Notes under the pieces: model-generated
What the model was told of the DNA's origin: nothing
What the model saw: only the letters and a program-made list of their open reading frames with translations
Database searches by the model: none
Shown: in pieces, positions 1 to 64,000 of the stretch
Layout of the letters: each line of letters opens with the position of its first letter
Position numbering within the stretch: the stretch's first letter is position 1
Made by a program: the position numbers and the translations under genes
NCBI GenBank assembly: GCA_041662965.1
Contig: JBAZRI010000003.1
Span: forward strand, 1,331-65,330
Direction: 5' to 3'
DNA from: Patescibacteria group bacterium
GTDB lineage: Bacteria; Patescibacteriota; Patescibacteriia; Patescibacteriales; GWC2-42-12
DNA length: 64,000 nucleotides

Positions 1-655
1 TATAATTTTCCGCGGTTAATTTTTTGAAAAAATCTCCGCTCGCGGTTGTTCCGATTTTAATTAATTTATCCCACTGGAGCGGAACTTTACCATACCAATC
101 TTTCTCGCTGAAATTTATGCCGTTGATTAAAATTTTCGCCGGCGCGTTTAAAGAGCTTATATCAGTTTCCCTGTCAATCGGTACGTTGCTTTTAAAATCG
201 TTGCCCTCAAACTCGGAATTTTTATTAATCAGCGAATATTTTCCGTCTGAAGTTTTTTTAAAGCGGATAACTTGTTTGCCTGACGGATTTTGCGGTTGGA
301 TGAATTCATTAATGATTTCTCCTCCGCCATTGATATTCGCGACTTTATAATATTCTATCGGCGGCATGCCGGTCGCATCGGCCGCGTAGTCAACTAATTT
401 TAAATCTTCCAGTTTTACCGGTTCGGCCAGCCATTCAATCTCTCCGTCTGGCTTTACTTCTTCAATCGGTCTTGCGGGAGGCACGCCGATTATATTGGTA
501 TTTTTAGGCTCGGTTAAATACCCGGGATTTGCCTCAATGCTCACCTGCGGTTTCTGTTTCTCGGCTATGTTTTGCCAGCTTAAAAAGCCTAAAAATACCG
601 CTCCGGCCAATAAAAAAACACTAAGTAAAATAATAACAATTTTGTTTGAAAACAT
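1..655 (-). CDS. hypothetical membrane-anchored protein, 3' end cut by the window edge
   Basis: My own minus-strand translation from the ATG at 655-653 (MFSNKIVIILLSVFLLAGAVFLGFLSWQNIAEKQKPQV...) stays open to position 1. It has an N-terminal hydrophobic helix. It is missing from the ORF track because it is truncated. The + ORF 24..350 is its antisense shadow. Confidence 0.55.
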   Translation of the reverse strand, partial: MFSNKIVIILLSVFLLAGAVFLGFLSWQNIAEKQKPQVSIEANPGYLTEPKNTNIIGVPPARPIEEVKPDGEIEWLAEPVKLEDLKLVDYAADATGMPPIEYYKVANINGGGEIINEFIQPQNPSGKQVIRFKKTSDGKYSLINKNSEFEGNDFKSNVPIDRETDISSLNAPAKILINGINFSEKDWYGKVPLQWDKLIKIGTTASGDFFKKLTAENY

Positions 656-740
656 AAATTTATAATTAATAATAAAATTTATTTTTTGTAATTTTACCTT
701 ACCATTTATCGGCTAATATTTCAACTTTACTCTAAAATAC

Positions 741-762
741 AAAAAACACCCCTTTCGGGGTG
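741..762 (-). terminator. rho-independent terminator downstream of ftsZ
   Basis: Hairpin CACCCC-TTTC-GGGGTG at 747-762, preceded on the + strand by A6 (741-746). On the minus strand this reads as a hairpin followed by a U-run. Confidence 0.6.
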
Positions 763-959
763 CTTAATATATAAGGAAATGGATTGTCGTGGCTTCGCCA
801 GATCTCGCGTAGCGATGACGAGATCAAGTCCGCAATGACAAATAATATTTATTTTAAAAAATTTTATGGCCGTAGAGCTTTGCTCGCTATAAAATTTTTT
901 AAAATACCTTTAATTTTTGAAAGTATTGAAAACTTTTTTGTAAAAAGTTTTCAAAGATT

Positions 960-2138
960 TTACATCATCTTCTTCCGAATAAACGCCGGAATGCCGAGTT
1001 CGTCTTCTTCTTCGGCCTCGGCGCTCTTTTTCTGCGCCGGCTCCGATTGCGCCTGCTTTAAAGGAGAAATCTTGCTTTTCTTTTTAGTCATCTGCTCTTT
1101 ATTTTCTTTATCCTCTTCCGCGGTAATATAAGGATTAGGCGTATAAATTCTATCCGAAGAAATAACTTCGCTAACGCCGACGCGGCGGCCGTCAAAACCG
1201 GTCGCCACCACGGTTATTTTAATTTCATCTTTATATTTTTCATCAATTACGGCGCCGAAAATAATTTTTGCGTCTTCGTCAACCGAAGAAGTAATTACTT
1301 TAGCCGCCTCGTTAACTTCATGCATGGATAAATTCGGTCCGCCGACGATCGTGAATAATATGCCGCGCGCGCCTTCTATGGACATCTCTAGAAGCGGCGA
1401 ACTAATAGCCGCCTTAGCCGCTTCAATGGCTTTATTCTCGCCCGAAGCCTGCCCGATGCCCATTAAGGCCGAGCCGGCGTTAGCCATAACCGCTTTAACG
1501 TCCGCGAAATCAACGTTGATTAAACCGGGAACGGTGATTAATTCGGAAATGCCCTGAACGCCCTGGCGCAGTACTTCGTCAACCACCATAAAAGCGTCCA
1601 AGAGCGAAGTTTTTTTATCAATCACCTGTAAAAGCTTATCATTAGGAATGGTAATTATGGTATCCACTTTATCGGCCAGCTCGGATAAGCCGCGCTCGGC
1701 GATATTTTTTCTTTGCGCGCCTTCAAAAGCAAACGGCTTAGTTACGACCGCTACGGTTAAAGCGCCTAAGTCTCGGGCGATCTCGGCAATAGAAGGCGAA
1801 GCTCCCGTACCGGTTCCGCCGCCCAGCCCGCAAGTGACAAAAACCATATCCGCGTCTTTTAGCATGTCGCGAATTTCATTTTGCGCTTCTTCGGCCGAAC
1901 GCTTGCCCAATTCCGGATTCATGCCCGCGCCTAAGCCGCGAGTTATGGTTTTCCCGATATGTATTTTTTTTGAAGCTTTATTATAATGAAGAGCCTGAAC
2001 ATCGGTATTAACCGCGATAAACTCAACTCCTCTGATGCCGGAATCAATCATGCGGTTAACCGCGCTGCCGCCCGAACCGCCGACGCCGATGACTTTTATT
2101 TTAGCAAATGTTTCCACGACTGGTTTTACTTCAGCCAT
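960..2138 (-). CDS. ftsZ: cell division GTPase FtsZ
   Basis: 392 aa. Carries the tubulin signature [29 protein letters not shown], and a C-terminal IPAFIRKK tail peptide. It lies directly downstream of ftsA. Confidence 0.97.
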
Positions 2139-2340
2139 ATTAATAAAATTACGAATTATAAATTACGAATTATGAATTTTATATCCACCGCTTACATATT
2201 TTATCCTCCATTATTCATAATTCTCTATTACAATATTAACCTATAATAAAAAATATATCAAGCCCTTGTTTGCCAAACGGTTTTATGGACTTTTTGCAAA
2301 CTGTATAAAAGATTTATACACTTGACCAGCAGTATTCAGG

Positions 2341-2482
2341 TTGGGTGAAATTTATAAAATTTTCGTGCTCGCCCCGTTAAATAGGCTTCGCCTCCCGCAG
2401 GGATTTAACGGGGCGAGGACTGTTTGAGCTCGAGTAATCTCGAGCGAGTTCCGCAGTAGAAAATTTTATGAATTTAACCCAA
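2341..2482. repeat. nested palindromic repeat, copy A (ftsA-ftsZ spacer), carrying an inner CCCCGTTAAAT hairpin at 2370-2415
   Basis: Outer arms are ttgggtgaaatttataaaattttc / gaaaattttatgaatttaacccaa. The conserved core is GAGGACTGTTTGAG-[stem-loop]-CGAGTTCCGCAGTAG, shared with the copies at 33372, 52011, 56448 and 63919. Confidence 0.8.
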
Positions 2483-2497
2483 CCGCCAGCTAAAAAT

Positions 2498-3763
2498 TTA
2501 CGGTATCAGCGACTTAAACCATTCTTTAACTTGCTCCAGCCCTTTACCGGCCGCGCCGCCGGTCGGCCAGCTTATTCTTGAAGTCTTTTTGCGCTTGGTT
2601 AACTGGTTGCCCCAGGCGACGAGTCCTAAGGCGGTCAGATAATTAACATCATTAACTTTATCAATGGCTAAAGAAATATTTTGGTTAGAGCCTAAGCAGG
2701 CGGGCAAACGCAATTTATTTTTCGCCACCTCCACCAAATCATTTAATTTAGCGCCGCCGCCAATTAAGAAAACTCCGGCCGGCAACATCCCGCTACGGTC
2801 TATCTTTTTTAATTCATTGTCAATTTTTTCAAAAATTTCTTCAACCCGGGCTTCAATGATTTCCGCCACGTATTTTTTAGAAATCACCATGCTGTCTTCG
2901 GAAATATTTTCTTCTTTAGCTAGGTCGCTCGCGTCCACTTCGTCTTTTTTCGTAAATTTATCGCTCTTAGCCGAGCCGTATTCAAGCTTAATTCTTTCGG
3001 CTAAATTAATCGGGCACCTTAAGCCGATAGCCACGTCGGCGGTTATATGCTCGGAGCCGATGGGAATAACCGCGGCGTGGAGCAGTTCGCCTTCTTCAAA
3101 AACCGCTAAACTCGTGGTAGACGAGCCGATATTGATTAAAGCCGCGCCCAGCTCTTTTTGCTTGGCGCCGATAACGACTTCGGCCGCGGCCAAAGGCGAT
3201 AAAACCAGATCTTCAATTTCTAAACTGGTGCGGTAAATCGCTTTGGTTAAATTTTTTATCTGGCTGCTTAGCCCCTGAATAATTAAAGTTTCAACTTCCA
3301 GCCTGACGCCGGTCATGCCGATCGGATCTTTTATGTCTGCCTGGTTATCCACGGAAAATTTAACCGGTATGACATGAAGGATTTCATAATTCGGCGGCAC
3401 GGATAAAGCCTGGGCGGCTTCCACCGCCCGGTTAACGTCATCCTCGGTTATTTCATTATCGCTCCGGCCGACCGCGACCACGCCCTGGCTTTTTTCGCAT
3501 TTTAAATTCGGGCCGTTTATGCCTACCCAGACATTGGTAACCGGCACGCCGATTAATCTTTCGGCTTTTTCCAGGCAGGACGAAATCGCCGAAGTCGCGT
3601 CTTCAATGCTGTTAACCGCGCCCCGGTTTATGCCTTGGGCCGACACGGTAACCGCGCCTAAAATTTGCAATTGTTCGCCTGACTCATTGGCCTTTCTTTG
3701 GCCGACTACCAGCCTGACTGACGTTGAGCCGATATCCAAGCCGGCAATAATATTTTCTTTCAT
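2498..3763 (-). CDS. ftsA: cell division protein FtsA
   Basis: 421 aa actin-fold ATPase with motifs DIGSTSVRLVVG, INIGSSTTSLAVF and LIGGGAKL. It is upstream of ftsZ. Confidence 0.93.
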   Translation of the reverse strand: MKENIIAGLDIGSTSVRLVVGQRKANESGEQLQILGAVTVSAQGINRGAVNSIEDATSAISSCLEKAERLIGVPVTNVWVGINGPNLKCEKSQGVVAVGRSDNEITEDDVNRAVEAAQALSVPPNYEILHVIPVKFSVDNQADIKDPIGMTGVRLEVETLIIQGLSSQIKNLTKAIYRTSLEIEDLVLSPLAAAEVVIGAKQKELGAALINIGSSTTSLAVFEEGELLHAAVIPIGSEHITADVAIGLRCPINLAERIKLEYGSAKSDKFTKKDEVDASDLAKEENISEDSMVISKKYVAEIIEARVEEIFEKIDNELKKIDRSGMLPAGVFLIGGGAKLNDLVEVAKNKLRLPACLGSNQNISLAIDKVNDVNYLTALGLVAWGNQLTKRKKTSRISWPTGGAAGKGLEQVKEWFKSLIP

Positions 3764-3902
3764 AATTATGTCAACTTTTATTAAATGCTTTTTAATGACA
3801 ATGAATACATTATTTATACAGTCTCATTATAACACAAAAATTCTATTTTTAACAATCGCCTAATTGAATTTACAATATAAGTTTCTCTATTGCCGACAAT
3901 TC

Positions 3903-4334
3903 TCACAATAAATACAGATTATAATATAAAATCGCTTTGCCTAAAATATAATCTTTGCAAGGATTAAAGAAGTCTATGCCTTGCGAATTATCCCCTTTGG
4001 TGATAAAACAGCCGTCTTGTTCGCCAATAACCCGATGAACGATTATCCGGCCCCGGGAAGGATCGTAAAAAGCTATAATCTGATTATTTAAATCTTCGCC
4101 TTGAGCTATTGATTTAATAACAACGATATCTCCTTTGGCTATTACCGGCAGCATTGATTCTGATTTAATCAGTAAAATCGGAGCCGGGGCGCCAAAAATT
4201 ATCGGCAAGGAAAAATAAACGATAAAGACTATTTCTAAAATAATCCCCAAGCCAATCTCCAGCTTAAGCCAGTTAAAATTCTTTAATAATTTGCTGTTCA
4301 TTTTCAATCTTAACCAATTTATAATTAATGCCAT
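3903..4334 (-). CDS. signal peptidase I, SipW/archaeal-ER type (S26B)
   Basis: Motifs SESMLP (Ser nucleophile), GDIVV, IIVHRV (His) and TKGDN. It has an N-terminal TM helix. The start is ATG 4334 or ATG 4301; either overlaps the upstream gene. Confidence 0.75.
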   Translation of the reverse strand: MALIINWLRLKMNSKLLKNFNWLKLEIGLGIILEIVFIVYFSLPIIFGAPAPILLIKSESMLPVIAKGDIVVIKSIAQGEDLNNQIIAFYDPSRGRIIVHRVIGEQDGCFITKGDNSQGIDFFNPCKDYILGKAILYYNLYLL

Positions 4335-4926
4335 TCTCTTTCAGAAATAACAAAAAATTATCAATAAATGATACATACGAATCCGTATCATAAACTATAA
4401 CAACTTCTTTGATGGCATAACCGGAGATAATCTTTTGAATATCCCGCGTTTCTTCCTCGCTTTGGCAAAATTTTCCTTTAGAGAGCGGGGTATAATCATA
4501 AGGCCCCGGACTTGGGTTTTGCCAATTGCTCGTGCAAAAATTATCAACAATCACCACGCCGTTATTGTTAGAGATGGCATTCATGAATACTTCTTGATTA
4601 ACTTCGCCTGCTTTAACCGAACTTTTCTCTTTAAATATGGATGGCACGATTATTACGGAATTATTGCCATTAAACGTCTTGCCGACAACTCCGTTTAGAA
4701 CCTTATAAGTGTTAAAATTCAAACCGTTTAAATCGCCTAAAATCAACTTAAAATCACTTTTACCGTTTTTGGCAAAGTAGGAGAAGCTTAATTTTTGCTC
4801 CGTGAATTTAGAACTGATAGCTGAATTAAAATCACTTTGCTTATTTTTCGCGATAACAAACACCAAGGCTAAAACAATCAGCAGGGCGAAAAAAGCCAGA
4901 TTTAATTTTTTATTCTTTCTTTCCAT
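4273..4926 (-). CDS. hypothetical N-terminally anchored protein
   Basis: 217 aa with one N-terminal TM helix. Its ends overlap both neighbours, consistent with an operon. I recognised no motif. Confidence 0.5.
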   Translation of the reverse strand: MERKNKKLNLAFFALLIVLALVFVIAKNKQSDFNSAISSKFTEQKLSFSYFAKNGKSDFKLILGDLNGLNFNTYKVLNGVVGKTFNGNNSVIIVPSIFKEKSSVKAGEVNQEVFMNAISNNNGVVIVDNFCTSNWQNPSPGPYDYTPLSKGKFCQSEEETRDIQKIISGYAIKEVVIVYDTDSYVSFIDNFLLFLKENGINYKLVKIENEQQIIKEF

Positions 4927-7783
4927 TATATTCGTTCAACTCCTTGATATAATTATTGACTTCCTTTACATAGCTGTCGGTGCTGTCAACTTCCGGATAG
5001 AGATAAGTTCGGAGGCCGTGGTAAAAGCCTTGGGACAGGAAGAAATAATCAACAACTTGATCTTTGTCCAGTTTCAGCTCATCGGACTTAAAAGTCAGAT
5101 TGATTGAACCTCCTCTGATAATATGGGCATAATTATAGTCTTGTTTCAGAAGTTTAGAGGTTACGTCCCCGTCTCTTGAGTTAAGCGCTTTGGTCAGTTG
5201 CAGTTCCTCGGTCTTAAATGGCTCGTCTTCAGAAGTTGTTAGGTTTATTTTGTCCAGGCTATGGATGGCTGTCCAGCCAAGCTTTAAAGTAATAATGCCG
5301 TTTTTGTCTATAAAACTGCTAAGATCCACCTTACTAAACTCATTGCTTTTTATGGCTCTGGGATGAAAATCCTGGCCGGCTTTAGCCCATTGTCCTGTTT
5401 TGTCCAGATAACTTGTTAACATTATTGAAGCCGGATAACCTTCCTCAAGCGGGCTGGTAATTAATTTAGGCACAAAATTACTCTCCCAGGAGGTTATGGA
5501 TAGGAAAGGCTTTAAAGCCAAATCATCCACTTTAAACTTTAAGACAATATAGTCGCCCGGATTTTTTCTTATTCTTTTATCATCCGCTTGGCTGATAGCT
5601 TCCAGACATGATTGGCCTTTTTCATCCAGACAGCTAAATGGCTTAATCTCGCCTAGCTTAGAAACGTAAATATCATAATTATCCGAATAGGCCAAAGAAT
5701 CTTTATCATGGACTACTCTGAAAAGCTGAACTCTGTCAAAATTACTCTCTTCCGGCTCTAGTTCCTTAATTTGCAGACTAATTAGATTGTCTTCAATCTT
5801 GGGCTGTAACTTAAGCCTATATATATCCTGGGGCAAAAATGAACGGCCTAATTCATTGTTTTTATACGCCTTCTCAACTTCTTTAATCGTCATGCCATCT
5901 TTTTGGAAATAAGTGCCCATTATGTCATTTTCAATCAGATACTTATCATTTTTGGTTAGAGTGAAGAGGTAGGGGGTGCTCATAGGTGGAGGACATGCCA
6001 CATTCGGTGTAACGCAATATGTTGTCTCTGTCTGCCGCCATCCGCTAGGAGTACACATTCTATAATACCCCGTTTGAGCGCAGGTATCGCAAGCAACTGA
6101 ACCAGTAGACTGAGTAAGCAAGTTTGTCGCCCAGCAAGTTCCTCCGCAAGCAGGGCAAGAAATAGAGCCTCCCGCCGTTGCCTGCGTTGTTCCATCGGGA
6201 AATTTTATGCCTCCGCTTGTTGATTCAATTGTGCCATTCACGGTAAGTTTTTGTCCCGGATTCGCCGTGCCGATGCCGACATTGCCGCTTAAATTTACTC
6301 TGAATAATTGTTCTAACGGACCGCTTATCCCATTGCCTCGGCCGACCACAAAAAGAGCGTTATTTAAATAAGCTCCGCTGGCAGTTGAATTAGAGCCATC
6401 AGTAGACACGGAAAGCACGGGAGTTGTGCCTACATAATACGAACCGCCATTAGTTCCGGCTGAACTAAAAATTCCAGCTCCAGATCCATCGTAAATTGTG
6501 AGTTTTCTAGTTGGCGCCACCGTGCCGATGCCGACATTCCCCTCATTAGTTAAAGTTAAAATATTTTTCTCGCCTGCCGGAGTATTATTCCAAAATCTTA
6601 AATCCTCGGTAGTTCTATCTTGATAAACGCCCCAATGCTTATTTGCTCCGGCTACGCTCTGAATATCAATTTCCGCGTTATCGCCGCTGGCGCCGTAAAC
6701 ATGGAGTAACTTATTGGGAGAAGCCGTGCCGATACCAACCTTGCCTTTTACGCTTCCCGGCCAATCAAATATAATATTACCGCCGCTGTCATTTGATCTG
6801 TTGAAAATAGTCATTAGCCTTGTCGCGGCAGTGAAGGAAAGGCCCATTTCATATTGCGAACCGTCTTGATATCTGCTGGCTATTTTATAATCACCCCAGG
6901 TTGTTCTGATATTCCCGGCCACTTCTAATTTATCCTCGGGCGCCAGCGTGCCGATGCCGACGCTGCCAGCGAAATAAGACTTGGCGGGATTATTAGAATA
7001 AAGCGACCACGTGTTGGCGTTGTAGGCTGTTCCGTCAATATAAACTCCATAATTAGAGGCTGCGGCGTTGCCTTGAAAATATCCGCCGATATTCTGCGCC
7101 GCTCCGGCGCCGGCCGCTTGGGCAACAATGCCGAAATTAGAACCGGTTGTCGCGTTGACCAAAACATTTATCCCCCTATCATTAGCCGCGGCTGATTGAA
7201 TATCAAGTTTATAGGCTGGCGATAAGCCAATCCCAACTTTATTGCCTATAATTAAATTTCCAGCAGGATTAAGCCTTGCCTGCTCAACCCCGCCGACATA
7301 AAACACATGGCTCACGCCTGCCGGCACTATATAATCAAGCTGTGAACCTGAAATTCCGAATCCAAGGACATTAATAGTATCATCATACATTATCATCTTC
7401 GGGTTTGCCCCGGCCGTTGAACTATAGGTTGCCCCTAAATTAATCGCATCAGGAGCCGCGCTGCCTACTGAAGCAAAATTGCCTATTTGTAATTTTTCAG
7501 TCGGATCCATCGTGCCGATGCCGACGTTGCCTTGCCCAACAATTAGGCCGGACACTGCCGGCGCGGTATTAGCAATATATAAAGCGCCTTGCATTGTCTG
7601 CACTAAATTTGAACCGCTGTTTATAGGCGCGGAACAGCCTGCGGTTCCGGACGTACAGGTTGGCGGATTGGCTAAAGGCGCGGTCCAGTCGGCTAAAAGA
7701 GATTGAAAAGAGATAGATAGGCCGAGGGTAAAAATAACGGCGCCAATAAAGAGAAAGGAAATTTTAGAATTTTTTCTAAACAT
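4910..7783 (-). CDS. large secreted fibre-like repeat protein
   Basis: 957 aa with a signal/TM N-terminus. Six spaced copies of G-x-VGIGT/L-x2-P-x2-3-KL-x-V/I, then a Cys-rich knot (CPACGGTCW...CDTCAQTGYYRMC), then an unassigned C-terminal domain of about 350 aa. Confidence 0.75.
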   Translation of the reverse strand: MFRKNSKISFLFIGAVIFTLGLSISFQSLLADWTAPLANPPTCTSGTAGCSAPINSGSNLVQTMQGALYIANTAPAVSGLIVGQGNVGIGTMDPTEKLQIGNFASVGSAAPDAINLGATYSSTAGANPKMIMYDDTINVLGFGISGSQLDYIVPAGVSHVFYVGGVEQARLNPAGNLIIGNKVGIGLSPAYKLDIQSAAANDRGINVLVNATTGSNFGIVAQAAGAGAAQNIGGYFQGNAAASNYGVYIDGTAYNANTWSLYSNNPAKSYFAGSVGIGTLAPEDKLEVAGNIRTTWGDYKIASRYQDGSQYEMGLSFTAATRLMTIFNRSNDSGGNIIFDWPGSVKGKVGIGTASPNKLLHVYGASGDNAEIDIQSVAGANKHWGVYQDRTTEDLRFWNNTPAGEKNILTLTNEGNVGIGTVAPTRKLTIYDGSGAGIFSSAGTNGGSYYVGTTPVLSVSTDGSNSTASGAYLNNALFVVGRGNGISGPLEQLFRVNLSGNVGIGTANPGQKLTVNGTIESTSGGIKFPDGTTQATAGGSISCPACGGTCWATNLLTQSTGSVACDTCAQTGYYRMCTPSGWRQTETTYCVTPNVACPPPMSTPYLFTLTKNDKYLIENDIMGTYFQKDGMTIKEVEKAYKNNELGRSFLPQDIYRLKLQPKIEDNLISLQIKELEPEESNFDRVQLFRVVHDKDSLAYSDNYDIYVSKLGEIKPFSCLDEKGQSCLEAISQADDKRIRKNPGDYIVLKFKVDDLALKPFLSITSWESNFVPKLITSPLEEGYPASIMLTSYLDKTGQWAKAGQDFHPRAIKSNEFSKVDLSSFIDKNGIITLKLGWTAIHSLDKINLTTSEDEPFKTEELQLTKALNSRDGDVTSKLLKQDYNYAHIIRGGSINLTFKSDELKLDKDQVVDYFFLSQGFYHGLRTYLYPEVDSTDSYVKEVNNYIKELNEYNGKKE

Positions 7784-7805
7784 AAATTTTTATTTAAAAA
7801 ATAAA

Positions 7806-8177
7806 TTATTTTTTAAAAATTTCCCAAAAATACGGAAAAAATATAATCGCGCCGGTAATAATCGCGGCCAAAGAGGCTAATAACACTCCGGCCGCCATAA
7901 TATCTTTAATCTCTTTGACATAAGTATTAATTCTCGGCTTTAAAACATCGGTAATGCGCTCAACCGCGCTGTTGGCGATTTCCGCGACTAAAACTAAAGA
8001 GATCACCAGCGTTAAAATCGCCCATTCAATCCGGCTGATGCAAAAATAAAATCCTAAAATTACAACCGCCAAACTGACAAAAGTCTGGATTTTTAAATTC
8101 TGCTCTTCGCGGAAAGTTTTAAATAATCCTTTATAAGCGTAACCGAAGCTTTTAAATAATCTGCTTATTTTTATCAT
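7806..8177 (-). CDS. dgkA: diacylglycerol/undecaprenol kinase (DgkA family)
   Basis: 123 aa with 3 TM helices. YAYKGL and EIANSAVERITD motifs match prokaryotic DAGK. Confidence 0.85.
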   Translation of the reverse strand: MIKISRLFKSFGYAYKGLFKTFREEQNLKIQTFVSLAVVILGFYFCISRIEWAILTLVISLVLVAEIANSAVERITDVLKPRINTYVKEIKDIMAAGVLLASLAAIITGAIIFFPYFWEIFKK

Positions 8178-8629
8178 AAATGCTTCTTAATAAACTCCTC
8201 TCCTATTTTTATCATCTTCTCCCGCTGTTTTTCCGTTTTGTCATTATAACCCAATAGATGCAACAAGCCATGCGTTAAAATAAAAATCAATTCTTTTTCC
8301 GCGCTGTTTTTAAATTGCTTAGCCTGTTTTTTAACCTGATTATAATCAATAATAATTTCTCCGAAATAATCGCCGCCGCCAATAAACGATAAAACATCAG
8401 TCGCCTTATTTAAGCCGCGATAAGTCAAATTTAATTTTTTCATTTCCGCGTCGCCGATAAAAGCCAGAGAAATTTCTTTATTTTTAATTTTATTCACCCC
8501 GTTAAATTGCTTCACACCCCGCTTTAGCGGGGATTTAACGGGGTAAACTCGGCCAAAAACGCTTATGACTTTCTTTACTAGTTTTAAATTAATTTTATAA
8601 TTAGTCTGATTATTAATTTCTATTTTCAT
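8174..8629 (-). CDS. ybeY: rRNA maturation endoribonuclease YbeY
   Basis: HGLLHLLGYND zinc motif and TDVLSF. It overlaps dgkA by 4 nt. It contains an in-frame hairpin-repeat insertion at 8496-8544. Confidence 0.88.
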   Translation of the reverse strand: MKIEINNQTNYKINLKLVKKVISVFGRVYPVKSPLKRGVKQFNGVNKIKNKEISLAFIGDAEMKKLNLTYRGLNKATDVLSFIGGGDYFGEIIIDYNQVKKQAKQFKNSAEKELIFILTHGLLHLLGYNDKTEKQREKMIKIGEEFIKKHL

Positions 8630-8638
8630 ATCAGCCGC

Positions 8639-9685
8639 TTAATCTTTTAAATTAAACGACTTAACCATCATTTGAAAAATATTAAAATACTCCAAAATAT
8701 TTCCGCCGCCCGGATTATAGGTTAAGCTGAATATGTAATTTTGTTTTTTATCAATTAAATATATGTTTAAGCCGTCAGGGCTTTTAATCCCCTGCCAACC
8801 TGCCTGTCCGGTAGGCAGGTTAGAGCCGCTTACCCGGTCGGTTTCATTAATGGTTAAAACGCCGAGCTGCTCCATGTACCAAGCGTCAAGCGCCTGCTTA
8901 TCAACGTTAGGCTGGACGATAACCTGCACGAATTGATTGTCGCCGGTTTTAAACATCAGCGAATCGTCTCCGCCGTTAACGCTGGTTTGCCAAGTCGTAG
9001 GATAAAGCAAATCATAAGAGAAAGTCTTATTCTCATAAAGCGAAATATTGGAGTTAGCGGTTAATTTCCCCGCGCCGGCCGGATTATATAAATTTATAAG
9101 TTCAGAGCCGTCCGTATAGCCGTCGCCGTCGGTATCAGGCACAATCGCGCTGGCATTTAAAAGAATTTCTTCCATATCGGTTAAGCCGTCATTATCGCCG
9201 TCCGCGCCAACGCGCAAACTAAGACCCTCTTCCCCGGACGCAATTTCCGGAGTCGTCGTGGCTATGGTCGTAGTCGCGGTCTCTCCGCCAAGAGGCAAAG
9301 TTGTTATTTCCGTGCCGGTGGCGGTTAGAGCGCTCGAGGCTTCAGGTTTTTTCTCGGTTTTTTCCCCGGCCTGGCTCGCCTCTGTCGGCTGATTATTTTC
9401 CGCGGTTAAAGACGGCTCTTGGGTAATAACTACGCTTGGCTTTCTAAATAAAAAATAATACAAGCCGGCCGAAGCTATCAGTAAAACTACGGCTCCGCCG
9501 ATAATTATTACTAAGCCGGTAGTTTTAGCACTGTCCTTTTTAACCGGCTGATTGCGAAAACGCTCGGGCATGACATGAATAGCTATATTATCGGCTTTAA
9601 CCGGCTCTTTTAGCGCCGGACCTTGAATTTCTTCCTTGATTGCTTCAGTTTGCCCTGATTTGTTTTTTCTAAAAAAATTAAACAT
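8639..9685 (-). CDS. membrane-anchored protein with thrombospondin type-3-like Ca-binding repeats
   Basis: One TM helix, a Thr/Glu-rich linker, and DGDNDGLTDMEE / DTDGDGYTDGSE motifs. Confidence 0.6.
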   Translation of the reverse strand: MFNFFRKNKSGQTEAIKEEIQGPALKEPVKADNIAIHVMPERFRNQPVKKDSAKTTGLVIIIGGAVVLLIASAGLYYFLFRKPSVVITQEPSLTAENNQPTEASQAGEKTEKKPEASSALTATGTEITTLPLGGETATTTIATTTPEIASGEEGLSLRVGADGDNDGLTDMEEILLNASAIVPDTDGDGYTDGSELINLYNPAGAGKLTANSNISLYENKTFSYDLLYPTTWQTSVNGGDDSLMFKTGDNQFVQVIVQPNVDKQALDAWYMEQLGVLTINETDRVSGSNLPTGQAGWQGIKSPDGLNIYLIDKKQNYIFSLTYNPGGGNILEYFNIFQMMVKSFNLKD

Positions 9686-9700
9686 ATTGTAATGGCTGAT

Positions 9701-10354
9701 TTATTTTATTGATTTATCTATTTCATACAACCTGCCTTGGCCGTTGGGATTATAGTTATTTTTAACTTCGGCTCCGTCCTTAAAGCCGTCTCCGTCCGTA
9801 TCAGCCTTCAAAGGATCGGTTTTATAAACTTTTACTTCTTCGCGGTCGGTCAAACCGTCAGAATCGCTATCAGGATTATTAGAATTAATTCCAAGGCCAA
9901 CTTCTTCTTCGTCGGTCAAACCGTCAGAATCGCTATCGACCGGCTGGGCAACTATCGGCTGATTTAGCTGATTAGCGGCATTATTAATTTCTCCCGTAGC
10001 CGGCGCCGTAACTTCGGGCGTAAGCTGATCATTATTAACTTCTTTGTTTACCTCCAGATTAGCCGGAGCGGTTTTTTTAGCCATTAACCTTAAGCCAAGA
10101 TAGCCGCCGCCGAAGACAATAATTAAAACGCCTAGTATCAAGCCGAAAATTATTTTCTTATTTTTTAGCCAGCCATCTTCCGCCGGGATGACGGTCCCGA
10201 TAGCCGGCGGTAAATTAATATCTCTCGGCCTAAGCGCTTCGGGCTTAACGATTTTGTCCACTTCGGAAAAAATGTCTTCGGTTTTAGGCGGCGTCTGACC
10301 GGCCGGCCGAACGCCGCTGCCGGATGCCGCGTTTTTATCCAATTCGTCAAACAT
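9701..10354 (-). CDS. membrane-anchored protein with thrombospondin type-3-like repeats
   Basis: One TM helix and the motifs DSDSDGLTDEEE, DSDSDGLTDREE and DTDGDGFKDGAE. Confidence 0.6.
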   Translation of the reverse strand: MFDELDKNAASGSGVRPAGQTPPKTEDIFSEVDKIVKPEALRPRDINLPPAIGTVIPAEDGWLKNKKIIFGLILGVLIIVFGGGYLGLRLMAKKTAPANLEVNKEVNNDQLTPEVTAPATGEINNAANQLNQPIVAQPVDSDSDGLTDEEEVGLGINSNNPDSDSDGLTDREEVKVYKTDPLKADTDGDGFKDGAEVKNNYNPNGQGRLYEIDKSIK

Positions 10355-10388
10355 AAAGTTATTTCGGGGACTGCCCCCAATTAATAAA

Positions 10389-13300
10389 TTATAATATTGT
10401 TAAATTAATTTCCGCGGATTTGTTGCTTTCGTTGGCTTTAAGGTCTAAAGCGCTAACCGCGAAATAATAAGTAACTCCGGCGGTTAAATTACTGATGGTA
10501 ATCTCACATTGCCCGGTAGCGGCCGAACATTTATTTTTTTCCAAATTAACCGCCGCGCCCAAAGAACCGCTCTCGGCGCCGTAATAAATTTTATAAATCG
10601 CCGTATCGTCCGTATTGGCCGTCCAGCTTAAAGTGGCTTTAGTGGTAGTAGCCGTACCGGCTAAGCCTTGCGGAGTTTGCGGCGCCCAAACATCGGCCGG
10701 AACCGCCGTAGTCTCGTTGGAATAACTGCTCTCGGCTCCGCTCTTATATTTAGCCGTAACCGCGAAATAATATTTTACCCCATTGGTTAAATTGCCGACT
10801 ATCGCCGGATTGGCGGCCGTGCCCGGCAAAGCGGCGGAAATTGATTGGCTGTAACTGCCGGATTTAACGCCATAATAAATTAAATATTTATCAAAAATTT
10901 GATCGGGCGGTACGGCGATAGCCTGCCAAGTCAAGCCGGCCTTGCCGCCCTGCTTAATCGCGTCATTAGTCGTCGTGGCTAGGCCTGAAGCAATGTCCGG
11001 CGTGTCTTCTCTAAAGAAATAAAACTCTTTTAAAATATTTTGCTCGGCTGATGAACCGCGGATTACGGTCGTATCGCTTAAAATAGGCGGTAAATCATCT
11101 ATGGTGCCGGCTCCTTCCGTATCGCGGCAATAATATAATTCAAAATTAGCGTCAGAACAACCGCCGGCCGTGACAGTGCAGTTAACAGACGCATCGCGCC
11201 ACGGCTCCCAGCTACCATCAGCTTTAAAAGGCGGCCAAGGATTAGAACATAAAAAGACATAAATTTCAGCCTCTTTTTCTTTAAACTGCCCGACGGTTGA
11301 TAATTTACTGATTTCATCCTGCGTAATAGTGGTTTTGGCATGAAGCAAAGTATTGGCTTCTTTAACGTTTTGCGCCACCAGCGTTTGAGCCGGATTATCG
11401 TCAAGCGCGTTTTCCCCATTTTTAAACTTCACCACCGATTTATCGTCTATAGTCCAATCCCAGCGCCAATTATAAACATTTTCAATCGGCATGATCGGCT
11501 GATTGGCCGCGTAATATGCCGTAGCGCGGAAAACTTTATCGCCGTCTCTTATGGTATCATAAGCGGCATTAGCCGAATTATCATCGGCCGAATCGTTAAT
11601 TGCCGTGGTAAATAAATAGCCTGACGGATTAATATTAACATAATTAACTAAGCAAATTCCGTTATTGGCCGCGGTATTAGGCTTAGCGGTAAACGACCAA
11701 ATTTTTCCTTTAAAATTAACGCCGTTGAAAGTTTCTTCATTAGTTGATTTCAAGCCTATGCCCGCCTGGCTTAAAACTCCATTATTCATAGCGTCGGCAA
11801 TATCAGAGTCGCCTTTGATTATAACATAATATTTTCTATTGGCCTCTAAAACTTTTTGCAGTTTAAATTCCAGCACGGTTTTTTCATCAGCCGTAACATA
11901 GCCGCCAGCCAGCCCGGAGACAGCGCAAAAATTTCCGGTTAAAGCCTGGGCTTGATTAATGAAAATCTTATTTAATATCGGCAGGCCAGCCAGCCAGCTG
12001 GTTAATCTGGCCAGCAAGCTCGGTTTATAAGCCGCGGTTAGATATTTAGTATTGGCCGGGCATTGGTCAGAGCCATATTCTCCGGCCACGATAATATTGC
12101 CGTTAAAAGTGCTTATTTGCATGGGCTGATCAAAAGTGGCTTTTATCAGGCTGTTGCGGCAAACATCAATGGCGCCGCCAGCCGGCATAGTCTCAATCAC
12201 GCTCGGCCTGGCATGACAGCAAGTATCATAGCCGCAGCCAACCGCGTTAGCATCGCCGCATTCATTGTCTCTGGAACAGCCGCAGCATAACCCGCGCTTA
12301 TCGCCCGAACAAGGCTCTTGGTTAGGTTTACAAGTTAAAAGAGGGTTTAAAGTTCTACAGCTATCCGGCGCGGCCAAAGGATCGCAGCAGCAAGTGCCGC
12401 AATTCGGAGCCGCCGGCCCGTCGCCGTTTTCATTGATACAAGCAAAGCCGACGCATTTATTAATATCGCAGCTCTGCGTTGTGGTGGCGCTACTAAAACA
12501 AGTATTGCCGAATTGAGCTACTGGCCGGCATTTATTATTACATTCAGTTAAAGTCTTATAATTCGGCGAGCTGGAAGAAGCCACGGCCGTATTAGAACAG
12601 CTGCCGGTATTGCATTCATAATAAGCGCAGTAATTATAGGCCGGCAGGCCGGCGGCATACGGCGCTTCGCCGCCGCGGCAAGCATTATTCTTTTCCGCGT
12701 CAACACAGCAGGCGCCCGCGCCCAGGCCGCTGCAAACCGCCGCGTCGCTGATCTGGGCGCAGTCTTGGCAAATGCCGGACGGATTAGCCGTATCAATTAA
12801 ACAGAATTTGCCGCTGGTTCCCGAACAATTGCAGGCCTCGTTATGCTCGGCTTGAGTCGTACCCGCGCTGGCGCAGCCGGAGCAATGGCCATAAGTGTTG
12901 GTATTGGCGGTTATGTCGCTGCCGCATTCGCCTTCGCACTTTAAAGGCGAGCAGCAATCCTCGCTGTCATGGCCGATGCGGCAGCAGCATTCGCAGCTGG
13001 CGTCATCATTCTTCACACATTTATCATCATTGCCGCAAACCGAACCGACCGGGCACAGGCTCTGCTCAACCGCGCAAACGCCATTAACCGCGGCGGCCGT
13101 TTCTTTAAGGCATTTAAAACCCGTAGCGCAAGCCGAACAAGTCGTATTATTTTCCACGCAGCGGCCGCCGGAAATACTGGTCCAGCCGGCCGGGCAAGAA
13201 GTGCTAATTTCTATAATCCATCTATTTTGATTATTATAAGCCAGACAATCAGCCGTGGCAGTGGCCGGAACTCCGCTAAGCGTATAATTAACAACTTTAG

Positions 13301-15752
13301 GCAGAGCGCAGGTTTGGAGCCTAACGAAGAAGGGGCGATTAGATTGAGCCTTTTTAACGCACTTATCAATCGCCGACCGATAGATACATAAATTAGTTTG
13401 GCAAACATTAAAATTATTACAGCTATGGTCGCAAGTACCGGTTTGACTGATTTCACCGCCGGCGTAAGTTGAACATTTTCCCGGCGAATTCGGGCAGAAA
13501 TAGCTTGAAGAGCATTGGCTTAAGCCGTAGCTTGAGCAAGCTTCGCCGTCAGTGCATTCATCATAGCCGTCATTATCCAAATCTCGGCAGCCGCCGGTTG
13601 AACAGCACTCTAAATCACCGCTACATTGATCCGGCTGATTGGGCGGACAGCTATCGCATTGGCCGGTAAGGTGATTGCATTGGTTGGGGGCGCAGCAGTT
13701 AAAGGTAACCGGACTGCCCGGCGGAGCATTAGGTATATCACATTTTTCTTGGCCGATTAAACAATCTCCGGCCACGGTGGAAAACGTCCAGCCAAAACCG
13801 CAGCCTCCGGGCGCTCCCTGGGCGCAAGTGCCGGCCGCGCGGCAGATGCCTGACCAGTAAGTTCCACCGCCGCAGCATTCTTCGCCTAATTCGCATTCGG
13901 AATTAGCCGAACACTTGCCCACGCGAAATGGCAAAGGATTGCTAAGATAGCCTTGATTATTAATTATTCTAAACGGACCATTAACCGAATCAATCGGCAC
14001 GTTATTATCAACTTTCTGATCGGTCCAACTTGTTATGGACGCGTCCTTATTATTAAAATACTGGGCGCGGCCGCTTCCCTGATTAGCGCCGAATCTTTCG
14101 CCGTTAGCGGTTACCGGCCAGCCGACCGGACCGTTATTCGGGTTTAACAGACAAAGGCCGGGATTAAGCGCCTCGTCATTAATGGTAAAATCGGCCGGCA
14201 AACTTACTTTATCGTCAGAATTAGTAACTTCAACTTTATAATCGCCTAAATTATTTACTTCCGGCACTTTAACCACGATATAAGTATTATGCCACCAATT
14301 ATTACGGCAAGGCTCGGGAAAATCAATGTCCGCGTTAATTTTATTGCTTTGATCGGCCGGTAAATAAAATTTCACCGAACTTTTTTGCGCGTTATATATT
14401 TTAAAATTACGGCCATAAATGGTTATGTACTGGCCGGCCGGGCCATTATCCGGCTCAATATAATCAATGGCCGGATTGGTATCCGCGTTATTTATTATGG
14501 TAAAAATAAGATCATTGGAATTAATGTTGTTTGTTTGGACAAAGACCGAATTCCTGCCGTCTCTGATATTAGGCACGGTGGCGTCAACCGAAGTATTGGT
14601 CCAGTTGGCAATATCATTGGCCGCTATCGGACTGGCGCTACTGCCGAAAAAAACCGAATGAGGGGAAAGGTTAAAAGCCGTGCCTTGCACGTTAAAAGCG
14701 TCAGCCAGACCGCCGCTCGCCGGATCAACTAAGCAGATGCCCGGACGGTGAATATTATTGACTGAAAAATCATTAATATGCGCGCCGCGGTTATTATCCG
14801 TGGTGTCATAATAATTTCTGCTGTCAATTACTTTAATCGGCCCGCTAACCGCTCCAGCGGGCACCACGGCGATAATTTGGTTATCTTGCCAGAAACTAGA
14901 ACATAATGGATTAACTTGATTGGGAAAACCGGCAATTTTATCGTCAGCAGGATTATTAGGATCGCCCATAAAAATTACTTGTCCGGTCGTGGTGCCGAAA
15001 TATCCGCCGCCGATGGTAATAAAATTACCAACCGCGCCGTTAGGCGTTGAAGAAGCGTCAATCGGGCTCACCCAGGCGATTAAGGGCGTTTTAATGCAAG
15101 TGCAATTATCACTGGACGAACAAACTAAATTATTGGCGCAGTCGCCGGCTTGGCAGTCGGGCAGATTAGCATCAACGTCGCAGCTCTCGCCTTCTAAAGG
15201 CTGGGTAATCCTTCTGCAGATACAATCAATGCTTGAACAATTAAAACCCGTGGCGCATCGGCCGAACGCGCAACTCATATCTTGCAAATCAGTTAAGCAA
15301 GGATCCCCTTCTCCCGGCAAACCGCCGCCGCCCGGAGGCACTACGCCTCCGCCGCCAGTGTTAGTCGTGCCGTCTCCGCCGGTAGCATTTAATAAACGAT
15401 TTAAAACAAAGCTGGCGATAGCGAACGAAGCTAAGCAAATCACCAAGCCGATAACCGCGCCGATTAATATTTTCTTGGCTTTTTCAATTTTATCCGCTTC
15501 GCCCGCGGCCGTCATCCATAGCCAGCCAGCGTAAATTATCAAGCCCACGGCGATAATGCCTAAAAAACCCAAAAATATTCTAATTATATTGGCCGCGATA
15601 ACGCGCGGGTCGTTAGCCGCGCTTAAGCCCGTGCCTTCGGCGTAGTTTAAGCCGACTTCCGGCCCGGTAGCGGCCAAAACGAAATCAGCCACAGTAAAGA
15701 TAGCTGCAAGTAAACAGATAAAAAATAATAATTTTTTTATTCTAATTTTCAT
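10389..15752 (-). CDS. giant (about 1787 aa) Cys-rich surface protein with an N-terminal TrbC/VirB2-like 'T4SS pilin' membrane domain
   Basis: N-terminus AAGPEVGLNYAEGTGLS...IIAVGLIIYAGWLWMTAAGEADKIEKAKKILIGAVIGLVI (two-helix pilin-like domain), followed by a Gly/Pro linker. Then Cys-rich modules, IPT/TIG-like segments (GNFITIGGGYFG, GQYITIYGRNFK), a long Cys-rich region, and two FN3-like repeats at the C-terminus. I trimmed the start to ATG 15752 because the codons upstream read through a repeat element. Confidence 0.8.
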   Translation of the reverse strand: MKIRIKKLLFFICLLAAIFTVADFVLAATGPEVGLNYAEGTGLSAANDPRVIAANIIRIFLGFLGIIAVGLIIYAGWLWMTAAGEADKIEKAKKILIGAVIGLVICLASFAIASFVLNRLLNATGGDGTTNTGGGGVVPPGGGGLPGEGDPCLTDLQDMSCAFGRCATGFNCSSIDCICRRITQPLEGESCDVDANLPDCQAGDCANNLVCSSSDNCTCIKTPLIAWVSPIDASSTPNGAVGNFITIGGGYFGTTTGQVIFMGDPNNPADDKIAGFPNQVNPLCSSFWQDNQIIAVVPAGAVSGPIKVIDSRNYYDTTDNNRGAHINDFSVNNIHRPGICLVDPASGGLADAFNVQGTAFNLSPHSVFFGSSASPIAANDIANWTNTSVDATVPNIRDGRNSVFVQTNNINSNDLIFTIINNADTNPAIDYIEPDNGPAGQYITIYGRNFKIYNAQKSSVKFYLPADQSNKINADIDFPEPCRNNWWHNTYIVVKVPEVNNLGDYKVEVTNSDDKVSLPADFTINDEALNPGLCLLNPNNGPVGWPVTANGERFGANQGSGRAQYFNNKDASITSWTDQKVDNNVPIDSVNGPFRIINNQGYLSNPLPFRVGKCSANSECELGEECCGGGTYWSGICRAAGTCAQGAPGGCGFGWTFSTVAGDCLIGQEKCDIPNAPPGSPVTFNCCAPNQCNHLTGQCDSCPPNQPDQCSGDLECCSTGGCRDLDNDGYDECTDGEACSSYGLSQCSSSYFCPNSPGKCSTYAGGEISQTGTCDHSCNNFNVCQTNLCIYRSAIDKCVKKAQSNRPFFVRLQTCALPKVVNYTLSGVPATATADCLAYNNQNRWIIEISTSCPAGWTSISGGRCVENNTTCSACATGFKCLKETAAAVNGVCAVEQSLCPVGSVCGNDDKCVKNDDASCECCCRIGHDSEDCCSPLKCEGECGSDITANTNTYGHCSGCASAGTTQAEHNEACNCSGTSGKFCLIDTANPSGICQDCAQISDAAVCSGLGAGACCVDAEKNNACRGGEAPYAAGLPAYNYCAYYECNTGSCSNTAVASSSSPNYKTLTECNNKCRPVAQFGNTCFSSATTTQSCDINKCVGFACINENGDGPAAPNCGTCCCDPLAAPDSCRTLNPLLTCKPNQEPCSGDKRGLCCGCSRDNECGDANAVGCGYDTCCHARPSVIETMPAGGAIDVCRNSLIKATFDQPMQISTFNGNIIVAGEYGSDQCPANTKYLTAAYKPSLLARLTSWLAGLPILNKIFINQAQALTGNFCAVSGLAGGYVTADEKTVLEFKLQKVLEANRKYYVIIKGDSDIADAMNNGVLSQAGIGLKSTNEETFNGVNFKGKIWSFTAKPNTAANNGICLVNYVNINPSGYLFTTAINDSADDNSANAAYDTIRDGDKVFRATAYYAANQPIMPIENVYNWRWDWTIDDKSVVKFKNGENALDDNPAQTLVAQNVKEANTLLHAKTTITQDEISKLSTVGQFKEKEAEIYVFLCSNPWPPFKADGSWEPWRDASVNCTVTAGGCSDANFELYYCRDTEGAGTIDDLPPILSDTTVIRGSSAEQNILKEFYFFREDTPDIASGLATTTNDAIKQGGKAGLTWQAIAVPPDQIFDKYLIYYGVKSGSYSQSISAALPGTAANPAIVGNLTNGVKYYFAVTAKYKSGAESSYSNETTAVPADVWAPQTPQGLAGTATTTKATLSWTANTDDTAIYKIYYGAESGSLGAAVNLEKNKCSAATGQCEITISNLTAGVTYYFAVSALDLKANESNKSAEINLTIL

Positions 15753-15753
15753 T

Positions 15754-16234
15754 GTCATTGCGAGCGCCATTTTTGTCATTCCCGAAGCCGCAGGCTGTCG
15801 GGAATCCAGGGGTTAAACGCATAATTAATATTTATAGCATATCAAGAAATAAATCGTACCAGGTTGGGTTGTCTTTTTCTATTAAATTTATTTTCCATTG
15901 CCGATTCCATTTTTTCAATTGTTTTTCTCTTAATATAGCGTCTTGAATATATTGATATTCTTCAAAATATATTAATTTATCAATTTTATCCCCCTCCGGG
16001 GATAAATATTTAGCCGTGAAACTTTGAGGATTTTGTTTTAATTTATGTTGAAAACTTCTATTGAATAAATCTTTGGTTACTCCGATATATAATGTGCCGT
16101 TTCTTTTGCTCGCCAGTATATAAACATAATAAATATGGGCTTTCTTAGTTGTATTATACATAGCATTCATTTCATTCGCGCCTGGATTCCCGCCTGCGCG
16201 GGAATGACAAAGAAATTGGCTTTCTCGCAATGAC
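15754..16234 (-). mobile_element. GIY-YIG ORF flanked by roughly 55 bp terminal inverted repeats
   Basis: The left end GTCATTGCGAG...GTCATTCCCG..GGGAATCCAGG (15754-15810) is the reverse complement of the right end CCTGGATTCCCGCCTGCGCGGGAATGAC...CTCGCAATGAC (16181-16234). The element fills the spacer between two surface-protein genes. Confidence 0.65.
15832..16170 (-). CDS. GIY-YIG nuclease family protein (UPF0213-like)
   Basis: YYVYILASKRNGTLYIGVT...R...H, then EKQLKKWNR. I trimmed the start to ATG 16170 because the ORF-track N-terminus translates the inverted repeat. Confidence 0.8.
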   Translation of the reverse strand: MNAMYNTTKKAHIYYVYILASKRNGTLYIGVTKDLFNRSFQHKLKQNPQSFTAKYLSPEGDKIDKLIYFEEYQYIQDAILREKQLKKWNRQWKINLIEKDNPTWYDLFLDML

Positions 16235-16243
16235 AGCTAATCC

Positions 16244-17974
16244 TTACTGGCAGCTGCTATTACTGCTCGCCGCGCCGTCGCAACAAGACGGATTGCCGTT
16301 TACCCCTAGTCCGGAACAGGGCGTATAGCAATTCTGGTAAATATCCTTAACGCCGGAATTCAACTCTACCGAATAATCAGTATTTTCATTAAACTGATCA
16401 TGATTAACTTTAGCGGTAGTTTTATTGTCGGCAAAATTATCGCTTTTGGTTATCCAATAGTTATAGCCAGCGCCCGCGCTTCTTAAATTTATGCTTGAAC
16501 TGTTTAAGGACGAGCTCATCAGCAATTTACTAAAAGTAGCTTCCGGCACGGCGGATAAATCCACTCCGCTGCCGCCGACCGGCGGGCTGATATGATCTAT
16601 TTTTGGCGGTATGATATCAATCGTATTATTAGTATTAAACAGCCAATAGTAATCATCGCCTTGGCCGTCATGGGTTTGGCTATTGGCGTTATAAGGCGGT
16701 AAAGCACTTTGCGACTCTGGCCCAACCGCCGTGCCGTCGCCATTGCCGTCAAACGAATTATCCGCCATATCAACTACGCCGTTATAGGGGAAAATGGCCG
16801 AAGCGATATCAGGGTCAAAAGCCGCGGCATTGATAAAGGCCTTAATTTGCTTATCGCCGGGCAGGCAATAAATCGTCTGGCCGCAGGAATTAACGCCGCA
16901 AGCGTCAAAAGTCAAATATTCCACGGTTTCATACTGGTTGGAAATGTAAAAAATGCCTTCAATTATAACATTGTCCGTGTTATTAAAAATCTTAATATTT
17001 TCAAAACCGCTGCCGTCTCTAAAAGCTCCGCTGGCCGAAATCGGATCAACCGCTTCGGAAAAATTTATCTGCACGACCACGTTTCTCGGCTCGGTAGCGC
17101 TGGGCTGGGGAATAATGCTCTCAACTTTCGGCGGCGTGATATCAATAAACGTGCCGACTTCAAACATCCAGTCATAAGCAATATCGCCGATGACGGAGCC
17201 AAAAGCCGGATCGCCGTTGACCTTTTTTATGTTTTTACCTAAGCCGACCGAGTACCAAATCTTTTCCGTGGGCGAACCTAAATATTGCGATGGCTTAAAA
17301 ACAAAAGTTTTATTGTCATCGGTTTTTACCGCGCTAACGTCAAAAGTAACCGCGCCGGCCACGCCGTCCACGGTTTTATAAATTTTAATATTTTGCTGAT
17401 TGATTTTATTGTCAACTATAATCGTCGCCGGATCAATCGCCTCTTTAAAAGTAACCGCGATTTTTGTGTTCCTGGGAATATCTTTTTGGTTGCGCCCGGG
17501 ATAATGGGAATTGATTATGCCTGAACCCAAAGCCGAAATTCCGCCGCCTCCGCCTCCGCCCGGAGGCACGGGAACATTGCCGCCGGCCGCGCCCGTCAGC
17601 CTATTTAAAATAAAACTTACAATGGCGAAAGCCGACAAAATAATTATTAAGCCGATAACCGCGTTTTGCAATATTTTTTTCGCTTGCGTTATTTTTTCTT
17701 CATTGCCTTCAGAAGTCATCCAAATCCAGCCGGCATACATTATTAAGCTAACGGCGATAATGCCTAAAAAGCCGATAAAAATCCTGATAATTCTGGCGAT
17801 AATTACTCTAATATCCTGGGAGTTGCTTAAGCCCGTGCCTTCGGCATAGTTTAAGCCGACTTCAGGCCCGGCCGCGGCCAAGGCGAAATTCGCCAATAAA
17901 AAAATAGCCAAGAGCATAAATAAACATATGCCGGCTATTTTATAAAGCCTATTAATTTTTTTGGTTTTTAGCAT
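16244..17974 (-). CDS. surface protein with an N-terminal T4SS-pilin-like domain, Ig-like (SbsA-type) domains and a Cys-rich C-terminus
   Basis: The N-terminus is a paralog of the giant protein (AAGPEVGLNYAEGTGLS...MYAGWIWMTSEGNEEKITQAKKIL). It has a poly-Gly/Pro linker, ITPPKVESIIP...INFSEAVDP, and ends CCDGAASSNSSCQ. Start trimmed to ATG 17974. Confidence 0.75.
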   Translation of the reverse strand: MLKTKKINRLYKIAGICLFMLLAIFLLANFALAAAGPEVGLNYAEGTGLSNSQDIRVIIARIIRIFIGFLGIIAVSLIMYAGWIWMTSEGNEEKITQAKKILQNAVIGLIIILSAFAIVSFILNRLTGAAGGNVPVPPGGGGGGGISALGSGIINSHYPGRNQKDIPRNTKIAVTFKEAIDPATIIVDNKINQQNIKIYKTVDGVAGAVTFDVSAVKTDDNKTFVFKPSQYLGSPTEKIWYSVGLGKNIKKVNGDPAFGSVIGDIAYDWMFEVGTFIDITPPKVESIIPQPSATEPRNVVVQINFSEAVDPISASGAFRDGSGFENIKIFNNTDNVIIEGIFYISNQYETVEYLTFDACGVNSCGQTIYCLPGDKQIKAFINAAAFDPDIASAIFPYNGVVDMADNSFDGNGDGTAVGPESQSALPPYNANSQTHDGQGDDYYWLFNTNNTIDIIPPKIDHISPPVGGSGVDLSAVPEATFSKLLMSSSLNSSSINLRSAGAGYNYWITKSDNFADNKTTAKVNHDQFNENTDYSVELNSGVKDIYQNCYTPCSGLGVNGNPSCCDGAASSNSSCQ

Positions 17975-18059
17975 GGAAAAAATGAATTTAAAAACTTTGA
18001 CTTTTGCACAGTCTTGTAATAATATTATAACATAAACAAAATAGCAAAAGCAAACAATC

Positions 18060-19529
18060 ATGACCATAAATCAAATCATCAACAACTTTAAGGAGAATAA
18101 CCCCAAGGCTGACCCCACTATGATCCAGCTGGCTTATGAATTCGCCGTTAAAGCCCATTCCGGGCAAAAAAGAAAAAGCGGCGAACCCTATATTCAGCAC
18201 TCTTTGCATACGGCTTTCGTTTTAGTGCAGATTAAAGCCGATATGGAAACCATAATCGCCGGCCTGCTCCATGATATTCCCGAAGATACCGAATTTACGC
18301 TGGCCGATATTGAAAAAAACTTCGGCAAAGAGATCGCTGATCTGGTGGAAGGCATAACTAAATTAAGCAAGATAAAATACCGCGGCATTGAACGCTACCG
18401 CGAAAGCTTGCGCAAAATGTTTTTAGCCATGGCGCAAGACCTAAGGGTTATTTTAATAAAATTCGCCGACCGCCTGCATAACCTAAGGACATTGGAATCT
18501 CTGCCTTTGGAAAAACGCCAGCGCATCGCCCGCGAGACTTTGGAAATTTACGCTCCAATCGCCGGACTTTTAGGCATCTGGCGGTTAAAATGGCAGATGG
18601 AAGATATCTGCTTTAAGCACCTAAACCCGGAAGAGTATAAAAAACTGGCTTATAAATTTGAGGTAGAAAAAAGGCTTGAGCATAACCAATATATTCAAAG
18701 AGTAAAAAATATGCTGGGCGCGAAACTTAAAGAAGCAAAAATTCCTTTCCATATTATCAGCCGTTTTAAGCACCTTTACAGCATTTATCTTAAACTGCAG
18801 AAAAAAGACCGGAAATTTGACGAAATTTACGATGTTTTCGCTTTGCGCGTTATCGTGCCTGACGTTGCTAATTGCTATAAAACTTTAGGCATAATTCATT
18901 CTTTGTGGCGGCCTAACCCCGGCCGGTTTAAAGATTATATCGCCGTGCCAAAGCCTAACGGCTATCGGGCTCTGCATACCACTGTCTACGGCCCGGAAGG
19001 CAAATCAACGGAATTTCAAATCAGAACCGAAGAAATGGATGACGTGGCCAAATACGGCATCGCCGCCCATTGGTCTTATAAAATGGACGGCGGCCATAAA
19101 AACGATTCAAAAAAACAGCCGGACTGGGTAAAGGAAGTTTTGCATATCCAAAAAGAAACCGCGGACACGGCTGATTTTATCAAGCAGATAAAATTTGATG
19201 TTTTCCGCGACCGGATTTTTATTTTTACGCCTAAAGGCGATGTTTTTGACTTGCCGGAAGGAGCCACGCCGATTGATTTCGCTTATTACGTCCATTCGGA
19301 TATCGGCAACCAGGCGGTCGGCGCCAGGGTCAACGATAGAATCGCCACCTTAGACCAGGAATTAAAAAATGGCGACTTGGTGGAAATAACCACGGAGAAA
19401 AAACGCCAAGGCCCGAGCCGCGACTGGCTTAAATTCGTTAAAACCGCCACGGCCAGAAATAAAATCAAGCAAAATTTAAAATCCACCATGATGGATAATA
19501 TTAAAAAATTCATACCGAAGATAAAATAG
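18060..19529 (+). CDS. rel: RelA/SpoT homolog, (p)ppGpp hydrolase + synthetase + TGS domains
   Basis: HD motif LLHDIPEDT, synthetase motifs RFKHLYSIYLKL and YRALHTTV, and TGS motif IFIFTPKGDVFDLPEGATPIDFAY. At 489 aa it has no ACT-type C-terminus. Confidence 0.92.
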   Translation: MTINQIINNFKENNPKADPTMIQLAYEFAVKAHSGQKRKSGEPYIQHSLHTAFVLVQIKADMETIIAGLLHDIPEDTEFTLADIEKNFGKEIADLVEGITKLSKIKYRGIERYRESLRKMFLAMAQDLRVILIKFADRLHNLRTLESLPLEKRQRIARETLEIYAPIAGLLGIWRLKWQMEDICFKHLNPEEYKKLAYKFEVEKRLEHNQYIQRVKNMLGAKLKEAKIPFHIISRFKHLYSIYLKLQKKDRKFDEIYDVFALRVIVPDVANCYKTLGIIHSLWRPNPGRFKDYIAVPKPNGYRALHTTVYGPEGKSTEFQIRTEEMDDVAKYGIAAHWSYKMDGGHKNDSKKQPDWVKEVLHIQKETADTADFIKQIKFDVFRDRIFIFTPKGDVFDLPEGATPIDFAYYVHSDIGNQAVGARVNDRIATLDQELKNGDLVEITTEKKRQGPSRDWLKFVKTATARNKIKQNLKSTMMDNIKKFIPKIK

Positions 19530-19545
19530 AAAAATAATAAAAAAA

Positions 19546-19575
19546 CCCTCGCGATAAGCGGGGGTTTTGTTTTTA
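19546..19575 (+). terminator. rho-independent terminator of the rel gene
   Basis: Hairpin CCCTCGC-GATAA-GCGGGGG followed by TTTTGTTTTT. Confidence 0.7.
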
Positions 19576-19654
19576 AAATTAAAAAGCACTTAATAAAAAA
19601 TTAGAAATGGGCGCGGGAGGCTTTATACGGCCTCCCGCGAAAGAATGAACAGGA

Positions 19655-19831
19655 CTAGTAAACTAAATCCAAACTGAATAAATAATTACTGGGCATGCCT
19701 CCTCTTTGGATAAATTGCCCCCTTGTTATGCCCTTTTTTAAAACTTCGCAAATTTCTGCCGCATTTTCGTCATCTGCAGTTATTAACGTTTTTCCCTTTT
19801 CCGAAAAAAAACGTTCTTCTAAATCTCCCAT
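19655..19831 (-). CDS. small hypothetical protein (58 aa)
   Basis: ATG 19831 is preceded by AGGAGGAGG, a strong SD. An upstream TTGACA-17-TATTGT lies at about 19947-19919. A hairpin at 19611-19638 lies downstream. I recognised no motif. Confidence 0.4.
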   Translation of the reverse strand: MGDLEERFFSEKGKTLITADDENAAEICEVLKKGITRGQFIQRGGMPSNYLFSLDLVY

Positions 19832-20181
19832 AAGCACCTCCTCCTAAAGATTATTTTATTAGCCCAATTCTAATTTTTTATTATAAATTTTAAAGGACAA
19901 AATCCATAAATTAATAACTAAACAATAGTCTAAATTTTGCTGTTTGTCAATTATAATCCGGCCTAATTTTAGAGATAAATTTCAAACAAAACCGGAGATG
20001 CCTATCGCGTAATCTGCGCTGCGCCCGGAGACAGAACTGCGGCTAAAACAGCCGGCTCTTATGGCTCATGCCTACTCGCCCATTGGCTCATTTCCACCAT
20101 TTGAGCCATTAGCTTAAAACGATGGAGTTTTATTGGCATCCTTAATAAATTATTTCCTAGCGCCGGAATATAGGCGCATAT

Positions 20182-20529
20182 CTATAACTTATTATGCTTG
20201 GTATGTTTTCCTTTGGCTTTTTCAATCGGATATCTCCTGGCTGTTTCAATAAGTTTTTTTGGCAAAGCCAAGCTAATATTAATATTTAAATCATGCGACA
20301 TTAGTAAAACCCAATACAAAACATCTGCCAATTCGTCGGCTATTTCATTTTTATTTGTTTTTACATACTTTTCCATTTCTTGCTTATTTTTCCATTGAAA
20401 ATGCTCTAAAACCTCCGCCGCTTCCAACGCTAAAGATATAGCCATGTCTTTTGGATTGTGAAACTGTTTCCAGTCTCTTTCATCGCGAAATTTTATAACC
20501 TTTTTTGTTAACTCATTGATATCAGACAT
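20182..20529 (-). CDS. MazG-like all-alpha NTP pyrophosphohydrolase (DCTPP1/YpjD-like)
   Basis: FRDERDWKQFHNPKDMAISLALEAAEVLEHFQW and ADELADVLYWVLLMSHDLNI fit the MazG-type EExxE/D four-helix pattern. Confidence 0.8.
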   Translation of the reverse strand: MSDINELTKKVIKFRDERDWKQFHNPKDMAISLALEAAEVLEHFQWKNKQEMEKYVKTNKNEIADELADVLYWVLLMSHDLNINISLALPKKLIETARRYPIEKAKGKHTKHNKL

Positions 20530-20636
20530 ATTTTATAACTTATTTAAATTATATCTTATTTATCTTAGATTAAACCAAAATGCTTTTTTATATAATTTTC
20601 AACTTCTTTAATAATTTTTATATTATCAATTATCTA

Positions 20637-21251
20637 TTATCTGTTTAAATCTAGCAAAGCTATTTCAACCGGCGCGGAGCTAACGCCAAAATATTTTGCT
20701 ATCGGTCTGGCTAAATATTGATTAAGAATTTTTGGGTCTATTTCAGTTATTTTAATTTGATCTTCAGAAATAAATTGATTAATCACTTTTTTTCTAATTT
20801 CATATAATTGACCCCGAGGAATTAATAAAAAATTGGCAAAAATATGCGCTTGTGTTTCCATAAAATGGTATTGATCTCCCGGTATTTCATCATAAAACCT
20901 GTTAAAATCATCGGCATCGCTAATTCCAAATTGTTCATATAAATTTTTATGCAACGCCAAATGGCCGATTTCATGGGCATATGAAAATCTTAATCTATTA
21001 TTATTTTTATCTGCTTCAAATAAATCATAATCTACGCAAATCTGTTGCCAAGACGAAGTTATATAAGCATCAATATTAAACAATTTAAATAGGCCTGGCT
21101 TGAATATAATATCCATCCTTAAATTAACACTGATTATTTTTTCTATATCCACCGGAATTATGTCGTTCCAATATTTTTTTCTAAATAGCTCGGCGGCATC
21201 GGAAATTTCTCCCTTGGTTAGAAAGGGCACTTTAACGCTCTGAAAATTCAT
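20637..21251 (-). CDS. ImmA/IrrE-family zinc metallopeptidase
   Basis: HEXXH motif within YAHEIGHLALH. It lies 4 nt downstream of an XRE HTH gene, which is the canonical pairing. Confidence 0.8.
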   Translation of the reverse strand: MNFQSVKVPFLTKGEISDAAELFRKKYWNDIIPVDIEKIISVNLRMDIIFKPGLFKLFNIDAYITSSWQQICVDYDLFEADKNNNRLRFSYAHEIGHLALHKNLYEQFGISDADDFNRFYDEIPGDQYHFMETQAHIFANFLLIPRGQLYEIRKKVINQFISEDQIKITEIDPKILNQYLARPIAKYFGVSSAPVEIALLDLNR

Positions 21252-21255
21252 TTTT

Positions 21256-21636
21256 TTATTTATTATTTTTTATTAGCTTAAATAACGCCTCTATTTCTCG
21301 CTTGGTCGGCTTCTCGTCTCTCATAGTCCGAAAAAACGCCGGCAGAAGTTTAACTGTATCTGCGTCGGAAAGTATATCTTCCGGTATGATGCCTTGAGCG
21401 ATCGCAGCGCAGTCAATAAAATCATTCAGTTCTTTTTTATTTGGTAATAATCCAAATATTTTAGTCCACTTTATGAGAGTATTTTTATCCGAAGGCGGAG
21501 CCATTTTTCCTCTTTCAATTTTACTCCAATTACTAGGATCATAATCGGCTAATTTACATATTTCCCTTAGGCTAAGGTTTTTTTCAATTCTTAAATTTTT
21601 TAACAATTCGCCGAATTTTTGTAGATTTTTTTTCAT
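21256..21636 (-). CDS. XRE-family helix-turn-helix regulator
   Basis: LKNLRIEKNLSLREICKLADYDPSNWSKIERGK, an HTH_3-like motif. Confidence 0.75.
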   Translation of the reverse strand: MKKNLQKFGELLKNLRIEKNLSLREICKLADYDPSNWSKIERGKMAPPSDKNTLIKWTKIFGLLPNKKELNDFIDCAAIAQGIIPEDILSDADTVKLLPAFFRTMRDEKPTKREIEALFKLIKNNK

Positions 21637-21676
21637 TGATTCACCACCTCTCTAGTTTTTTAATTAATATTAAATA

Positions 21677-21715
21677 AGTGTGGTATTATTTTACCACACT
21701 TAAAAATATTGTCAA
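21677..21715 (-). promoter_or_regulatory. promoter plus palindromic operator of the XRE/ImmA pair
   Basis: On the minus strand, TTGACA (21715-21710), a 16 nt spacer, then TAAAAT (21693-21688). A 10 bp inverted repeat AAGTGTGGTA / TACCACACTT (21677-21701) spans the -10 box. GAGAGGTGGTGA precedes the ATG. Confidence 0.55.
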
Positions 21716-21725
21716 ATTGTTTTAC

Positions 21726-22538
21726 TTATTTACCACTTTTAATTTTTCTTACTTTTTCAGCCTTCTTTACCCTGGTATGCGCTTTGCCGATGCCGTCCGG
21801 CGTAGGTAAATTCTCCGGCATAGTGCCGCCCAAACCCTGAATGGTGTTTCTGACTTTTTGGCCGACTTCATAATGGGCCAGATTAGCGCTTGTCTCTCCT
21901 TTAATATTTTCTCGCCTGATTTTAGCGTCGGCCTGCGTGGCGCGAAACAGATTGGCCGCCAACTCTTCACTGCCCATATGGTCAAGAATATGCTGTGTCT
22001 TTTTAAGATTCTTGCGATTATGGATGTCTTGCATGGTAAGGCCGCCGTAAAGCCCTCTGTAGCCGTAATTTTGAAAAATCGCGTAATTTTCTACACCGGC
22101 GATTGAGGCCGCCTGGGTTAAGCTTACATTGTGTTTTTTCATCTGCTCTCGCAAAAATACGCGCTTATTATCCTCAATTAAATTATCCGTCTTTTCCTGC
22201 CGGCGGGTTTGGATGGCAAAATAGGTCTGCCCTTTGGCGACTACGACTTTTGTCGGATCTGAATTTTGCATGACAAGATAACAAGCGTAACGGGAAAGAT
22301 ATATGATTTCCACGGGTTTTTCCGCTCCTGACCCAATCTTAACCATTTCGTTAGCTTCAACGAAATGGTTGTGGATAACCTCACCGCTATTCCCGCAGGC
22401 AATTTTCGCCCTTTCTATAACTCCGAGAAAATTGCGATAATCCGTGTATTCCAGAACTTTAGCTAAGTCGCGCGACGACCAATATCCCTTGCCATTATTA
22501 TCAAGCCGTTTAATATCTTCAAATTGATTTTTACTCAT
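21726..22538 (-). CDS. dinD: DNA-damage-inducible protein D-like (Bro-N type N-terminal domain)
   Basis: 270 aa. I recall close similarity to E. coli DinD over FEDIKR...WSSRDLAKVLEY..YRNF..VIERAK.AC.NSG....HF.E...MVKIGSGA...SRYACYLV.QN.DP.K...A.GQTYFAIQTRRQE. Confidence 0.8.
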   Translation of the reverse strand: MSKNQFEDIKRLDNNGKGYWSSRDLAKVLEYTDYRNFLGVIERAKIACGNSGEVIHNHFVEANEMVKIGSGAEKPVEIIYLSRYACYLVMQNSDPTKVVVAKGQTYFAIQTRRQEKTDNLIEDNKRVFLREQMKKHNVSLTQAASIAGVENYAIFQNYGYRGLYGGLTMQDIHNRKNLKKTQHILDHMGSEELAANLFRATQADAKIRRENIKGETSANLAHYEVGQKVRNTIQGLGGTMPENLPTPDGIGKAHTRVKKAEKVRKIKSGK

Positions 22539-22569
22539 ATTATTAGTATTTCATTAAAATCTATTTATA

Positions 22570-22598
22570 ATTATATACGAACAAAATACGAAATTCAA
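22570..22598 (-). promoter_or_regulatory. candidate promoter of dinD with direct repeats
   Basis: On the minus strand, TTGAAT (22598-22593), 17 nt, then TATAAT (22575-22570). The spacer holds two TTCGTAT direct repeats (22592-22586 and 22581-22575). Confidence 0.45.
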
Positions 22599-22602
22599 TA
22601 AT

Positions 22603-24096
22603 TTAAATATTATTCTTAACCAAAAAATCTTTTAAAACCATAGTGGCCTTGCAATCATCTTCATTATATTCCAAAATTCTTTTTAATATTTTTTCATCTT
22701 TGGTTTTTAAATATTCATTATACCATTGTATTGATAAAGCGCCGGAGGGCGTTTCGTCCCGCCATTTGAATCCCAGATAGACGGCAATCTCTTTTATAGA
22801 ATAACTCCCTAGTGGCCAATCGGTGTGCTTATAAATTATATCCATATATAAATCAATAGTCTTCTCCCGCGCGAAAAAGTCTTCCAGCTCGTCTTCGCTC
22901 ACGACTTCTGGGTATGTCTGGCGCATTTTTTTATAAACCGTCTTTTCATAAGGCGAATAATAATAAACCGCGAAGTCATCTTTCGGTAAAGTTCTGATGT
23001 AATCCCAAAATTTTTGCCAGGCAATTTTTTCACCTTCTGCCGTATTGCTTTCGGCTACGAAGCTTAAAAACCTTTCTTTACCGTTTTTTCTTTCATACAC
23101 GCCGTGAAGATAGACTAAATTTTGCGTCGGGTCGGCTTCAATATCAAAAAATAATTCCGTGGAAACTTCGGGCAAATTAAGATGCTCATAAATAACCGGT
23201 TTTTTAGTATTGGCAACGATATTGGCTCGAATAATTATTTTTTCAATTGTTTTCTCGCCCACGCCCGGTAAAAACTTTTTATTAGCCTTTTTCCGCGCCG
23301 CGATAACCGCGATATCTAATTGTGCGATATCTTTTACGCTATTAACCCCTAGCTGTTCAACAATAACATCTCGCTTGCTTCGTCCCAAATAAAATATATT
23401 GGTTAAGTCGTCACTTTCCTTACACCACTTTTTACAGCTTAAATACCAAGGGCACAATTTGCAAATAGCCGAACTGGCCGGTAAATTCTGCTTTTTATTC
23501 TTTATTAGCGCATCCGCCTCTTCTTTTATTTCTTCATACGCTTCCCACCAAGTCTCGGGACTGCGAACACCCATCTTATCATCTAATTTATATTCCGCTT
23601 CTTTTTCGTTTATATCAATAATCAAACCTATATTGTTTTTGGCAAATCCTTTTTCTTTTAATAATCCAGCGTAAACGCATAATTGCACGGCGTAATGCTT
23701 TTTTAGCCTGCCTTCGCCATCTTCGCTCTCCCCCTCATAGCCCAATCCAGCCTTAATATCAATTGGCAAATAATTACCATCGGATTGTTTTCTTAATAAG
23801 TCTGGTATGCCCATTAAATTCTCGCCTTTTAAAACTCCCTGATATATTAATTCATCACCGCGCTTCATAGCTTCCATAGCTAAATCAGCGGCCCGATCAA
23901 ATCCAATTTTACTTAAATCCGTAAACCCACCCAGCTTGCTGACCACTTTCTTTTCATGCTGGACGCCCCGATCCCAAAGCAATTGAACGAACGGATTAGT
24001 TTCTTTAATTTTCTCCTCTTGCGGACCCCAAACATCCCGCCACACCCGATGTGGACATTGGAGATAATTATATAGCTTTGAAGCGGTTATGGACAT
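22603..24096 (-). CDS. Cas4/RecB-like PD-(D/E)xK nuclease with a C-terminal RNase H-like domain (TM0106-type)
   Basis: N-terminal Cys (YLQCPHR), PIDIKAG (D-x-K), QLCVY (QxxxY), and a CKLCPWYLSC Cys cluster typical of Cas4-type Fe-S nucleases. The C-terminus has FFDIEADP...YLHGV...YNEDDC, an RNase H-like exonuclease fold. Confidence 0.8.
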   Translation of the reverse strand: MSITASKLYNYLQCPHRVWRDVWGPQEEKIKETNPFVQLLWDRGVQHEKKVVSKLGGFTDLSKIGFDRAADLAMEAMKRGDELIYQGVLKGENLMGIPDLLRKQSDGNYLPIDIKAGLGYEGESEDGEGRLKKHYAVQLCVYAGLLKEKGFAKNNIGLIIDINEKEAEYKLDDKMGVRSPETWWEAYEEIKEEADALIKNKKQNLPASSAICKLCPWYLSCKKWCKESDDLTNIFYLGRSKRDVIVEQLGVNSVKDIAQLDIAVIAARKKANKKFLPGVGEKTIEKIIIRANIVANTKKPVIYEHLNLPEVSTELFFDIEADPTQNLVYLHGVYERKNGKERFLSFVAESNTAEGEKIAWQKFWDYIRTLPKDDFAVYYYSPYEKTVYKKMRQTYPEVVSEDELEDFFAREKTIDLYMDIIYKHTDWPLGSYSIKEIAVYLGFKWRDETPSGALSIQWYNEYLKTKDEKILKRILEYNEDDCKATMVLKDFLVKNNI

Positions 24097-24110
24097 TTAT
24101 TTTTATTTGT

Positions 24111-24452
24111 TTAGATAATTCCAAAGTGTTTCTTAAGATAACTTTCGACTTCTTTAATAATTTTTATATTTACCTCCCCTATTTTATGAATAAACCTTAA
24201 TTTATCATAGCTAATTATGTGATGTACTTTTATAATTGAATCTTCATATAATCTATTGCTAACGTCTTTTTTGATAAAAATATCATCTCTATGACGATTA
24301 CCGGAAGAAGATAACGGCATAATCGTAACTAAATTAACGGCGGTAATTAAATTATTAGCCATAATAATAAGCGCCGGACGGTCGTTATAATATTCGTGCC
24401 CAACGCTTTTTTCTTCGGCCAATTTAATCAACCAGATTTCCCCCTTTTTCAT
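24111..24452 (-). CDS. MazF/PemK-family endoribonuclease toxin
   Basis: 113 aa. KKGEIWLIKL...DRPALIIMAN...VTIMPLSS matches the PemK/MazF pattern (GdIw...RPvlVvs...vvPlTs). Confidence 0.8.
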   Translation of the reverse strand: MKKGEIWLIKLAEEKSVGHEYYNDRPALIIMANNLITAVNLVTIMPLSSSGNRHRDDIFIKKDVSNRLYEDSIIKVHHIISYDKLRFIHKIGEVNIKIIKEVESYLKKHFGII

Positions 24453-24454
24453 AT

Positions 24455-25189
24455 TTACTTAAGATTTTTATAATAATTAGCTGCCGCTTCCGAAATTGAA
24501 CCTAAAGCTTTAAGCGCGTCGCGGCCGGCGGCATCCTGCATGTCTTCAAACGAAGAAGTTTTAATTACATTTTTTATTAAACCATTAATCATATAATTAT
24601 CGTCAGCATGAATATAAATTGGTTTAAAATTTTCCGATGATTCGGAAACCAGCGCGATTTGATCCTCCCTTTTATCCCAAAAAAACTTTTTAATATTGGC
24701 ACATCCTTCAATAACCGATAGCACATAGTCGCCATTACGGGGATTTTTATTATCAGGATCAACTAAAACATAATCGCCATCTTCTATTGTCTGTACCCCA
24801 TTAACTTTGGCGCGGTTCATTGACGGCCCTTGAGCGCGTACTGCGAAAATATTTTTTACCTTGCCGATTAAGCGCCGCGATATTCTCAAATAGCCTTCTA
24901 AATTTTCCTCGGCAATAATTTTAGCTTCGCCGCAATCGGCTCCGCCGTAAATCGGCACGGCCACGATCTCGCTAACGCCCTGTTTTATTTCCGAATTAAT
25001 TAATCGCGCTTCACCGGTTTTTTTATCTATTTCAATAAATCCCTTTTTCTCTAATTGGCTTAAATGATGGCTGATTTTTTGCGGATGGCTTTCGTCAACC
25101 AATAAGCCAATATCTCTAAGGCTCATTTTTTCCATATTAATCTTAGAAACGATTTTTAATAGTTTTTCTTGTATGGGATGCAAATGCAT
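24455..25189 (-). CDS. LexA-like repressor (winged HTH + S24 peptidase) with a C-terminal extension
   Basis: N-terminus is LexA-type wHTH (MSLRDIG...ISHHLSQLEKKGFIE). S24 motifs are VPIYGGADCGE (cleavage-loop region), GPSM (Ser) and ANIKKF (Lys). About 45 aa follow the S24 fold. Confidence 0.8.
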   Translation of the reverse strand: MHLHPIQEKLLKIVSKINMEKMSLRDIGLLVDESHPQKISHHLSQLEKKGFIEIDKKTGEARLINSEIKQGVSEIVAVPIYGGADCGEAKIIAEENLEGYLRISRRLIGKVKNIFAVRAQGPSMNRAKVNGVQTIEDGDYVLVDPDNKNPRNGDYVLSVIEGCANIKKFFWDKREDQIALVSESSENFKPIYIHADDNYMINGLIKNVIKTSSFEDMQDAAGRDALKALGSISEAAANYYKNLK

Positions 25190-25219
25190 AAAATTTTATG
25201 ATTATTTATACTTATCCAC

Positions 25220-25248
25220 ATTATAGACTAAGAACAATGTTTTGTCAA
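25220..25248 (-). promoter_or_regulatory. consensus sigma70-type promoter of the lexA-like operon
   Basis: On the minus strand, TTGACA (25248-25243), 17 nt, then TATAAT (25225-25220). The spacer contains the small palindrome AACA-T-TGTT. Confidence 0.65.
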
Positions 25249-25275
25249 GTTTTTTATAATTACTCGTCAAGTCTC

Positions 25276-25304
25276 TTGACGGCTATTTCTATTTTTGCTA
25301 AAAT
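25276..25304 (+). promoter_or_regulatory. divergent promoter toward the DUF2188 gene
   Basis: TTGACG (25276-25281), 17 nt, then TAAAAT (25299-25304). The -35 box overlaps the GTCAAG-N3-CTTGAC palindrome at 25266-25280. The leader is about 140 nt and has two hairpins. Confidence 0.55.
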
Positions 25305-25453
25305 AATAAATAACCCTTAAAAATCAAAACGGGTTAGACCAATAAAGGCCTTACCCGCTTGAAAATGTGCGGCCGATTATCCGCACAAACGCTCTTAATA
25401 ATTAAAGGATAGCACATTCTCAATTTTTGGGGAATAATAATTAATTTATACTT

Positions 25454-25693
25454 ATGTTACCGAAATTTACACTTAGTCTGAATGACGAAAAAGATGTGTG
25501 GCAACTTAGAAACGATATGACAAACAGAGTTCTGAAAAACTTCGACACTAAGGGTGAAGCCTTAGAGGGTGGGGTTATGAAAGATTTGCTTGGGAACAAT
25601 GGTGGATCAGTAAAGATTCAAAAAGAAAACCACATATTCCAAGAAGAAAGGACATACCCTCGCAGCAAAGACCCTTCTGAATCCAAAGGTTAA
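25454..25693 (+). CDS. DUF2188-like small protein
   Basis: 79 aa. W.L.....R....F.TKGEAL......, then KIQKENHIFQEERTYPRSKDPSESKG, resembles the DUF2188 pattern (...I..E.tYG.DP.PpkG). Confidence 0.6.
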   Translation: MLPKFTLSLNDEKDVWQLRNDMTNRVLKNFDTKGEALEGGVMKDLLGNNGGSVKIQKENHIFQEERTYPRSKDPSESKG

Positions 25694-25705
25694 TAATCAT
25701 CAAAA

Positions 25706-25735
25706 ACAGGAAGCTCAAAGCTTCCTGTTTTTATT
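25706..25735. terminator. bidirectional terminator between the DUF2188 gene and the HEPN-like gene
   Basis: 9 bp stem ACAGGAAGC / GCTTCCTGT with a 5 nt loop, flanked by A5 upstream and T-runs downstream. Confidence 0.7.
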
Positions 25736-26477
25736 TTCCCTCTACCGCCCTTATCTCCTCCTCCCCCAGTCCATACAACTCATTAATTTCTTTTAATCGA
25801 TAAACTTCAAATCTTTTCAAATAATCTACAACCATTTTTGTTTTATCTTTAGTATCTATCTTCGCATTATCATATATTATATTAGTAGAAATTAATTTCG
25901 ATAAAAACATATCTATTATCTTTTCAATAATATTAAAAAGTTTCCTAATTTCCTCGCCGGTTATATTTATTTCATCTTTTTTTATATCATCGTGAGCGAG
26001 ATATTGATCGCGATAAGTTTTTAGTCGTTTAATAATTTCCTTATTTTTCTCAATGTCAGATTGGATTGCTAATATATCTTCATATTTTACGCCCTTATAT
26101 TCTCTAATAAGCATAGCGATAAAATTTGGATCTTGCCCTTGGCTATATTCTGCGAAGTCACTTACAGATAATTTGGCTATATTACTTTGCGTATAGTTAA
26201 TTATCTTCGTAACATGGAGTGAATTATCGGCAATATCAAAAAACTTAGCAAGCTCTAAAAAGAAATAAACACGCAGAGCTTCTTTTAAAGGGAGAAAAAA
26301 ACTACTAAAATCTTTTTCTATAATCTTCTTATTCTTTTCCAATGTGTCTTGCTCAACTGCACTGGGATCAACTAATTCAATAAGTGTTTCAAATATATGA
26401 AAAGCGGAGAGTGCCTTAAAATAACGACCCTCTATATTTTTTATATATGAAATTATCGTGTTAAATTCTTGACTCAT
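25731..26477 (-). CDS. HEPN-like protein (Rx5H motif), possibly AbiU2-like
   Basis: 248 aa, predicted all-helical by composition. Single R-DQYLA-H motif (YRDQYLAHDD). Its ATG overlaps the stop of the upstream R-M gene (TAATG). Confidence 0.5.
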   Translation of the reverse strand: MSQEFNTIISYIKNIEGRYFKALSAFHIFETLIELVDPSAVEQDTLEKNKKIIEKDFSSFFLPLKEALRVYFFLELAKFFDIADNSLHVTKIINYTQSNIAKLSVSDFAEYSQGQDPNFIAMLIREYKGVKYEDILAIQSDIEKNKEIIKRLKTYRDQYLAHDDIKKDEINITGEEIRKLFNIIEKIIDMFLSKLISTNIIYDNAKIDTKDKTKMVVDYLKRFEVYRLKEINELYGLGEEEIRAVEGK

Positions 26478-29173
26478 TATTTTTTAATAATATTAATCTC
26501 CTCTCCCGTCAACCCATACAGCTCATAAACTTTTTTATCAATTTCTTTATCCGTCTTTTCAATTTCTTCTTTTACCCCATTATATTCTTTATCGTCCATA
26601 ATCGGGTCTAATTTTTGCAGTTCTTTATTTTTTTCCAACATTTTGTCAACTAATTTCACTAATTCATCGTGTTTGGCTTTTTCATTTTTTTTCTTAAAAT
26701 CTATCTTATAAATCGGTATTTCTTTTAAATGATTTATCTTAATTTCTGCGAATAATTTTCCTTTGCGCGGTTGTATGGCTAAAAAATACCATGTACCTAA
26801 TAAAGAATTTAAAATTGCTAAAACATATTTCAAGCTAATCTGATTTTCTAAATTTTTATATAAAACGAAAAAATTATTGCTCGCATAAAAGTTTTCTTCG
26901 TCAATCGAAGCTATAATTCTATCTCCAGTTCTTCTCACTAATATTTTTTTATTAACAAAATATTCCTCTCTGCCCAAATTAGCATACTCCTTTTTATCTC
27001 TATCAATTATTTTTTTATCATATATGACATATTTACCCGCCCATTTTTTTGAATATCTATTAATTTCATTCCCTTTAAATAATAACTTCTTACAAAGTTC
27101 TGAGCTTGAAGAATCAATAAATAATTTTTTTCTTACATTACCAGAATGGATTCCTTCGTGTATCTCAAAATTTTTTCCTAAATTTGCAGAAACATCGTCT
27201 AGTTTTTGTTTTAATTTTAATATATTATCATCAAAATATAAGTTAAATTTATTATCTTTATTTTCTAAAAATATAATCTGTTTAATTTTTTTATTTTCAC
27301 TATTAACTATAACATTCATTAAATTGCTATCTCTTTTTATTTTGACTTTTTCTTTTCTTAAAATCATTACTACGGAATCTAAGTTTACCCCCGCGAAAGC
27401 CATTCCAGTATAATAAATATTGGTTATAATAAAATTATCTAAAATTATCTTTCTAATCAATGGATAATTTTTTAACAAAATAATATCAGGCAATATAAGC
27501 CCTAAAAAACCATCTTCTTTTAATAAATTAAAAGACTTCTCTATGAATAAAGCAAAGGTATCTACGATGCCACTACCTGCTATAAAATATTCTTTATAAT
27601 AATCCTTTTCTTCTTTAATAATTTCTGCACCCCATGGCGGATTACCGATTATCACGTCAAAACCTCCTTGTTTAAAAACCGGTTCAAATTTTTTCTGCCA
27701 ATTAAACGGCTTTTTTTCTTTATAATTTTCACCGAAATATTTTTTTAATTCCTCTTCTTTGCCCGAAATCAAAGAATTGCCGTTTTCTATATTATGGGCT
27801 AAATTAGGCAAAAGCTCTCTTTGCCCTAAGACTTTTAATAATAAATTCAATTGAGCGATTTCTACGGCTTCCTGATCTAAATCCACGCCATAAATATTTG
27901 AAGTTAAAATACTTACTTTTCTGGCATAATTTTTCATAATATCCGCGTCAAGCTCATTATTTTCTCTTTTAATATGGTTATCTAAAACTTCAAAGGCTTT
28001 AATTAAAAACGAGCCCGAACCGCAAGCCGGATCTAAAATTTTAATTTTCCCTGCCTCAAAACCTGACTTACCTTTTAATAATTCGCCCAAAGTATTTTTT
28101 ACGATGTAATCCACGATATATCTCGGAGTATAATAGATGCCCTGTGATTTTCTTTTGCCTGATTTTTTATCTTTTTCTTCCTGCTGAATCTGCCCTAAAT
28201 ATTGCTCATAAATACTGCCTAAAATATCGGCGTTGATAGAAGCGAAATCATAACGGATGCCTTTGGTGTTTTTATATAATTCTTTAATAATTCTTGCCAA
28301 TAGCTCATCTTCATATATAAGCGTATCGCAAATAGCCGGTAAAAATAATTTGCTGTTATAGCCGTCATTATAATCCCTAAATAATTTCTTCATTTCATCA
28401 GCCAAATTTAATTTGCCTTTGCCATCTTCCCAATTTCTAACGATTTCCCTTAACTTTTCGCCTTCAATTTTTCTGTCTTCGGTCGTCCTGATAAAAATCA
28501 GCCTGTCCAAAAGCCTTTGCACGCTCTCGGCAATTTGCTTATCGCTTAATTTTTTATCCCCGTTCCAGCCTTTTAAATCTTTAAACAGCAACGACCGCCA
28601 TTTTACCAAATCATCGGCTAATAATTTATCTACCGCTTCTTTTTTTGGTTTTTTAAAATTGGCTTCCGCGTATTTGTCTAAATCGCCTTTTAGCATTGAC
28701 TCTTTAGACAACCACCAAAGCTTTTCGTCTTTTAAATAATCTTTATAATTTATTTCAAAAATCAAGCTTCTCTCCGCGTCCGACTCGTCCCATTCGGCGT
28801 TATAAACTTTTATACCTTCAAAATCAGTTAAAATCGCCCAAGGCACGCTTTTATGCCAGGCATAAGAAATGGCTTGCTCGCCATGCTTAGCTTCCCTTAA
28901 ATCCACGCTTGGTTTTTTAGCCTCAACAAAAAATTTAATGACGTCATTAACATGAAAGGCGTAATCGGCGCGCCCGCCGGAAACCTGCGTTTCCGAAGTA
29001 ACTTCATGATTGGATATATTATTATAAACATCCCAGCCCAAAGCCTGAAATAAAGGCAAAATAAAATCCTTACAAGTCATTGACTCGTTTTTCTTCTTAA
29101 ATTCAGCCTCGGTTAAGGCGGTGAATTTATTTACCAGCCGCTCAATTTGTTTTTTAGCTTCTTGTTTATTCAT
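26477..29173 (-). CDS. Type IIG restriction-modification enzyme (fused PD-(D/E)xK nuclease and N6-adenine methyltransferase)
   Basis: N-terminus GRADYAF...FFVEAKKP (D...ExK). SAM motif I is ILDPACGSGSFL and motif IV is IIGNPPWG. A long C-terminal region is a putative target-recognition domain. Confidence 0.85.
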   Translation of the reverse strand: MNKQEAKKQIERLVNKFTALTEAEFKKKNESMTCKDFILPLFQALGWDVYNNISNHEVTSETQVSGGRADYAFHVNDVIKFFVEAKKPSVDLREAKHGEQAISYAWHKSVPWAILTDFEGIKVYNAEWDESDAERSLIFEINYKDYLKDEKLWWLSKESMLKGDLDKYAEANFKKPKKEAVDKLLADDLVKWRSLLFKDLKGWNGDKKLSDKQIAESVQRLLDRLIFIRTTEDRKIEGEKLREIVRNWEDGKGKLNLADEMKKLFRDYNDGYNSKLFLPAICDTLIYEDELLARIIKELYKNTKGIRYDFASINADILGSIYEQYLGQIQQEEKDKKSGKRKSQGIYYTPRYIVDYIVKNTLGELLKGKSGFEAGKIKILDPACGSGSFLIKAFEVLDNHIKRENNELDADIMKNYARKVSILTSNIYGVDLDQEAVEIAQLNLLLKVLGQRELLPNLAHNIENGNSLISGKEEELKKYFGENYKEKKPFNWQKKFEPVFKQGGFDVIIGNPPWGAEIIKEEKDYYKEYFIAGSGIVDTFALFIEKSFNLLKEDGFLGLILPDIILLKNYPLIRKIILDNFIITNIYYTGMAFAGVNLDSVVMILRKEKVKIKRDSNLMNVIVNSENKKIKQIIFLENKDNKFNLYFDDNILKLKQKLDDVSANLGKNFEIHEGIHSGNVRKKLFIDSSSSELCKKLLFKGNEINRYSKKWAGKYVIYDKKIIDRDKKEYANLGREEYFVNKKILVRRTGDRIIASIDEENFYASNNFFVLYKNLENQISLKYVLAILNSLLGTWYFLAIQPRKGKLFAEIKINHLKEIPIYKIDFKKKNEKAKHDELVKLVDKMLEKNKELQKLDPIMDDKEYNGVKEEIEKTDKEIDKKVYELYGLTGEEINIIKK

Positions 29174-29179
29174 GTTTTT

Positions 29180-29208
29180 ACTCTATCATTTCTCCGCTAA
29201 TATTTCAA
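29180..29208 (-). promoter_or_regulatory. promoter of the R-M gene; geometry implies a near-leaderless mRNA
   Basis: On the minus strand, TTGAAA (29208-29203), 17 nt, then TAGAGT (29185-29180). Only 6 nt separate the -10 box from the ATG at 29173. Confidence 0.55.
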
Positions 29209-29222
29209 CTTTGTTAAAATAC

Positions 29223-29251
29223 AAAAACACCGCGGCTAAAGCGGTGTTTTT
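29223..29251. terminator. bidirectional terminator downstream of 29264..29692
   Basis: Hairpin CACCGC-GGCTAAA-GCGGTG flanked by A5 and T5. Confidence 0.65.
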
Positions 29252-29263
29252 ATGCGGAATTAA

Positions 29264-29692
29264 TTATTTTTTGAATTTCTTATAAACCAGCAATCCACCT
29301 TGGGCTAAAAGCCAACCAACTGCGAAAAAACAAATCATTATTATCAAACTGCCGATATCTTCATTTTTTAAATATCTTAAATTTTCTGTTGCAATAATTA
29401 AAATAATGCCAATCCAAAATAATACCGTACCAATTATATAGACTGCCCAGGCGGTCTTTTGTTTTAATAATGAAAAAGCAAAAATTGCCAGCCAAAAAAT
29501 ATAAAAATAAATAAACCCCTCATAGTTGCAACCCTTATCTCCCATTTCTAATAAAAATAATCCGCCACCACAATGGGCATTCAATAAATTAATATGCAAA
29601 TATCCGCCTATTGGAGCTAAAATTAACGCTAAAATAACAGAACCGACATAAACTGACAAAATAATCAAAACATTTTTTAATTTTTGATTCAT
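29264..29692 (-). CDS. hypothetical integral membrane protein
   Basis: 142 aa with about 4 TM helices. It overlaps the upstream lipase-like gene by 4 nt. Confidence 0.55.
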   Translation of the reverse strand: MNQKLKNVLIILSVYVGSVILALILAPIGGYLHINLLNAHCGGGLFLLEMGDKGCNYEGFIYFYIFWLAIFAFSLLKQKTAWAVYIIGTVLFWIGIILIIATENLRYLKNEDIGSLIIMICFFAVGWLLAQGGLLVYKKFKK

Positions 29693-32460
29693 AAATTTTC
29701 TCTTAAATAATTAATATCACTTATTATTATATCATATCCCCGCAGATTAATCTGGTTTTGCTTTTTAGCCGTATTTAATAATTTTTCTATTATGTCTAAG
29801 CTGCGATCAATGGCCTTAGCTCTATTTTTCTTTAGGTTATCCAATTTTTTATCATACTGTTCAATTAATTTCTGCTTTTGCTTATCTGTTAATCTTTCGT
29901 CATCCTGCGTTTTCCTGATCAATTTTTCAATTAAATCCTGCTCTTTATCAAAATATTTAGCTTCTATTTTTAAAAGTTTAAACGCGCTGATTAATAATGG
30001 CTTATAAATTCTGCCTTTAAGCCAGCCTCGGCCATATATTTCTTCAATATCGCTGATAGTACTATTTATATCGGCGACAATTTCAAAATTTATCTGCGTT
30101 TGCGCTTGATTGCCGGCTTTATCTATGGCTTGAATAATTAAATTATGCTGACCCAAGGCATAGTCAAATAAATCAACTGTAGTCGTGTCCACCGCTTGAC
30201 CATCAATCATTATGATTGTAGTGGCAATACCGGAAAAATCGTCCATGGCGCTATAATCTATAACTAAATTATCGCTACGTAAATATTTATCATCTTCTAC
30301 CGGCTTATTAATAGTGACAACCGGCGAAATAGTATCTACCGGCTCTAAATCGCTTAGAGGATTTTCCGACACGGCTATATATTCTATAGTAAAATCTCTT
30401 TGCATATCTGGCTGAATATTGCCGCTAAATTCCTGATCAATTTGATTATTATTATCTATTAAGCTAGCGCTTAATTTATATTCTCCCTGCCCCGTGCCTT
30501 GTAATTCCATTTTGTATTCCCCTTCTATGGGATCAGAGATAACCGCGAATTCAGCGTCAGTCTCAAAACCGGAATAAAACGCACCCGGAATTTCATTAAC
30601 CGCTTGGCCGCTTAAAAAATCCTTGCCCAGCCTTTTACCATCCGGCGCCACTATCACGAAATCAGCCGGAGAAAAAATTCTAAATGCTAATAATATATTG
30701 GGTATTTTATTATCATTAATTTCTACTACGGGTAAATTACCGGTTAAATATTCTATTACCTGTTTTTGTGCTTTACTAGGCAAACTTTCATGCTCGGAAT
30801 TATTAATCTTAACGGGCGAAAACATAGAAGAGCTTAATTCGGATACTGAACCATCACCAGCTAATCTGATTGATTCTTCGGCATAACCATTTTCCCACAT
30901 GGGCCAATATGGCTCACCCGAACTTACTTTAATGGCATTAATAGTGTTGTCGCCCGTATCACCAATAAAATTCATTATTTTTATGCCGCTATTGGTAAAC
31001 TGATTTATTTTATCCAATGAATTAATATTTTCTAAAAATGTATTATACGGATAATTATTTGGATAATTGACTTTGTCGTAAATTCTAAAATTAGCTTCTT
31101 CTAAATTTTGTAAATATGCATAATCCGGCAATAACTGTCCAACTGATTTTACATAATCTTGTATATAATTAAAAAGTGAATTATAACCTCTAGCATGAGC
31201 TTCTTGTGTAAATACTAATTCTGATATTTTAGCTTTAAAACCCTCAAAGCCTGTGGCGCCTTCCCATTTTAAATAACTTTCCGGCGATCCTTTATGCGGT
31301 GTGCCTAAAAATACTAATTGATCTATGTCGCCGCCATAATAATCGCTTTCCGCATAAGCCCGCGCGACTAATCCGCCCATGCTATGAGCTACAATATCAA
31401 CTTTATCGCAATCGCAAATGCTTTTTACTTCGTTAATTTTCTGCTTTAGCTGATAAGCGCTTAAAGTATTATCCTGCCGCCATTCATACGGAAAAGCGAA
31501 CAAATTTTTACCTTCCTCGTAACCTGCATATTTTAACGCCTGCCAGAGATTATCGTATGTATGTAAAATTGGATCTAATTCCCATCTGCCATTAACCTCC
31601 CAGCTCCCCATAATCCCGGGCACTAAAATTACCGGATTAAGTTCAGCTGGTTCTTCTTCCGGCACCCAAGGCTCGGTTAAAAACGGCTGATAGCTGATAT
31701 TGCCGCCGATCATCGTGCCTTTTATATCCTCTGATCCGCTAACTTGCTCCGACACGGTCGGTCCGTTTTCATGCCCCCAATAATTACTCACCGCGTCAAT
31801 TAGATTAGCGCCCATATTTATTATGCCGGCGCCGCCGCAATAAATCATATTAATGCCCATGTCTAAAGGATCTTGATCAAGGCAAAAATCAGGATTATAA
31901 ATATTGGAATAATTTATTCTAACGTCCGGCGCCTGGCCGACCGCGATATAACCGTTATTATTGATAACCGAACTATGGCTAAGCTTGAATTCCGCGCCCT
32001 GATTAATATCTAATAAATAAACCGGACTGCCATCATACGACCCGCCGTAGCTGATTTTGGCATAATCAATCTTAATTATGGCGCCTGGATCATTTACCGA
32101 TATGCCATACCAATCGCCCGGCGCCGGCATAGTCGCGGCGCCATCACCGTTAGTATCTCCACCCGCGCTATCGTCTTTTAGTGAAGTTATAACTACCGGC
32201 TCGGCCGAACTGCCTCTAATATCCAATTCTCCCATGACTAAAATCATGTTATTAGGCGCCAGTTTAATTATTACCCCGGCCTCAATCGTTAACTTCACGC
32301 CCGACATAACCGCTAAACCGCCGTCGTCTATCACTCTTACCTCGCCTTTATTCCAAACCGTATCAACAGTCATTTCAGCCGCTTTAGCATTTTGTGCGAA
32401 AACAAAAAACCATGCCAAAATAAATATCGGCATGATAAATAAAAAAATCCTCCTTGGCAT
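29689..32460 (-). CDS. secreted alpha/beta-hydrolase (lipase/LCAT-like) with a beta-helix N-domain and Ig-like/coiled-coil C-domains
   Basis: Signal peptide, PGIMGSWE, and the nucleophile elbow AHSMGGLVAR (GxSxG). C-terminal Ig-like segment (FSGIATTIIMIDGQ) and a Lys/Glu-rich helix. Confidence 0.7.
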   Translation of the reverse strand: MPRRIFLFIMPIFILAWFFVFAQNAKAAEMTVDTVWNKGEVRVIDDGGLAVMSGVKLTIEAGVIIKLAPNNMILVMGELDIRGSSAEPVVITSLKDDSAGGDTNGDGAATMPAPGDWYGISVNDPGAIIKIDYAKISYGGSYDGSPVYLLDINQGAEFKLSHSSVINNNGYIAVGQAPDVRINYSNIYNPDFCLDQDPLDMGINMIYCGGAGIINMGANLIDAVSNYWGHENGPTVSEQVSGSEDIKGTMIGGNISYQPFLTEPWVPEEEPAELNPVILVPGIMGSWEVNGRWELDPILHTYDNLWQALKYAGYEEGKNLFAFPYEWRQDNTLSAYQLKQKINEVKSICDCDKVDIVAHSMGGLVARAYAESDYYGGDIDQLVFLGTPHKGSPESYLKWEGATGFEGFKAKISELVFTQEAHARGYNSLFNYIQDYVKSVGQLLPDYAYLQNLEEANFRIYDKVNYPNNYPYNTFLENINSLDKINQFTNSGIKIMNFIGDTGDNTINAIKVSSGEPYWPMWENGYAEESIRLAGDGSVSELSSSMFSPVKINNSEHESLPSKAQKQVIEYLTGNLPVVEINDNKIPNILLAFRIFSPADFVIVAPDGKRLGKDFLSGQAVNEIPGAFYSGFETDAEFAVISDPIEGEYKMELQGTGQGEYKLSASLIDNNNQIDQEFSGNIQPDMQRDFTIEYIAVSENPLSDLEPVDTISPVVTINKPVEDDKYLRSDNLVIDYSAMDDFSGIATTIIMIDGQAVDTTTVDLFDYALGQHNLIIQAIDKAGNQAQTQINFEIVADINSTISDIEEIYGRGWLKGRIYKPLLISAFKLLKIEAKYFDKEQDLIEKLIRKTQDDERLTDKQKQKLIEQYDKKLDNLKKNRAKAIDRSLDIIEKLLNTAKKQNQINLRGYDIIISDINYLRENL

Positions 32461-32490
32461 AAAATAATTAATAAAAATTATTATGCTTTA

Positions 32491-32519
32491 ATTATAGCAT
32501 AATTTATTTCCTCGTCCAA
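32491..32519 (-). promoter_or_regulatory. candidate promoter of the lipase-like operon
   Basis: On the minus strand, TTGGAC (32519-32514), 17 nt, then TATAAT (32496-32491). The palindrome ATTATGCT...AGCATAAT overlaps the -10 box. Confidence 0.5.
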
Positions 32520-32522
32520 CAC

Positions 32523-32557
32523 AAAAAAACACCCCCGATCGCTCGGAGGTGTTTTTT
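32523..32557. terminator. bidirectional terminator downstream of yqeY
   Basis: Hairpin CACCCCCGA-TCGC-TCGGAGGTG flanked by A7 and T6. Confidence 0.65.
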
Positions 32558-32569
32558 ATATATTTCAAC

Positions 32570-33019
32570 TTATTTCGCTAATATCTTCTTTACTATCTCC
32601 CCGACTTTCCCGCCGTCGGCCTTGCCTTTAACGCGCGCCATCGTTTGCCCCATAATTCTGCCAAAATCAGCCGCACCGGCCGCGATTACTTCTTTAACAA
32701 CTTTTTCCAGCTCATCGTCAGACATCTGCTCGGGCAGATATTTTTCCAAAATTTTTATTTCGCTGTTTTCTTTATCAACTAAATCCTGCCGGCCGCCGGC
32801 CGCGTAAGCTTCAACCGAATCGCGGCGCTTTTTTATCTCGCTGGATAAAACTTCAAGCGCCTGCTCATCAGTCAGTTCGGCCTGGCCGTCTTTTCTTAAA
32901 GTTATTTCCTTATTGCGCGCGGCCGCGATCAGCATTCTTAAAACCGACGTGGTTTCCGCGTCTTTGCTTTTCATGGCCAGCACTAAATCCTGATTAATTT
33001 GTTCTAATAGTTTAACCAT
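32570..33019 (-). CDS. yqeY: GatB/YqeY domain protein
   Basis: LNQDLVLAMKSKD...LRMLIAA..NKEI......LTDEQ..EVL..E.KKR.DS...Y...GR.DL..KE..E..ILE.YLP. Start trimmed to ATG 33019; the track start is TTG. Confidence 0.8.
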   Translation of the reverse strand: MVKLLEQINQDLVLAMKSKDAETTSVLRMLIAAARNKEITLRKDGQAELTDEQALEVLSSEIKKRRDSVEAYAAGGRQDLVDKENSEIKILEKYLPEQMSDDELEKVVKEVIAAGAADFGRIMGQTMARVKGKADGGKVGEIVKKILAK

Positions 33020-33036
33020 ACACAATTAAGAAATAA

Positions 33037-33083
<47 letters not shown>

Positions 33084-33092
33084 TTTTCCCAT

Positions 33093-33329
33093 TTACCATC
33101 TTCTTCTCGGCTCTTCTTCAAGCTTGCCGATTTTCTTTAAATATTCTCTTTTTGATCTTAATTTCATGCCGACTAAAGCGCGTTTCTTTTGCTGGGTCTT
33201 ATTAATTTTCGGCTGAACATGCTGAACCTGGCGGGCCAAATATAATTTGCCGCTTTGCTGAAGTTTCTTATTGAATCTTCTTAGAAAACTCTCAAAACTT
33301 TCGCCTTTTTTTCTTTTGAATTCTGCCAT
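33093..33329 (-). CDS. rpsU: 30S ribosomal protein S21
   Basis: 78 aa, basic. ESFESFLRRFNKK and KREYLKK match the S21 pattern. Confidence 0.9.
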   Translation of the reverse strand: MAEFKRKKGESFESFLRRFNKKLQQSGKLYLARQVQHVQPKINKTQQKKRALVGMKLRSKREYLKKIGKLEEEPRRRW

Positions 33330-33371
33330 AAGTCCACCTCGCTTTCTATAATATATGTTTTTCTCTGGCTA

Positions 33372-33515
33372 GCTCCGTGAATAATGGCAAATTTTCGTGC
33401 TCGCCCCGTTAAATCCCTACGGGAGGCGAAGCCTATTTAACGGGGCGAGGACTGTTTGAGCCCGAGTAATCTCGGGCGAGTTCCGCAGTAGAAAATTTGC
33501 TGTTATTCACGGAGC
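33372..33515. repeat. nested palindromic repeat, copy B (hisS-rpsU spacer), inner CCCCGTTAAAT hairpin at 33401-33446
   Basis: Same core as copy A, GAGGACTGTTTGAGCCCGAGTAATCTCGGGCGAGTTCCGCAGTAG. Outer arms are gctccgtgaataatggcaaattttc / gaaaatttgctgttattcacggagc. Confidence 0.8.
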
Positions 33516-33541
33516 CACAACTGTCTTATAATAATTTTTAT

Positions 33542-34927
33542 TTATGCTTTCTTCAACGGACTGCCTAATCTTTTTTCAATTTCCACCACCACTTTTTTAT
33601 AATCAACTATTTCCTGAATGCCTGATTCCATGTCCCGGATTAAAATCGTGCCGTCCATGATTTCTTTTTGGCCTAAAATCAAAGTGTATTTTACCCCGGC
33701 CTGATTAGCCATCTCCAGCTGGCTTTTTAAGCTGTCTTTGGTAAAAGCCTGGCGGACCTTAAAGCCGTTCTTCCTTAATTCTTCAAATAAAACCATTATT
33801 TTTCTTCTGGCCTGATCGCCTAAGTGGGCTAAAAACAAATCGCCTTTTTCCTCGTCTTTTAACGGGATGCTTTTTTCTTTTATCTTTAAAATCACCCTTT
33901 CAATGCCGATGGCGAAACCGCAAGCCGGAGTCGGCCGGCCGCCCATGTATTCCACCAAGCCGTCATAGCGCCCGCCGCCGCCCATGGCGTTCTGCCTTGA
34001 TTGCTCTTCGCCCGGCTTGCCCTCCTGGCTTTCCGCGGCGGAAGGCCAAATTTCAAACACAGTCCGGTTGTAATAATCCAAGCCCCTGACTAAAGTTGAA
34101 TTTAAATTATAGGGTATGTTTAATTCGTCCAAATATTCCAAAACTTTTATAAAATGATTGCGGCAGTCATCGCATAAGCTATCAACTATTTGCGGCGCGT
34201 CAACGGCGATTTTCTGGCACTGCTTTTCTTTGCAGTCTAAGAGGCGCAAAGGATTTTTCGCCAATCTTTTTTTGCAGTCATTGCATAATTTAGCCCGCCG
34301 CCCGCGCTCTTTATAAAAATTTTCCAGCTTGACTAAATATTCCTTGCGGCATGAAGCGCAACCCACGCTGTTTATTTGAATAATGACTTCCAGCTGCAAT
34401 TCTCTGAAAAAATAATAAGTTATGGCGATTAATTCGGCGTCGGCCACCGGGCTGGCTTCGCCGATATTTTCCAGATTAAACTGGCTGAATTGGCGGAAGC
34501 GGCCGGCCTGCGGCTTATCATGCCTAAAGACTTGTCCGAGCCAAAATAACTTTACCGGCTGGGGCAGATTAAACATGCCATGCTCAATATATGATCTAAC
34601 AATGCCGGGCGTGGCTTCGGGGCGGAGCGCGATCCTTTCTCCATTTTTATCAATGAAAGAAAACATCTCTTTAGTGACAATATCCGAACCGCGGCCGCTG
34701 GAGCGTTCAAACAATTCCAAATTTTCTAAAACCGGCGTATCCATCCGCCTAAAGCCGTAAGACCGGGAAAGTTCAACGGCTTTTTTAATGACTAAATTCC
34801 AATACTTATATTCATCCGGCAAGATATCTTTCGTGCCTCGAAGCCGCGAAATAAACCTGTTTCTCCTGATCCGGGAAGCTTTGTCTTCGGCTTCTTTGTT
34901 TTCTTTTTTCTTAAAAAATTTTGGCAT
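33542..34927 (-). CDS. hisS: histidyl-tRNA synthetase
   Basis: LRPEATPGIVRSY, FRHDKPQAGRFRQFSQ (motif 2), GGGRYDGL (motif 3), and a C-terminal anticodon-binding domain. Confidence 0.95.
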   Translation of the reverse strand: MPKFFKKKENKEAEDKASRIRRNRFISRLRGTKDILPDEYKYWNLVIKKAVELSRSYGFRRMDTPVLENLELFERSSGRGSDIVTKEMFSFIDKNGERIALRPEATPGIVRSYIEHGMFNLPQPVKLFWLGQVFRHDKPQAGRFRQFSQFNLENIGEASPVADAELIAITYYFFRELQLEVIIQINSVGCASCRKEYLVKLENFYKERGRRAKLCNDCKKRLAKNPLRLLDCKEKQCQKIAVDAPQIVDSLCDDCRNHFIKVLEYLDELNIPYNLNSTLVRGLDYYNRTVFEIWPSAAESQEGKPGEEQSRQNAMGGGGRYDGLVEYMGGRPTPACGFAIGIERVILKIKEKSIPLKDEEKGDLFLAHLGDQARRKIMVLFEELRKNGFKVRQAFTKDSLKSQLEMANQAGVKYTLILGQKEIMDGTILIRDMESGIQEIVDYKKVVVEIEKRLGSPLKKA

Positions 34928-34937
34928 ATTACATTAT

Positions 34938-35028
34938 GTCATTGCGAGAAGCGTCAGCGACGAAGCAATCTCACGTACTCGGATGATAACCAGAGATTGC
35001 TTCGCTTCTTACAGAAGCTCGCAATGAC
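34938..35028. repeat. ORF-less GTCATTGCGAG...CTCGCAATGAC palindromic element
   Basis: The termini are identical to the outermost ends of the GIY-YIG element. Inner inverted repeat GAAGCAATCTC / GAGATTGCTTC. It sits 11 nt upstream of the hisS ATG. Confidence 0.7.
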
Positions 35029-35048
35029 AAACTATTTAAAATTATTTT

Positions 35049-35612
35049 TTAATAATTATATGCTGGCGCGGAAAAAACGTCTATCCGGCTGAACGGCCAG
35101 CCGCGGAGCAAAACTCGGCCGGTAATTAATTTTTTATCCACCGGGCCGAAGCTTCGGGAATCTTTTGATGAATTCCTGTTATCGCCTAAAACATAGTACT
35201 CGCTGTCGCTTAAAGTTATAATTTCTTCGTTCAAACCGTAGGTTTTATCGCCTGATTGCAAATACGTTTCTTCAAGTTTTACGCCCAAAGGATTGGCTTG
35301 ATTATAGACATAAGCAAACCCGTCTTTAATTTGAATCTTTTCTCCGGGCAGGCCGATAATGCGTTTTATAAAATACTCTTCATGGTTTCTTGGATACTTA
35401 AAAACTATTATGTCGCCTCGCTCGGGCGTATGAAAGCGATAGCTGATTTCATCAATTATCAAATATTCTTTATCGTAAAAATTAGGCTCCATGGAAGCGC
35501 CCTTAACATAAAACGGCTGGATCAAGTAATACCTGACTGGGATAATAATGGCCAAGGAAATCGCCACTACTTTAATTAATTCAAAAACATAGCTGAAAAA
35601 ATTTTTCACCAT
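35049..35612 (-). CDS. lepB: signal peptidase I (bacterial LepB type)
   Basis: GASMEPNF (Ser), IKRIIGLPGE (Lys box) and GDNRNSSKDSR. Confidence 0.9.
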   Translation of the reverse strand: MVKNFFSYVFELIKVVAISLAIIIPVRYYLIQPFYVKGASMEPNFYDKEYLIIDEISYRFHTPERGDIIVFKYPRNHEEYFIKRIIGLPGEKIQIKDGFAYVYNQANPLGVKLEETYLQSGDKTYGLNEEIITLSDSEYYVLGDNRNSSKDSRSFGPVDKKLITGRVLLRGWPFSRIDVFSAPAYNY

Positions 35613-35784
35613 AAAAATTGCTTATCTGATAATAAATAAGCTTATAACATAATTAATATTTTGTCTACCCATTATTATAACAAGTTAATCAAAAAAAAAC
35701 AATAAAAAATCCCCGCGTAGGCAGGGATAAAAAGATAAGGAGCCAAGAATTCCATAAATTTCAGGAATTCAAGGCTCCAAAGGC

Positions 35785-36282
35785 TTACTCGCGGAGACGA
35801 ATAAATCGATCGTCGCCGTCAAAAACATCATCCAACCAATGGATATTAAGCGCCCATAACCGGCAATTCCAATAAAAGTAGACTACTCCGCGGCGACGGT
35901 CGCCATTCAGTAAAATAGTGCGAGGCATAATAAAATAATGCTCGTCGCGCGACTCAACGGGAAAAATTTCCTTTCCCTCGGCCTGCTCTTTAAGCAATAT
36001 GGCGGCTAAGCCTAGGCTGCCATAAGCCTGGACTTCGTCAGCCAGACGGAACATTGTGCTGCTGCTAATAAACGGCTGATCTTTTTGAACGGGGCAAAAA
36101 GAGTAATCCAGATTAACAAGATTAATTTTACCTTCTGGATTGTCGCTCTCCACGCTCCAGCCTTTATGAACAAGACCGGTGTCTTGGGCTTTAAGCGGCG
36201 CAATAACACCGCTAACCGATTTTCCGGCTCGCAAAACAGAATCATCTTTTTTTAACGGAGTTCGTATTTTCATTAGCGTCAT
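35785..36282 (-). CDS. hypothetical protein
   Basis: 165 aa ORF followed by a hairpin and T-run at about 35740-35784. I recognised no motif. Confidence 0.5.
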   Translation of the reverse strand: MTLMKIRTPLKKDDSVLRAGKSVSGVIAPLKAQDTGLVHKGWSVESDNPEGKINLVNLDYSFCPVQKDQPFISSSTMFRLADEVQAYGSLGLAAILLKEQAEGKEIFPVESRDEHYFIMPRTILLNGDRRRGVVYFYWNCRLWALNIHWLDDVFDGDDRFIRLRE

Positions 36283-36432
36283 TTTTCCATCTCCTTCTAT
36301 GAAATATGATTATATTTAAGGTGCGATCTTGACTATAATTTATATTATAAAATATAATTTACGTCAAGTATTAAAATTATAATTTTAACATGAAAATTAG
36401 ACTAATTTTAAAATAAGTTGTAGATTGTAATT

Positions 36433-37926
36433 ATGGATAAAAAAATTGATTTATTAAATCCAAAGTTAGGCCAGCCTGAAATCATAGGAAAAATGCCGAT
36501 AAAATCAAATAAAAACCCTAGCGCCGGGCAATTTAAGCCCATAGGGTTTATTTTAATTTTTCTCCTGGTGGTTTATGTAATTTTTTCTTTTAATAAAACG
36601 CCGGAAGAAAAATCATCTTCCTGGTTCTATAATCTGCCGATTATCAGCCAGATTAAGCATCTGGTGGAAAGCGCGGACGCTAAATTAAAAGGCGAAGCCG
36701 ATGACCGGATAAATATTCTGCTGCTCGGCATCGGCGGGAAAAATCATGACGGCGGCCTTTTAACCGATACGATAATGCTGGTTAGCCTGAAGCCGAGCGA
36801 AAAAAAAGTGTCTTTGCTTTCTATCCCCCGCGACCTGGCCGTGCCGATAGAAAATATGGGCTGGCGGAAAATTAACAGCGTTAACGCTTACGCTGAAATG
36901 AAAACTCCGGGTACGGGCGGTTTAGCGGTCAGCCAAACCATCAGCGATATTTTTAAAATCCCGATTGATTATTATGTCACCGTGGATTTCGCCGGCTTTG
37001 AAAAAATTATTGACGATCTGGGCGGCATTAAAGTTAACGTAGAAAATACTTTTGACGATTACGCCTACCCGATATTAGGCAACGAAGACGCCCCATGGGA
37101 GCAAAGATTTGAGCATCTGCATATTGACAAAGGCGAGCAAACCATGAACGGCGAGCTGGCTTTAAAATACGTCCGCTCCCGGCATGCTTACGGCGTTGAA
37201 GGCTCGGATTTCGCGCGCTCGCGCCGGCAGCAAAAAGTCTTGGAAGCGGTTAAAGAAAAAGTTCTGTCGCTTAATGTTTTATTCAAGCCCGGCATGATTT
37301 CCAAAATAATTTCCGATATTAATGAAAATCACAGCACCAATTTAAAAATTTGGGAAATTGTTAAATTATGGGGGCTGGCTAAAGATATAAAAAGCGAAAA
37401 CATCGCCACCCGCGTGCTTGATAATAGCCCGAGCGGCCTGTTAGTTGATACGATCGGCCTGGACGGCGCTTACCTGCTCTCTCCCAGAAGCGGAGATTTT
37501 TCGGAAATAAAATATTTGGTTAACAATATTTTTTCCGACGCGCCGGCGACCGATAAGGAAAAAGTCAAAATGGAAAAAGCCACGGTTGAAATCAGAAACG
37601 GCACCTGGATAAACGGACTGGCCAATAAAGCGGCCTTGGATTTGGAAAAATACGGCTTTACTATCGCGCGCATCGGCAACACCAGCCAGAAAAATTTTGA
37701 AAAATCGGTAATTTACGATTTAACTTACGGCGGAAAAATTCAAGCCTTGACGATTTTAAAAAATAGAACCGACGCTAATATCGCTTTGGGCATGCCCGAA
37801 TGGCTGATAGATGAGCTGGCCAAAGAAATTCTGGGCGAAACCAACCCGATCCAGCCTGATTTTATTTTAATTCTCGGCCAAGCCGCGGACGAAACGCAGT
37901 CAGGCGCGGTTAATACGGAACAATAG
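36433..37926 (+). CDS. LytR-CpsA-Psr (LCP) family cell-envelope phosphotransferase
   Basis: TM anchor, INILLLGIGGKNHDGGLLTDTIMLVSL and LSIPRDL, plus a LytR_C-like C-terminus. Confidence 0.85.
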   Translation: MDKKIDLLNPKLGQPEIIGKMPIKSNKNPSAGQFKPIGFILIFLLVVYVIFSFNKTPEEKSSSWFYNLPIISQIKHLVESADAKLKGEADDRINILLLGIGGKNHDGGLLTDTIMLVSLKPSEKKVSLLSIPRDLAVPIENMGWRKINSVNAYAEMKTPGTGGLAVSQTISDIFKIPIDYYVTVDFAGFEKIIDDLGGIKVNVENTFDDYAYPILGNEDAPWEQRFEHLHIDKGEQTMNGELALKYVRSRHAYGVEGSDFARSRRQQKVLEAVKEKVLSLNVLFKPGMISKIISDINENHSTNLKIWEIVKLWGLAKDIKSENIATRVLDNSPSGLLVDTIGLDGAYLLSPRSGDFSEIKYLVNNIFSDAPATDKEKVKMEKATVEIRNGTWINGLANKAALDLEKYGFTIARIGNTSQKNFEKSVIYDLTYGGKIQALTILKNRTDANIALGMPEWLIDELAKEILGETNPIQPDFILILGQAADETQSGAVNTEQ

Positions 37927-38055
37927 GTAAAATGACAAATTTCCAATGACAAATGTCAAATCAATGTCAAATGGCTAAATAACAAATTAATTAATTTTTT
38001 GACATTTAGATTTTGGATTTGATTTGACATTAGTCATTTGTTATTATAAAAATTT

Positions 38056-39489
38056 ATGGAAGAAACAAAAGACAATAGTAAATTTCTCCCTCTCGTCGTT
38101 ATTTTCGGCCGGGCCAACGTCGGCAAATCAACTTTGTTTAATTGCTTAACCGAAAAACGCCAAGCCTTGATTTCCAATATCGCCGGCACCACCCGCGACT
38201 CTAACCTCGGCCAGGTTAAATGGAACGGCCGCGGTTTTGAAATTGTGGATACCGGCGGCATTATTGACTTAAAGCATCTGACCGAAAAAGGCGCCTCTAC
38301 CGACGAGATTGCCGACCAAGTGCAAAGGCAAGCCAGCCAATATTTAAAGCGGGCCGATTTGGTTATTTTTTTAGTTGATAATAAAACCGGCCTATTGCCC
38401 CAGGACAAAGCCATGGCGCTTTTAATTAAAAAAAATGTTGACCCTAATAAGGTTATTCTGACCATCAACAAAGTTGACGCCCCTCGCGACCATTTAAAAA
38501 CTTCCGAATTCTATAAATTATCATTTGGCGAACCTCGCCCGATTTCCGCGGCTAACGGCTCGGGCACCGGCGATTTGCTTGATCTTATAGTTAAAAAATT
38601 AAAATTAGAAGACGAAGAAGATGAAAATGAGGATAAAAAAGAAGCCCGGGAATTAGCAGTGAAAACAGCCGCGGAAAATTTAATCAAAGTTTGCATTATC
38701 GGCAAGCCTAACGTCGGAAAATCCAGCCTGTTAAATTCCCTTTTAGGCTACGAGCGGGTGCTTGTCAGTCCGGAGCCGCATACCACGCGCGAACCCCAGC
38801 ACACAAAAATAATTTACCGGGGCCTGCCCATATTATTGATTGACACGGCCGGCATCAGTAAAAAAGGCGCGAAAACCAAAGGCTTGGAAAAATTCGGCAT
38901 TGCCAAGTCATTAAACGCTTTATCTAAAAGCGACATCGCTTTAATGACCTTTGATATCAGCCAGGATATTACCCATCAAGACGCCAGGCTGATTGAAGAA
39001 ATCGTTAACGCCCAAAAAAGCTTTATTTTTATCGCCAACAAATGGGATAAAATTAAAGAGCGGAACACAAAAAAATACACCGATTATATTTACGGCAAAC
39101 TGCCTTTCGCCCGCTTCGCGCCCATCCAATTCACTTCGGCTCTAACCGGCGAAAAAATAAAAAAAATCCTGGACTTAACTTTGCAGATCGCCGAAGAAAG
39201 AAAACTAAAGCTTAGCGATTCCCAGCTTAATAAATTCCTGTCGCGCATCGTTAAAATTCATCGGCCGGCCAAAGGCAAAGGCGTTAAGCACCCGAGAATC
39301 CGCGAATTCAAGCAAACCCAGACTAACCCGCCGAAATTTGAAATGAAAATCGGCGCCAAAGAGGATCTGCATTTTTCTTATATCCGCTTTATTGAAAACC
39401 GCCTTCGCGAAACTTACGGCTTCTTAGGCACTCCGCTGTCCATCAGCGTAGCAAAAAATAAGAATGTCCACGGGCTGCATAAAGATTAA
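38056..39489 (+). CDS. der: ribosome-associated GTPase Der (EngA)
   Basis: Two G domains (GRANVGKST...DTGG and GKPNVGKSS...DTAG...NKWD) and a KH-like C-terminus. Confidence 0.95.
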   Translation: MEETKDNSKFLPLVVIFGRANVGKSTLFNCLTEKRQALISNIAGTTRDSNLGQVKWNGRGFEIVDTGGIIDLKHLTEKGASTDEIADQVQRQASQYLKRADLVIFLVDNKTGLLPQDKAMALLIKKNVDPNKVILTINKVDAPRDHLKTSEFYKLSFGEPRPISAANGSGTGDLLDLIVKKLKLEDEEDENEDKKEARELAVKTAAENLIKVCIIGKPNVGKSSLLNSLLGYERVLVSPEPHTTREPQHTKIIYRGLPILLIDTAGISKKGAKTKGLEKFGIAKSLNALSKSDIALMTFDISQDITHQDARLIEEIVNAQKSFIFIANKWDKIKERNTKKYTDYIYGKLPFARFAPIQFTSALTGEKIKKILDLTLQIAEERKLKLSDSQLNKFLSRIVKIHRPAKGKGVKHPRIREFKQTQTNPPKFEMKIGAKEDLHFSYIRFIENRLRETYGFLGTPLSISVAKNKNVHGLHKD

Positions 39490-39638
39490 AAAAACCCAAA
39501 CCTCAATGACCAATAACCAAACAAATCCCAAAACAATAAACTAAACAATAAAAAATTAAAATTTGGGGCTTGTGATTTTATTGGGTATTGGGATTTGGAA
39601 ATTGGGATTTAATTATATTTCCAAAAATTAAAAATTAT

Positions 39639-40214
39639 ATGCAAATAATAGTCGGCCTGGGCAATCCGGGCGAACAATACGAGTACACCAGGCATAACGC
39701 CGGTTTCATGGCGCTTAACGTTTTAGCCGAGCGCCTCGGCCTAGTCTGGAAAACTAATAAAAAATTTAAAGCTGAAACGGCCGAAGGCCAAAACCTGATT
39801 TTAGTAAAACCGCTGGATTTCATGAATAATTCCGGCCTGCCGGTCAGCGCGGTTTTATCATATTACAAGCTGCTACCGAAAAAACTTGGCATTCTAAAAA
39901 CAAAAAATGCCGATTTATCGGAAATTTTAACCGTTATCCATGACGACTTGGATATAGAGCTCGGTAAATATAAAATTTCCCTGGACTCCCGAAGCGCCGG
40001 GCATCGGGGCGTTCAGTCTATTATTGACCAGCTTAAAACTAAAAATTTCCAGCGTATTAGAATCGGCATTAAAACACCGCCATTAGAAAAAATTCCGGCG
40101 AACTTGGCACGCAGAAACGAAGTGGAGGCGGCCAAATTCGTCCTGCAGAAATTTAATAAAGAAGAAGAAAAAACTATAAATCAATTAATTCCTAAGGCCA
40201 CTAAAAAACTATAG
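39639..40214 (+). CDS. pth: peptidyl-tRNA hydrolase
   Basis: MQIIVGLGNPGEQYEYTRHNAGF and HDDLD. Start trimmed to ATG 39639 because the track N-terminus translates a word repeat. Confidence 0.9.
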   Translation: MQIIVGLGNPGEQYEYTRHNAGFMALNVLAERLGLVWKTNKKFKAETAEGQNLILVKPLDFMNNSGLPVSAVLSYYKLLPKKLGILKTKNADLSEILTVIHDDLDIELGKYKISLDSRSAGHRGVQSIIDQLKTKNFQRIRIGIKTPPLEKIPANLARRNEVEAAKFVLQKFNKEEEKTINQLIPKATKKL

Positions 40215-40232
40215 CATTTGAACTTACTCTTG

Positions 40233-40362
40233 CGAGCCTAGAAAATTTAGTGGAATTTTTAGGCGGAAGCGAGGATAGATAATTTATTTGCTTGAGCCGT
40301 TTAGGCGAGTTATAAATTATCCCGAGTGCAGCCTAAAAATTCCCTAAATTTTCTCCAGCTCG
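40233..40362. repeat. divergent member of the nested palindromic family (copy F)
   Basis: 32 nt arms cgagcctagaaaatttagtggaatttttaggc / gcctaaaaattccctaaattttctccagctcg. The interior retains GCGAGGA...TTGAGCC..GGCGAGTT. Confidence 0.5.
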
Positions 40363-40419
40363 CGATTTTTGCGCCGCTTTATTAAAAAAGCGGCCCCGAG
40401 CGGAGCGGAAATAAAAAAA

Positions 40420-40456
40420 CGGGAGTCAGCTTATGCTGTTCCCGATTTTGTTTTTT
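40420..40456. terminator. bidirectional terminator
   Basis: Hairpin CGGGAGTCAGC-TTAT-GCTGTTCCCG flanked by A7 (40413-40419) and ATTTTGTTTTTT. Confidence 0.6.
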
Positions 40457-40753
40457 ATAATATCCACAATTCTGCCTAGAAGCCCAGGGATAACCCCGAT
40501 TTAAGGCTCCGGCTAAACCAGGAGGGAGGCTTAACTTTCACCGCTCCTAGGCAAAATTCTAAATACTATTTGTTGAGCATGTATAAAATATGTTATCATG
40601 AAAAAAGATAATTGCCAAAAATTAGATAGGTATAAAATAGCGCCCAAGATGCTACTTGCTTAGAAGGGATGCAAAATTTATAAATAATTAAGGAGGAAAA
40701 CTATTTATTAATTAGGCCCTTAAGCAAGTAACAGACTGGACGCTATAAAATTT

Positions 40754-40804
40754 ACCCCGTTAAATCCCAATCAAAGTTGGGACGCAAAGCGTATTTAACG
40801 GGGT
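40754..40804. repeat. CCCCGTTAAAT...ATTTAACGGGG hairpin element
   Basis: The 12 nt arms are identical to the copies at 2370, 8496 and 33401. The loop has its own hairpin, CCCAA-TCAAAG-TTGGG. Confidence 0.7.
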
Positions 40805-40818
40805 GAATTCAATAGATT

Positions 40819-40847
40819 ATATTATCATAACTTAAACCGTATGTCAA
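40819..40847 (-). promoter_or_regulatory. candidate minus-strand promoter in an ORF-free spacer
   Basis: On the minus strand, TTGACA (40847-40842), 17 nt, then TAATAT (40824-40819). It fires away from dprA into the structured region. Confidence 0.5.
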
Positions 40848-40888
40848 GGCTTATTTCCAATAATTCTACAGCAGACAAATTACAAAAA

Positions 40889-40918
40889 TTGGGCTAAATT
40901 TGGTAAAATTTAGCCCAA
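40889..40918. repeat. core-less mini-hairpin related to copy D of the nested palindrome
   Basis: ttgggctaaatttggtaaaatttagcccaa equals the outer arms of copy D without the core. The right flank cttcatgcaattaa is homologous to the flank of copy D, cttcatgtagttaa. Confidence 0.6.
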
Positions 40919-40945
40919 TCTTCATGCAATTAACTTAAATAATAT

Positions 40946-42037
40946 ATGAACGATCTTAAATATTGGCTGGCGCTAAGCCATTTTTATAAATTCGGCCCGG
41001 TCAAATTTAAAAAATTAAAAAACTATTTTTCTGATATTGCCAGCGCCTATAAAGCCTCGGCGAAAGATTATGTCCGCGCCGGCATTGAAGAGAAAGTGGC
41101 CGAAGAATTCATGATTTTCAAACATCAGGTTGAGCCGGATGAATTATTGGAAAATTTAAACAAAGAAAAACTAAAAGCTTTAACCATAGAAGACCCGTCT
41201 TACCCGAAACTTTTAAAGCAAATTTACGATCCGCCTTTTATTTTATATTACCGCGGCTCGCTGGAAGCTTTTAACGGTTTTCTCTTAGCCGTGGTGGGCG
41301 CCAGAAAATACAGCGCCTACGGAGCGCAAGTCACGGAAAAACTAGTCAGAGAGCTGGCTTTTAATAAATTAACCATTGTCAGCGGTCTGGCCTTAGGCAT
41401 AGACACTCTGGCCCATGCGGCCGCCATCGAAGCCGGCGGAAAAACCATCGCGGTTTTAGGCTCCGGCTTAGACCAGCAAAATATCTACCCTTCGCAAAAC
41501 CGCTATCTAGCCGATAAAATCCAAGCTCACGGCGGACTAATTTTATCAGAATATCCAATCGGCACCATGCCTTTAAAACATCACTTTCCCCAAAGAAACC
41601 GCATAATTTCCGGCTTAACGAGCGCTACTTTAGTCATTGAAGCCGGTGAAAAGTCAGGCGCTCTGATTACGGCTTTTCACGCTTTAGAGCAAAACCGGGA
41701 AGTTTTCGCCGTGCCCGGCAGTATTTATTCCGGCTCTTCGGAAGGCACTAACCGTTTAATCACTATGGGGGCTAAATTGGTAGCCGGCGCTAAAGATATT
41801 ATTGAAACTCTGAATTTAGCCGAAGCGGCCGCCTATATTGAAAACAAAAAAATAATTCCGGAAACGAACGAAGAAGAATTAATTCTCGCCCGCTTGTCTT
41901 ATGAGCCGGCGCATATTGACGAGCTTAAGCAATTGACAAAACTTGACACCTCGGTTATAAATAGTACACTTACTATCATGGAAATGAAAGGCATGGTAAA
42001 AAATTTAGGTAATATGCAATACGTGCTAGCCAGATAA
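40946..42037 (+). CDS. dprA: DNA processing protein DprA (Smf)
   Basis: GARKYSAYG, IVSGLALGIDTLAHAAAIEAGGKTIAVLGSGLD, SEYP and RNRIISGL. Confidence 0.9.
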   Translation: MNDLKYWLALSHFYKFGPVKFKKLKNYFSDIASAYKASAKDYVRAGIEEKVAEEFMIFKHQVEPDELLENLNKEKLKALTIEDPSYPKLLKQIYDPPFILYYRGSLEAFNGFLLAVVGARKYSAYGAQVTEKLVRELAFNKLTIVSGLALGIDTLAHAAAIEAGGKTIAVLGSGLDQQNIYPSQNRYLADKIQAHGGLILSEYPIGTMPLKHHFPQRNRIISGLTSATLVIEAGEKSGALITAFHALEQNREVFAVPGSIYSGSSEGTNRLITMGAKLVAGAKDIIETLNLAEAAAYIENKKIIPETNEEELILARLSYEPAHIDELKQLTKLDTSVINSTLTIMEMKGMVKNLGNMQYVLAR

Positions 42038-42072
42038 ACATAACTTGTCATCACCATGACATTTATTTTTTT

Positions 42073-44319
42073 ATGAAATTAGTCATCGTTGAATCTCCAA
42101 CCAAAGCGAAAACCATAGCTAAATTTTTAGGCTCTGATTTCAATATTGAGTCTTCTTTCGGCCATGTCCGCGACTTGCCGGTAAGCAAAATGGGCATTGA
42201 TATTGAACATGACTTTGAGCCTAAATATGTCGTGCCGGCCAAAGCTAAAAAAAACCTTAAAATACTTCAAGCCTTAGCCAAAAAATCAGATAAAATCATC
42301 TTGGCTACCGACGAAGACCGCGAAGGCGAAGCTATCGCTTGGCATTTGGCCGAAGCTCTTAAAGTTGATCTAAAAAAAACCGACCGCATTGTCTTTCATG
42401 AAATCACTAAATCGGCGATTGAGCAAGCTTTAGAACACCCGAGAATTATTGATATGAAATTAGTCAACGCCCAGCAAGCCAGACGAATTCTTGACCGGCT
42501 AGTCGGCTACGAGCTCTCCCCTTTCTTATGGAAAAAAGTGGCTAAAGGCTTATCGGCCGGCCGCGTGCAATCCGTAGCCGTCCGCTTAATCGTTGAGCGC
42601 GAGCGGGAAATAAAAAAATTCATTACCGATGAATATTGGAGCATAACAGCATTGCTTTCCCCCTCTCATTACCAAGGAGAGGGCCGGGGTGAGGTTCCGT
42701 TTTTAGCCAGATTGAATAAAATTGATAATAAAACCATCAATAAGCTGGAAATTAAAAACGAGGAGGAGGCTAAAAAAATTTTAACCGCGCTTAACGGGGT
42801 CGAATACGTCGTCGCTAATTTGGAAAAAAAACAAACTAAAAAGCAGCCGCCCAAGCCTTTTACGACTTCCAGCCTGCAGCAAACCGCCAATCGCTGGCTC
42901 GGCTTCTCGGCCAAGCAGACTATGATGATAGCGCAGCAGCTTTATGAAATGGGCTTTATAACTTACATGAGGACCGACTCGCTGAATTTAGCGGAAAAAT
43001 TTTTGAGCGAAGCAGCCGAATATTTAACCGCTAACTTAGGCTCTACCTACGCGCTTTCATCCCCGCGCCGCTTTAAAACTAAATCCAAAGGCGCGCAAGA
43101 AGCGCATGAAGCTATCCGGCCGTCCGAAGCCTCGCGCGCTCCGGAAACGGTTGAAAGCGACCTGAATCCCAACCAAAATAAATTATACAAATTAATCTGG
43201 CAGCGCGCCTTAGCCTCGCAAATGAGCGAAGCCATAGTTGATGCTACCGTGGTTGATGTTGATGCTAAAAATACCCCCTACCAATTCAGGGCTAACGGCC
43301 AAATTTTAAAATTCAAAGGTTACTTAAAAATTTATCCGGAAGCCAGCCAGGAAATTGAACTGCCGGAATTAAACATAAAAGAAAAGCTGGAGTTAGAGGA
43401 AATAAAGCCGGAACAGCATTTTACCAAGCCGCCGGCCAGATATTCGGACGCCGGGCTGGTTAAAGAATTGGAAAAATACGGCATCGGCCGGCCGTCAACT
43501 TACGCTCCGACCATAGCGACCATCGTTGACAGAAATTATGTCCAGCGCGACGAGAACAAACGTTTAGGGCCGACCGATATTGCCTTCGTGGTTAACGACT
43601 TATTGGTTGAGCACTTTCCTAAAATCGTGGATTTCCAATTTACCGCCAAGCTGGAAAACGATTTGGATTCAATCGCTGACGGCAACGTTGAATGGCAGCC
43701 GGTAATTAAAGAATTTTATGAGCCCTTTCACGCAAATTTAGAAAATAAATACGAAGTTATAAATAAAAATGACATCATGCCTGAAGAAAAATCAACCGAG
43801 GTGTGCGATAAATGCGGCGCGCCCATGATCATTAAAACCGGCCGTTACGGAAAATTCTTGGCTTGCAGCGCTTTTCCTGAATGTAAAAACATTAAATCAA
43901 TGCCCGGCGCGGATAAAAACGGCAACGGCCAGGCCGACAGCGAAGAAATTAAGGAGCTAAAAGAAAAATACAAAGCCGAGGTTTGCGAAAAATGCGGTTC
44001 GGCTATGGCGGTTAAAGTCGGAAAATTCGGCCCGTTTTTAGCCTGCTCGGCCTACCCAAAATGCAAAAATTTAAAAAATATCGGCGGCGGGAATAACGGC
44101 ACCGGCATAACCTGCCCGGTTTGCGGTAAAGGCGAAGTCGTGCAAAAGCGCAGCCGCCGCGGCCTGTTTTACGCTTGCAACCAATATCCAGCCTGTAAAA
44201 CCGCTTTCTGGGGTAAACCGACCGGAGAAAAATGCCCGGATTGCGACGCCCTATTGATTGAAGACGCTAAAAAGGGCGAAGTTAAATGCTCCAACAAAGA
44301 TTGCGGATATATAAAATAA
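42073..44319 (+). CDS. topA: DNA topoisomerase I
   Basis: Toprim domain MKLVIVESPTKAKTI...DEDREGE, active-site region ITYMRTDS, and four C-terminal Cx2C...Cx2-5C zinc ribbons. It contains an in-frame repeat at 42659-42696. Confidence 0.95.
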   Translation: MKLVIVESPTKAKTIAKFLGSDFNIESSFGHVRDLPVSKMGIDIEHDFEPKYVVPAKAKKNLKILQALAKKSDKIILATDEDREGEAIAWHLAEALKVDLKKTDRIVFHEITKSAIEQALEHPRIIDMKLVNAQQARRILDRLVGYELSPFLWKKVAKGLSAGRVQSVAVRLIVEREREIKKFITDEYWSITALLSPSHYQGEGRGEVPFLARLNKIDNKTINKLEIKNEEEAKKILTALNGVEYVVANLEKKQTKKQPPKPFTTSSLQQTANRWLGFSAKQTMMIAQQLYEMGFITYMRTDSLNLAEKFLSEAAEYLTANLGSTYALSSPRRFKTKSKGAQEAHEAIRPSEASRAPETVESDLNPNQNKLYKLIWQRALASQMSEAIVDATVVDVDAKNTPYQFRANGQILKFKGYLKIYPEASQEIELPELNIKEKLELEEIKPEQHFTKPPARYSDAGLVKELEKYGIGRPSTYAPTIATIVDRNYVQRDENKRLGPTDIAFVVNDLLVEHFPKIVDFQFTAKLENDLDSIADGNVEWQPVIKEFYEPFHANLENKYEVINKNDIMPEEKSTEVCDKCGAPMIIKTGRYGKFLACSAFPECKNIKSMPGADKNGNGQADSEEIKELKEKYKAEVCEKCGSAMAVKVGKFGPFLACSAYPKCKNLKNIGGGNNGTGITCPVCGKGEVVQKRSRRGLFYACNQYPACKTAFWGKPTGEKCPDCDALLIEDAKKGEVKCSNKDCGYIK

Positions 44320-44580
44320 AGGGAAAAAATAAAAAAACAGTTTGGCTCTCCCGTGTTCGCATTTTAAATACATTTCAAAATCACCCGGGGGTTCGGGGGT
44401 TGGAGTTGGCGCCAAGGCTTACAGCAGGAAGATTAATTAATAAGATAGCCAATCGGAAACCCCCGAGACTTTTTGCTTACTTTTTAGTCATAAAAAGTAA
44501 GTCCTAGCGAAGCGCCACGAATGCCAAAATTTTCAAAAAAGTATACAAAATTATTTAAATAAATATTTAATAAACAATTA

Positions 44581-44609
44581 AAAAAGAGCTATTTAGCTCT
44601 CTTTTTTTA
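44581..44609. terminator. bidirectional terminator
   Basis: Hairpin AGAGCT-ATTT-AGCTCT flanked by A5 and T7. Confidence 0.6.
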
Positions 44610-44627
44610 TTTTACAAATTTATTTTT

Positions 44628-44942
44628 TTATCCGGCCGCGGTTAATAAGGCGTCAAAAATAAAGCGGGTCAGGCTATAAGCCGCGAGAATTATAATCAAA
44701 CCGATGACCGATTCGGTTAAAACTTTTTTCGCCGATAAAACTTTCGCCTCATTCCCGGCCGAAGTCATCCATAAAAATCCGCCGTAAATAATCAGGCCTA
44801 AAAATATTATCCCGATCAGCGATAAAAAAGTGCCGATTAAGGCGCCGATAATCTCCGGGATGGATCGGGGGTTACTAAAACCGGCCGCTTCCGCGGTTGT
44901 TTTTAAATACTCCATCATTTTTTGATATGCCGAATCGTTCAT
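44628..44942 (-). CDS. small TrbC/VirB2-like 'T4SS pilin' domain protein
   Basis: 104 aa. IIGALIGTFLSLIGIIFLGLIIYGGFLWMTSAGNEAKVLSAKKVLTESVIGLIIILAAY is the same two-helix domain found in the large surface proteins. Confidence 0.75.
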   Translation of the reverse strand: MNDSAYQKMMEYLKTTAEAAGFSNPRSIPEIIGALIGTFLSLIGIIFLGLIIYGGFLWMTSAGNEAKVLSAKKVLTESVIGLIIILAAYSLTRFIFDALLTAAG

Positions 44943-44959
44943 AATATCTAACTCATTAA

Positions 44960-45259
44960 TTAATTTTTACGCGCTTGCTTCTTTTTTTCCGCCCGATTTT
45001 TCATAAGTTCCACTAATTTTTTTACGCCTTCCATGATTAAGGGCAGATAAGAAGCGCTATGCTCAATTTTTTCTTTTACCATTTTTACGAGTTCATCAAA
45101 CTTATTAAGCCGCTCGCGAGTTTCTTTCAGCACTTTAAAAAACTGCTGTAAAATTCTGGCTAAATAATAAATCGCCCAGCAAGAAAATATGGTAAATAAT
45201 AAAACCGATAAGGCAATAATTATATTTAATAAATCGCGGCTATCGTTGATTAACGGCAT
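44960..45259 (-). CDS. hypothetical membrane protein with a coiled-coil tail
   Basis: 99 aa with one TM helix. It ends 17 nt upstream of the pilin-like gene. Confidence 0.5.
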   Translation of the reverse strand: MPLINDSRDLLNIIIALSVLLFTIFSCWAIYYLARILQQFFKVLKETRERLNKFDELVKMVKEKIEHSASYLPLIMEGVKKLVELMKNRAEKKKQARKN

Positions 45260-45340
45260 AATATTATAAATTAAAATTTAAAAATCAAAATGTAAAATAA
45301 TAGCTTAAAACCTAACCACCCGCCTGATTATAATTTAAGT

Positions 45341-46180
45341 TTACTGCAAATCCAATCGTTTTTTAATTTTTCCGACGATCTCTTCGGTCGTGAAATGCGC
45401 TTTGACCAAATAGTCATTCGCTCCTAAATCCAAAGCTTTTTTATTATCTTCTTCCTGGCCTAAATTAGTAAGCATAATAACCGGCACATTCTTAACCACT
45501 TTATTGCTATGCGAACGGATTTCTTTTAAGACCTCAAAACCGTCCATAGCCGGTAAAATAATATCCAAGAGAACAACCGCCGGCATAAATTCGCCGACTT
45601 TTTTTACGGCGTCTTCCCCGTTGGCCGCCACGGCGACATTAAAACCTTCTTTCTTTAATTTTTTATAACAAATATCGCGCAGAAACGAATCGTCTTCAAC
45701 CAATAATACTTTAACGCCGTCGCTGGTGTCTTCTTCTTTTTCTTTATCAGTTTTCTCTTCTTTTCCATTATTAGCCCCGGCCGGATTGTCCAATATTTTT
45801 TTTACTTTTTCCACGACCTCGGCCGGATTAATCTGGGTTTTAACTATATAATCAGCCGCGCCCAATTTTTTTATTTTTTCTATTTCAACGTCCTGGCCGG
45901 AATTGGAAATTACGATTATCGGAATTTTATTATCTTTTTTTTGCAAATTTTCCAAAACTTCATAACCGTTCATTATCGGCATAATTATATCAAGTAAAAT
46001 CATATCCGGCCGCCATTCTTCAATTTTATTCAAGCCGTCTTCTCCGTTAACTTCCGCCGCCACTTCAAAGCCTTCAAGCTTAAATTTTGACGATAAAACG
46101 CTGGCCAAAGCATCCTCGTCTTCAATTATTAAAACTTTTTTATTTCCCTCGTTGGAAATTTTATTTTTTTTAGTTGGCAT
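45341..46180 (-). CDS. response regulator with two receiver domains and no output domain
   Basis: Two REC units: VLIIEDE...DMILLDIIMPIMNGYEVL...K and VLLVEDD...VVLLDIILPAMDGFEVL...K. Confidence 0.85.
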   Translation of the reverse strand: MPTKKNKISNEGNKKVLIIEDEDALASVLSSKFKLEGFEVAAEVNGEDGLNKIEEWRPDMILLDIIMPIMNGYEVLENLQKKDNKIPIIVISNSGQDVEIEKIKKLGAADYIVKTQINPAEVVEKVKKILDNPAGANNGKEEKTDKEKEEDTSDGVKVLLVEDDSFLRDICYKKLKKEGFNVAVAANGEDAVKKVGEFMPAVVLLDIILPAMDGFEVLKEIRSHSNKVVKNVPVIMLTNLGQEEDNKKALDLGANDYLVKAHFTTEEIVGKIKKRLDLQ

Positions 46181-46199
46181 ATAAATTTTATATAATAAA

Positions 46200-48320
46200 C
46201 TATAAATTAGCTGTCTTATTGATTGGGATAAAAAAGCTTACTTCCGTGCCCTTGCCTTCTTCGCTTTTTAAGCTAACCTGGCCGTCATGCTTTTCAATAA
46301 TATTCTTGACGAGAAATAAGCCCAAACCGGTCCCTTCGGTTTCTAACTTAACCACATTAGCCGCCCGGAAAAACTTAGAAAACAGTTTCGGCTGATCCTC
46401 GGCCGGGATGCCGACTCCTTGGTCTTTAATTTTAACATGAAAATACTGTTTGTCAACTTCAATAATCACTTTAATTTTACCGTATTCGGGAGTATATTTT
46501 ATGGCGTTAGAGAGTAAATTCTGTAAAACCATAATCATTCTTTCTTTGTCTAAAAATACTTTTGGCAATTTAGGCGGTTTTTCAACCGTTAACTCTTGAT
46601 GGCTTTTAACCGCCAGACTCTCAACATTGCTGATGGCCGTATCTAGGACTTCTTGAAAATTAACTCTTTCAAAGTTAAAGCCAAATCGGCCTTCTTCAAT
46701 GCGGGAAACATTTAATAAATCATTAACCAGCCTGATAATTCTTTCGTTGCTTAAATAGCCTTTATTTAATAATTCTTGCTGTTCTATGCTTAACTTCCCG
46801 GCATCACCGTCCAAAATCATCTTAATTACCCATTTAATAGCCGACAAAGGGGTTCTTAATTGATGGGCGGCGATGGAAATAAATTCTGATTTCATTTTAT
46901 CAATGGCCTTCTCGCGCGTAGTGTCATAAAATATTTTCATAACGCCAAGCGGTTCATTGTTAAGGCTTAAGACTTTGGCCGTAATAACTTTAAAAGTTGT
47001 TCCTTGGGCATCTTCTTTTAAGCTGGCGTCTTTCAAGGTAATTTCTTCGGATATAAAATTATGGTCTTTACCACCTTCGCTGATTGGCTTGATTTCATAA
47101 TCGGTTTTAATAATTGGCTTGAAATTAGACATGCTGAATTTATTATCCGTAGCTACCTGCCGGCCCAAATCGGCGCTATTTAAACCGAAAACTCTGGAAG
47201 CGGCCGGATTGATCATGCCGATTTTATAATCCTTATCTAAAACAATAATTGGATCGGTAAAATTGGCGATAATAGCTAAAGTTTTATTTTCTTCTTCCTC
47301 CATTTCCCGCCTGGCCTCGGTATTATCTTCCAATATGTTAATCAAGGCTTTTTTTGATTGGTCCAGCTCCTTAACTTTAATTTGCAATTCATTGGTTTTT
47401 TTATTGACTATTTTTTCCAAGCTTAAATTCAGCTCTTCTAACTTATCGGCCAATTCTTCGGCTCTTTCCTCTTTTTCAACTTCTTTATTGGTTGACCTGA
47501 TTAATAAATAGCCGATCATTATATAAAGCAAGAACACGGTAATATTAACCAGCCTTGCCCGCATGTCTTGAGTTAAAAATATTTGGGCCAATAAAATCAA
47601 GCCGATTAAAGCCACGAGCAATTCGGTAAGGATAACTTTAATTTCAAACAGCTTTCTTTTGATAATGGCGTAAGTGGCTAGGCCCAGCCAGACAATTGAA
47701 AAATAAACCGGGGCGTCAAGATAGGAAAAAAATTTTTCCGGGAAAAAAAGCGGTAAAATTCCGTAAAAAAGAAAAGCGCCGAAAAAATAAACCGAAATAC
47801 CGGTTATAAAATATTTCATTTGCAGCCTTTTAGCGCCGATGCTTTTACGGTAAAAGCTGATTAAATAATAAAAAGGGATAATCAGCATCGGTAAAATTAA
47901 AACTCTGGCCAGCTGATTTAGCGGACCGGCCGTGGCCAGGCCGATAAACGGATATTGGTTGGAAACTTCATAAATTATATAAGGCGTGGCTAAAGAAATA
48001 ATGGATATGGCCGCTGATAAGCCATACCAAAAAATAAATTTTAATTTAAAAAACTTGGTTTTCCCCGTGAAATAATAAATAAAAATCACGTAAGAGCTGG
48101 CGGCTAAAGCGGTAAGCCAAGTCGCCTTAGTCCAGAACAGTTTGTTATCGAAAAAGAACACTCCAGCCCAAGCGAAAGCCGAAATCGCCGAAAAAAAAGC
48201 CACCCAGCCCAAATAAAAAGCTTCTTTGCTTTTGCCTTTTGACCAAATCAAAAAAGCAAAAATGCATTGCAAAAAAGCCGCGAGAAATAAGGCAATCGGC
48301 CTAAGCTGGGCTAAATCCAT
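46200..48320 (-). CDS. sensor histidine kinase (multi-TM, PAS-like, HisKA, HATPase)
   Basis: About 8 TM helices, H-box SIAAHQLRTPL, N-box LLSNAIKYT, and DQGVGI / GTGLGL. Confidence 0.88.
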   Translation of the reverse strand: MDLAQLRPIALFLAAFLQCIFAFLIWSKGKSKEAFYLGWVAFFSAISAFAWAGVFFFDNKLFWTKATWLTALAASSYVIFIYYFTGKTKFFKLKFIFWYGLSAAISIISLATPYIIYEVSNQYPFIGLATAGPLNQLARVLILPMLIIPFYYLISFYRKSIGAKRLQMKYFITGISVYFFGAFLFYGILPLFFPEKFFSYLDAPVYFSIVWLGLATYAIIKRKLFEIKVILTELLVALIGLILLAQIFLTQDMRARLVNITVFLLYIMIGYLLIRSTNKEVEKEERAEELADKLEELNLSLEKIVNKKTNELQIKVKELDQSKKALINILEDNTEARREMEEEENKTLAIIANFTDPIIVLDKDYKIGMINPAASRVFGLNSADLGRQVATDNKFSMSNFKPIIKTDYEIKPISEGGKDHNFISEEITLKDASLKEDAQGTTFKVITAKVLSLNNEPLGVMKIFYDTTREKAIDKMKSEFISIAAHQLRTPLSAIKWVIKMILDGDAGKLSIEQQELLNKGYLSNERIIRLVNDLLNVSRIEEGRFGFNFERVNFQEVLDTAISNVESLAVKSHQELTVEKPPKLPKVFLDKERMIMVLQNLLSNAIKYTPEYGKIKVIIEVDKQYFHVKIKDQGVGIPAEDQPKLFSKFFRAANVVKLETEGTGLGLFLVKNIIEKHDGQVSLKSEEGKGTEVSFFIPINKTANL

Positions 48321-48328
48321 AAAAATTA

Positions 48329-49144
48329 TTAATTATTTTTTGACTTATTTTCCAAATCTTTTATTTTATTTTTTAACTCAATCATTTTTAATTCCCTGCC
48401 TACCGTCTGTTTTTGAAATCTCTCCAGTTCGGCGACTTTACCGTCTAGCTCCCGGTTAGCCGCGGTTAATTCCCGGCCACGCTTAGTAAGATTCTTACTT
48501 TGCTCGTCTAGCTGCTGCATTTTTTCTTCAAATGATTTTTCGCGCTTAAACAGCATTTTAGCGCCATGGCCGGAGAATGACCCGACTATCACGTAAAAAA
48601 TCGCGATAGTTATAGTTTTAGTTAAAGCGATGGGCAAGCTTTGAAATTCTATGGTTGGCAGGCCGTAACGGGGAATATGGCTGATAATTCCGTAATACTC
48701 GGCGATAATTAATAAATTAATTGAAGCGCCGGCGGCAATGGCGGTTATGATTGAGCCTTTAGAGCCGAAAATCAATGAAGCTGAAACCACGGGCAGAAAA
48801 AAGAAAACCGTGGAGATGCTTTCAACTCCGCCGGCCGAATGCATAATGATGGTAAAAAAAACCAATTCAACGATAATCTGCGTATAGCTGATTAAAGCCA
48901 GCAATTTTTCGGAAAAAACTTTTTCCACTTTTTTTTGCGCGAAATGCAAAGCAATATTTATGGCGGAAAAAGCCACGAACAATAAAACCATGGCGGCGAA
49001 AGAAAACTCAACGTTAGAATGGCTGATGGTTTTAGTTAAAATGCCGATTAAAAGGATGCCAACCATGTAAACCCAGCGAATTTTAATAATCCACGCGTTA
49101 GTGACAATCCTTCTTTCTAAATTTACATCAAAATTTTTCGGCAT
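48329..49144 (-). CDS. multi-TM protein with a C-terminal coiled coil, co-operonic with the kinase
   Basis: 271 aa with about 6 TM helices. The tail is EEKMQQLDEQSKNLTKRGRELTAANRELDGKVAELERFQK. Its stop is 8 nt from the kinase start. Confidence 0.55.
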   Translation of the reverse strand: MPKNFDVNLERRIVTNAWIIKIRWVYMVGILLIGILTKTISHSNVEFSFAAMVLLFVAFSAINIALHFAQKKVEKVFSEKLLALISYTQIIVELVFFTIIMHSAGGVESISTVFFFLPVVSASLIFGSKGSIITAIAAGASINLLIIAEYYGIISHIPRYGLPTIEFQSLPIALTKTITIAIFYVIVGSFSGHGAKMLFKREKSFEEKMQQLDEQSKNLTKRGRELTAANRELDGKVAELERFQKQTVGRELKMIELKNKIKDLENKSKNN

Positions 49145-49166
49145 AAATTACAGCGATAAAAAACGC

Positions 49167-49988
49167 TTAAAAAATCGCGAAGAGCTTAAGCCAATCCCCG
49201 ACCGCTAGCTCCTGCGCCCTGATTTTCGGATTAAAGCCGGCCTTAGTTATTTTATCCTCGGCTTCAGCCTGATTAATCATCAGGCCGGCCGCCAAATTAT
49301 TCTTTAGCATTTTTCTTTTGGCGCTAAAGCCGAACTTCACCAGCCGAAAAAATTCTTTTTCCTTTACTTCCGGCTTTTCGCTCTTAGCTTCTAGTTTTAT
49401 TATTGCGCTATCAACTTCCGGCGCCGGCCAAAAACACTCCCTGGAGACTAACTTAATTATTTCCGGCTTGGCATAAAATTGCGCTGACACGGCCAAGAGG
49501 CTCATTTTCCCCGGCTTAGCCGTTATCCGTTCGGCCACTTCTTCCTGTAGCATCAGCACCATAAGCTCGGGCTTTATTTCAGTTTCCGATAAAAATTTTC
49601 TTAAAAAAAATGAAGTGATATTATACGGCAGATTCGCCACAATTTTATACCCCTCTTTAGCAAAGGACGGTAGAGAGGATTTTAATATATCGCCATTCAC
49701 CACCTCTACATTTTTAATCCCCTTGGCCGCTAAGCCGATACGCAAAACTTCGGCTAGTTTATCGTCAAGTTCAACGGCGATTACCCGCCCGGCTTTTTTC
49801 GCCAATTTGGCTGTTAAAAAACCCAAGCCGGGGCCGACTTCCAAAACCGTATCGTTAGACGTCAGGCCGGCCGCGGCCGTAATCTGGTCATAAATCTCTT
49901 CTTCTATAAGAAAATTCTGACCCTTAGAACGCGCCGGCTTGATATCGTAGAGGCGGCAAAGTTCTTTGGTTTGTTGGAGTAAATCCAT
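49167..49988 (-). CDS. rsmA: 16S rRNA (adenine1518/1519-N6)-dimethyltransferase
   Basis: GQNFL, VLEVGPGLGFLT and ANLPYNIT. Confidence 0.92.
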   Translation of the reverse strand: MDLLQQTKELCRLYDIKPARSKGQNFLIEEEIYDQITAAAGLTSNDTVLEVGPGLGFLTAKLAKKAGRVIAVELDDKLAEVLRIGLAAKGIKNVEVVNGDILKSSLPSFAKEGYKIVANLPYNITSFFLRKFLSETEIKPELMVLMLQEEVAERITAKPGKMSLLAVSAQFYAKPEIIKLVSRECFWPAPEVDSAIIKLEAKSEKPEVKEKEFFRLVKFGFSAKRKMLKNNLAAGLMINQAEAEDKITKAGFNPKIRAQELAVGDWLKLFAIF

Positions 49989-50000
49989 TTCTTGTTTTTC

Positions 50001-50516
50001 TTATTTAATCTTATCTCTAAATCCTGCTATAATATAATCAGCAACTTTTACAATTCTATCCAGCAAATTTGAATCAGCCTTGCTCATGCCGCAGCCAGAA
50101 CAGCCGCCGGGCGTTGCTAACACACCGTTGTCCATTTCAGTCATAGTCATGCCTGCGGCAATAATTGAATCGCCCGGCTTATATCCGGCCATTGAAGTTT
50201 GCGTCTTGGAAAATAAAGCCATGGTGCCGGAACCGCCGGCCATAGTGCCGTTAATCTCCGATTTGGTTGGGCAGGTTGCCTCATTTGTTATTGTTGCACA
50301 TAAGGTACTGCCCGTACCAATACAACACCTGCAACCAGCCGCAGTACAACATGATAAACTACATTGTATTTCCTTAGTATTGGTTAAACCTATCGGATAT
50401 GAATAAGTTCCAGAAGCTTCCACGGCTTTCTGCCAGCGAACTTTTGGCAAATAATAATAATATCCGCTGACTAAAATAATAATGATAAAAGTCAAAGCTA
50501 AAAGTAATTTTCTCAT
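50001..50516 (-). CDS. hypothetical membrane-anchored Cys-rich protein
   Basis: N-terminal TM helix, and the Cys-rich stretches CSLSCCTAAGCRCCIGTGSTLCATITNEATCP and GGCSGCG. Confidence 0.5.
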   Translation of the reverse strand: MRKLLLALTFIIIILVSGYYYYLPKVRWQKAVEASGTYSYPIGLTNTKEIQCSLSCCTAAGCRCCIGTGSTLCATITNEATCPTKSEINGTMAGGSGTMALFSKTQTSMAGYKPGDSIIAAGMTMTEMDNGVLATPGGCSGCGMSKADSNLLDRIVKVADYIIAGFRDKIK

Positions 50517-50547
50517 AGTAACTTTATTATACCATTTTTTATAAAAT

Positions 50548-51489
50548 ATGAAAAAAATTTTCCTTATCAGCTTAATATTTTGCCTAATATCGCCTAATAT
50601 TGCTAAAAGCGCCGCTTTGCTAGCAGGCAGAATATTACTGCAAATTGAAGAAAAGGGCCAGGCCTGGTATGTTCATCCGGAAAATCAAACCAGATATTAC
50701 TTAGGAACGCCGACCGACGCTTTTAATCTAATGCGGAAATTAAGCATTGGCATCAGCGATAAAGATTTGACGAAAATACCAATCGGTATTTCGGACAATA
50801 ATTACCCAGACAGCGATTCGGATGGCCTTTATGATAATTTAGAAGACGCTATCGGCACGGATAAACAAAATAAAGATACTGACAATGACAGTTATAACGA
50901 TAAAGAAGAATTGGACAACGGATATAACCCTCTTGGCGAGGGAAAACAACCTGTTGATAAAAAATTCACTCAAAAAAATTCCGGAAAAATATTTTTGCAG
51001 GTGGAAAAAAATGGCGAAGCTTGGTATGTTGAGCCCTTAGCGCAAAAACGATATTTTTTAGGACGGCCGGCCGATGCCTTCAAAATAATGAAAAACTTCG
51101 GTCTGGGAATTACTAACGCTGATTTGCAAAAAATTCCTATCAGCCTTTTGTTGATTAATGATATCCAAAATACGGATAATCCTGCGCCTATTACAACCAC
51201 CGGAGATGTAATGCAATTAGCGGCCGCGGCCATAAGAAAAGTTAACATAGAGCAAACCCTGTTGTATTTCACACCCAACATGCATAAATCAATTGAATAC
51301 TCTCTGCGACATATGAGAAAAGAAGATTTGCTCATACTGGCAAATATACTTTCCGGCAGCAGCCTGCAGTCGACTACGGAAAACAAAAAAGCCTATTTTA
51401 ATGAAGTGTATTTTCAAAACGAAAAACATCAGGTATATTTTTACGTAGAAAAACAGCCGGATGGCAAATGGCTGATAACGAATTTATAA
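50548..51489 (+). CDS. secreted protein with an internal domain duplication and TSP3-like repeats
   Basis: Signal peptide. Two units of about 55 aa (GRILLQIEEKGQAWYVHP...RYYLGTPTDAF and GKIFLQVEKNGEAWYVEP...RYFLGRPADAF), plus DSDSDGLYDNLED and DTDNDSYNDKEE. Confidence 0.6.
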   Translation: MKKIFLISLIFCLISPNIAKSAALLAGRILLQIEEKGQAWYVHPENQTRYYLGTPTDAFNLMRKLSIGISDKDLTKIPIGISDNNYPDSDSDGLYDNLEDAIGTDKQNKDTDNDSYNDKEELDNGYNPLGEGKQPVDKKFTQKNSGKIFLQVEKNGEAWYVEPLAQKRYFLGRPADAFKIMKNFGLGITNADLQKIPISLLLINDIQNTDNPAPITTTGDVMQLAAAAIRKVNIEQTLLYFTPNMHKSIEYSLRHMRKEDLLILANILSGSSLQSTTENKKAYFNEVYFQNEKHQVYFYVEKQPDGKWLITNL

Positions 51490-51530
51490 CACTACAATTA
51501 TTTTTTGTATTTGAAAATGATAATTTAAAT

Positions 51531-51569
51531 AAAAAGACACGCTTACATTAGGTTAAGCGTGTTTTTTTA
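51531..51569. terminator. bidirectional terminator
   Basis: 9 bp stem ACACGCTTA / TAAGCGTGT flanked by A5 and T7. Confidence 0.65.
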
Positions 51570-51989
51570 TTTCGCCGTCAATAAAATTATGCTAATGGTT
51601 CCGAGAATCAACCCGGCTAAAACCGTCGGGCTTAGGCTTTCTTTAAAAATAAAAACTCCGGCTAACGCGCCTACTATAAGGCTACCGATGCCGTAAGCCG
51701 GCATGGCTACGGATAAAGGAGCGCCGAATTTAAAAGTATAAAAGAAAAAAATGATCCCGGAAGCCAAGAGAACGCCTGTCAGACTAGAAATATAATAACC
51801 TTTGGCCGAAAAATTAACCCCTCCGTTATAAAAAGCGTAAATTAAAAAAGGAATGGCTACGAGCAATTGGGCTAACGAGATAATAAAAAGTGCCAAAAAA
51901 TAATTTATTTCATTGCCTAAAAATTTGAATAAAACATCAGAAAAAGTCCAAGCTAAAATTGTCAAAATTAAAAATAACAGCCAAAGCAT
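51567..51989 (-). CDS. small EamA/DMT-like membrane transporter
   Basis: 140 aa with 4-5 TM helices. The N-terminus AWTFSDVLFKFL is typical of EamA-type half-transporters. Confidence 0.6.
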   Translation of the reverse strand: MLWLLFLILTILAWTFSDVLFKFLGNEINYFLALFIISLAQLLVAIPFLIYAFYNGGVNFSAKGYYISSLTGVLLASGIIFFFYTFKFGAPLSVAMPAYGIGSLIVGALAGVFIFKESLSPTVLAGLILGTISIILLTAK

Positions 51990-52010
51990 AATTTTATTTT
52001 TATTGTCACG

Positions 52011-52107
52011 CTTGAGTTAAATTTAGAAAATTTTCGTGCGAGGACTGTTTGAGGCCGTGTTAAGCGGCCGAGTTCCGCAGTAGAAAATTTTCTAAATTTA
52101 ACTCAAG
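52011..52107. repeat. nested palindromic repeat, copy C
   Basis: Perfect outer arms cttgagttaaatttagaaaattttc / gaaaattttctaaatttaactcaag. The core is CGTGCGAGGACTGTTTGAG-GCCGTGTTAAGCGGCC-GAGTTCCGCAGTAG. Confidence 0.85.
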
Positions 52108-52162
52108 TTCTACTGTTGTCGTAATCAGTATAATTAAATTACTATATTTACTAACTTCCCTT

Positions 52163-53026
52163 TCACAAATCCTTTACTTTCCGCATATATTCTATAACTC
52201 CTTTCTCGCAATGATTTTCAGTATAATCAACAGCAAAATCCATTTTTTTATCAGCTAAAAGCTCTCTTTCTCCAACAAAAACAAATTGCATTTTTAAACC
52301 GCGCCGATTAAGCTCTTCGGCCATGGCGACATCGGATGGGCTATCGCCAAAAGCGATAAATTGTTCCGGTCTAATTTTCTTTTTATCAAGCCATGCCAAC
52401 GCTCTTCCCGCCCCGAGGTGCTTGCCGACATGCTTATTTTCTATATCAGTCGCGATGCGGGAAGGGTCAATTTTATAGTCATCGGTCAATTTATATTTTA
52501 CTAATAACTCAGCCAACGCTTGATTTAATAAATTCTGCTCCTCTTTAAATTTTTCCAACTCTAAATTATCAAGCATCTCTATTGAAATCATCGTTTTTTT
52601 GGTCTTATCATAAAACATTGTTGCCGAGAATCTTTGATTTACTAAAGCCATCACTTCTTTTTGTAGCCATTCAGGGACGGATATGGACTCATCAATATAC
52701 AGCTTCTTTTCTCCTTGGTCATTAAAAGTTACCGTTACCGCCCCTTTTTCGCCAACAGCTAATAAATTATGTAAAATTTTTTTATTAGCCACCATTTTTT
52801 CCAAAGGCTCAATAATTTTTTCCAACATAAAATCCGTAGCTCGGCCCGTGTTTAGCGCTACCGGTTCGCCTGCTTCCAACCTTTTAATTAATTGAAAAAA
52901 TATTTCTGGTTCTGTCACCTTTTTTTCGCTAGGATGGGTTAACACGCCGTCGACATCAAACAGCCAAGCATGTTCAACCGGCTTAAACTGCTCTTTATTT
53001 TCTTCTTTTATTTTTTCTTCAAACAT
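52163..53026 (-). CDS. HAD-superfamily hydrolase (phosphatase-like)
   Basis: Motif I is LFDVDGVLT. The C-terminal motif is FGDSPSDVAM. A cap region lies between them. Confidence 0.7.
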   Translation of the reverse strand: MFEEKIKEENKEQFKPVEHAWLFDVDGVLTHPSEKKVTEPEIFFQLIKRLEAGEPVALNTGRATDFMLEKIIEPLEKMVANKKILHNLLAVGEKGAVTVTFNDQGEKKLYIDESISVPEWLQKEVMALVNQRFSATMFYDKTKKTMISIEMLDNLELEKFKEEQNLLNQALAELLVKYKLTDDYKIDPSRIATDIENKHVGKHLGAGRALAWLDKKKIRPEQFIAFGDSPSDVAMAEELNRRGLKMQFVFVGERELLADKKMDFAVDYTENHCEKGVIEYMRKVKDL

Positions 53027-53040
53027 ATTTTATTTACCGC

Positions 53041-55935
53041 TTAAATCACAATATTAATCAGCTTCCCTTTAATAAATATTATTTTCACCACTTCTTTTCC
53101 CTCCAGCCATTTTATGATTTTTTCGCTTGCCAAAGCGATTTTTTTTGCTTCATTTTCGCTAATATCAGCCGAAACTTCAATCATATCGCGCACTTTGCCG
53201 TTTATCTGAATAACTAAATTAATAGTTTCGTCTTTAACCATCACCGGATCATATTCCGGCCATTTTTCTTTAAAAATACTTTGCTTATACCCTAACCCGG
53301 ACCACAGCTCTTCGGCCAAGTGCGGCGCGAACGGACTTAGAAGTATCAAATATAAAGTATAGTGTATTGGATATATTTTCTCTTCTTTCTCCAAAACATT
53401 AGCTAATATCATTAAAGCGCTAATTGCTGTATTAAATCTTAAATTTTCAATATCTTCAGTAACCTTTTTAATGGTTTTATTGACAATTAATTCCAACTTT
53501 TTTTCTCCTCCTTGATACTTTATACTTGATACTTTATACTGCATTTTCCAGATTTTCTCTAAAAATCTAACCTGGCCGATAATGCCTTTAGTATTCCAGG
53601 GCTTCATGTCTTCAAGCGGCCCCATAAACATTTCAAACAAGCGCAAAGCGTCGGCGCCGTACTGCTTTACCACGTCGTCAGGGTTAACCACATTACCTAG
53701 AGACTTGGACATTTTGCGGCCGTCTTCGGCTAAAATTATGCCTTGATGCCTTAATTTCTTAAACGGCTCGTCAAAATCAATATAGCCCAGATTATGCAAA
53801 ACTTTGGTAAAAAAACGGGAATAAAGCAAATGCAAAACCGTGTGTTCGGCGCCGCCGACGTATAAATCAACCGGCAGATATTTTTTTATCATGGCTTTAT
53901 CCGCGAAGGCTTTTTTATTGTTCGGGTCAGAGTAGCGGAAATAATACCAGGACGAGCAGACAAAAGTATCCATAGTATCCGCTTCCCGGCGCGCCGCGCC
54001 GCCGCACTTCGGGCATTTTACTTTATGAAAACTTTTTGATTTCATTAAAGGCGACTCGCCGGTTGGCATAAAATCCACGTCAGTCGGCAGTTTAACCGGC
54101 AAATCTTTTTCCTTGACCGCGACCTCGCCGCATTTAGCGCAATAAATTATGGGAATCGGCGCGCCCCAATAACGCTGGCGCGATACCAGCCAATCGCGGA
54201 TTTTATAATTTACTTTTTTAAAGCCGATTTTTTTCTCCTCCAGCCAGGCGGTGATTTTTTCCCTCGCTTCTTCCGAGGTTAGGCCGTTATATTCGCCTGA
54301 CTCAACTAAAATTCCGTCATCGCAGTAAGCAAAATCGCCGTGAAAATATTTTTTCCAGGCGAATTGCTGATTTTCAACGTTAATAAAAGATTCAATCTCA
54401 TTCTCCGGAATCCAAACTGCTTCATGCCTATCTTTCTCATTTTGATCAACAATCTCTTTTTCTTCATTCTCTAAATCAAAAATAAGATAATAAAAATGCG
54501 CGATTACATTTGAGCCTTTATGCGGCCTATAAAATTCGGCGTAGGTGGAGCCAGGAATTTGTTTTACGAATTTTAAATTTTTGTAGCCGGTCTCTTCTTT
54601 AATTTCTCTTAGCGCGGCGCCAACCAAGCCTCCTCCGTCAATCCCGCCGGTCGGAAAAGATTGCCAGCCGGTTATGCTCCATTTTAGGCAAAGATATTTA
54701 TTATCTTTCGGATTCTTTACGATAGCGCAAACTACTTCGCGTTTTTCCGTCTCCTTATCGGCTTTCGCCGGATTTTTTTGATCCAGCCAATAAGGAACAA
54801 TAACATTTTTTATCGGCAAATTATATTTCTTGGCGAATTCAAAATCACGCTCATCATGCGCCGGCACGGCCATAACCGCGCCGGTGCCGTAATGGGCTAA
54901 AACATAATCGGCCGCGAAAACCGGAATAGTTTCATTATTAAAAGGATTGATTAATTCCACGCCCTCTAGCTTAACGCCGGTTTTTTCTTTAGTATCGGCC
55001 ATTCTCTGCAGTTCGGTTTTCTTTTTAGCCTGGTTAATATATTCTTCCACTTCCGGCCAATTAGTAATTTGATTTTTTAGATCCTGAATCAACTTATGCT
55101 CCGGAGCTATCACGGCATAAGTCATACCGAAGACCGTATCTAAACGAGTCGTATAAACTCTAATTCGTAATTCGCAATTCGTAATTCGCAATTCAAATTC
55201 CGCGCCAGCGGATTTGCCGATCCAATTTTTCTGCGCCGCTTTAGTTGATTCCGGCCAGTCAACTTTATCAAGACCGTCTAGCAAGCCCGAGGTAATGCGT
55301 TTCTCGGCCTCCGTAGCTTTAGCGAAGGACGGCTCTATAAAATCGGTAATCTTAAAAAACCATTGCTCCAGATCTTTTTGACTCACCGGGTTTTTACAGC
55401 GGTCGCAAACTCCGCCCTCGGCCTGCTCATTAGCCAAAACCGTGTGGCACTTACCACACCAATTCACCTTGGCCTTATTTTTATAAGCCAAGCCGTTTCT
55501 GTATAGCAAAAGAAAAAACCATTGCGTCCATTTATAATAATCCGGATCGGAAGAATTCACTTCTCTGGACCAATCATAAGAAAAGCCCATCATCTTCATC
55601 TGCTTGGTGAAATTCTCAATGGCTTTTTCAGTGGTGATTTTAGGATGGGTTTTCGTCTTAACCGCGTAATTTTCCGCCGGCAGGCCGAAAGCATCCCAGC
55701 CCTGCGGATGCAAAACGTTTTTGCCTTTCATCCTTAAATAGCGCGATATAATATCCGTCGCCGTGTAGCTTTCTACGTGGCCGGCGTGCAGTCCGTTAGA
55801 CGACGGATAAGGGAACATATCCAAAATATATTGTTTGTCCGCCCGGCTTTTATCGTCGGCCTGAAAAAGCTTCGGCTGTTTAGCCCAAAATTTTTGCCAT
55901 TTGGCTTCTATTTTTTTGTGATCATACTTTTCCAT
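53041..55935 (-). CDS. leuS: leucyl-tRNA synthetase with an inserted Nudix-like domain
   Basis: HAGH (HIGH), KMSKS, editing-domain edges TTRLDTVFGMTYAVIAPEH and YGTGAVMAVPAHDERDFEFAKKY, and RDWLVSRQRYWGAPIPI. At 964 aa it is longer than the roughly 800-880 aa I recall as typical. Confidence 0.95.
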   Translation of the reverse strand: MEKYDHKKIEAKWQKFWAKQPKLFQADDKSRADKQYILDMFPYPSSNGLHAGHVESYTATDIISRYLRMKGKNVLHPQGWDAFGLPAENYAVKTKTHPKITTEKAIENFTKQMKMMGFSYDWSREVNSSDPDYYKWTQWFFLLLYRNGLAYKNKAKVNWCGKCHTVLANEQAEGGVCDRCKNPVSQKDLEQWFFKITDFIEPSFAKATEAEKRITSGLLDGLDKVDWPESTKAAQKNWIGKSAGAEFELRITNCELRIRVYTTRLDTVFGMTYAVIAPEHKLIQDLKNQITNWPEVEEYINQAKKKTELQRMADTKEKTGVKLEGVELINPFNNETIPVFAADYVLAHYGTGAVMAVPAHDERDFEFAKKYNLPIKNVIVPYWLDQKNPAKADKETEKREVVCAIVKNPKDNKYLCLKWSITGWQSFPTGGIDGGGLVGAALREIKEETGYKNLKFVKQIPGSTYAEFYRPHKGSNVIAHFYYLIFDLENEEKEIVDQNEKDRHEAVWIPENEIESFINVENQQFAWKKYFHGDFAYCDDGILVESGEYNGLTSEEAREKITAWLEEKKIGFKKVNYKIRDWLVSRQRYWGAPIPIIYCAKCGEVAVKEKDLPVKLPTDVDFMPTGESPLMKSKSFHKVKCPKCGGAARREADTMDTFVCSSWYYFRYSDPNNKKAFADKAMIKKYLPVDLYVGGAEHTVLHLLYSRFFTKVLHNLGYIDFDEPFKKLRHQGIILAEDGRKMSKSLGNVVNPDDVVKQYGADALRLFEMFMGPLEDMKPWNTKGIIGQVRFLEKIWKMQYKVSSIKYQGGEKKLELIVNKTIKKVTEDIENLRFNTAISALMILANVLEKEEKIYPIHYTLYLILLSPFAPHLAEELWSGLGYKQSIFKEKWPEYDPVMVKDETINLVIQINGKVRDMIEVSADISENEAKKIALASEKIIKWLEGKEVVKIIFIKGKLINIVI

Positions 55936-55978
55936 AATGCGTTTATTTTATCCTAAAATTGGCGAAAAGGCAAATAAA

Positions 55979-56422
55979 TTATTTTTTATAAATCAACCAA
56001 TTCTTTTTATCTTTCAGCCTGACTAATACATATTCTCCTTTTAATTTTTTACCAACTAAATTAAATTTCATACTGCCCCGCTCCAGACTGCCGTCAAGCG
56101 CCTGCCATTTACCCTGATCATAAATTTCTACCGTGCCGGCGCCGTACTCGCCTCGCGGAATCACGCCGGAAAAATTTATATAATCAACCGGATGGTCTTC
56201 AACTTCAACCGCCAATCTTTTAACCCCGGCTTTTTCCGGCACGCCTTTAGGCACGGCCCAAGATTTTAAAACTCCGCCGTGCTCCAACCGAAAATCATAA
56301 TGCAAATGGCTGGCTTGATGCTTCTGTACTACAAAACGCGACAAATTCTGTTTTTTCACCGCGCCTTTCGGCTCGGGCGTCACGAAAAATTTTCTTTTGG
56401 CTTGATACTTTTCTAAAGCCAT
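55979..56422 (-). CDS. stand-alone LigD-type 3'-phosphoesterase domain protein
   Basis: FVVQKHQASHLHYDFRLE..GVLKSWAVPKG.........LAVEVEDHPVDY..F.G.IP.GEYGAG.V.I.D.G matches the LigD PE domain as I recall it. Confidence 0.85.
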   Translation of the reverse strand: MALEKYQAKRKFFVTPEPKGAVKKQNLSRFVVQKHQASHLHYDFRLEHGGVLKSWAVPKGVPEKAGVKRLAVEVEDHPVDYINFSGVIPRGEYGAGTVEIYDQGKWQALDGSLERGSMKFNLVGKKLKGEYVLVRLKDKKNWLIYKK

Positions 56423-56447
56423 ATACTTAATTATATTTATAATAATT

Positions 56448-56546
56448 GCTTGGGCTAAATTTGGTAAAATTTTCGTACGAGGACTGTTTGAGGCAGCGTA
56501 GCTAGCCGAGTTCCGCAGTAGAAAATTTTATAAATTTAGCCCAAGC
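56448..56546. repeat. nested palindromic repeat, copy D
   Basis: gcttgggctaaatttggtaaaattttcgtacGAGGACTGTTTGAGgcagcgtagctagcCGAGTTCCGCAGTAGaaaattttataaatttagcccaagc. Confidence 0.85.
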
Positions 56547-56642
56547 TTCATGTAGTTAATAATTTTATAAAAGCAGGCTTAATCCGGATAAAGGACTAAG
56601 CCTGCTTGAAATATAAGCGGAGATTATCCGGCTCTCGCAACC

Positions 56643-57254
56643 TTACTTTTTATTGCCATTACGTATTTCGTCCTTAATCATCGGAGCGATTACTTCTCTA
56701 TGAAAGTTAAAAGCGCAAAAAACCGCTACGGCAATGACGGTAGTCCATAAGCCGTCCTTATTGCCTTCGGCTGATTGGCAAAAATGAGTGGTCTTAAAAA
56801 TATTGCCGCTGGAAATATAAATCTGTTTTCTTTCATCCCAGGCTTTGTCCGGGTCAAACTCAATGCCTAAAGTCGTGGCTAACATGGTCGCGGCCAAATC
56901 TTCGGCGTATTCGCCGGTCTTTTTCGCCACTTCGCCGAAAGAATGGTGCTCGGATAAATAGCCGTAATTATTTTCATCGCTCGGCTTGGCTAAGCCGATG
57001 GCGGCCGAAACCAAGCGGTTAGGCTCGTTGGTCTCGCTTTTGGCCATAACGCAAAAAACTATTTGGCCGGGATAAAGCATTTTTTCGCCTTTTTCCTTGG
57101 AAACAACATGGCAATTAGGCGGAAAAATACTGGAGACAGTCACTAAATTGCATTTTTCAATGCCGGCATTTCTTAAAGCTCGCTCAAAAGAAGCCAGCTT
57201 GTCCTTATGGACGCCGACCCCTTTGGTAAAAAACATTTTCTTTGGTGTGAACAT
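56643..57254 (-). CDS. pdaD: pyruvoyl-dependent arginine decarboxylase
   Basis: FFTKGVGVH...[24 protein letters not shown] contains the self-processing Ser-Ser site typical of PvlArgDC. Start trimmed to ATG 57254. Confidence 0.85.
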
Positions 57255-57330
57255 ACTCTTTTCTTTCTTTTTTATTATTAAGTAAAAAAACAAACGCCTG
57301 ACAGCGTGGTTTAATTATACAGCTTTCAAA

Positions 57331-57468
57331 TTATTTTGCAATGATTATTTTTTGCAGCTTTTTTACGGCCGCTCCGCTGACCCGCATGCGTTTTCTTTTT
57401 CTTTTTTCTCGCGCCTTAAGCCGCTTTTCCATTTCCCGCTCCAGTTTGTCCAAACTTTGTTTATTCAT
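57331..57468 (-). CDS. possible small basic protein (45 aa)
   Basis: My own translation: MNKQSLDKLEREMEKRLKAREKRKRKRMRVSGAAVKKLQKIIIAK. It is below the ORF-track size cutoff and I identified no SD. Confidence 0.3.
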   Translation of the reverse strand: MNKQSLDKLEREMEKRLKAREKRKRKRMRVSGAAVKKLQKIIIAK

Positions 57469-57638
57469 AAATAAATGTTATAATATTTATACCCCATAAA
57501 TCTACAAATCAACTACGAATATGCAAATATTTTATAATATATTTTTCTATTATTCGTAAATTTGTAGCAGATTTGTAGATTTGCGGGAGAGATATGTGTT
57601 AGTTAATTTAATGATAAAGCTAATCTCAATAAATTTCA

Positions 57639-58367
57639 ATGATAAATATTACTAAGCCATTCTATAAAACTTGGTGGGGCGCGGGTTTAGCCGTTATTTT
57701 AACCGCGATTTTAATTTTTATAACGGCAATCGGCTTTTATTTTTTTGCCAGCGTGAAAAAATCTAAATTAGAAATAAGCCAAACCGGCCTGAAATTAAGC
57801 GGACAGCAATATAGCGCCGCCGACGGCGATCATTATTGGCTGAGCGCGGACAAAGCTAAAATTACCATAGTTGAATTCGGGGATTTCGCTTGTTCGGACT
57901 GCGGAAATGCTTTTTATACCATTAGAGAAATCAGCTTAAAATACAAAGACGACGTAAAATTGATTTGGCGCGATTACCCGGCTCAAATATGCTCGGATAT
58001 TTTAACCTTGGCGGGTAGATGTACCGGCGAACAGGGCTTATTCTGGCCTATGCATGATAAGTTATTTCAAAACCAAACCGCCATAATTTCCTTGATCAAT
58101 CCAAACGAAAATCAATGCAGCAACGACGATAAGATAAAAATTACCGAACAATTACTAATTTTAGCTAACCAGATCGGCGTTGATACAGCCAGATTTAACG
58201 ATTGCCTAACCAAGCAAAAATATCTGCCGCAAATTCAAAAAGACCTGGCGGACGGCCAAACCTTCGGCATTACCGGCACGCCGACCTATTTTATCAACGG
58301 CTATAAAATTGCCGGCGATATACCGTATGATGTGTTTATTAAAATAATTGAGGAGCTTAAAAAATAA
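57639..58367 (+). CDS. DsbA-like thiol:disulfide oxidoreductase, membrane-anchored
   Basis: N-terminal TM helix, thioredoxin-fold CxxC (FACSDCGNAF), and GTPTYFINGYKI. Confidence 0.8.
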   Translation: MINITKPFYKTWWGAGLAVILTAILIFITAIGFYFFASVKKSKLEISQTGLKLSGQQYSAADGDHYWLSADKAKITIVEFGDFACSDCGNAFYTIREISLKYKDDVKLIWRDYPAQICSDILTLAGRCTGEQGLFWPMHDKLFQNQTAIISLINPNENQCSNDDKIKITEQLLILANQIGVDTARFNDCLTKQKYLPQIQKDLADGQTFGITGTPTYFINGYKIAGDIPYDVFIKIIEELKK

Positions 58368-58376
58368 TTTTATATT

Positions 58377-58916
58377 ATGATACAAATCAGAATCCACGGC
58401 CGCGGCGGCCAAGGTGTAGTAACGGCCGCGGAATTAATCGCTATTGCCGCTTTTAAAAGCGGAAAGCAAGCGCAAGCTTTCCCTTCTTTCGGCGTGGAAA
58501 GAACCGGCGCTCCGGTGGAAGCTTACGTCCGCCTGGATGATAAGCCGATCATAATCAGAGAGCAGATTTACCGACCGGACATCTTAATTATTCAAGATGC
58601 CAGCCTGCTTGAAACTACTGATATGGCCAAGGGCGCGACCAAAAAAACCATTACTATTATTAATACGGCAAAAAACAAACAGGACATGAAAATTAATCTG
58701 CCTCAAGCCAATATTCAGACGATTGACGCCACTAAAATCGCTTTGGAAATAATCGGTAAAAATATCGTTAACACGGTAATCTTGGGCGCTTTCGCTAAAA
58801 TAACCGGCTTAATCGGCCTGCCAGAGCTTAAACTGGCAATTGAAGAAAAATTTTCCGGCAAGCAAAATTTAATTGATAAAAATATTAAAGCCGTGGAAAA
58901 GGCTTACCGAATATAA
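58377..58916 (+). CDS. porG: 2-oxoacid:ferredoxin oxidoreductase gamma subunit
   Basis: IRIHGRGGQGVVTAAELIAIAAF and SFGVERTGAPV. Confidence 0.88.
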   Translation: MIQIRIHGRGGQGVVTAAELIAIAAFKSGKQAQAFPSFGVERTGAPVEAYVRLDDKPIIIREQIYRPDILIIQDASLLETTDMAKGATKKTITIINTAKNKQDMKINLPQANIQTIDATKIALEIIGKNIVNTVILGAFAKITGLIGLPELKLAIEEKFSGKQNLIDKNIKAVEKAYRI

Positions 58917-58926
58917 TTTATTTTAT

Positions 58927-59184
58927 ATGAAAATCACCGTTCAGCCTTCTACTTCCATAACAAATAAAACCGGCTTCTGGCGCACCAACCGGCCGAAATT
59001 TATATATGAAAAATGCACCTCTTGCGGCATCTGCACGCGTATTTGCCCCGAAGGCGTAATCAAAAAATTTTCAGATAAAGCCAAGCCTTATTATGATTGC
59101 GATCTTGATTTTTGCAAAGGCTGCGGCTTATGCGCCGTTGAATGCCCGTTTAAGGCCATAGAAATGGAATTAGACGAAAAATAA
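58927..59184 (+). CDS. porD: 2-oxoacid:ferredoxin oxidoreductase delta subunit (2x[4Fe-4S])
   Basis: CTSCGICTRICP and CKGCGLCAVECP. Start trimmed to ATG 58927. Confidence 0.85.
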   Translation: MKITVQPSTSITNKTGFWRTNRPKFIYEKCTSCGICTRICPEGVIKKFSDKAKPYYDCDLDFCKGCGLCAVECPFKAIEMELDEK

Positions 59185-59193
59185 AATTATTTT

Positions 59194-60423
59194 ATGGACA
59201 ATAAAAATAAACAACAAATTTTAGAAGGTTCCAACGCCATAGCGCAAACTATCAAGAATATTAAACCGGCGGTTGTTTCCGCCTACCCGATTACCCCGCA
59301 GACCCATATTGTTGAAGATCTGGCTAAATTTAAAGCCGATGGAGAAGCGAATTACGAATACGTGCGCGCCGAATCTGAATTCGCGGCCGCTTCTATCGTC
59401 TTAGGAGCGTCAGCCGCCGGCGCGCGCGCTTACAGCGCCACCAGCTCGCAAGGGCTTCTCTTAATGGCCGAGGTTATTTATAATATTGCCGGCATGCGCC
59501 TGCCGATTATTATGACTTGCGCTAACAGGGCCGTATCAGCTCCCATAAATATCTGGAACGACCAGCAGGATGTTATGGCGGTTCGGGACGCGGGCTGGAT
59601 TTTACTCTTCGCGGAAAACCACCAGGAAGCGGTCAACCAGCATATTATGGCTTTTAAAATCGCCGAGCAGTTGAAATTGCCGGTCATGGTTAATGTTGAC
59701 GGCTTTATTATGACGCATAGTTATGAGCCGGTGTTTATCCCAACGGCCGAGCAGATTAAAAAATATCTGCCGGATTATAAGCCTGAAACCGGCCAATATT
59801 TAGACGCGGCCAATCCGGCCACTTTGGGCGCTTTAGCCACGCCGGCGCATTATATGGAAATCAGGCAGGAACTGCATGACGATTTAATTTCCAGCTTAAA
59901 AATTATAGATCAAGAATATAAAAAATATAAATCATTAATTGGAAATTGGAAATTGGAAATTGGAAATTTGGAGAATAAATTAAAAAATAAAATTGATAAT
60001 GGTTTAATTGAATACGTAGGTCCAGATAAACCTGATACAGTCCTTGTAGCCATGGGTTCGGTCTGCGGCACTATTAAACAAACCGTTAGCGAGCAACCGG
60101 GAAAACCCCTCTCCTTACTAAGGAGAGGCGGGGGTGAGGTTGGCGTTTTAAAAATAAAATGCTTCCGCCCGTTTCCGGAAAAAGAAATTTTAAATATTCT
60201 TAAATCCGCTAAGCATATCGCGGTTTTAGATAAATCCATTTCTTTAGGGCAAATCGGCTGTCTGGCCTCTGATATTAAAGCTATCGCCCAAGGCAAGATT
60301 AAGGCTAATATTTCAAATTTTATAGTTGGCCTGGGCGGGCGGGACATAACCGGGGAAATGATTAAAAAAATAATTAAGCAAGCGGGCAAAAATATTAATG
60401 GAGCGATATTTGTTGGAAAATAA
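59194..60423 (+). CDS. porA: 2-oxoacid:ferredoxin oxidoreductase alpha subunit
   Basis: GSNAIAQ...AYPITPQT...ESEFAAASIVLGASAAGARAYSATSSQGL. It contains two in-frame repeat insertions, at 59938-59972 and 60106-60141. Confidence 0.9.
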   Translation: MDNKNKQQILEGSNAIAQTIKNIKPAVVSAYPITPQTHIVEDLAKFKADGEANYEYVRAESEFAAASIVLGASAAGARAYSATSSQGLLLMAEVIYNIAGMRLPIIMTCANRAVSAPINIWNDQQDVMAVRDAGWILLFAENHQEAVNQHIMAFKIAEQLKLPVMVNVDGFIMTHSYEPVFIPTAEQIKKYLPDYKPETGQYLDAANPATLGALATPAHYMEIRQELHDDLISSLKIIDQEYKKYKSLIGNWKLEIGNLENKLKNKIDNGLIEYVGPDKPDTVLVAMGSVCGTIKQTVSEQPGKPLSLLRRGGGEVGVLKIKCFRPFPEKEILNILKSAKHIAVLDKSISLGQIGCLASDIKAIAQGKIKANISNFIVGLGGRDITGEMIKKIIKQAGKNINGAIFVGK

Positions 60424-60433
60424 TAATAATTTT

Positions 60434-61132
60434 ATGCTAAAATCCTTTCCTAAAATCCTAACTATCTTTTTCTTGGCGGTTTTCATTTTCCAGCTGGCCT
60501 GTTTAATTTTTCTCTTTGCTTTGCCGCAAGCCGGCCAGGCGGCCGACCCGGCTAAATTCACGCCGCAAGTCGGCATAGGCACGGATTTTCAAGCAGGAAC
60601 ATCATATGTGCCTGACGGCTCAACCGCGATGATAGGGCAATATATCAGAGCGATTTATAAATACGCTATCGGCATAGTCGGCATTTTAGCCGCCGTGGTT
60701 TTAATGATCGGCGGCGTGATGTGGATTGTGGCCGGCGGCTCGTCCACCATGATCGGCGAAGCCAAATCCTGGATCGGCGCTTCGCTTACCGGTTTGGTTT
60801 TAGCCTTAATGTCATATTTAATTTTAGCCACGATTAACCCGGCCTTGGTGGATTTAAAAACTACGGAAATTAAAAAAGTTACATCGCCAACACAAACTAG
60901 TCTTGATGCCTCAGCTCCCTTAAGCGGTAATGGGACTAACTGTTGTGACGGAAATAACGATACTCAATGTTCATCCGGATATATATGCAACATGTATATG
61001 ACAACCAGCGCTTGTATGGGTAGAGGTGTCTGCGCAGTAAAACAAAACTTAAATGGGCAGTGCGGTGAAAATAATGATTGTGTCAGCAATAATTGTGACG
61101 CAGGTACTTTGGCAACACATAGATGCCAATAA
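60434..61132 (+). CDS. T4SS-pilin-like domain protein with a Cys-rich C-terminus
   Basis: YIRAIYKYAIGIVGILAAVVLMIGGVMWIVAGGSSTMIGEAKSWIGASLTGLVLAL. C-terminus CCDGNNDTQCSSGYIC...GQCGENNDCVSNNCD. Start trimmed to ATG 60434. Confidence 0.7.
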   Translation: MLKSFPKILTIFFLAVFIFQLACLIFLFALPQAGQAADPAKFTPQVGIGTDFQAGTSYVPDGSTAMIGQYIRAIYKYAIGIVGILAAVVLMIGGVMWIVAGGSSTMIGEAKSWIGASLTGLVLALMSYLILATINPALVDLKTTEIKKVTSPTQTSLDASAPLSGNGTNCCDGNNDTQCSSGYICNMYMTTSACMGRGVCAVKQNLNGQCGENNDCVSNNCDAGTLATHRCQ

Positions 61133-61135
61133 AAT

Positions 61136-62212
61136 ATGCTTTTAAAAAACCTCAAAAAAATTAAAATTATATCTATAATTATAACTATTCAGTTTTTTGG
61201 CTTGTTGTTTTTCGTATTTTCATCAACTGCCTTGGCTGTCGGACTGGGAGGCGCTTGTTCCGGTCCTAGCGATACAACATGTGATAGCGGACTTGTTTGC
61301 AGACAAACAGGTGGAAGTACAATGGGCGGAGCGACAATTCATACCTGTATTCGAGGAAATAATTTGTTGAACACCACTATGCCAAAATTTAATATACCAG
61401 ATATCAAGTTGCAAATAGACATACCCGGGCTTAATCTAACTAAAGGCAGCGCTATAAAATGCACCGAGCAAAATGGCAAAAAAATTTGCAATATGCCTTG
61501 GATCGGCGAATATATCGCCGGTATTTATAAATATGCCATCGGCATAGTCGGCATTTTAGCCGCTGTGGTTTTAATGATCGGCGGCGTGATGTGGATTGTG
61601 GCCGGCGGCTCGGCTACCATGATCGGCGAAGCCAAATCCTGGATCGGCGCTAGTTTAACCGGTCTAGTTATTGCTTTATGCTCTTATATTATCCTTTATC
61701 AAGTTAATCCGGCCTTGGTAGGATTTAACGGATTGAATATACAAATAGTTGACCAAACTCCGGTTCCGGCAGACTTAAAAGCTTTTGCCGAAAAATGTAA
61801 GCCCACCGAGAGTGGAGAATGCTCTGTCTCAAAAATGGCTATTTTTGGCGATAAAGCTAGAGAGGCTTCAGCAATCTGCATGGCTGAAAGTTCAGGAGTT
61901 GCTAATGCAAAAAATACTTTAACCAAATGCGACAATGGCAACTATTACGCAGTTTGGGGATTATTCCAATTTAATTTATCAGCTAACTATTTAATGGATG
62001 AAAATAATAATAGACTAAATTGTCCCGATGCTTTTGGCAACAGAGCATGGGTTAATAGCAGTCCGACTTGCACTGTAATAAATGTTGATTTATATAATCA
62101 ATGCGTAGCCGCCGCCTCTAACCCGGCCGTTAGTATTAGCAACGCAAAAAGATTAGCTGGAGGTTCCGGCTGGGGTCCATGGGAAGCTAACAGTAAATGG
62201 TGCAATTTTTAA
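61136..62212 (+). CDS. fusion of a Cys-rich module, a T4SS-pilin-like domain and a lysozyme/transglycosylase-like domain
   Basis: The pilin-like domain is nearly identical to the upstream paralog. The C-terminus ICMAESSGVANAKN...WGLFQFNLS resembles the catalytic Glu-Ser and GLxQ motifs of SLT/Rpf-type muramidases. Confidence 0.7.
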   Translation: MLLKNLKKIKIISIIITIQFFGLLFFVFSSTALAVGLGGACSGPSDTTCDSGLVCRQTGGSTMGGATIHTCIRGNNLLNTTMPKFNIPDIKLQIDIPGLNLTKGSAIKCTEQNGKKICNMPWIGEYIAGIYKYAIGIVGILAAVVLMIGGVMWIVAGGSATMIGEAKSWIGASLTGLVIALCSYIILYQVNPALVGFNGLNIQIVDQTPVPADLKAFAEKCKPTESGECSVSKMAIFGDKAREASAICMAESSGVANAKNTLTKCDNGNYYAVWGLFQFNLSANYLMDENNNRLNCPDAFGNRAWVNSSPTCTVINVDLYNQCVAAASNPAVSISNAKRLAGGSGWGPWEANSKWCNF

Positions 62213-62221
62213 TTTAATTTT

Positions 62222-62437
62222 ATGCTCTACTTCACTAAATACGCTGAAAATAAATTTGATATACTGAATAAGCATAAGGTTTATTTTACCCGCGAACAAG
62301 TTGAAGACGCGGTTGGCGCTCCGGAAAAGGCAGGGAAAAAAGGAAAACTCTTGACGGCGCAGAGAGAAAATATAAAAGTAATTTATAAAAAAGAAGCGGA
62401 AATAATTAAAATTATAACTTTTTACCCGATTAAATAA
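62222..62437 (+). CDS. DUF4258-like small protein (putative toxin-like)
   Basis: 71 aa. YFTKYAENKFDIL....V....V, ending IKIITFYP, loosely fits the DUF4258 pattern. It is paired with a DUF2283-like gene 4 nt downstream. Confidence 0.4.
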   Translation: MLYFTKYAENKFDILNKHKVYFTREQVEDAVGAPEKAGKKGKLLTAQRENIKVIYKKEAEIIKIITFYPIK

Positions 62438-62441
62438 CATT

Positions 62442-62651
62442 ATGCAATACGATATTGAGGCTAATATAATATCCTGGGAGATCGCTAAAGATCCGATTGA
62501 CCATGCCATAGATTTTGGCAATTTTATTATTCATTTGTCAAAAGCGAAAAAACCGGTTTTAATTGAAATACTGAACGCATCTAAGTTTGCCGGGCAGATG
62601 GATAAGATAAAAATTGAAGGCCTTAAAAAGCAGATGATGGAAACGAACTAG
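62442..62651 (+). CDS. DUF2283-like small protein (putative antitoxin-like)
   Basis: MQYDIEANIISWEI and PVLIEILNASKF resemble the DUF2283 pattern (YD.EAD.lyi...ivGIEIL.AS). Confidence 0.5.
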   Translation: MQYDIEANIISWEIAKDPIDHAIDFGNFIIHLSKAKKPVLIEILNASKFAGQMDKIKIEGLKKQMMETN

Positions 62652-62781
62652 AAATTTTCAATTACCAATGATCAATTTTCAATAAATTATAAAATTATCA
62701 ATTAAAAATTATAACCTTGAAAATTCATTGATAATTGTAAATTGAAAATTGATAATTAAAAGATTTAAAAAATAACAGAAT

Positions 62782-63708
62782 ATGAATAATATAATTACAG
62801 CAAAAAAATCAACGAATATTAACCCCTCTTTACTCGCGCCCGGCCATCGCGGCTGTGCCGGCTGCGGCCAGATGATTGCCGCGCGAACCGTTGCCGACGC
62901 TTTAGGGCCGAACACCATTATCGCTAATGCTACCGGCTGTCTGGAAGTCGTGACCACGCCTTATCCCGAATCAAGCTGGGGCCTGCCCTGGATCCATTCG
63001 CTATTTGAAAACGCCGCGGCCGTGGCCTCGGGCATCTATGCCGCCCTAAAAACCCAGGGCAAAGACAAAGAGATAAAAGTAGTGGCCCAGGGCGGCGACG
63101 GCGGCACCTTTGATATCGGTTTCGGCCTGATTAGCGGCATGTGGGAGCGAGGCGAAAACATCCTTTATGTCTGCTATGATAACGAAGCCTACATGAATAC
63201 GGGCGCGCAAGCCAGCGCGGCCACGCCCTGGGCGGCCGCGACCTCTACCACTCCGGCCGGAACTTCATCCGATATCAGCGGCATCGGCTCGCATTTTATG
63301 AAAAAAGACATGCTGGCCATCGCCTTGGCGCACGGCCTGAAATATGTCGCCCAGACTACGGTCGCTTATCCTTTGGATATTATTAAAAAAGTTAAAAAGG
63401 CCGTAGCCACTCCCGGCCCGTCGTATCTGCAAATTTTAGTGCCTTGCATTCCGGGCTGGAAAATTGAACCCAGCCAAACAATCCAATTGGCTAAATTAGC
63501 CGTGCAAACCGGCATCTATCCGGCCGTGGAATATGTAAACGGCCAGCCCGGTGAAATAATGAAATTACCGGCCGAGCGCCCGCGGGTAGAAGACTATTTA
63601 AAGCCCCAAGGCAGATTTAAGCATTTGTTTAAAGACGAACGGGGCAAAGAGCAGATCGCGCATATCCAAAGATTGGCGGATGAGAATGTAAAAAAATACG
63701 GACTATAA
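62782..63708 (+). CDS. porB: 2-oxoacid:ferredoxin oxidoreductase beta subunit (TPP-binding)
   Basis: GHRGCAGCG, GGDGGTFDIGF and CYDNEAYMNTG. Confidence 0.9.
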   Translation: MNNIITAKKSTNINPSLLAPGHRGCAGCGQMIAARTVADALGPNTIIANATGCLEVVTTPYPESSWGLPWIHSLFENAAAVASGIYAALKTQGKDKEIKVVAQGGDGGTFDIGFGLISGMWERGENILYVCYDNEAYMNTGAQASAATPWAAATSTTPAGTSSDISGIGSHFMKKDMLAIALAHGLKYVAQTTVAYPLDIIKKVKKAVATPGPSYLQILVPCIPGWKIEPSQTIQLAKLAVQTGIYPAVEYVNGQPGEIMKLPAERPRVEDYLKPQGRFKHLFKDERGKEQIAHIQRLADENVKKYGL

Positions 63709-63731
63709 TTTTTACCAAACAAACCTTTTCT

Positions 63732-63810
63732 GTCATTCCGGCCTTGAGCCGGAATCCAGGTTTAGACGCTACGAATAAGTTTCTGGATTGCGGGTTAAAC
63801 CCGCAATGAC
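63732..63810. repeat. ORF-less GTCATTCC...GCAATGAC palindromic element
   Basis: GTCATTCCGGCCTTGAGCCGGAATCCAGG, then 21 nt, then CTGGATTGCGGGTTAAACCCGCAATGAC. The end motifs match the inverted repeats of the GIY-YIG element. Confidence 0.65.
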
Positions 63811-63918
63811 AATACTATTTTCTCCAAACAAAAAAGGCACTATGGCTTTCGCCGCAATGCCTTTTTTGTTTTTATATCTAAAAGAACAAATAAATAATAA
63901 TTATTAAACTCTGCAAAG

Positions 63919-64000
63919 GCTTGGGCTAGTCATTTTTCGAAGCGAGGACTGCCTGCCTGCCGGCAGGCAGGTTTGAGCCCGAGTAATCTCGGACGAGTTC
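63919..64000. repeat. nested palindromic repeat, copy E (cut by the window edge), carrying a CCTGCCTGCCGGCAGGCAGG insert
   Basis: gcttgggctagtcatttttcgaagcGAGGACTG[cctgcctgccggcaggcagg]TTTGAGCCCGAGTAATCTCGGACGAGTTC. Confidence 0.75.

What the first reader, a model, noticed from the sequence alone, without database searches (positions are those of the whole stretch)
20182..29208. AT-rich island combining two protease-switch repressor modules, DinD, nucleases, MazG and R-M
Seen in sequence:
- Seven consecutive minus-strand genes run from 25189 to 20182: lexA-like, mazF-like, Cas4/RecB-like nuclease, dinD-like, XRE, ImmA/IrrE and MazG-like.
- These are followed by a DUF2188 gene and a HEPN-like + Type IIG R-M pair.
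- This stretch is visibly more AT-rich than the flanking housekeeping genes (rel on one side, yqeY/rpsU/hisS further on). That is by eye, not computed.
- I saw no integrase, transposase or phage structural gene.

Established knowledge: LexA (S24 self-cleavage) and XRE + ImmA/IrrE (metalloprotease cleaves the repressor, as in Bacillus ICEBs1 ImmR/ImmA and Deinococcus DdrO/IrrE) are both damage-responsive switches. DinD is an SOS gene in E. coli.

Inference: this is a horizontally acquired damage-response/defence island, unusual for a reduced genome.
Basis: partly seen in the sequence, partly recalled or inferred. Interest (0 to 1): 0.65.

Follow-up and report, generated by a model that had tools for sequence, protein, structure and literature searches.

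The report
Mosaic defence island with LexA-MazF pair
A 13-kb patchwork of self-contained defence and DNA-damage-response gene cassettes sits in a variable hot spot of a tiny-genome (Patescibacteria) bacterium. Its most interesting piece is a LexA repressor with a portable toxin-neutralising tail that is always paired with a MazF toxin, so DNA damage may be able to arm the toxin directly.

Summary
All ten gene calls are confirmed, and GC is 0.338 in 20182-29208 against 0.417 elsewhere.

The insert is larger than reported, 19530-32570. In 49 of 80 relatives rel is followed within 400 nt by yqeY/rpsU-hisS-lepB. Other relatives carry different cargo at that site (R-M, AbiU2, a LexA/Y-polymerase operon), so it is a hot spot.

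The island is a mosaic of autonomous cassettes, each found elsewhere in Patescibacteria. It is not a phage or ICE remnant.

New result: lexA and mazF are one module.
- This LexA is a long form of the Patescibacteria LexA, with a conserved 34-38 aa C-terminal tail.
- All 14 distinct long forms with a readable downstream gene, the window's included, have MazF adjacent. In the scored comparison this was 9 of 9 long against 0 of 41 short (p = 4e-10).
- The same tail ends RelB-, Phd-, HicB-, XRE- and Panacea-type antitoxins, which sit next to the same MazF subfamily.
- The Ser/Lys dyad and a Cys-Gly cleavage site are invariant.

Inferred mechanism: a type II toxin-antitoxin pair whose antitoxin is a self-cleaving LexA, so damage or phage signals could release MazF.

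XRE-ImmA is a separate cassette with its own operator. A mazF 3' remnant before mazG points to an ancestral lexA-mazF-mazG operon.

The parts
19542..19568 (+). Intrinsic terminator hairpin after rel; left edge of the inserted DNA
   Evidence: 11-bp stem plus T run. Homology with empty-site relatives stops at about 19575.
19655..19831 (-). 58-aa ORF with a strong GGAGGAGG ribosome-binding site; no family match
   Evidence: A promoter-like site lies at 19950-19922.
19950..20181 (.). GC-richer non-coding spacer, unexplained
   Evidence: No Rfam hit. Fold z-scores are only -1.8 and -1.9.
20182..20529 (-). MazG-like NTP pyrophosphohydrolase
   Evidence: PF12643 1e-15; phrog_3301 pyrophosphatase.
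20565..20624 (-). Remnant of a second mazF (last 19 codons plus stop, NIKIIKEVENYIKKHFGLI*), 36 nt upstream of mazG
   Evidence: A 73-nt direct repeat, 20552-20624 against 24098-24170, 78% identical. tblastn hit of MazF residues 101-113. Sequence read.
20637..21251 (-). ImmA/IrrE-type M78 zinc metallopeptidase (HEIGH)
   Evidence: (capP 2.6e-12). 60% identical to the copy in L001 at the same site.
21256..21636 (-). XRE-family HTH repressor, 4 nt upstream of immA
   Evidence: (capH 3e-5).
21675..21715 (-). xre promoter (TTGACA-16-TAAAAT, extended TG) overlapped by the palindrome TAAGTGTGGTA-N6-TACCACACTTA, the presumed XRE operator
   Evidence: only site in the window; identical palindrome upstream of xre in L001.
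21726..22538 (-). DinD (Bro-N plus DinD C-terminal domain)
   Evidence: NF008573 367 bits; PDC-S13. 76-88% identical copies across Patescibacteria.
22570..22598 (-). dinD promoter (TTGAAT-17-TATAAT) with the conserved spacer TTCGTATTTTGTTCG; candidate SOS-type operator
   Evidence: The same promoter and spacer precede a Y-family polymerase operon and a canonical lexA in L043, and a gene in L170.
22603..24096 (-). TM0106-family RecB-like nuclease (Cas4-like PD-(D/E)xK with four Cys, plus an RNase H-like 3'-5' exonuclease domain), 14 nt after mazF
   Evidence: TIGR03491 261 bits; PF13482, PF12705, PF01930.
24111..24452 (-). MazF/PemK endoribonuclease toxin
   Evidence: PF02452 2e-17. Kid and MazF7 are the nearest solved relatives. 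It belongs to the subfamily shared with other tail-type antitoxins.
24455..25189 (-). Long-form Patescibacteria LexA: wHTH, S24 domain (Cys86-Gly87, Ser123, Lys167) and a 34-aa C-terminal tail (24458-24559). Proposed antitoxin of MazF.
25212..25280 (-). lexA promoter (perfect TTGACA-17-TATAAT, 25248-25220), flanked by the palindrome GTCAAGnnnCTTGAC (25266-25280) and by TGTGGATAA (25212-25220)
   Evidence: Both motifs recur upstream of Patescibacteria lexA genes. Each occurs exactly once in the window in intergenic DNA.
25454..25693 (+). DUF2188 protein (PADLOC PDC-S16)
25701..25733 (.). Bidirectional terminator between DUF2188 and abiU2
   Evidence: 14-15 bp stem on both strands.
25731..26477 (-). 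HEPN AbiU2-like protein (R-x5-H read in RDQYLAH); its start overlaps the IIG stop
   Evidence: PF18734 34.9 bits against a cut-off of 26.8; translation.
26477..29173 (-). Type IIG restriction-modification enzyme (N-terminal PD-(D/E)xK, NPPW N6-adenine methylase, TaqI_C specificity domain)
   Evidence: 3e-112. 36-45% identical IIG enzymes lie next to lexA-mazF in L081 and L169.
29223..29260 (.). Terminator hairpin between the IIG gene and the 142-aa gene; most similar to the hairpin after rel in L001
29264..29692 (-). 142-aa polytopic membrane protein, no family
   Evidence: Absent from the rel flanks of all 80 relatives.
29689..32460 (-). 923-aa secreted alpha/beta-hydrolase (LCAT/PGAP1 lipase-like) with Ig-like domains. 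Part of the insert but not a defence gene.
   Evidence: Absent from the rel flanks of all 80 relatives.
32524..32560 (.). Ancestral rel/yqeY bidirectional terminator; right edge of the inserted DNA
   Evidence: Its 3' half is identical to the single hairpin of the empty-site relative L003.

Best explanation
The region is a 13-kb mosaic that has built up in a recombination hot spot between the core genes rel and yqeY of a Falkowbacteria-like Patescibacteria genome. It consists of separately regulated cassettes drawn from a gene pool shared among Patescibacteria.

(1) P_lexA-lexA-mazF, read through into a TM0106 RecB-like nuclease.
- The LexA is a normal Patescibacteria LexA (winged HTH plus an S24 self-cleaving domain) that has gained a portable C-terminal segment, predicted at low-to-moderate confidence to form two helices.
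- Inferred: this tail binds and neutralises the MazF encoded 2 nt downstream, so LexA is both the operon repressor and the antitoxin.
- Inferred: RecA-ssDNA filaments, formed after DNA damage or during phage replication or restriction, trigger cleavage at Cys86-Gly87. This lifts repression, and the tail-bearing fragment is then degraded. MazF is freed to cut RNA and arrest growth, while the co-transcribed nuclease processes DNA ends.

(2) dinD, under its own promoter with an SOS-type operator.

(3) xre-immA, a repressor and metalloprotease switch with its own palindromic operator. Read-through from it probably drives mazG.

(4) DUF2188.

(5) A translationally coupled Type IIG R-M enzyme and HEPN AbiU2 protein.

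(6) A membrane protein and a secreted lipase-like protein.

A 60-nt mazF 3' remnant directly before mazG suggests an older lexA-mazF-mazG operon, comparable to E. coli mazEFG, that was split by the recB-dinD-xre-immA block.

Shown: the anatomy, the empty site, the cassette boundaries, the strict link between tail and MazF, the modularity of the tail, and the conserved catalytic residues. Inferred: tail-MazF binding, RecA-dependent cleavage, and toxin release.
For: Hot spot and insert.
- In 49 of 80 relatives yqeY or rpsU starts within 400 nt of rel. The closest relative, L001, has a different island at the site (xre-immA at 60-66% identity, then a Zn-ribbon, DnaJ-like and a 43%-identical IIG). 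Others carry 1-9 kb inserts, which include a DNA methylase (L018) and an AbiU2 protein (L039); L043 has a canonical LexA/Y-family polymerase cluster downstream of rel, but no yqeY/rpsU within the DNA held.
- Composition.

Cassette autonomy.
- Homology to L169, L170 and L081 covers exactly 25280-24117, that is promoter, lexA and mazF, at 77-84% nucleotide identity. The flanks are unrelated.
- The xre-immA block, 20635-21721, is 72% identical in L001 and has an identical operator.
- The dinD promoter is shared with L170 and L043.
- Promoters and terminators.

LexA-MazF as one module.
- Gap of 2 nt in the window, and -21 to +7 nt in relatives.
- All 14 distinct long-tail LexA genes with a readable downstream gene (the window's own included) have PemK/MazF next to them, in different neighbourhoods: ftsZ/nrdR, prfA/sua5, recA, defence genes.
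- Scored set: 9 of 9 long against 0 of 41 short, Fisher p = 4e-10.

Tail modularity.
- A 37-position profile of the tail alone finds 139 proteins (E <= 1e-3) among 1.84 billion.
- Every non-repetitive match lies in the last ~65 residues of its protein (most of these are proteins of only 40-70 aa); nearly all of the matches lie at or near the C-terminus of their protein, with exceptions at the N-terminus or mid-protein (P0198, P0243, P0260, P0291) and four long multi-stretch hits (P0240, P0254, P0276, P0296).
- Those proteins are minimal peptides or have RelB, HicB-like, Phd-like, XRE, XRE+Panacea or LexA bodies. RelB, XRE and Panacea rest on Pfam hits; HicB-like and Phd-like were judged by eye from the sequence.
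- The two non-LexA types I could look up are both followed by an overlapping PemK gene.
- Their MazFs are 44-50% identical to the window's and share the YLKKHF ending. MazE-paired MazFs in the same loci are only 30-33% identical.

LexA competence.
- Cys86, Gly87, Ser123 and Lys167 are invariant in 57 sequences. They align with E. coli Ala84-Gly85, Ser119 and Lys156, and E. coli LexA ends where the tail starts.
- The AF2 model (pLDDT 82.6) matches full-length LexA and LexA-RecA filament structures. The tail forms two helices at pLDDT 56-74.
- Operator motifs are shared with short-form lexA genes.

Precedent. C-terminal helices, not the globular Panacea domain, are predicted to neutralise Doc in a PanA antitoxin (PMC10440598).
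Against: - No binding, cleavage or toxicity data exist, and no complex model could be made.
- The tail sits on the C-terminal fragment. Self-cleavage alone therefore would not detach it from MazF. Release needs degradation of that fragment, which is assumed by analogy with E. coli LexA.
- The cleavage site is Cys-Gly (UmuD type), not Ala-Gly. The protein scores below the TIGR00498 LexA cut-off (82.5 against 110.95).
- The tail has only moderate model confidence.
- No RecA gene lies in the window, although recA is adjacent to the pair in L169.
- Read-through from mazF into the nuclease, and from immA into mazG, rests only on short gaps and the absence of predicted terminators.
- The mazF-mazG ancestry rests on one 73-nt repeat. 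In L177 the neighbouring MazG-like gene is convergent, not co-oriented.
- Whether this is the genome's only LexA is unknown, because only 64 kb were seen.
Confidence: 0.6

Rival explanations
1. The lexA-mazF-nuclease, dinD and mazG genes are the organism's own compact SOS regulon, which happens to lie in a variable region. The R-M/AbiU2 and xre-immA cassettes merely landed beside it. On this view MazF is an SOS growth-arrest effector, playing a SulA-like role, rather than an anti-phage device.
For: - LexA-long groups within the Patescibacteria LexA tree, and long and short forms are interspersed.
- Its operators are shared with short-form lexA.
- In L083 and L086 the pair sits among housekeeping genes: ftsZ/nrdR and prfA/sua5.
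- Repair-type genes recur beside it: PIF1, Ham1, recA, PDDEXK, RNase_H_2.
- The dinD promoter carries an SOS-type operator.
- dinD GC equals the genome level.
Against: - In this genome the genes lie inside DNA that is absent from the same site in 49 relatives.
- The ftsZ-downstream position used in L081 and L083 is occupied by another gene here, so the module has moved.
- IIG R-M enzymes accompany it in three genomes.
- This reading is compatible with the toxin-antitoxin mechanism. It differs mainly in the biological purpose assigned to MazF.
Confidence: 0.25
2. LexA-long is an antitoxin that uses the LexA fold only as a DNA-binding and dimerisation scaffold. It does not self-cleave in vivo, and MazF is released by ordinary Lon/Clp turnover, as in classical type II systems.
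For: - The tail is interchangeable with RelB, Phd, HicB and XRE bodies that have no protease function.
- It falls below the LexA equivalog cut-off.
- The cleavage site is not the canonical Ala-Gly.
Against: - Cys-Gly, Ser123 and Lys167 are invariant across 57 long and short forms.
- Cys-Gly is the functional site of UmuD (established knowledge).
- The model superposes on LexA in RecA-filament complexes.
Confidence: 0.15
3. The tail has a LexA-related role, such as oligomerisation or co-repressor binding, and MazF is merely a LexA-repressed gene that needs no protein antitoxin or uses an unseen one.
For: - The tail is predicted as free helices with modest confidence.
- No direct interaction data exist.
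Against: - The tail occurs on unrelated antitoxin bodies and as stand-alone mini-proteins.
- Both non-LexA types I looked up are again followed by the same MazF subfamily, with 4-nt overlaps.
- No other antitoxin candidate lies beside mazF in the window.
- 0 of 41 tail-less LexA genes have MazF.
Confidence: 0.05
4. The region is a decayed prophage, an ICE or integrative element, or an assembly or binning chimera.
For: - XRE/ImmA and LexA/CI-like repressors, Bro-N proteins and MazG are common in phages and ICEs (PHROGs hits).
- GC is low.
Against: - No integrase, recombinase, conjugation, capsid, tail or terminase genes, and no tRNA.
- No relatives of ImmA or LexA in 2.9 million viral contigs, and only one distant DinD.
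- No phage or plasmid nucleotide match.
- Both flanks are collinear with relatives up to the junctions, and L001 has a related island at the same site, which argues against a chimera.
Confidence: 0.05

Closest known systems
MazEF / PemIK (Kis-Kid) type II toxin-antitoxin systems, including the E. coli mazE-mazF-mazG operon
   Same: - A PemK/MazF-fold toxin directly downstream of, and translationally coupled to, a DNA-binding protein whose C-terminal segment is the likely neutralising element.
- A MazG pyrophosphohydrolase lies downstream of a mazF remnant.
   Different: - The antitoxin body is a full LexA (wHTH plus S24 protease), not an AbrB/SpoVT-type MazE or an RHH. No MazE Pfam hit was found.
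- The tail motif (W/M)Q-x-A-x-G-x-D-x-LK-x-LG-x-x-SK-x-E-x-x-YY-x-NL matches no Pfam family.
- It is absent from the antitoxin of the nearest plasmid-borne MazF, in Campylobacter.
LexA / UmuD / lambda CI family of RecA-stimulated self-cleaving S24 proteins
   Same: - Fold, Ser-Lys dyad and cleavage-loop position.
- Autoregulatory promoter with a palindromic operator.
   Different: - Cys-Gly site, as in UmuD, instead of Ala-Gly.
- A 34-aa C-terminal extension with no counterpart in solved LexA structures.
- An obligatory MazF partner.
- Below the TIGR00498 cut-off.
PanA (Panacea-domain) antitoxins with C-terminal neutralising helices ('Phd-C'), NetFlax network (PMC10440598)
   Same: - A portable pair of C-terminal helices does the neutralising, while the N-terminal body is exchangeable.
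- XRE-Panacea proteins carrying this very tail, next to MazF, were found here.
   Different: - Here the exchangeable body is a LexA repressor/protease.
- The paper does not mention LexA or S24.
ImmR/ImmA (ICEBs1), CapH/CapP (CBASS regulators), DdrO/IrrE (Deinococcus)
   Same: - An adjacent XRE repressor and M78 HExxH metallopeptidase.
- A palindromic operator over the repressor's own promoter.
- PADLOC capP/capH are the best matches.
   Different: - No ICE, CBASS or other obvious effector operon under the operator, and only one operator in the window.
- Homologous pairs stand alone beside miaB in other Patescibacteria.
- The downstream gene varies: mazG here, a Zn-ribbon in L001.
Defence islands / integration hot spots flanked by core genes
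   Same: - Variable defence, toxin-antitoxin and R-M cargo between two conserved core genes across related genomes.
- Low GC and no dedicated integrase.
   Different: - Described here for a Patescibacteria lineage.
- The cargo includes the lineage's LexA.
- The insertion mechanism is unknown. Homologous recombination through the flanks is only inferred.
MmeI/Eco57I-type Type IIG R-M enzymes
   Same: Single-polypeptide nuclease, N6-adenine methylase and TaqI_C specificity domain.
   Different: - Translationally coupled to a HEPN AbiU2 protein.
- Repeatedly linked to lexA-mazF in the closest clade: window, L081, L169.

Membership tests
Type II toxin-antitoxin system (MazF/PemK toxin class) | Toxin with a PemK/MazF fold | tested here: met
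   PF02452 1.8e-17, covering 109 of 109 profile positions. Kid and MazF7 are the nearest solved chains.
Type II toxin-antitoxin system (MazF/PemK toxin class) | Antitoxin gene immediately upstream, same strand, tightly coupled, with the pairing conserved across genomes | tested here: met
   Gap of 2 nt here, and -21 to +7 nt in relatives. All 14 distinct long-tail LexA genes with a readable downstream gene (window included) have it; the scored set was 9/9 against 0/41.
Type II toxin-antitoxin system (MazF/PemK toxin class) | Antitoxin made of a DNA-binding module plus a separable toxin-binding segment | tested here: met
   The tail profile finds the segment on RelB, Phd-like, HicB-like, XRE, Panacea and LexA bodies, at or near the C-terminus in nearly all of the 139 hits. 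Two of these architectures were checked and both are next to PemK.
Type II toxin-antitoxin system (MazF/PemK toxin class) | Direct protein-protein neutralisation and toxicity of the free toxin | not testable with these tools
   Needs co-expression or pull-down.
MazE (AbrB/SpoVT-type) antitoxin | MazE_antitoxin/SpoVT-AbrB domain | tested here: not met
   No PF04014 hit. The upstream protein is S24/LexA-like.
LexA repressor (TIGR00498 equivalog) | Score above the curated equivalog cut-off | tested here: not met
   82.5 bits against 110.95. LexA_DNA_bind scores 22.4 against 23.7.
LexA repressor (TIGR00498 equivalog) | N-terminal winged HTH plus C-terminal S24 fold | tested here: met
   The AF2 model matches full-length T. 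maritima and E. coli LexA at Foldseek E = 2e-13.
LexA repressor (TIGR00498 equivalog) | Ser-Lys catalytic dyad and a scissile bond in the cleavage loop | tested here: met
   Ser123 and Lys167 are invariant. Cys86-Gly87 is invariant and aligns with E. coli Ala84-Gly85. The residue pair is the UmuD type, not Ala-Gly.
LexA repressor (TIGR00498 equivalog) | RecA-stimulated self-cleavage and control of an SOS regulon | not testable with these tools
   Only autoregulatory motifs were found upstream of lexA. No other copy lies in the 64-kb window.
ImmR/ImmA - CapH/CapP - DdrO/IrrE repressor/protease switches | Adjacent XRE HTH repressor and M78 metallopeptidase with HExxH | tested here: met
   PF12844 and PF06114. 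capH/capP are the best PADLOC hits. HEIGH was read in the translation. The gap is 4 nt.
ImmR/ImmA - CapH/CapP - DdrO/IrrE repressor/protease switches | Control of an associated element or effector operon (ICE genes, CBASS, radiation regulon) | tested here: inconclusive
   There is one operator, at its own promoter. Only mazG lies downstream. Homologous pairs stand alone in other genomes.
DinD (NF008573) | Full-length match above the equivalog cut-off | tested here: met
   367.2 bits against 242, positions 10-281 of 288.
Type IIG restriction-modification enzyme | Fused nuclease, gamma-class N6-adenine methylase and specificity domain | tested here: met
   HSDR_N, N6_Mtase/Eco57I and TaqI_C. PADLOC REase_MTase_IIG 3e-112. 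NPPW and D...EAK were read in the translation.
Genomic island | Absent from the orthologous site in relatives, with deviant composition | tested here: met
   Site compact (next gene within 400 nt of rel) in 49 of 80 relatives. GC 0.347 against flanks of 0.439 and 0.409.
Genomic island | Integrase, tRNA target, or flanking direct repeats | tested here: not met
   No integrase and no tRNA. The three terminator-like hairpins are similar but are not a clean duplication.
Prophage / ICE | Structural, packaging, conjugation or recombinase genes | tested here: not met

The most novel reading that the evidence does not exclude
In a sizeable group of Patescibacteria, the master SOS repressor itself has become the antitoxin of a MazF toxin by capturing a portable MazF-binding tail. 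RecA-triggered LexA self-cleavage would then both derepress the SOS genes and release an RNase. That would be a hard-wired link from DNA damage, or from phage DNA cut by the neighbouring Type IIG enzyme and resected by the co-transcribed RecB-like nuclease, to growth arrest or abortive infection. It would be the first toxin-antitoxin pair whose antitoxin is inactivated by signal-dependent autoproteolysis rather than by housekeeping proteases.
Probability: 0.35. Interest if true: 0.75.

Novelty: new variant of a known kind. Interest (0 to 1): 0.58.

Why it matters
The trigger problem. How type II toxins are released is a long-standing question: what signal removes the antitoxin? A LexA-bodied antitoxin would offer a system in which the trigger (RecA-ssDNA), the cleavage chemistry (Ser/Lys on Cys-Gly) and the read-out (MazF RNase) are all predictable and testable in E. 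coli or in vitro.

Portable antitoxin parts. The result also defines a portable MazF-neutralising peptide found on at least six antitoxin architectures. This extends the 'exchangeable body, portable C-terminal helices' picture of antitoxin evolution.

Patescibacteria biology. Even sub-megabase genomes keep a defence and accessory hot spot between core genes. They shuffle self-contained regulatory cassettes without any integrase that I could detect. Their LexA has unusual operators and partners.

Tried and rejected
- Rfam search of 18-34 kb at E <= 1: only weak terminator-like leader hits at the hairpins, none near gathering score.
- tRNA or tmRNA as an integration target: none in 64 kb.
- Clean direct repeats or a target-site duplication at the island ends. 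The three hairpins (19540-19575, 29223-29260, 32524-32560) share A-run/stem/T-run architecture, but only the right one clearly matches the ancestral terminator. I do not claim an att duplication.
- GC-richer spacer 19950-20181 as a structured RNA: z = -1.8 and -1.9, not convincing.
- Pfam scan of the tail alone: no family, even at E <= 10.
- Viral-contig scans for ImmA and LexA relatives found none. DinD gave one distant hit. Megablast of the 13-kb insert against phages and plasmids gave no match.
- Second lexA or mazF in the window: none, apart from the 13-codon-detectable mazF remnant.
- LexA-type motifs (TGTGGATAA, GTCAAGnnnCTTGAC) or the XRE palindrome elsewhere in the island as evidence of a regulon: no further sites above chance.
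- The nearest MazF on a cultivated-organism plasmid (Campylobacter, 39% identity) has an RHH-like antitoxin without the tail, so it is no help for naming.
- Literature searches for LexA-like, S24, self-cleaving or autoproteolytic antitoxins, and for Patescibacteria + LexA + toxin-antitoxin, returned nothing relevant. One in-silico Campylobacter paper mentions an S24-LexA-like domain in a TADB Xre/HipA prediction and itself calls this speculative.
- A complex (multimer) prediction of LexA-long with MazF was not possible with the tools.

Full report
ORGANISM AND OBSERVATION

The window comes from a Patescibacteria (CPR) genome close to Falkowbacteria-type MAGs. Its Rel protein is 93% identical to that of MAG CAZGKM01 and 64-90% identical to those of 79 further Patescibacteria loci.

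- MazG-like, 20182-20529.
- ImmA/IrrE M78 peptidase, 20637-21251.
- XRE repressor, 21256-21636.
- DinD, 21726-22538 (NF008573, 367 bits; PADLOC PDC-S13).
- TM0106-family RecB-like nuclease with a Cas4-like N-terminal half and an RNase H-like exonuclease C-terminal half, 22603-24096.
- MazF/PemK, 24111-24452.
- LexA-like S24 protein, 24455-25189.
- DUF2188, 25454-25693 on the other strand.
- HEPN AbiU2 protein, 25731-26477.
- Type IIG restriction-modification enzyme, 26477-29173.

The AT-richness seen by eye is real. GC is 0.338 against 0.417, and gene GC3 is 0.334 against 0.438 with p = 5e-4. None of the 330 windows of 9 kb outside the insert falls below 0.377. It is not uniform, though. The xre-immA-mazG and abiU2-IIG blocks are at 0.31, the lexA-mazF-nuclease block at 0.37, and dinD at 0.44, which is the genome level.

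No integrase, transposase, phage structural gene or tRNA is present.

THE EMPTY SITE AND THE TRUE EXTENT

I fetched 80 loci around rel homologues and mapped the window's proteins onto them.
- In 49 of them yqeY or rpsU starts within 400 nt of the rel stop, followed by hisS and lepB.
- In the window rel ends at 19529 and yqeY starts at 33025.
- Nucleotide homology to the empty-site relatives stops at about 19575 on the left and resumes at 32524 on the right.

The inserted DNA is therefore about 13 kb (19530-32570), not 9 kb. It also holds a 58-aa ORF with a strong ribosome-binding site, a 230-nt GC-richer spacer, a 142-aa membrane protein and a 923-aa secreted lipase-like protein.

The site is a hot spot.
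- The closest relative, L001, has a different 6.5-kb island there. It begins with a 60-66% identical xre-immA pair and ends with a 43%-identical Type IIG enzyme.
- Other relatives hold a DNA methylase (L018), an AbiU2 HEPN protein (L039), two small genes at GC 0.24 (L004) or further unrelated cargo; L043 has a canonical LexA with a Y-family polymerase operon downstream of rel, though no yqeY/rpsU lies within the DNA held for that locus.

A terminator-like hairpin occurs at both edges and once inside the insert. Only the right copy clearly matches the single ancestral hairpin, so I do not read this as an att duplication.

A MOSAIC OF AUTONOMOUS CASSETTES

The island is not one unit.

lexA-mazF cassette.
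- Homology to three other contigs (L169, L170, L081; 77-84% nucleotide identity) covers exactly 25280-24117, that is the lexA promoter, lexA and mazF. It ends there, and the flanks are unrelated.

xre-immA cassette.
- The block 20635-21721 is 72% identical in L001.
- It has its own promoter (TTGACA-16-TAAAAT), overlapped by an 11-bp-arm palindrome, TAAGTGTGGTA-N6-TACCACACTTA. This palindrome is unique in the window and identical in L001.
- Homologous xre-immA pairs stand alone beside miaB in other Patescibacteria. The pair is therefore a self-contained switch, and the downstream gene varies: mazG here, a zinc-ribbon protein in L001.

dinD cassette.
- dinD has its own promoter (TTGAAT-17-TATAAT).
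- The spacer, TTCGTATTTTGTTCG, recurs together with the hexamers in front of a Y-family polymerase operon and a canonical lexA in L043, and in L170. This marks it as a likely damage-inducible promoter.

abiU2-IIG cassette.
- The IIG and abiU2 genes overlap by one base and end at a bidirectional terminator.

Gene pool.
- DinD homologues are 76-88% identical across many Patescibacteria classes. One lies elsewhere on the contig of a relative whose rel-yqeY site is empty.
- No viral relatives of ImmA or LexA were found, and the insert has no phage or plasmid nucleotide match.

LEXA AND MAZF ARE ONE MODULE

The LexA-like protein has 712 homologues at E <= 1e-10, essentially all of them Patescibacteria LexA. 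They come in two forms:
- A short form of about 210 aa, which ends a few residues after the last S24 strand.
- A long form of 239-249 aa, with a conserved 34-38 aa tail, (W/M)Q-x-A-x-G-x-D-x-LK-x-LG-x-x-SK-x-E-x-x-YY-x-NL.

The window's protein is a long form, and its stop codon lies 2 nt from the mazF start.

Association with MazF.
- I read the neighbourhoods of seven long forms (51-90% identical to the window's) by exact look-up, and those of 80 further lexA loci from a metagenome scan.
- All 14 distinct long-tail LexA genes with a readable downstream gene (the window's own included) have a PemK/MazF gene directly downstream on the same strand, with a gap of -21 to +7 nt.
- No short-tail LexA does. 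In the de-duplicated scored set the counts are 9 of 9 against 0 of 41, Fisher p = 4e-10.
- The pair lies in quite different surroundings: between ftsZ and nrdR, after prfA, facing recA, or among defence genes. In the window the ftsZ-downstream position is taken by another gene. The pair moves as a unit.

THE TAIL IS A PORTABLE MAZF-LINKED ELEMENT

A profile of the tail alone (37 positions) was searched against 1.84 billion representative proteins.
- It found 139 proteins at E <= 1e-3, and 16 at E <= 1e-10. In nearly all of them the match lies at or close to the C-terminus; a few carry it at the N-terminus or mid-protein (P0198, P0243, P0260, P0291), and four long proteins match only as short multi-stretch hits.
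- Reading 24 of them shows minimal 45-70 aa proteins, RelB/RHH, HicB-like, Phd/YefM-like, XRE, and XRE-plus-Panacea bodies, and LexA fragments. RelB, XRE and Panacea are backed by Pfam hits; the HicB-like and Phd-like labels come from reading the sequences.
- I could look up two non-LexA architectures, RelB+tail and XRE-Panacea+tail, the latter on three contigs. Each is followed by a PemK gene that overlaps it by 4 nt.
- Those MazFs are 44-50% identical to the window's and share its YLKKHF ending. MazE-paired MazFs in the same loci are only 30-33% identical.

This is the pattern expected of an exchangeable toxin-neutralising segment. It parallels the C-terminal helices that, rather than the Panacea domain, are predicted to neutralise Doc in a PanA antitoxin (PMC10440598).

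IS THE LEXA BODY STILL A LEXA?

- The AlphaFold2 model (mean pLDDT 82.6) has a winged HTH and an S24 beta core. It matches full-length T. maritima and E. coli LexA and LexA bound to RecA filaments, at Foldseek E down to 2e-13.
- In a 57-sequence alignment Cys86, Gly87, Ser123 and Lys167 are invariant. They align with E. coli Ala84-Gly85, Ser119 and Lys156. E. coli LexA ends where the tail begins.
- Cys-Gly is the cleavage site of UmuD (established knowledge).
- The tail is modelled as two helices (211-229, 234-241) at pLDDT 56-74. That would be expected of a segment that folds on a partner, but it is weak evidence.
- The lexA promoter is a perfect TTGACA-17-TATAAT. It is flanked by the palindrome GTCAAG-N3-CTTGAC and by TGTGGATAA. 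Both motifs recur upstream of long- and short-form lexA genes.
- A neighbour-joining tree of the LexA core puts the long forms in at least two clades, interspersed with short forms. The tail (and, from the strict tail-MazF link, presumably MazF with it) seems to have been gained or lost more than once on an otherwise orthologous LexA. The tree has no support values.

MECHANISM

Shown:
- The anatomy and the coupling of the genes.
- The strict and portable tail-MazF association.
- The conserved protease residues and the autoregulatory motifs.

Inferred:
- LexA-long represses its operon and holds MazF inactive through the tail.
- RecA-ssDNA filaments, arising from damage, from phage replication, or from DNA cut by the neighbouring IIG enzyme and resected by the co-transcribed RecB-like nuclease, stimulate cleavage at Cys86-Gly87.
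- Repression is lost, the tail-bearing fragment is degraded as LexA fragments are in E. coli, and MazF arrests growth.

The weak point is that the tail stays on the C-terminal fragment. Release therefore depends on an assumed degradation step.

A 73-nt repeat shows the last 19 codons of a second mazF sitting 36 nt before mazG. This suggests an earlier lexA-mazF-mazG arrangement, like E. coli mazEFG, that was later split by the 3.5-kb nuclease-dinD-xre-immA block. This rests on one repeat.

COMPARISON, NOVELTY AND VERDICT

Each part is a member of a known family: MazF, LexA/S24, XRE-ImmA, DinD, IIG R-M, HEPN AbiU2, MazG. A core-gene-flanked defence hot spot is also a known kind of thing.

What I did not find in the searched literature is a LexA-bodied antitoxin. 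I also found no family for the tail itself in Pfam.

Rating:
- The island: a new member of a known kind.
- The LexA-tail/MazF module: a new variant of a known kind.

Its interpretation is partly supported. This is accessory DNA in a hot spot and it mixes defence with damage response. But it is a mosaic of modules common in Patescibacteria rather than a single foreign acquisition. The two 'protease switches' also differ in standing: one is a widespread stand-alone XRE-ImmA pair, and the other is the lineage's LexA turned toxin partner.

Noticed in passing
window 22570-22598; L043 17331-17345 and about 15200-15214; L170 4316-4330: The dinD promoter carries the spacer TTCGTATTTTGTTCG, a TTC-N8-TTC direct repeat reminiscent of the alphaproteobacterial GTTC-N7-GTTC LexA box. 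The same promoter and spacer precede a Y-family polymerase operon and a canonical (non-CPR-type) lexA in L043. It may be the SOS box of a second, canonical LexA type in Patescibacteria.
   Followed up: partly
upstream regions of about 70 lexA loci (L084-L168) and window 25212-25280: Patescibacteria lexA genes share upstream motifs not known to me as LexA boxes: repeated TTGTCAA/TTGACAA (here the palindrome GTCAAGnnnCTTGAC) and CTGTGGATAAC near the -10 element. These are candidate operators of the CPR LexA family.
   Followed up: partly
window 19950-20181: A GC-richer 230-nt stretch with no ORF between the 58-aa ORF and mazG. It has no Rfam hit and only a marginal folding z-score. Its origin is unknown.
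   Followed up: partly
window 19655-19831 (-): A 58-aa ORF (MGDLEERFFSEKGK...) with a GGAGGAGG ribosome-binding site and a promoter-like site. It matches no family and is probably a real small gene at the island's left edge.
   Followed up: no
DinD homologues, e.g. P0301 on the L011 contig: DinD is 76-88% identical across distant Patescibacteria classes. This is far more conserved than Rel among close relatives (64-70% in most of the 80 loci), which suggests strong constraint and/or frequent exchange within the phylum.
   Followed up: no
L081 4121-6997, L169 776-3493, window 26477-29173: Type IIG R-M enzymes that are only 36-45% identical to each other sit just upstream of lexA-mazF in three genomes of the closest clade. 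L170 keeps a 97-nt stretch similar to the IIG 3' end in the same position. This is a recurrent R-M/LexA-MazF linkage with changing specificity.
   Followed up: partly
window 29689-32460 and 29264-29692: A 923-aa secreted LCAT/PGAP1-type lipase-like protein with Ig and FIMAH domains, plus an overlapping 142-aa membrane protein, are also part of the insert. They are absent from the rel flanks of all 80 relatives and may be a host-interaction factor.
   Followed up: partly
window 15832-16230 (-): A low-GC (0.318) stand-alone GIY-YIG nuclease gene lies between two large surface-protein genes, outside the island. It may be a homing-endonuclease-like insertion.
   Followed up: no
L174 2863-6729: One Parcubacteria contig has two tandem XRE-ImmA pairs followed by an XRE-Panacea protein. 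This is a stack of repressor/protease and antitoxin-type modules.
   Followed up: no
tail-profile hits P0161-P0299: Many hits are 40-70 aa proteins made of little more than the tail. They may be minimal, DNA-binding-free MazF antitoxins, or they may be mis-called fragments. Their contexts were not examined.
   Followed up: no

What the first reader, a model, noticed from the sequence alone, without database searches (positions are those of the whole stretch)
22603..25248. A LexA-like S24 repressor sits in the antitoxin slot of a MazF/PemK toxin, in one operon with a Cas4/RecB-like nuclease
Seen in sequence:
- A consensus TTGACA-17-TATAAT promoter lies at 25248-25220.
- The lexA-like stop codon (24457-24455) is only 2 nt from the mazF-like ATG (24452).
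- The mazF-like stop (24111) is 14 nt from the ATG (24096) of a 497 aa nuclease with PD-(D/E)xK, QxxxY and Cas4-type Cys-cluster motifs plus an RNase H-like C-terminus.
- No MazE/PemI-sized ORF is present on either strand.
- The LexA-like protein has about 45 aa beyond the S24 fold (NVIKTSSFEDMQDAAGRDALKALGSISEAAANYYKNLK).

Established knowledge: MazF toxins are normally neutralised by a small upstream antitoxin whose C-terminal tail binds the toxin. LexA-type S24 proteins self-cleave on a damage signal.

Inference: the LexA-like protein may be both repressor and antitoxin, so that self-cleavage releases an RNase and de-represses a DNase. That would make a damage- or infection-triggered three-gene module. 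I do not know of a characterised LexA-MazF-nuclease system.
Basis: partly seen in the sequence, partly recalled or inferred. Interest (0 to 1): 0.8.

Follow-up and report, generated by a model that had tools for sequence, protein, structure and literature searches.

The report
LexA-type repressor doubling as MazF antitoxin
In this candidate-phyla-radiation bacterium, a self-cleaving LexA-type repressor carries at its end the short tail that small antitoxins use against a MazF RNase toxin, so a DNA-damage sensor and a toxin's antidote appear to be one protein; the nuclease gene next door is a local passenger.

Summary
The only 12/12 sigma-70 promoter in 6 kb precedes three tightly packed genes: a LexA-like S24 protein, a PemK/MazF toxin 2 nt later, and a TM0106 nuclease 14 nt after that. 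No separate antitoxin ORF is present.

The antitoxin idea is well supported by comparison. In 9 of 9 lineages examined (LexA-like identity 51-100%), a LexA-like protein with the ~35-aa tail sits directly upstream of a PemK gene. Three tailless relatives and one with a degenerate tail have no PemK next door.

A profile of the tail finds 131 representative clusters. Most are 40-100 aa proteins. Among the 44 longer ones scanned, the tail ends classical antitoxin domains (Panacea, RelB, Phd/YefM, MazE, HTH). One ParD-like example overlaps a PemK gene. The tail is therefore a portable toxin-neutralising module that was grafted onto LexA.

The cleavage site (Cys86-Gly87) and the Ser123/Lys167 dyad are invariant.

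The three-gene idea is not supported. The TM0106 nuclease follows the pair only in this window, and the third gene differs everywhere else.

Release of the toxin by cleavage is inferred, not shown. I found no precedent in the literature library. I rate it a new variant of type II toxin-antitoxin systems.

The parts
25220..25248 (-). Sigma-70-type promoter of the operon: TTGACA (25248-25243), 17-nt spacer, TATAAT (25225-25220).
   Evidence: the only 12/12 match in 20000-26000. Read directly.
25266..25280 (.). Candidate operator: perfect inverted repeat GTCAAG-N3-CTTGAC, 18 bp upstream of the -35 hexamer.
   Evidence: It is the only perfect match in the 64-kb window; the only other hit has 2 mismatches. 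TGTCAAG-N2-3-CTTGACA sits at the same relative position upstream of lexA-like genes in L001, L002, L064, L067, L077, L081 and the tailless relative L078. Function is untested. One arm could also serve as the -35 of a divergent + strand promoter.
24455..25189 (-). LexA-like repressor/antitoxin gene, 244 aa. Winged-helix DNA-binding domain aa 1-63, linker, S24 self-cleaving domain aa 75-209, tail aa 210-244.
   Evidence: Pfam S24 2.6e-17. TIGR00498 lexA scores 82.5 bits, below its 110.95 cutoff. AF2 mean pLDDT 83. Foldseek top hits are full-length LexA 3k2z, 8trg and 3jso.
24929..24934 (-). Codons for Cys86-Gly87, the predicted self-cleavage bond (Cys-Gly as in UmuD, where E. coli LexA has Ala-Gly).
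   Evidence: A84, C86 and G87 are invariant in 53 homologues. Codons read.
24821..24823 (-). Codon for Ser123, the predicted nucleophile of the S24 domain.
   Evidence: Invariant in alignment A1.
24689..24691 (-). Codon for Lys167, the predicted general base of the S24 domain.
   Evidence: Invariant in alignment A1.
24458..24562 (-). C-terminal tail (aa 210-244, ...FEDMQDAAGRDALKALGSISEAAANYYKNLK): the predicted MazF-neutralising module.
   Evidence: Absent from tailless relatives. Two low-confidence helices in AF2, pLDDT 51-68. The tail profile finds 64 small proteins in the word-index search and 131 representative clusters in the full scan. These include Phd/YefM, RelB, MazE, Panacea and HTH fusions, plus RHH-like N-termini by eye. 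ParD-like-plus-tail P0162 overlaps a PemK gene.
24111..24452 (-). MazF/PemK-type toxin gene, 113 aa, starting 2 nt after the lexA-like stop.
   Evidence: PF02452 1.8e-17. Nearest solved relatives are Kid (1e-4) and M. tuberculosis MazF7 and MazF9. Arg25 is invariant and Ser48 aligns with Thr in relatives.
22603..24096 (-). TM0106-family nuclease gene (Cas4-like PD-(D/E)xK domain, helix-hairpin-helix, RNase H-like domain). Probably co-transcribed here, but not a conserved part of the module.
   Evidence: TIGR03491 260.9 bits. RNase_H_2 1.1e-29. The gap is 14 nt, and the scan calls no terminator between mazF and the nuclease; the only promoter-like hits inside mazF are weak (9-10 of 12) and at chance frequency. 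Absent downstream of the pair in the eight other lineages.

Best explanation
The conserved unit is a two-gene type II toxin-antitoxin module. The toxin is a MazF/PemK endoribonuclease. The antitoxin is a full LexA-type protein: winged-helix DNA-binding domain, a Cys-Gly cleavage site, and an S24 Ser/Lys self-cleaving domain. About 35 residues have been added to its C-terminus (consensus MQxAAGxDxLKxLGPISKxExxYYxNLK).

That tail is a portable toxin-neutralising segment. In Patescibacteria it also ends Phd/YefM, RelB, MazE, ParD-like, HTH and Panacea antitoxins.

Proposed mechanism:
1. In resting cells the LexA-like dimer represses its own promoter, probably through the GTCAAG-N3-CTTGAC palindrome. 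Its tails occupy MazF. (Inferred.)
2. A signal that provokes LexA-type self-cleavage, such as RecA on single-stranded DNA after damage or during phage replication, cuts Cys86-Gly87. The DNA-binding domain is lost and the operon is de-repressed. (Inferred.)
3. The S24-tail fragment becomes a protease substrate, as E. coli LexA fragments do. The toxin:antitoxin ratio rises and MazF is freed to cut RNA. (Inferred.)

In this genome the operon also carries a TM0106 RecB/Cas4-like nuclease. It would be induced by the same signal, but it is a lineage-specific passenger.

Shown here: the gene order, the domains, the catalytic residues, the tail-toxin co-occurrence and the modularity of the tail.
Inferred: tail-MazF binding, RecA dependence, cleavage-triggered release and operator binding.
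For: 1. Tail and PemK co-occur in nine lineages: the window; L001/L002; L020 = L067-69; L064-66; L070-73; L077; L081; L082. The junctions range from a 22-nt overlap to a 6-nt gap in eight lineages; the L081 gap is 57 nt.
2. Negative controls. Tailless LexA relatives L074, L076 and L078/79 have no PemK next door. P0030 has a degenerate tail and is followed by RecQ, with no PemK.
3. Decay goes together. In L003 the LexA body is replaced by a tRNA-Tyr and an HTH gene, only the 45-aa tail ORF is left, and mazF has a stop at codon 15.
4. The tail is an antitoxin module.
   - The profile search gives 64 small proteins, E down to 2e-16, and 131 representative clusters.
   - Pfam on the 44 longer ones finds SocA_Panacea in 7, HTH_3 in 3, RelB in 2, PhdYeFM in 2 and MazE in 1.
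   - P0162 (ParD-like plus tail) overlaps a PemK gene by 4 nt in three of four contigs and abuts it in the fourth.
5. MazFs paired with tail-bearing antitoxins share a signature, DSxIKV..I.SFD..RF..KIG...YLKKHF, whatever the antitoxin's N-domain.
6. A84, C86, G87, S123 and K167 are invariant in 53 homologues. The model matches full-length LexA structures. The tail is two low-confidence helices, as expected for a segment that folds on binding.
7. The toxin keeps Arg25 and Ser48.
8. A consensus promoter and a conserved palindrome lie upstream.
Against: - No experiment and no complex model.
- Only one classical tail-bearing antitoxin (P0162) could be placed next to a PemK gene. Contexts of the others were not retrievable.
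- Many stand-alone ~50-aa tail proteins look like remnants of broken LexA-tail genes. P0124 has no MazF nearby. An independent function of the tail is therefore not excluded.
- After cleavage the tail stays on the S24 fragment, so release of MazF needs a further degradation step that is only assumed.
- The protein scores below the NCBIfam LexA cutoff.
- No recA and no regulon-wide operator was seen in the window.
Confidence: 0.65

Rival explanations
1. One reading: a dedicated three-gene system in which LexA-like self-cleavage unleashes an RNase (MazF) and a DNase (TM0106 nuclease) as joint effectors.
For: In the window the nuclease starts 14 nt after mazF, and the scan calls no terminator there and only weak, chance-level promoter-like hits. 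DNA-processing genes lie downstream of the pair in two other lineages. L077 has a weakly Cas4-like PDDEXK_1 protein. L067 has Pif1 plus an RNase_H_2 protein.
Against: TM0106 itself is absent from all eight other lineages. The third gene varies: TcmP plus radical SAM (L067), a 147-aa protein (L077), Fic (L081), NlpC/P60 (L082), an LTD protein (L064), small ORFs (L070), or a convergent ComF-like gene (L001). BLAST finds no similarity between the L077 nuclease and the window. A RecB/Cas4-like nuclease under a LexA-type repressor fits DNA repair as well as it fits an effector role.
Confidence: 0.08
2. The LexA body serves only as a DNA-binding and dimerising scaffold for an ordinary antitoxin tail. 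Toxin release depends on ordinary Lon/Clp turnover of the tail, as in other type II systems. Self-cleavage plays no part, or no longer occurs.
For: The tail works with many unrelated N-domains that have no protease activity. Cleavage at Cys86-Gly87 leaves the tail attached to the S24 domain. The protein is below the LexA equivalog cutoff.
Against: The cleavage-site residues and the Ser/Lys dyad are invariant across tail-bearing and tailless members down to about 50% identity. That argues the catalytic function is retained under selection.
Confidence: 0.17
3. mazF is simply one more gene of a LexA-controlled (SOS-like) operon. The tail has another role, for example a degradation tag or a partner-binding site, and MazF is held in check by something else or is weakly active.
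For: LexA-repressed toxin genes are well known (tisB, yafNO). The orphan tail ORF P0124 sits upstream of ruvB without any MazF. AntA or Bro-N/DinD-type genes sit near the pair in three lineages.
Against: Tail and PemK co-occur strictly, 9 of 9 against 0 of 4. The tail occurs on Phd, RelB, MazE, ParD-like and Panacea antitoxins. No other antitoxin-sized ORF is present. Tail and toxin decay together in L003.
Confidence: 0.08

Closest known systems
MazEF / PemIK (Kis-Kid) type II toxin-antitoxin systems
   Same: A PemK-fold RNase toxin (PF02452; Kid is the best solved relative). The antitoxin gene lies immediately upstream and almost abuts the toxin gene. The antitoxin has an N-terminal DNA-binding part and a flexible C-terminal toxin-binding part.
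   Different: The antitoxin is not an AbrB/SpoVT-fold MazE (no PF04014 hit). It is a 244-aa LexA-type protein with an intact self-cleaving S24 protease domain between the DNA-binding domain and the tail.
LexA / SOS-controlled toxin-antitoxin loci (tisB/istR-1, yafNO, dinJ-yafQ, Caulobacter higBA)
   Same: They link DNA damage and LexA cleavage to toxin expression (review PMC11951105; PMC13384398 abstract).
   Different: In those loci LexA acts in trans, only as a transcriptional repressor, and a separate antitoxin neutralises the toxin. Here the LexA-type protein is encoded in the operon and carries the neutralising segment itself.
Canonical LexA, UmuD and lambda CI (S24 self-cleaving proteins)
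   Same: Two-domain LexA architecture. A Ser/Lys dyad and a cleavage loop with Cys-Gly as in UmuD (the UmuD site is from my own knowledge).
   Different: An extra 35-aa tail. Below the NCBIfam LexA cutoff. The palindrome TGTCAAG-N2-3-CTTGACA is unlike the SOS boxes I know. RecA dependence and an SOS regulon are unshown.
Modular antitoxins such as Panacea (SocA-like) domain antitoxins
   Same: One portable element is combined with many partners. Here the tail is found on Panacea, RelB, Phd, MazE and HTH N-domains, and on RHH-like N-termini read by eye.
   Different: The portable element here is the short C-terminal toxin-binding tail, which has no Pfam family, not the N-terminal domain. Its toxin partner, where known, is one MazF clade.
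CapH/CapP and ImmR/ImmA-type repressor-protease pairs that switch on defence or mobile-element genes after DNA damage
   Same: Proteolytic inactivation of a repressor is the trigger. A CapH/CapP-like HTH plus M78 pair lies about 1 kb beyond the nuclease gene in the same island, past dinD.
   Different: Those use a separate metalloprotease and only control transcription. Here the protease is intrinsic (S24), and the same polypeptide would also hold the effector post-translationally.

Membership tests
LexA (SOS repressor, TIGR00498) | N-terminal winged-helix LexA DNA-binding domain | tested here: met
   PF01726 scores 22.4 bits, just under its 23.7 cutoff. The AF2 model has a wHTH at aa 1-63. 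Full-length LexA structures are the top Foldseek hits over about 210 columns.
LexA (SOS repressor, TIGR00498) | S24 domain with Ser/Lys dyad and a cleavage-site loop | tested here: met
   PF00717 2.6e-17. S123, K167, A84, C86 and G87 are invariant. The scissile pair is Cys-Gly rather than Ala-Gly.
LexA (SOS repressor, TIGR00498) | Score above the curated equivalog cutoff | tested here: not met
   82.5 bits against a cutoff of 110.95. I therefore call it LexA-like and do not file it as the LexA orthologue.
LexA (SOS repressor, TIGR00498) | RecA-stimulated self-cleavage | not testable with these tools
   No recA in the window. Needs biochemistry.
LexA (SOS repressor, TIGR00498) | Controls a regulon through a shared operator | tested here: inconclusive
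   The perfect palindrome occurs only at its own promoter in 64 kb. It is conserved upstream of orthologous genes elsewhere. Whole genomes were not available.
MazF/PemK toxin | PemK fold above the Pfam cutoff | tested here: met
   64 bits against 23.1. PDB relatives are Kid, MazF7 and MazF9.
MazF/PemK toxin | Catalytic Arg and Thr/Ser | tested here: met
   Arg25 in the RPA motif is invariant. Ser48 aligns with Thr/Ser of relatives. The correspondence with B. subtilis MazF R25/T48 is from my own knowledge.
MazF/PemK toxin | Sequence-specific RNA cleavage and toxicity | not testable with these tools
   Needs expression and cleavage assays.
Type II toxin-antitoxin module | Antitoxin gene adjacent to the toxin gene, same strand, tightly coupled | tested here: met
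   The gap is 2 nt here. In seven of the eight other lineages the junction is between a 22-nt overlap and a 6-nt gap; the L081 gap is 57 nt.
Type II toxin-antitoxin module | Antitoxin segment that binds and neutralises the toxin | tested here: inconclusive
   The comparative support is strong.
MazE antitoxin (AbrB/SpoVT fold, PF04014) | Swapped-hairpin DNA-binding domain | tested here: not met
   No PF04014 hit. The fold is LexA-like.
TM0106 RecB-like nuclease (TIGR03491) | Score above cutoff over the full length | tested here: met
   260.9 bits against 97.45, model positions 1-462.
Cas4 (TIGR00372) | Score above the equivalog cutoff | tested here: not met
   37.7 bits against 65. No CRISPR-cas genes were seen in the window.
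Proposed LexA-MazF-nuclease three-gene system | Conserved adjacency of all three genes | tested here: not met
   The nuclease is present in 1 of 9 lineages.

The most novel reading that the evidence does not exclude
In these Patescibacteria the tail-bearing protein is the cell's own SOS repressor, not an extra paralogue. Every SOS induction (RecA on single-stranded DNA from damage or from a replicating phage) would then also, by design, remove the antidote of a MazF RNase. DNA damage sensing would be hard-wired to translational shutdown, dormancy or abortive infection, through one polypeptide with a defined molecular trigger.
Probability: 0.3. Interest if true: 0.85.

Novelty: new variant of a known kind. 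Interest (0 to 1): 0.7.

Why it matters
What actually triggers chromosomal type II toxins is a long-standing open question. Here the trigger would be readable from the architecture, because the antitoxin contains a sensor-protease domain whose activating signal is known in model bacteria. That makes a clean test possible: a non-cleavable S123A mutant against wild type, and tail-less against tail-only constructs.

The work also defines an unannotated antitoxin tail with no Pfam family. It has 131 representative clusters, found so far in Patescibacteria, and it is swapped between at least five classical antitoxin domain families and LexA. This is useful for annotating the many small "hypothetical" proteins of candidate-phyla-radiation genomes.

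Finally, it shows that the neighbouring nuclease should not be read as part of the system.

Tried and rejected
- **Homology to DPANN antitoxin tails.** I first thought the tail was homologous to the W[DE]xLSDEALxNFEKSL tails of the 67-aa antitoxins paired with more distant MazF relatives in DPANN archaea.
  - An HMM of those tails does not find the LexA tails.
  - The reverse profile gives only marginal hits (E 0.03-0.16 in a 1241-sequence set).
  - hhalign gives a probability of 1.6%.
  - I do not use this resemblance as evidence.
- **Stand-alone tail proteins.** The ~50-aa tail proteins are not clean evidence for an independent mini-antitoxin.
  - L003 and L083-90 are remnants of broken LexA-tail genes with mazF inactivated or absent.
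  - Several N-termini resemble the last S24 strand.
- **Synteny.** A conserved chromosomal position (ftsZ - lexA/mazF - nrdR, seen in L064 and L067) does not hold in the window. There ftsA/ftsZ lie 21 kb away in another arrangement and nrdR is absent.
- **Regulon operator.** The palindrome is not found upstream of dinD or any other gene in the window.
- **RNA antitoxin or known RNA.** No Rfam hit in the window or in five related loci. No tRNA in the window. Antisense promoter-like hits are at chance level.
- **Phage origin.** No relative in viral contigs.
- **Defence-system libraries.** PADLOC has no model for the pair.
- **Literature.** Six searches found LexA only as a transcriptional regulator of toxin-antitoxin loci, plus an uncharacterised database prediction of Xre-S24 with HipA in Campylobacter.
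- **Single origin of the fusion.** A neighbour-joining tree without the tail columns interleaves tail-bearing groups with tailless ones. Several gains or losses are likely.
Full report
**1. The observation**

Reading the minus strand:
- The lexA-like TAA at 24457-24455 is followed by 2 nt and then the mazF ATG at 24452.
- The mazF stop at 24113-24111 is followed by 14 nt and then the nuclease ATG at 24096.
- TTGACA (25248-25243), a 17-nt spacer and TATAAT (25225-25220) form the only 12/12 promoter match in 20000-26000.
- The scan calls no terminator between the three genes, and the few promoter-like hits inside them are weak (9-10 of 12) and at chance frequency.
- No other ORF of antitoxin size with a plausible product lies in or around the pair.

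The tail is about 35 aa, not 45.

**2. What the proteins are**

- LexA-like protein: Peptidase_S24 2.6e-17, plus a near-threshold LexA DNA-binding domain. NCBIfam lexA scores 82.5 bits, below the 110.95 cutoff.
- Its AF2 model, built on 53 homologues, has mean pLDDT 83. It shows a winged helix (1-63), the S24 beta fold (75-209) and two low-confidence helices (212-229 and 234-241).
- Foldseek puts full-length LexA from Thermotoga and E. coli first. UmuD' and lambda CI rank lower.
- In the 53-sequence alignment A84, C86, G87, S123 and K167 are invariant. The cleavage loop and catalytic dyad are thus intact. The scissile pair is Cys-Gly, as in UmuD (my own knowledge).
- Toxin: PemK_toxin 1.8e-17. 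Its closest solved relatives are Kid and M. tuberculosis MazF7/MazF9. It keeps Arg25 and Ser48.
- Nuclease: a full-length TM0106-family protein (260.9 bits), with Cas4-like, helix-hairpin-helix and RNase_H_2 parts.
- Organism: a Patescibacteria (candidate phyla radiation) MAG.

**3. The pair is conserved; the trio is not**

I searched from the toxin side in representative genomes and in metagenomes. I also looked up individual LexA-like homologues.

Nine distinct lineages have a tail-bearing LexA-like gene, 51-100% identical to the window's. In all nine it sits directly upstream of a PemK gene:

| Lineage |
|---|
| window |
| L001/L002 |
| L020 = L067-69 |
| L064-66 |
| L070-73 |
| L077 |
| L081 |
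| L082 |

The controls go the other way:
- Tailless relatives of 208-216 aa have no adjacent PemK: L074 and L076, followed by mscL, and L078/79, followed by small ORFs and a TIR protein.
- P0030 has a tail that has lost the YY motif. It is followed by recQ.
- In L003 the LexA body has been replaced by a tRNA-Tyr and an HTH gene. Only the 45-aa tail ORF remains, and mazF carries a stop at codon 15.

The TM0106 nuclease follows the pair only in the window. Elsewhere the next gene differs:

| Locus | Next gene(s) |
|---|---|
| L067 | TcmP plus a radical SAM protein, then Pif1 and an RNase_H_2 protein |
| L077 | a 147-aa protein, then a weakly Cas4-like PDDEXK_1 protein |
| L081 | Fic |
| L082 | NlpC/P60 |
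| L064 | an LTD protein |
| L070 | small ORFs |
| L001 | a convergent ComF-like gene |

. DNA-processing genes therefore recur loosely in 3 of 9 lineages, but not as one gene family.

**4. The tail is a portable antitoxin module**

- Of the 120 best LexA-like clusters, 37 carry the tail. The rest stop at the end of the S24 fold.
- A profile of the tail alone finds 64 small proteins, E down to 2e-16 for the whole 5.8-billion-sequence database. None has a Pfam domain except one Phd/YefM.
- The filter-only search of 1.84 billion representatives finds 131 clusters.
- I scanned the 42 longest of these plus P0162 and P0180 against Pfam. The tail is the C-terminal end of SocA_Panacea (7, two of them with an HTH_3), HTH_3 (3), RelB (2), PhdYeFM (2) and MazE (1) proteins, and of LexA fragments. 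By eye, other carriers have ribbon-helix-helix-like or HicB-like N-termini.
- P0162 has a ParD-like N-terminus plus the tail. It overlaps a PemK gene by 4 nt in three of four contigs and abuts it in the fourth.
- MazFs that follow tail-bearing antitoxins share a sequence signature, whatever the N-domain: LexA-type, Phd-type (L004 and L021, whose tails are more divergent) or ParD-type.

This is the main evidence that the LexA tail neutralises MazF.

**5. Caveats on the tail**

- Many stand-alone ~50-aa tail proteins are probably relics of broken LexA-tail genes.
- P0124 is seen on many contigs. It lies after a LexA-like fragment (aa 166-207) and before ruvB, with no MazF. An intact but more distant LexA sits 2 kb upstream.
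- That genome therefore had two LexA-like genes, which argues that the fusion can be a paralogue.
- Resemblance to the tails of DPANN antitoxins is not statistically supported.

**6. Regulation**

- A perfect GTCAAG-N3-CTTGAC palindrome (25266-25280) lies 18 bp upstream of the -35 hexamer. It has no other perfect match in the window.
- TGTCAAG-N2-3-CTTGACA occupies the same place upstream of the gene in seven other loci, including a tailless close relative. More distant loci have the same half-sites further apart.
- I take it as the candidate operator, untested.
- No copy precedes dinD, which has its own promoter.

**7. Context**

The window is chromosomal:
- ftsZ/ftsA at 960-3763;
- relA/spoT at 18060-19529, plus aminoacyl-tRNA synthetases, topA and dprA.

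The module sits in a 9-kb island (20182-29173). The island also holds a MazG-like protein, an HTH plus M78 pair resembling CapH/CapP, dinD, DUF2188, AbiU2 and a type IIG restriction-modification enzyme. A related type IIG enzyme also lies upstream of the pair in L067.

**8. Mechanism**

Shown: architecture, intact catalytic residues, tail-toxin co-occurrence, modularity of the tail.

Inferred:
- The dimer represses its own promoter and its tails block MazF.
- A LexA-type cleavage signal cuts Cys86-Gly87 and de-represses the operon.
- The S24-tail fragment is then degraded, as E. coli LexA fragments are by ClpXP and Lon (my own knowledge). MazF is freed.

The weakest step is the last one, because cleavage alone leaves the tail attached to the S24 domain.

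**9. Comparison and novelty**

- It works like a MazEF-type type II system and the toxin is a family member. The antitoxin is not a MazE.
- LexA is known to repress toxin-antitoxin loci in trans. I found no report of a LexA-type protein acting as the antitoxin.
- The nearest item is an uncharacterised database prediction of Xre-S24 with HipA.
- I rate it a new variant of a known kind.

**10. Phylogeny**

A neighbour-joining tree of the LexA part without the tail columns places the tail-bearing proteins in three or four groups, interleaved with tailless ones. The degenerate-tail P0030 is nested inside the main group. Either the fusion is old and was lost repeatedly, or the tail-mazF cassette was acquired more than once.

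Noticed in passing
window 20182-21636 (-): An HTH (XRE) gene at 21256-21636, an M78 (ImmA/IrrE-type) peptidase gene at 20637-21251 and a MazG-like pyrophosphohydrolase gene at 20182-20529 lie in a row. PADLOC matches capH and capP. This may be a second module in the same island that is triggered by cleavage of its repressor.
   Followed up: partly
window 21726-22538 (-); L077 565-1383; L081 964-1851: A DinD homologue (NF008573, 367 bits; Bro-N domain; PADLOC PDC-S13) with its own promoter follows the nuclease. A 45%-identical Bro-N protein lies near the pair in L077, and an AntA-domain protein lies just upstream in L081. Antirepressor-like neighbours occur in 3 of 9 lineages. Their meaning is unknown.
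   Followed up: partly
window 25731-29173 (-); L067 2121-4997: An AbiU2 (HEPN) gene and an 898-aa type IIG restriction-modification gene lie upstream of the module. A related type IIG enzyme (47% identity over about 350 aa) sits upstream of the LexA-tail/MazF pair in L067.
   Followed up: partly
L001 about 4100-4160; L064 about 5820-5880; L067 about 5830-5880; L077 about 5860-5910: A conserved GC-rich element (CCCCGGA...GGTTAATTAACTCGCTnCnGGGnAGCGAGAAAAG) lies 110-160 nt upstream of the lexA-like ATG in four loci. One hairpin shows apparent compensatory changes (CTCGCT/AGCGAG against TTGCT/AGCAA). There is no Rfam match. It is not present in the window.
   Followed up: partly
L083 3-398: A more distant LexA (39% identity) ends in a different acidic extension, PASEDFLGKGDDLIYEEIIE. 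It lies 2 kb upstream of the relic tail ORF P0124. This may be another kind of tail.
   Followed up: no
L078 4712-6645: The closest tailless LexA-like relative (P0042) heads a run of same-strand genes: a 68-aa zinc-ribbon ORF that overlaps it, a 133-aa ORF and a ThsB-like TIR protein. It has the same palindrome upstream. LexA-like repressors may head other defence cassettes in these bacteria.
   Followed up: partly
window 53041-55935 (-): The leucyl-tRNA synthetase carries a NUDIX domain (aa 399-516, 1.8e-13) inserted after the editing domain.
   Followed up: no
window 25454-25693 (+): A DUF2188 gene is transcribed divergently from the lexA-like promoter region. A + strand promoter-like site (TTGACG-17-TAAAAT, 25276-25304) uses one arm of the palindrome.
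   Followed up: no
window 3903-4334 (-): A 143-aa ORF next to ftsA has a weak, sub-threshold S24 match (20 bits) and no DNA-binding domain. It is not a second LexA.
   Followed up: no
window 10389-18067 (-), 60398-62212 (+): Large surface proteins (1796 aa and 607 aa) and two smaller ones carry T4SS_pilin-like N-terminal segments with Ig-like, TIG and fn3 domains.
   Followed up: no

Follow-up and report, generated by a model that had tools for sequence, protein, structure and literature searches.

Does the small gene lying directly behind a restriction-modification (R-M) enzyme in this Patescibacteria contig encode a second, RNA-directed layer of defense, or is it a cassette that borrows the expression of its neighbor? 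The window, that is, the whole stretch of DNA analyzed here, comprises 64,000 nt (positions 1,331-65,330 of JBAZRI010000003.1), and all coordinates given below are window positions. The two open reading frames (ORFs) in question, both on the minus strand, span 26477..29173 (898 aa) and 25731..26477 (248 aa). We tentatively read them, with slightly less than even confidence, as a two-gene defense operon in which a Type IIG enzyme is backed by a latent HEPN RNase.

Operon organization and expression

The features that delimit the unit are as follows.
29221..29253, minus strand: intrinsic terminator (hairpin plus U-run) of the upstream 142-aa membrane-protein gene, forming the 5' boundary of the operon
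29180..29208, minus strand: predicted promoter, with TTGAAA (29208-29203), a 17-nt spacer ending in TGa, and TAGAGT (29185-29180) (promoter scan and conservation)
26477..29173, minus strand: Type IIG R-M enzyme, 898 aa (Pfam, PADLOC)
26475..26479, minus strand: TAATG stop/start overlap of 1 nt between the enzyme and HEPN genes (minus-strand sequence; recurs in other loci)
25731..26477, minus strand: AbiU2-family HEPN protein, 248 aa, all-helical, predicted RNase (Pfam, homologs, AF2 model)
25701..25733, unstranded: bidirectional intrinsic terminator (hairpin) at the end of the operon, common to the convergent DUF2188 gene

The upstream terminator is a 13-bp hairpin with a U-run behind it (-17.3 kcal/mol, z = -4.7, with none of 200 shuffles equally stable), and the downstream one a 15-bp hairpin (-19.1 kcal/mol, z = -5.5); a single promoter and a terminator on each flank would define the transcript. 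Promoter-like sites in 6 kb number 25 against 27 expected, such that a single consensus match is not above chance. The case for the promoter, which had been proposed from its TTGAAA-17-TAGAGT spacing, is made by its conservation: three related loci (L038, L039, and L040) retain the TTGAAA box, the TGnTAnnGT pattern, the spacing of 17 nt, and the distance of 6 nt to the ATG, with positions T1, A2, G5, and T6 of the -10 box invariant. The upstream flanks differ among these loci, and the sequences of L039 and of L040 cease to be homologous to the window immediately 5' of the -35 box. The extended -10 TG was also flagged by the promoter scan. Only 6 nt (aaaaac) separate TAGAGT from the ATG at 29173, and this geometry, conserved in four loci, predicts a leaderless or near-leaderless mRNA, the transcription start of which should fall at or beside the enzyme ATG. 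Leaderless promoters as a rule of this genome are unsupported, as a distance of about 30 nt separates the highest-scoring promoters from their ATG. Control by the neighboring LexA-like repressor was likewise rejected: the palindrome CGTCAAG-N3-CTTGACG, which lies between the promoter of the LexA-like gene and that of DUF2188, is not matched well anywhere else in the window, the vicinity of the enzyme promoter included. A search for an operator shared by the intergenic stretches that separate HEPN genes from LexA-methylase fusions brought out no common inverted repeat.

At the junction between the two genes the minus strand reads AAAAAATAATGAGT, with the enzyme TAA at 26479-26477 and the HEPN ATG at 26477-26475, so that one base is common to the stop and the start; the TAATG overlap recorded in the initial annotation is confirmed. 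No Shine-Dalgarno sequence precedes the HEPN gene. We rejected this as an operon-specific trait because the absence is genome-wide, only 3 of the 51 genes of the window having one. Given a start codon embedded in the enzyme stop and no Shine-Dalgarno sequence, the HEPN gene is most likely translated by ribosomes that finish the enzyme gene and then reinitiate.

An intact Type IIG enzyme with an exchanged specificity region

The enzyme carries the following elements, all on the minus strand.
28916..28966, minus strand: nuclease catalytic motif D70 ... E84-A-K86 (homolog alignment)
28013..28033, minus strand: methyltransferase motif I DPACGSG, AdoMet binding (inside the N6_Mtase/Eco57I match)
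27632..27643, minus strand: methyltransferase motif IV NPPW, catalytic (motif position)
26624..27616, minus strand: swapped specificity (TRD) cassette, aa ~520-850 (identity drop against L039/L038 and GC profile)
26480..26623, minus strand: conserved C-terminal enzyme tail ending in …VYELYGLTGEEINIIKK before the stop, which travels with the HEPN gene (comparison of related loci)

A single polypeptide combines an N-terminal PD-(D/E)XK nuclease (HSDR_N, aa 58-130), a gamma-class N6-adenine methyltransferase (Eco57I/N6_Mtase, aa 315-635; E-values 8e-32 and 4e-26, respectively), and a TaqI_C specificity domain (aa 698-821; 1e-25). These Pfam matches, together with a PADLOC match to REase_MTase_IIG at 3e-112, bear out the earlier reading of the nuclease-methylase fusion as Type IIG. 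The M1 start is conserved at the N termini of homologs, and five homologs, one of them at only 26% identity, all keep D70, E84, and K86. Judged by its catalytic motifs and domains, this is an intact Type IIG restriction-methylase. Its organization, with the nuclease, the NPPW-bearing methyltransferase, and a C-terminal specificity domain in one chain, is that of enzymes of the Eco57I/MmeI kind, and it shares with them a swappable TaqI_C-type specificity region that has been exchanged between enzymes otherwise about 90% identical. Thus, identity to the L039/L038 enzymes is ~90% over aa 1-500, drops to ~20% over aa 520-850, and recovers to 72-84% over the final 48 aa; the GC content of the exchanged cassette, at 23-29%, is the lowest of the region. 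The enzyme differs from known Type IIG proteins in having no close solved structure, its best PDB sequence matches being BREX PglX/BrxX and TaqI methylase domains.

An AbiU2-family HEPN protein

The 248-aa protein matches PF18734 (HEPN_AbiU2) at 34.9 bits (cut-off 26.8), over profile positions 28-182 of 193. The same profile is matched by 45 of its 46 homologs (best 1.2e-23), the second commonest family among them being HEPN_Apea, another HEPN family (3 members, best E-value 1.4e-4). A total of 143 homologs were recovered, and the precomputed PF18734 annotation is present in all 120 of the matches listed. The clade is nearly restricted to Patescibacteria. One relative is fused to ASCH, an RNA-binding domain, and another to an EcoRI-methylase fragment.

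The putative catalytic residues lie in one short motif.
25992..26012, minus strand: RDQYLAH (aa 156-162), R156-x5-H162, predicted HEPN active-site motif (conservation)

RDQYLAH is, as first noted, the sole Rx4-6H in the protein. By itself it is weak evidence, given that an Rx4-6H arises in 28% of shuffles of this sequence; it counts because R156 and H162 are conserved. Both are invariant across 31 homologs (alignment A1), and among 46 diverse homologs, with identity down to 19%, they are the only invariant columns. The AF2 model is all-alpha (pLDDT 85.8), and a Foldseek search with it against PDB and BFVD yielded nothing below E = 0.1, only generic helical bundles, with no HEPN structure among the top 50. 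Nor did phmmer and hmmsearch find a match among PDB sequences, such that the HEPN fold is inferred from sequence profiles only. The suggestion of a HEPN-like protein in the initial annotation, which made it depend on profile similarity and on conservation of the Rx5H residues, therefore stands on both, although the structural comparison returned no HEPN match. No PADLOC or NCBIfam model matches the protein, and Pfam finds no ATPase in it, the AbiU2 domain alone covering it. We accordingly place it, by profile and motif, in the AbiU2 branch of the HEPN superfamily, with the invariant Rx5H kept. We know of no member of this clade with known RNase activity, toxicity, or phage phenotype.

A recurrent but loose partnership

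The close relatives of the HEPN gene (at least 75% identity) occur in seven independent contexts. In four, the gene shows the same AAAAATAATG overlap with the tail of a Type IIG gene, the same AAAAATAATGAG junction being found in L047/L048, L049, and L037; the tail partners at these conserved TAATG junctions are of the Type IIG/TaqI_C type. In two further contexts a non-coding relic of a Type IIG tail is left. The stop-start overlap and the enzyme promoter are conserved features. A first survey of 31 genome loci, in which a full-length Type IIG gene lay directly upstream of the HEPN gene in L019 only, had suggested that the pairing was accidental; for the close clade, its closest relatives reversed this view. 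Still, the enzyme-HEPN partnership is loose rather than obligate. HEPN relatives at 76-83% identity are located after RecA (L032), an Mrr-type nuclease (L035), and an SLFN-like helicase (L046), and others adjoin a serine recombinase, a Fic protein, or a NUDIX protein. The slot behind the enzyme, in its relatives at 46% and at 63-64% identity, is taken by unrelated small genes.

More distant HEPN relatives adjoin many other R-M types. A DNA methyltransferase motif occurs within ±4 genes in 11 of the ~28 distinct genome loci of the family, and Pfam searches of 93 neighboring genes recovered N6_N4, Eco57I, C5, and D12 methylases, AlwI and MjaI nucleases, ResIII, and Vsr. A REase_II match lies immediately 5' of the HEPN gene in L017, and L052 is a dense R-M island.

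Comparison with known systems

An association of this kind was anticipated by Anantharaman, Makarova, Burroughs, Koonin, and Aravind in 2013, who listed AbiU2 with an Rx4-6H motif and an 'R-M operons' context and proposed, by analogy with PrrC, that HEPN RNases form a second layer behind R-M (PMC3710099). The link between AbiU2 and R-M has been in print since then. The window protein resembles AbiU2 (AbiUii, PF18734) in its above-threshold profile match, its Rx4-6H, its stand-alone, all-helical form of ~240 aa, and its R-M operon context. It is a distant member of that family, its operon lacks an AbiU1-like partner, and the 1-nt overlap joining the close clade to Type IIG tails is a detail that we did not find in the 2013 catalogue. 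In the founding lactococcal AbiU system the gene paired with AbiUii is AbiUi, whereas here the upstream gene encodes a Type IIG enzyme; no PADLOC Abi model matches the 248-aa protein, and no AbiU model is among the hits listed for its neighbors. PrrC-EcoprrI and RloC, the model for RNase back-up when restriction is defeated (PMC3710099), offer a further parallel, in that a HEPN protein (an anticodon nuclease there, a predicted RNase here) is encoded within an R-M locus. However, an N-terminal ABC-type ATPase precedes the HEPN domain in PrrC and RloC, which reside in a Type I R-M locus and are kept masked by its enzyme; the window protein is a bare, ATPase-free HEPN domain with a single-chain Type IIG partner.

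Proposed role and alternatives

In the two-layer arrangement that we tentatively favor, the enzyme would methylate its own site and cut unmodified incoming DNA. The HEPN protein would be a latent RNase that, once an infection passes restriction, cuts host or phage RNA and brings about growth arrest or abortive infection. The HEPN gene would be a promoterless accessory cassette whose leading segment is a Type IIG 3' end of ~45-85 nt; it would have moved between Type IIG genes with different specificity domains. Its more distant relatives are located at the ends of other R-M operons. No antitoxin or activating sensor for the HEPN protein was identified.

Alternatively, the gene may lead a more independent existence, as a self-contained mobile defense or toxin cassette that settles at the 3' ends of R-M and other DNA-metabolism genes, borrows their transcription and translation, and either acts or is selfishly maintained without any cross-talk with the enzyme. 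The positions after RecA, Mrr, and the SLFN-like helicase, or beside the recombinase, Fic, and NUDIX proteins, would fit such a cassette, as would the unrelated small genes that fill the same slot behind other enzymes and the low GC content over both the specificity cassette and the HEPN gene. Further, HEPN proteins remain ~80% identical while the C-terminal halves of the adjoining enzymes are only 30-41% identical. Against this, four of the seven contexts keep a Type IIG tail and its TAATG junction exactly, and relics persist where the enzyme gene was lost. Together these indicate an ancestral linkage to Type IIG genes in particular, one that has been re-established repeatedly, and the family-wide enrichment of R-M neighbors is far above chance for a genome of ~1000 genes. 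We consider full independence possible but rather unlikely.

The other alternatives concern what the HEPN protein does. It might be a modulator that restrains or tunes the upstream DNA-targeting enzyme, or that binds RNA without cutting it. In the lactococcal system, AbiUi alone confers resistance and co-expression of AbiUii, the HEPN protein, lowers it (PMC13064643); the 2013 survey describes HEPN domains without the catalytic motif as non-catalytic RNA binders (PMC3710099), and translational coupling would set a fixed modulator-to-enzyme ratio. Yet R156 and H162 as sole invariant residues constitute the pattern of a catalytic rather than a degenerate HEPN, and partners as varied as Type IIG enzymes, separate methylases of four classes, Mrr, and RecA speak against one specific regulatory contact, making this role improbable. 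Least probable of all is an addiction module that stabilizes the R-M island, with the HEPN protein as toxin and an unrecognized antitoxin. Toxin-antitoxin systems frequently use HEPN toxins (PMC3710099), a MazF-type module is also present in the island, and a small DUF2188 gene is convergent to the HEPN gene in both the window and L047. But neither MNT nor another known HEPN antitoxin adjoins the gene, DUF2188 is missing from most related loci, and a convergent gene with its own promoter would be an unusual toxin-antitoxin layout.

This type of pairing has already been described by comparative genomics, and we regard the locus as a sound, fairly ordinary defense operon that leaves current concepts unchanged. 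It does provide a clean and compact example, from a little-studied phylum, for the proposal that HEPN RNases back up R-M, which is more than a decade old and largely untested. Because the founding AbiUii lowers resistance, it is also of use that the operon, at ~3.5 kb and equipped with a promoter and terminator of its own, would be a convenient construct for asking whether an AbiU2-type HEPN is an effector at all.

The shared tail of the enzyme and the HEPN protein

The enzyme tail is coding upstream of the HEPN gene in L047, L049, and L037, whereas L035 and L046 retain a non-coding relic of it. Part of it is repeated at the other end of the HEPN gene.
25753..25793, minus strand: HEPN 3' end, coding for …INELYGLGEEEI and forming one member of a 41-nt direct-repeat pair (repeat comparison)

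The second copy, 76% identical, lies in the enzyme tail at 26496-26536, and the same 41-nt repeat recurs with the same 743-nt spacing in L046. The C-terminal tail peptide of the HEPN protein is ELYGLGEEEIRAVEGK, and in the window this protein and the enzyme have the same tail peptide at their ends. One could see the AbiU2-like gene as a specialized hitch-hiker on Type IIG enzymes, which in one sub-lineage may have the '…ELYGL-x-EEEI…' TaqI_C tail on both sides, though we think this fuller account unlikely. The tail could serve as a handle for homologous recombination, by which the cassette hops between enzymes of differing specificity with reading frames unbroken, and as a platform for stop-start translational coupling. 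Because both proteins of the operon end in the same peptide, a docking function is conceivable as well: the tail might tie the predicted RNase physically to the enzyme, in which case a bare HEPN domain would have been turned into a PrrC-like masking arrangement. How accessory genes of this kind spread among Type IIG enzymes is shown by the conserved stop-start junction together with the tail relics.

Operon organization, promoter, and translation start

The Type IIG restriction-modification (R-M) enzyme and the AbiU2-family HEPN protein are encoded in the same direction, with the following layout.

26477..29173, minus strand: 898 aa ORF, Type IIG enzyme gene
25731..26477, minus strand: 248 aa ORF, HEPN gene
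29221-29253: terminator of the upstream membrane-protein gene, 13-bp hairpin plus U-run, z = -4.7
25701-25733: bidirectional terminator 3' of the 248 aa ORF, 15-bp hairpin, z = -5.5

Since hairpins lie on both sides and the terminator scan found none between the two ORFs, they constitute an operon consisting of a promoter, the 898 aa gene, the 248 aa gene, and a terminator. The stop-start overlap described in the initial annotation is present: the junction reads …AAAAAATAATGAGT…, with one base common to the TAA stop and the ATG (26475-26479).

The near-leaderless promoter claimed for the R-M gene is likewise as described: the enzyme ATG is preceded by TTGAAA, 17 nt, TAGAGT, and the 6 nt aaaaac, and the scan lists a TG-extended -10. 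Promoter-like sites show no excess in the 6 kb scanned (25 found versus 27.2 expected from shuffled sequence); hence, this promoter is weak as a lone match and derives its weight from conservation. The block GTAAAGTTGAAAT…TGnTAnnGT, followed by 6 nt and the ATG, is retained in three loci (L038, L039, and L040) whose enzymes are 63-80% identical to that of the window overall and about 90% in the N-terminal half. Constant throughout are the -35 hexamer, the TG, -10 box positions 1, 2, 5, and 6, the 17-nt spacer length, and the 6-nt distance to the ATG, whereas the spacer bases, -10 box positions 3-4, and the six bases preceding the ATG vary. The L039 and L040 sequences cease to match the window just 5' of the -35 box, and the upstream region differs in L043, a more distant enzyme relative (46% identity). 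The substitution pattern argues that the promoter is functional and the gene's own. As the 6-nt gap places the expected start at or adjoining the A of the ATG, a leaderless enzyme mRNA is a reasonable prediction. The strongest promoters of the window lie ~30 nt from their ATG, indicating that leaderless spacing is not typical of this genome. Of the 51 window ORFs of at least 100 aa, only 3 have a Shine-Dalgarno-like motif 5-17 nt before the start, so its absence from this operon is not special; translation in this organism seems to start mostly without Shine-Dalgarno pairing.

The Type IIG enzyme

The reading of the 898 aa protein as a nuclease-methylase fusion of Type IIG is borne out by the agreement of its Pfam domains (HSDR_N nuclease, Eco57I/N6_Mtase, and TaqI_C), its PADLOC match (REase_MTase_IIG, 3e-112, residues 1-674), and its catalytic motifs. 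The PD-(D/E)XK residues D70, E84, and K86 are invariant in five homologs, one of them at just 26% identity, and the methyltransferase part has motif I (DPACGSG) and motif IV (NPPW). M1 is aligned in all five homologs, which fixes the start codon. By these sequence criteria, the enzyme is intact. Against its relatives in L039 and L038, it shows ~90% identity over residues 1-500, only ~20% over residues ~520-850, and again 72-84% over the last 48 residues, delimiting the following block.

26624-27616: divergent specificity block of the enzyme, aa 520-850, from comparison with L039 and L038

The block coincides with a GC trough (23-29%, versus 36-37% in the N-terminal half and 40.6% in the window). 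The comparison indicates that the enzyme is a mosaic, with a clean swap of the specificity cassette between conserved boundaries; specificity-domain swapping is familiar behavior of Type IIG enzymes. The L038 relative carries an in-frame TAA at codon 288 (about 4862), and this copy thus appears inactivated or misassembled; the tblastn match of L041 is identical to that of L038, so they are probably the same sequence.

The AbiU2/HEPN protein

The HEPN-like identity proposed for the 248 aa protein holds: it matches Pfam HEPN_AbiU2 (34.9 bits; cut-off 26.8), as do 45 of 46 homologs, the second commonest family among these being HEPN_Apea, also a HEPN family (three members, best E-value 1.4e-4). 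A homolog search recovered 143 proteins, with PF18734 on all 120 of 120 among the matches listed; named homologs among the matches listed are from Patescibacteria, and GenBank has the identical protein, annotated as hypothetical, from a Patescibacteria MAG. When 1.84 billion representatives were searched with a profile, 529 members of the family emerged, almost all of them stand-alone and 200-260 aa long. RDQYLAH (aa 156-162) is, as noted initially, the sole Rx4-6H motif of the protein; such a motif occurs in 28% of its shuffles and is thus weak by itself, its weight coming from conservation. That conservation, the lack of which had been named as refuting the two-layer module, is complete: R156 and H162 are invariant in 31 homologs (along with R18, N49, E66, R69, Y71, E75, and K78) and are the sole invariant columns across the 46 homologs, which extend down to 19% identity. 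The AF2 model is confident (pLDDT 85.8) and all-helical; Foldseek searches with it against PDB and BFVD gave nothing significant, with HEPN entries absent from the top matches, and PDB sequence searches gave no match. The sequence evidence makes the AbiU2/HEPN family assignment solid, and from it we infer the HEPN fold and RNase activity.

Rare candidate fusions (P0147, P0260, P0250, P0107, and P0211) join an AbiU2-like domain to other sequence. They include SET-AbiU2, NUDIX-AbiU2, AbiU2-ASCH, AbiU2 with a C-terminal segment from an EcoRI-type methylase, and an AbiU2-like protein of 491 aa with no assignment for its N-terminal half.

Genomic pairing of the HEPN gene and the enzyme

Among seven independent contexts with HEPN relatives at ≥75% identity, four (the window, L047/L048, L049, and L037) have the end of a TaqI_C/Type IIG gene directly 5' of the HEPN gene, with the same …AAAAATAATGAG… one-base overlap. 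In two others, the upstream gene is different (a Mrr-type nuclease in L035 and a SLFN-like helicase in L046), yet a 45-85 nt noncoding relic of the enzyme tail, encoding …LYGL-x-EEEI…KK*, precedes the HEPN ATG. The seventh (L032) has neither Type IIG end nor relic, its HEPN gene lying 12 nt after RecA. The HEPN proteins are ~80% identical, whereas the C-terminal halves of the adjoining enzymes are only 30-41% identical. Together, the overlaps, the relics, and the greater likeness of the HEPN proteins argue that in this clade the HEPN gene forms one unit with the enzyme tail, a unit that has been put behind Type IIG genes of differing specificity and at times stranded elsewhere. The HEPN genes of the window and L046 also carry a second copy of the tail (ELYGLGEEEI, 71-76% identical) at their own 3' ends, which places each gene between direct repeats.

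Window 25753-25793 (HEPN 3' end) and 26496-26536 (enzyme tail): direct repeat
L046 2571-2605 and 3314-3348: direct repeat

The repeats are 35-41 nt long, are spaced 743 nt apart in both loci, and encode …ELYGL-x-EEEI in both copies; close HEPN relatives without the extended tail lack them. They could be the footprint of recombination or a docking peptide shared by the two proteins.

Across 31 loci with more distant HEPN relatives (29-60% identity), a full-length Type IIG homolog lies directly 5' of the HEPN gene in only one (L019). The others have as neighbors methylases (N6_N4, D12, C5, and Eco57I-type), nucleases (AlwI, MjaI, and further Type II enzymes), ResIII helicases, and Vsr; of about 28 distinct loci, 11 have a methyltransferase motif within four genes on either side. 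The HEPN gene is usually distal in a co-directional cluster, ≤40 nt from the preceding gene in at least 13 loci. Additional HEPN loci lie in a dense R-M island (L052) or in mobile or other contexts (serine recombinase, Fic, NUDIX).

Conversely, no AbiU2 gene lies 3' of the enzyme relatives in L038, L039, and L043, where the position is taken by small, unrelated ORFs overlapping or abutting the enzyme stop (L038 6739-7422, L039 4117-4791, and L043 6824-7279). A Pfam search matched none of their products; two begin with a hydrophobic stretch and resemble membrane proteins (putative transmembrane segment), and one, of 224 aa, has an 'IIILGAGASRD' (GAGAS) motif reminiscent of SIR2-type domains. 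The position 3' of the Type IIG enzyme thus looks like a variable slot for accessory genes.

Proposed backup of restriction by a latent RNase, and the alternatives

The elements at hand are an operon, an enzyme intact by its motifs, a conserved stop-start overlap, and an AbiU2/HEPN protein with an invariant Rx5H. The enzyme would restrict unmodified DNA. The HEPN protein would be translated by ribosomes that reinitiate after the enzyme gene, at levels proportional to the enzyme, and would be a latent RNase that halts the infected cell once restriction fails. We favor this two-layer reading tentatively, rating it a little short of even. We know of no AbiU2 member demonstrated to be an RNase, which counts against accepting it with confidence. 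So do the eponymous AbiU system, where resistance comes from AbiUi by itself and is reduced by AbiUii (PMC13064643), and the diversity of the partners, which is too great for specific masking unless the shared tail is what mediates it. It is somewhat unlikely that the HEPN gene is a neighbor of convenience, without cross-talk with the enzyme. The HEPN protein may instead be a modulator rather than an effector, which we consider improbable, or an addiction toxin, which seems very improbable.

The two-layer reading has precedent: Anantharaman et al. proposed the same backup model for R-M-linked HEPN genes by analogy with PrrC, and their Table 1 gives 'R-M operons' as an AbiU2 context (PMC3710099). 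The precedent invoked initially for HEPN genes adjoining R-M systems is thereby confirmed, and with the association known since 2013, any novelty would lie in details, namely the one-base overlap conserved at Type IIG tails, the relics of the tail, its repeat around the HEPN gene, and the conserved leaderless-type promoter. The operon would hardly surprise a specialist, and it is a useful compact test construct. As to known systems, the 248 aa protein is a PF18734 member and the 898 aa protein a Type IIG member; the operon is not an AbiU system, because the AbiUi partner is absent, nor is the HEPN protein PrrC/RloC-like in architecture, because it lacks the ATPase domain that characterizes PrrC/RloC.

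The surrounding island and LexA-like proteins

The operon lies within a defense and mobile island (about 20-29 kb) bounded by RelA/SpoT and lipase-like genes. Besides DUF2188, the island contains the gene of a LexA-like S24 protein, with MazF after it.

20182-24096: rest of the island, with MazG-like, Xre-HTH plus M78/ImmA, DinD/Bro-N, and TM0106 nuclease genes
24111-25189, minus strand: LexA-like and MazF/PemK pair, the LexA-like gene 2 nt 5' of the toxin gene
25220-25304: LexA-like gene promoter, perfect consensus TTGACA-17-TATAAT, back to back with the divergent DUF2188 promoter

The Xre-HTH gene is paired with an M78/ImmA-type peptidase, the DinD/Bro-N protein matches PADLOC PDC-S13 and the NCBIfam DinD equivalog, and the TM0106-family RecB/Cas4-like nuclease is fused to an RNase H-like domain. 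The LexA-like protein has an HTH, an S24 peptidase with the catalytic motifs GPSM and NIKK, and a C-terminal extension of ~35 aa, and its gene occupies the antitoxin position before the MazF/PemK toxin gene. A LexA-like/MazF pair also lies after the L038 enzyme relative (7900-8996; LexA-like 42% and MazF 44% identical); in L047 (2540-3717), the slot instead holds an HTH plus SocA/Panacea antitoxin-type protein. The arrangement suggests that the LexA-like protein is a self-cleaving MazF antitoxin, possibly triggered by DNA damage; a literature search on LexA-like antitoxins for MazF found nothing directly on point. A perfect palindrome, CGTCAAG-tct-CTTGACG, between and across the LexA-like and DUF2188 promoters is likely an operator, and the window holds no second good copy.

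In R-M loci, adjoining AbiU2-like genes, a DNA methyltransferase of the N6_N4 or D12 class is found fused in one protein to a LexA DNA-binding domain and an S24 peptidase.

L003 6314-7903: LexA-S24-methyltransferase fusion
L004 1049-2539: LexA-S24-methyltransferase fusion
L007 3962-5647: LexA-S24-methyltransferase fusion
L052 7392-9254: LexA-S24-methyltransferase fusion

No operator common to these fusion loci was found. The LexA part may be a controller of the R-M system; in L006, a separate LexA-like gene lies 5' of a large methylase.
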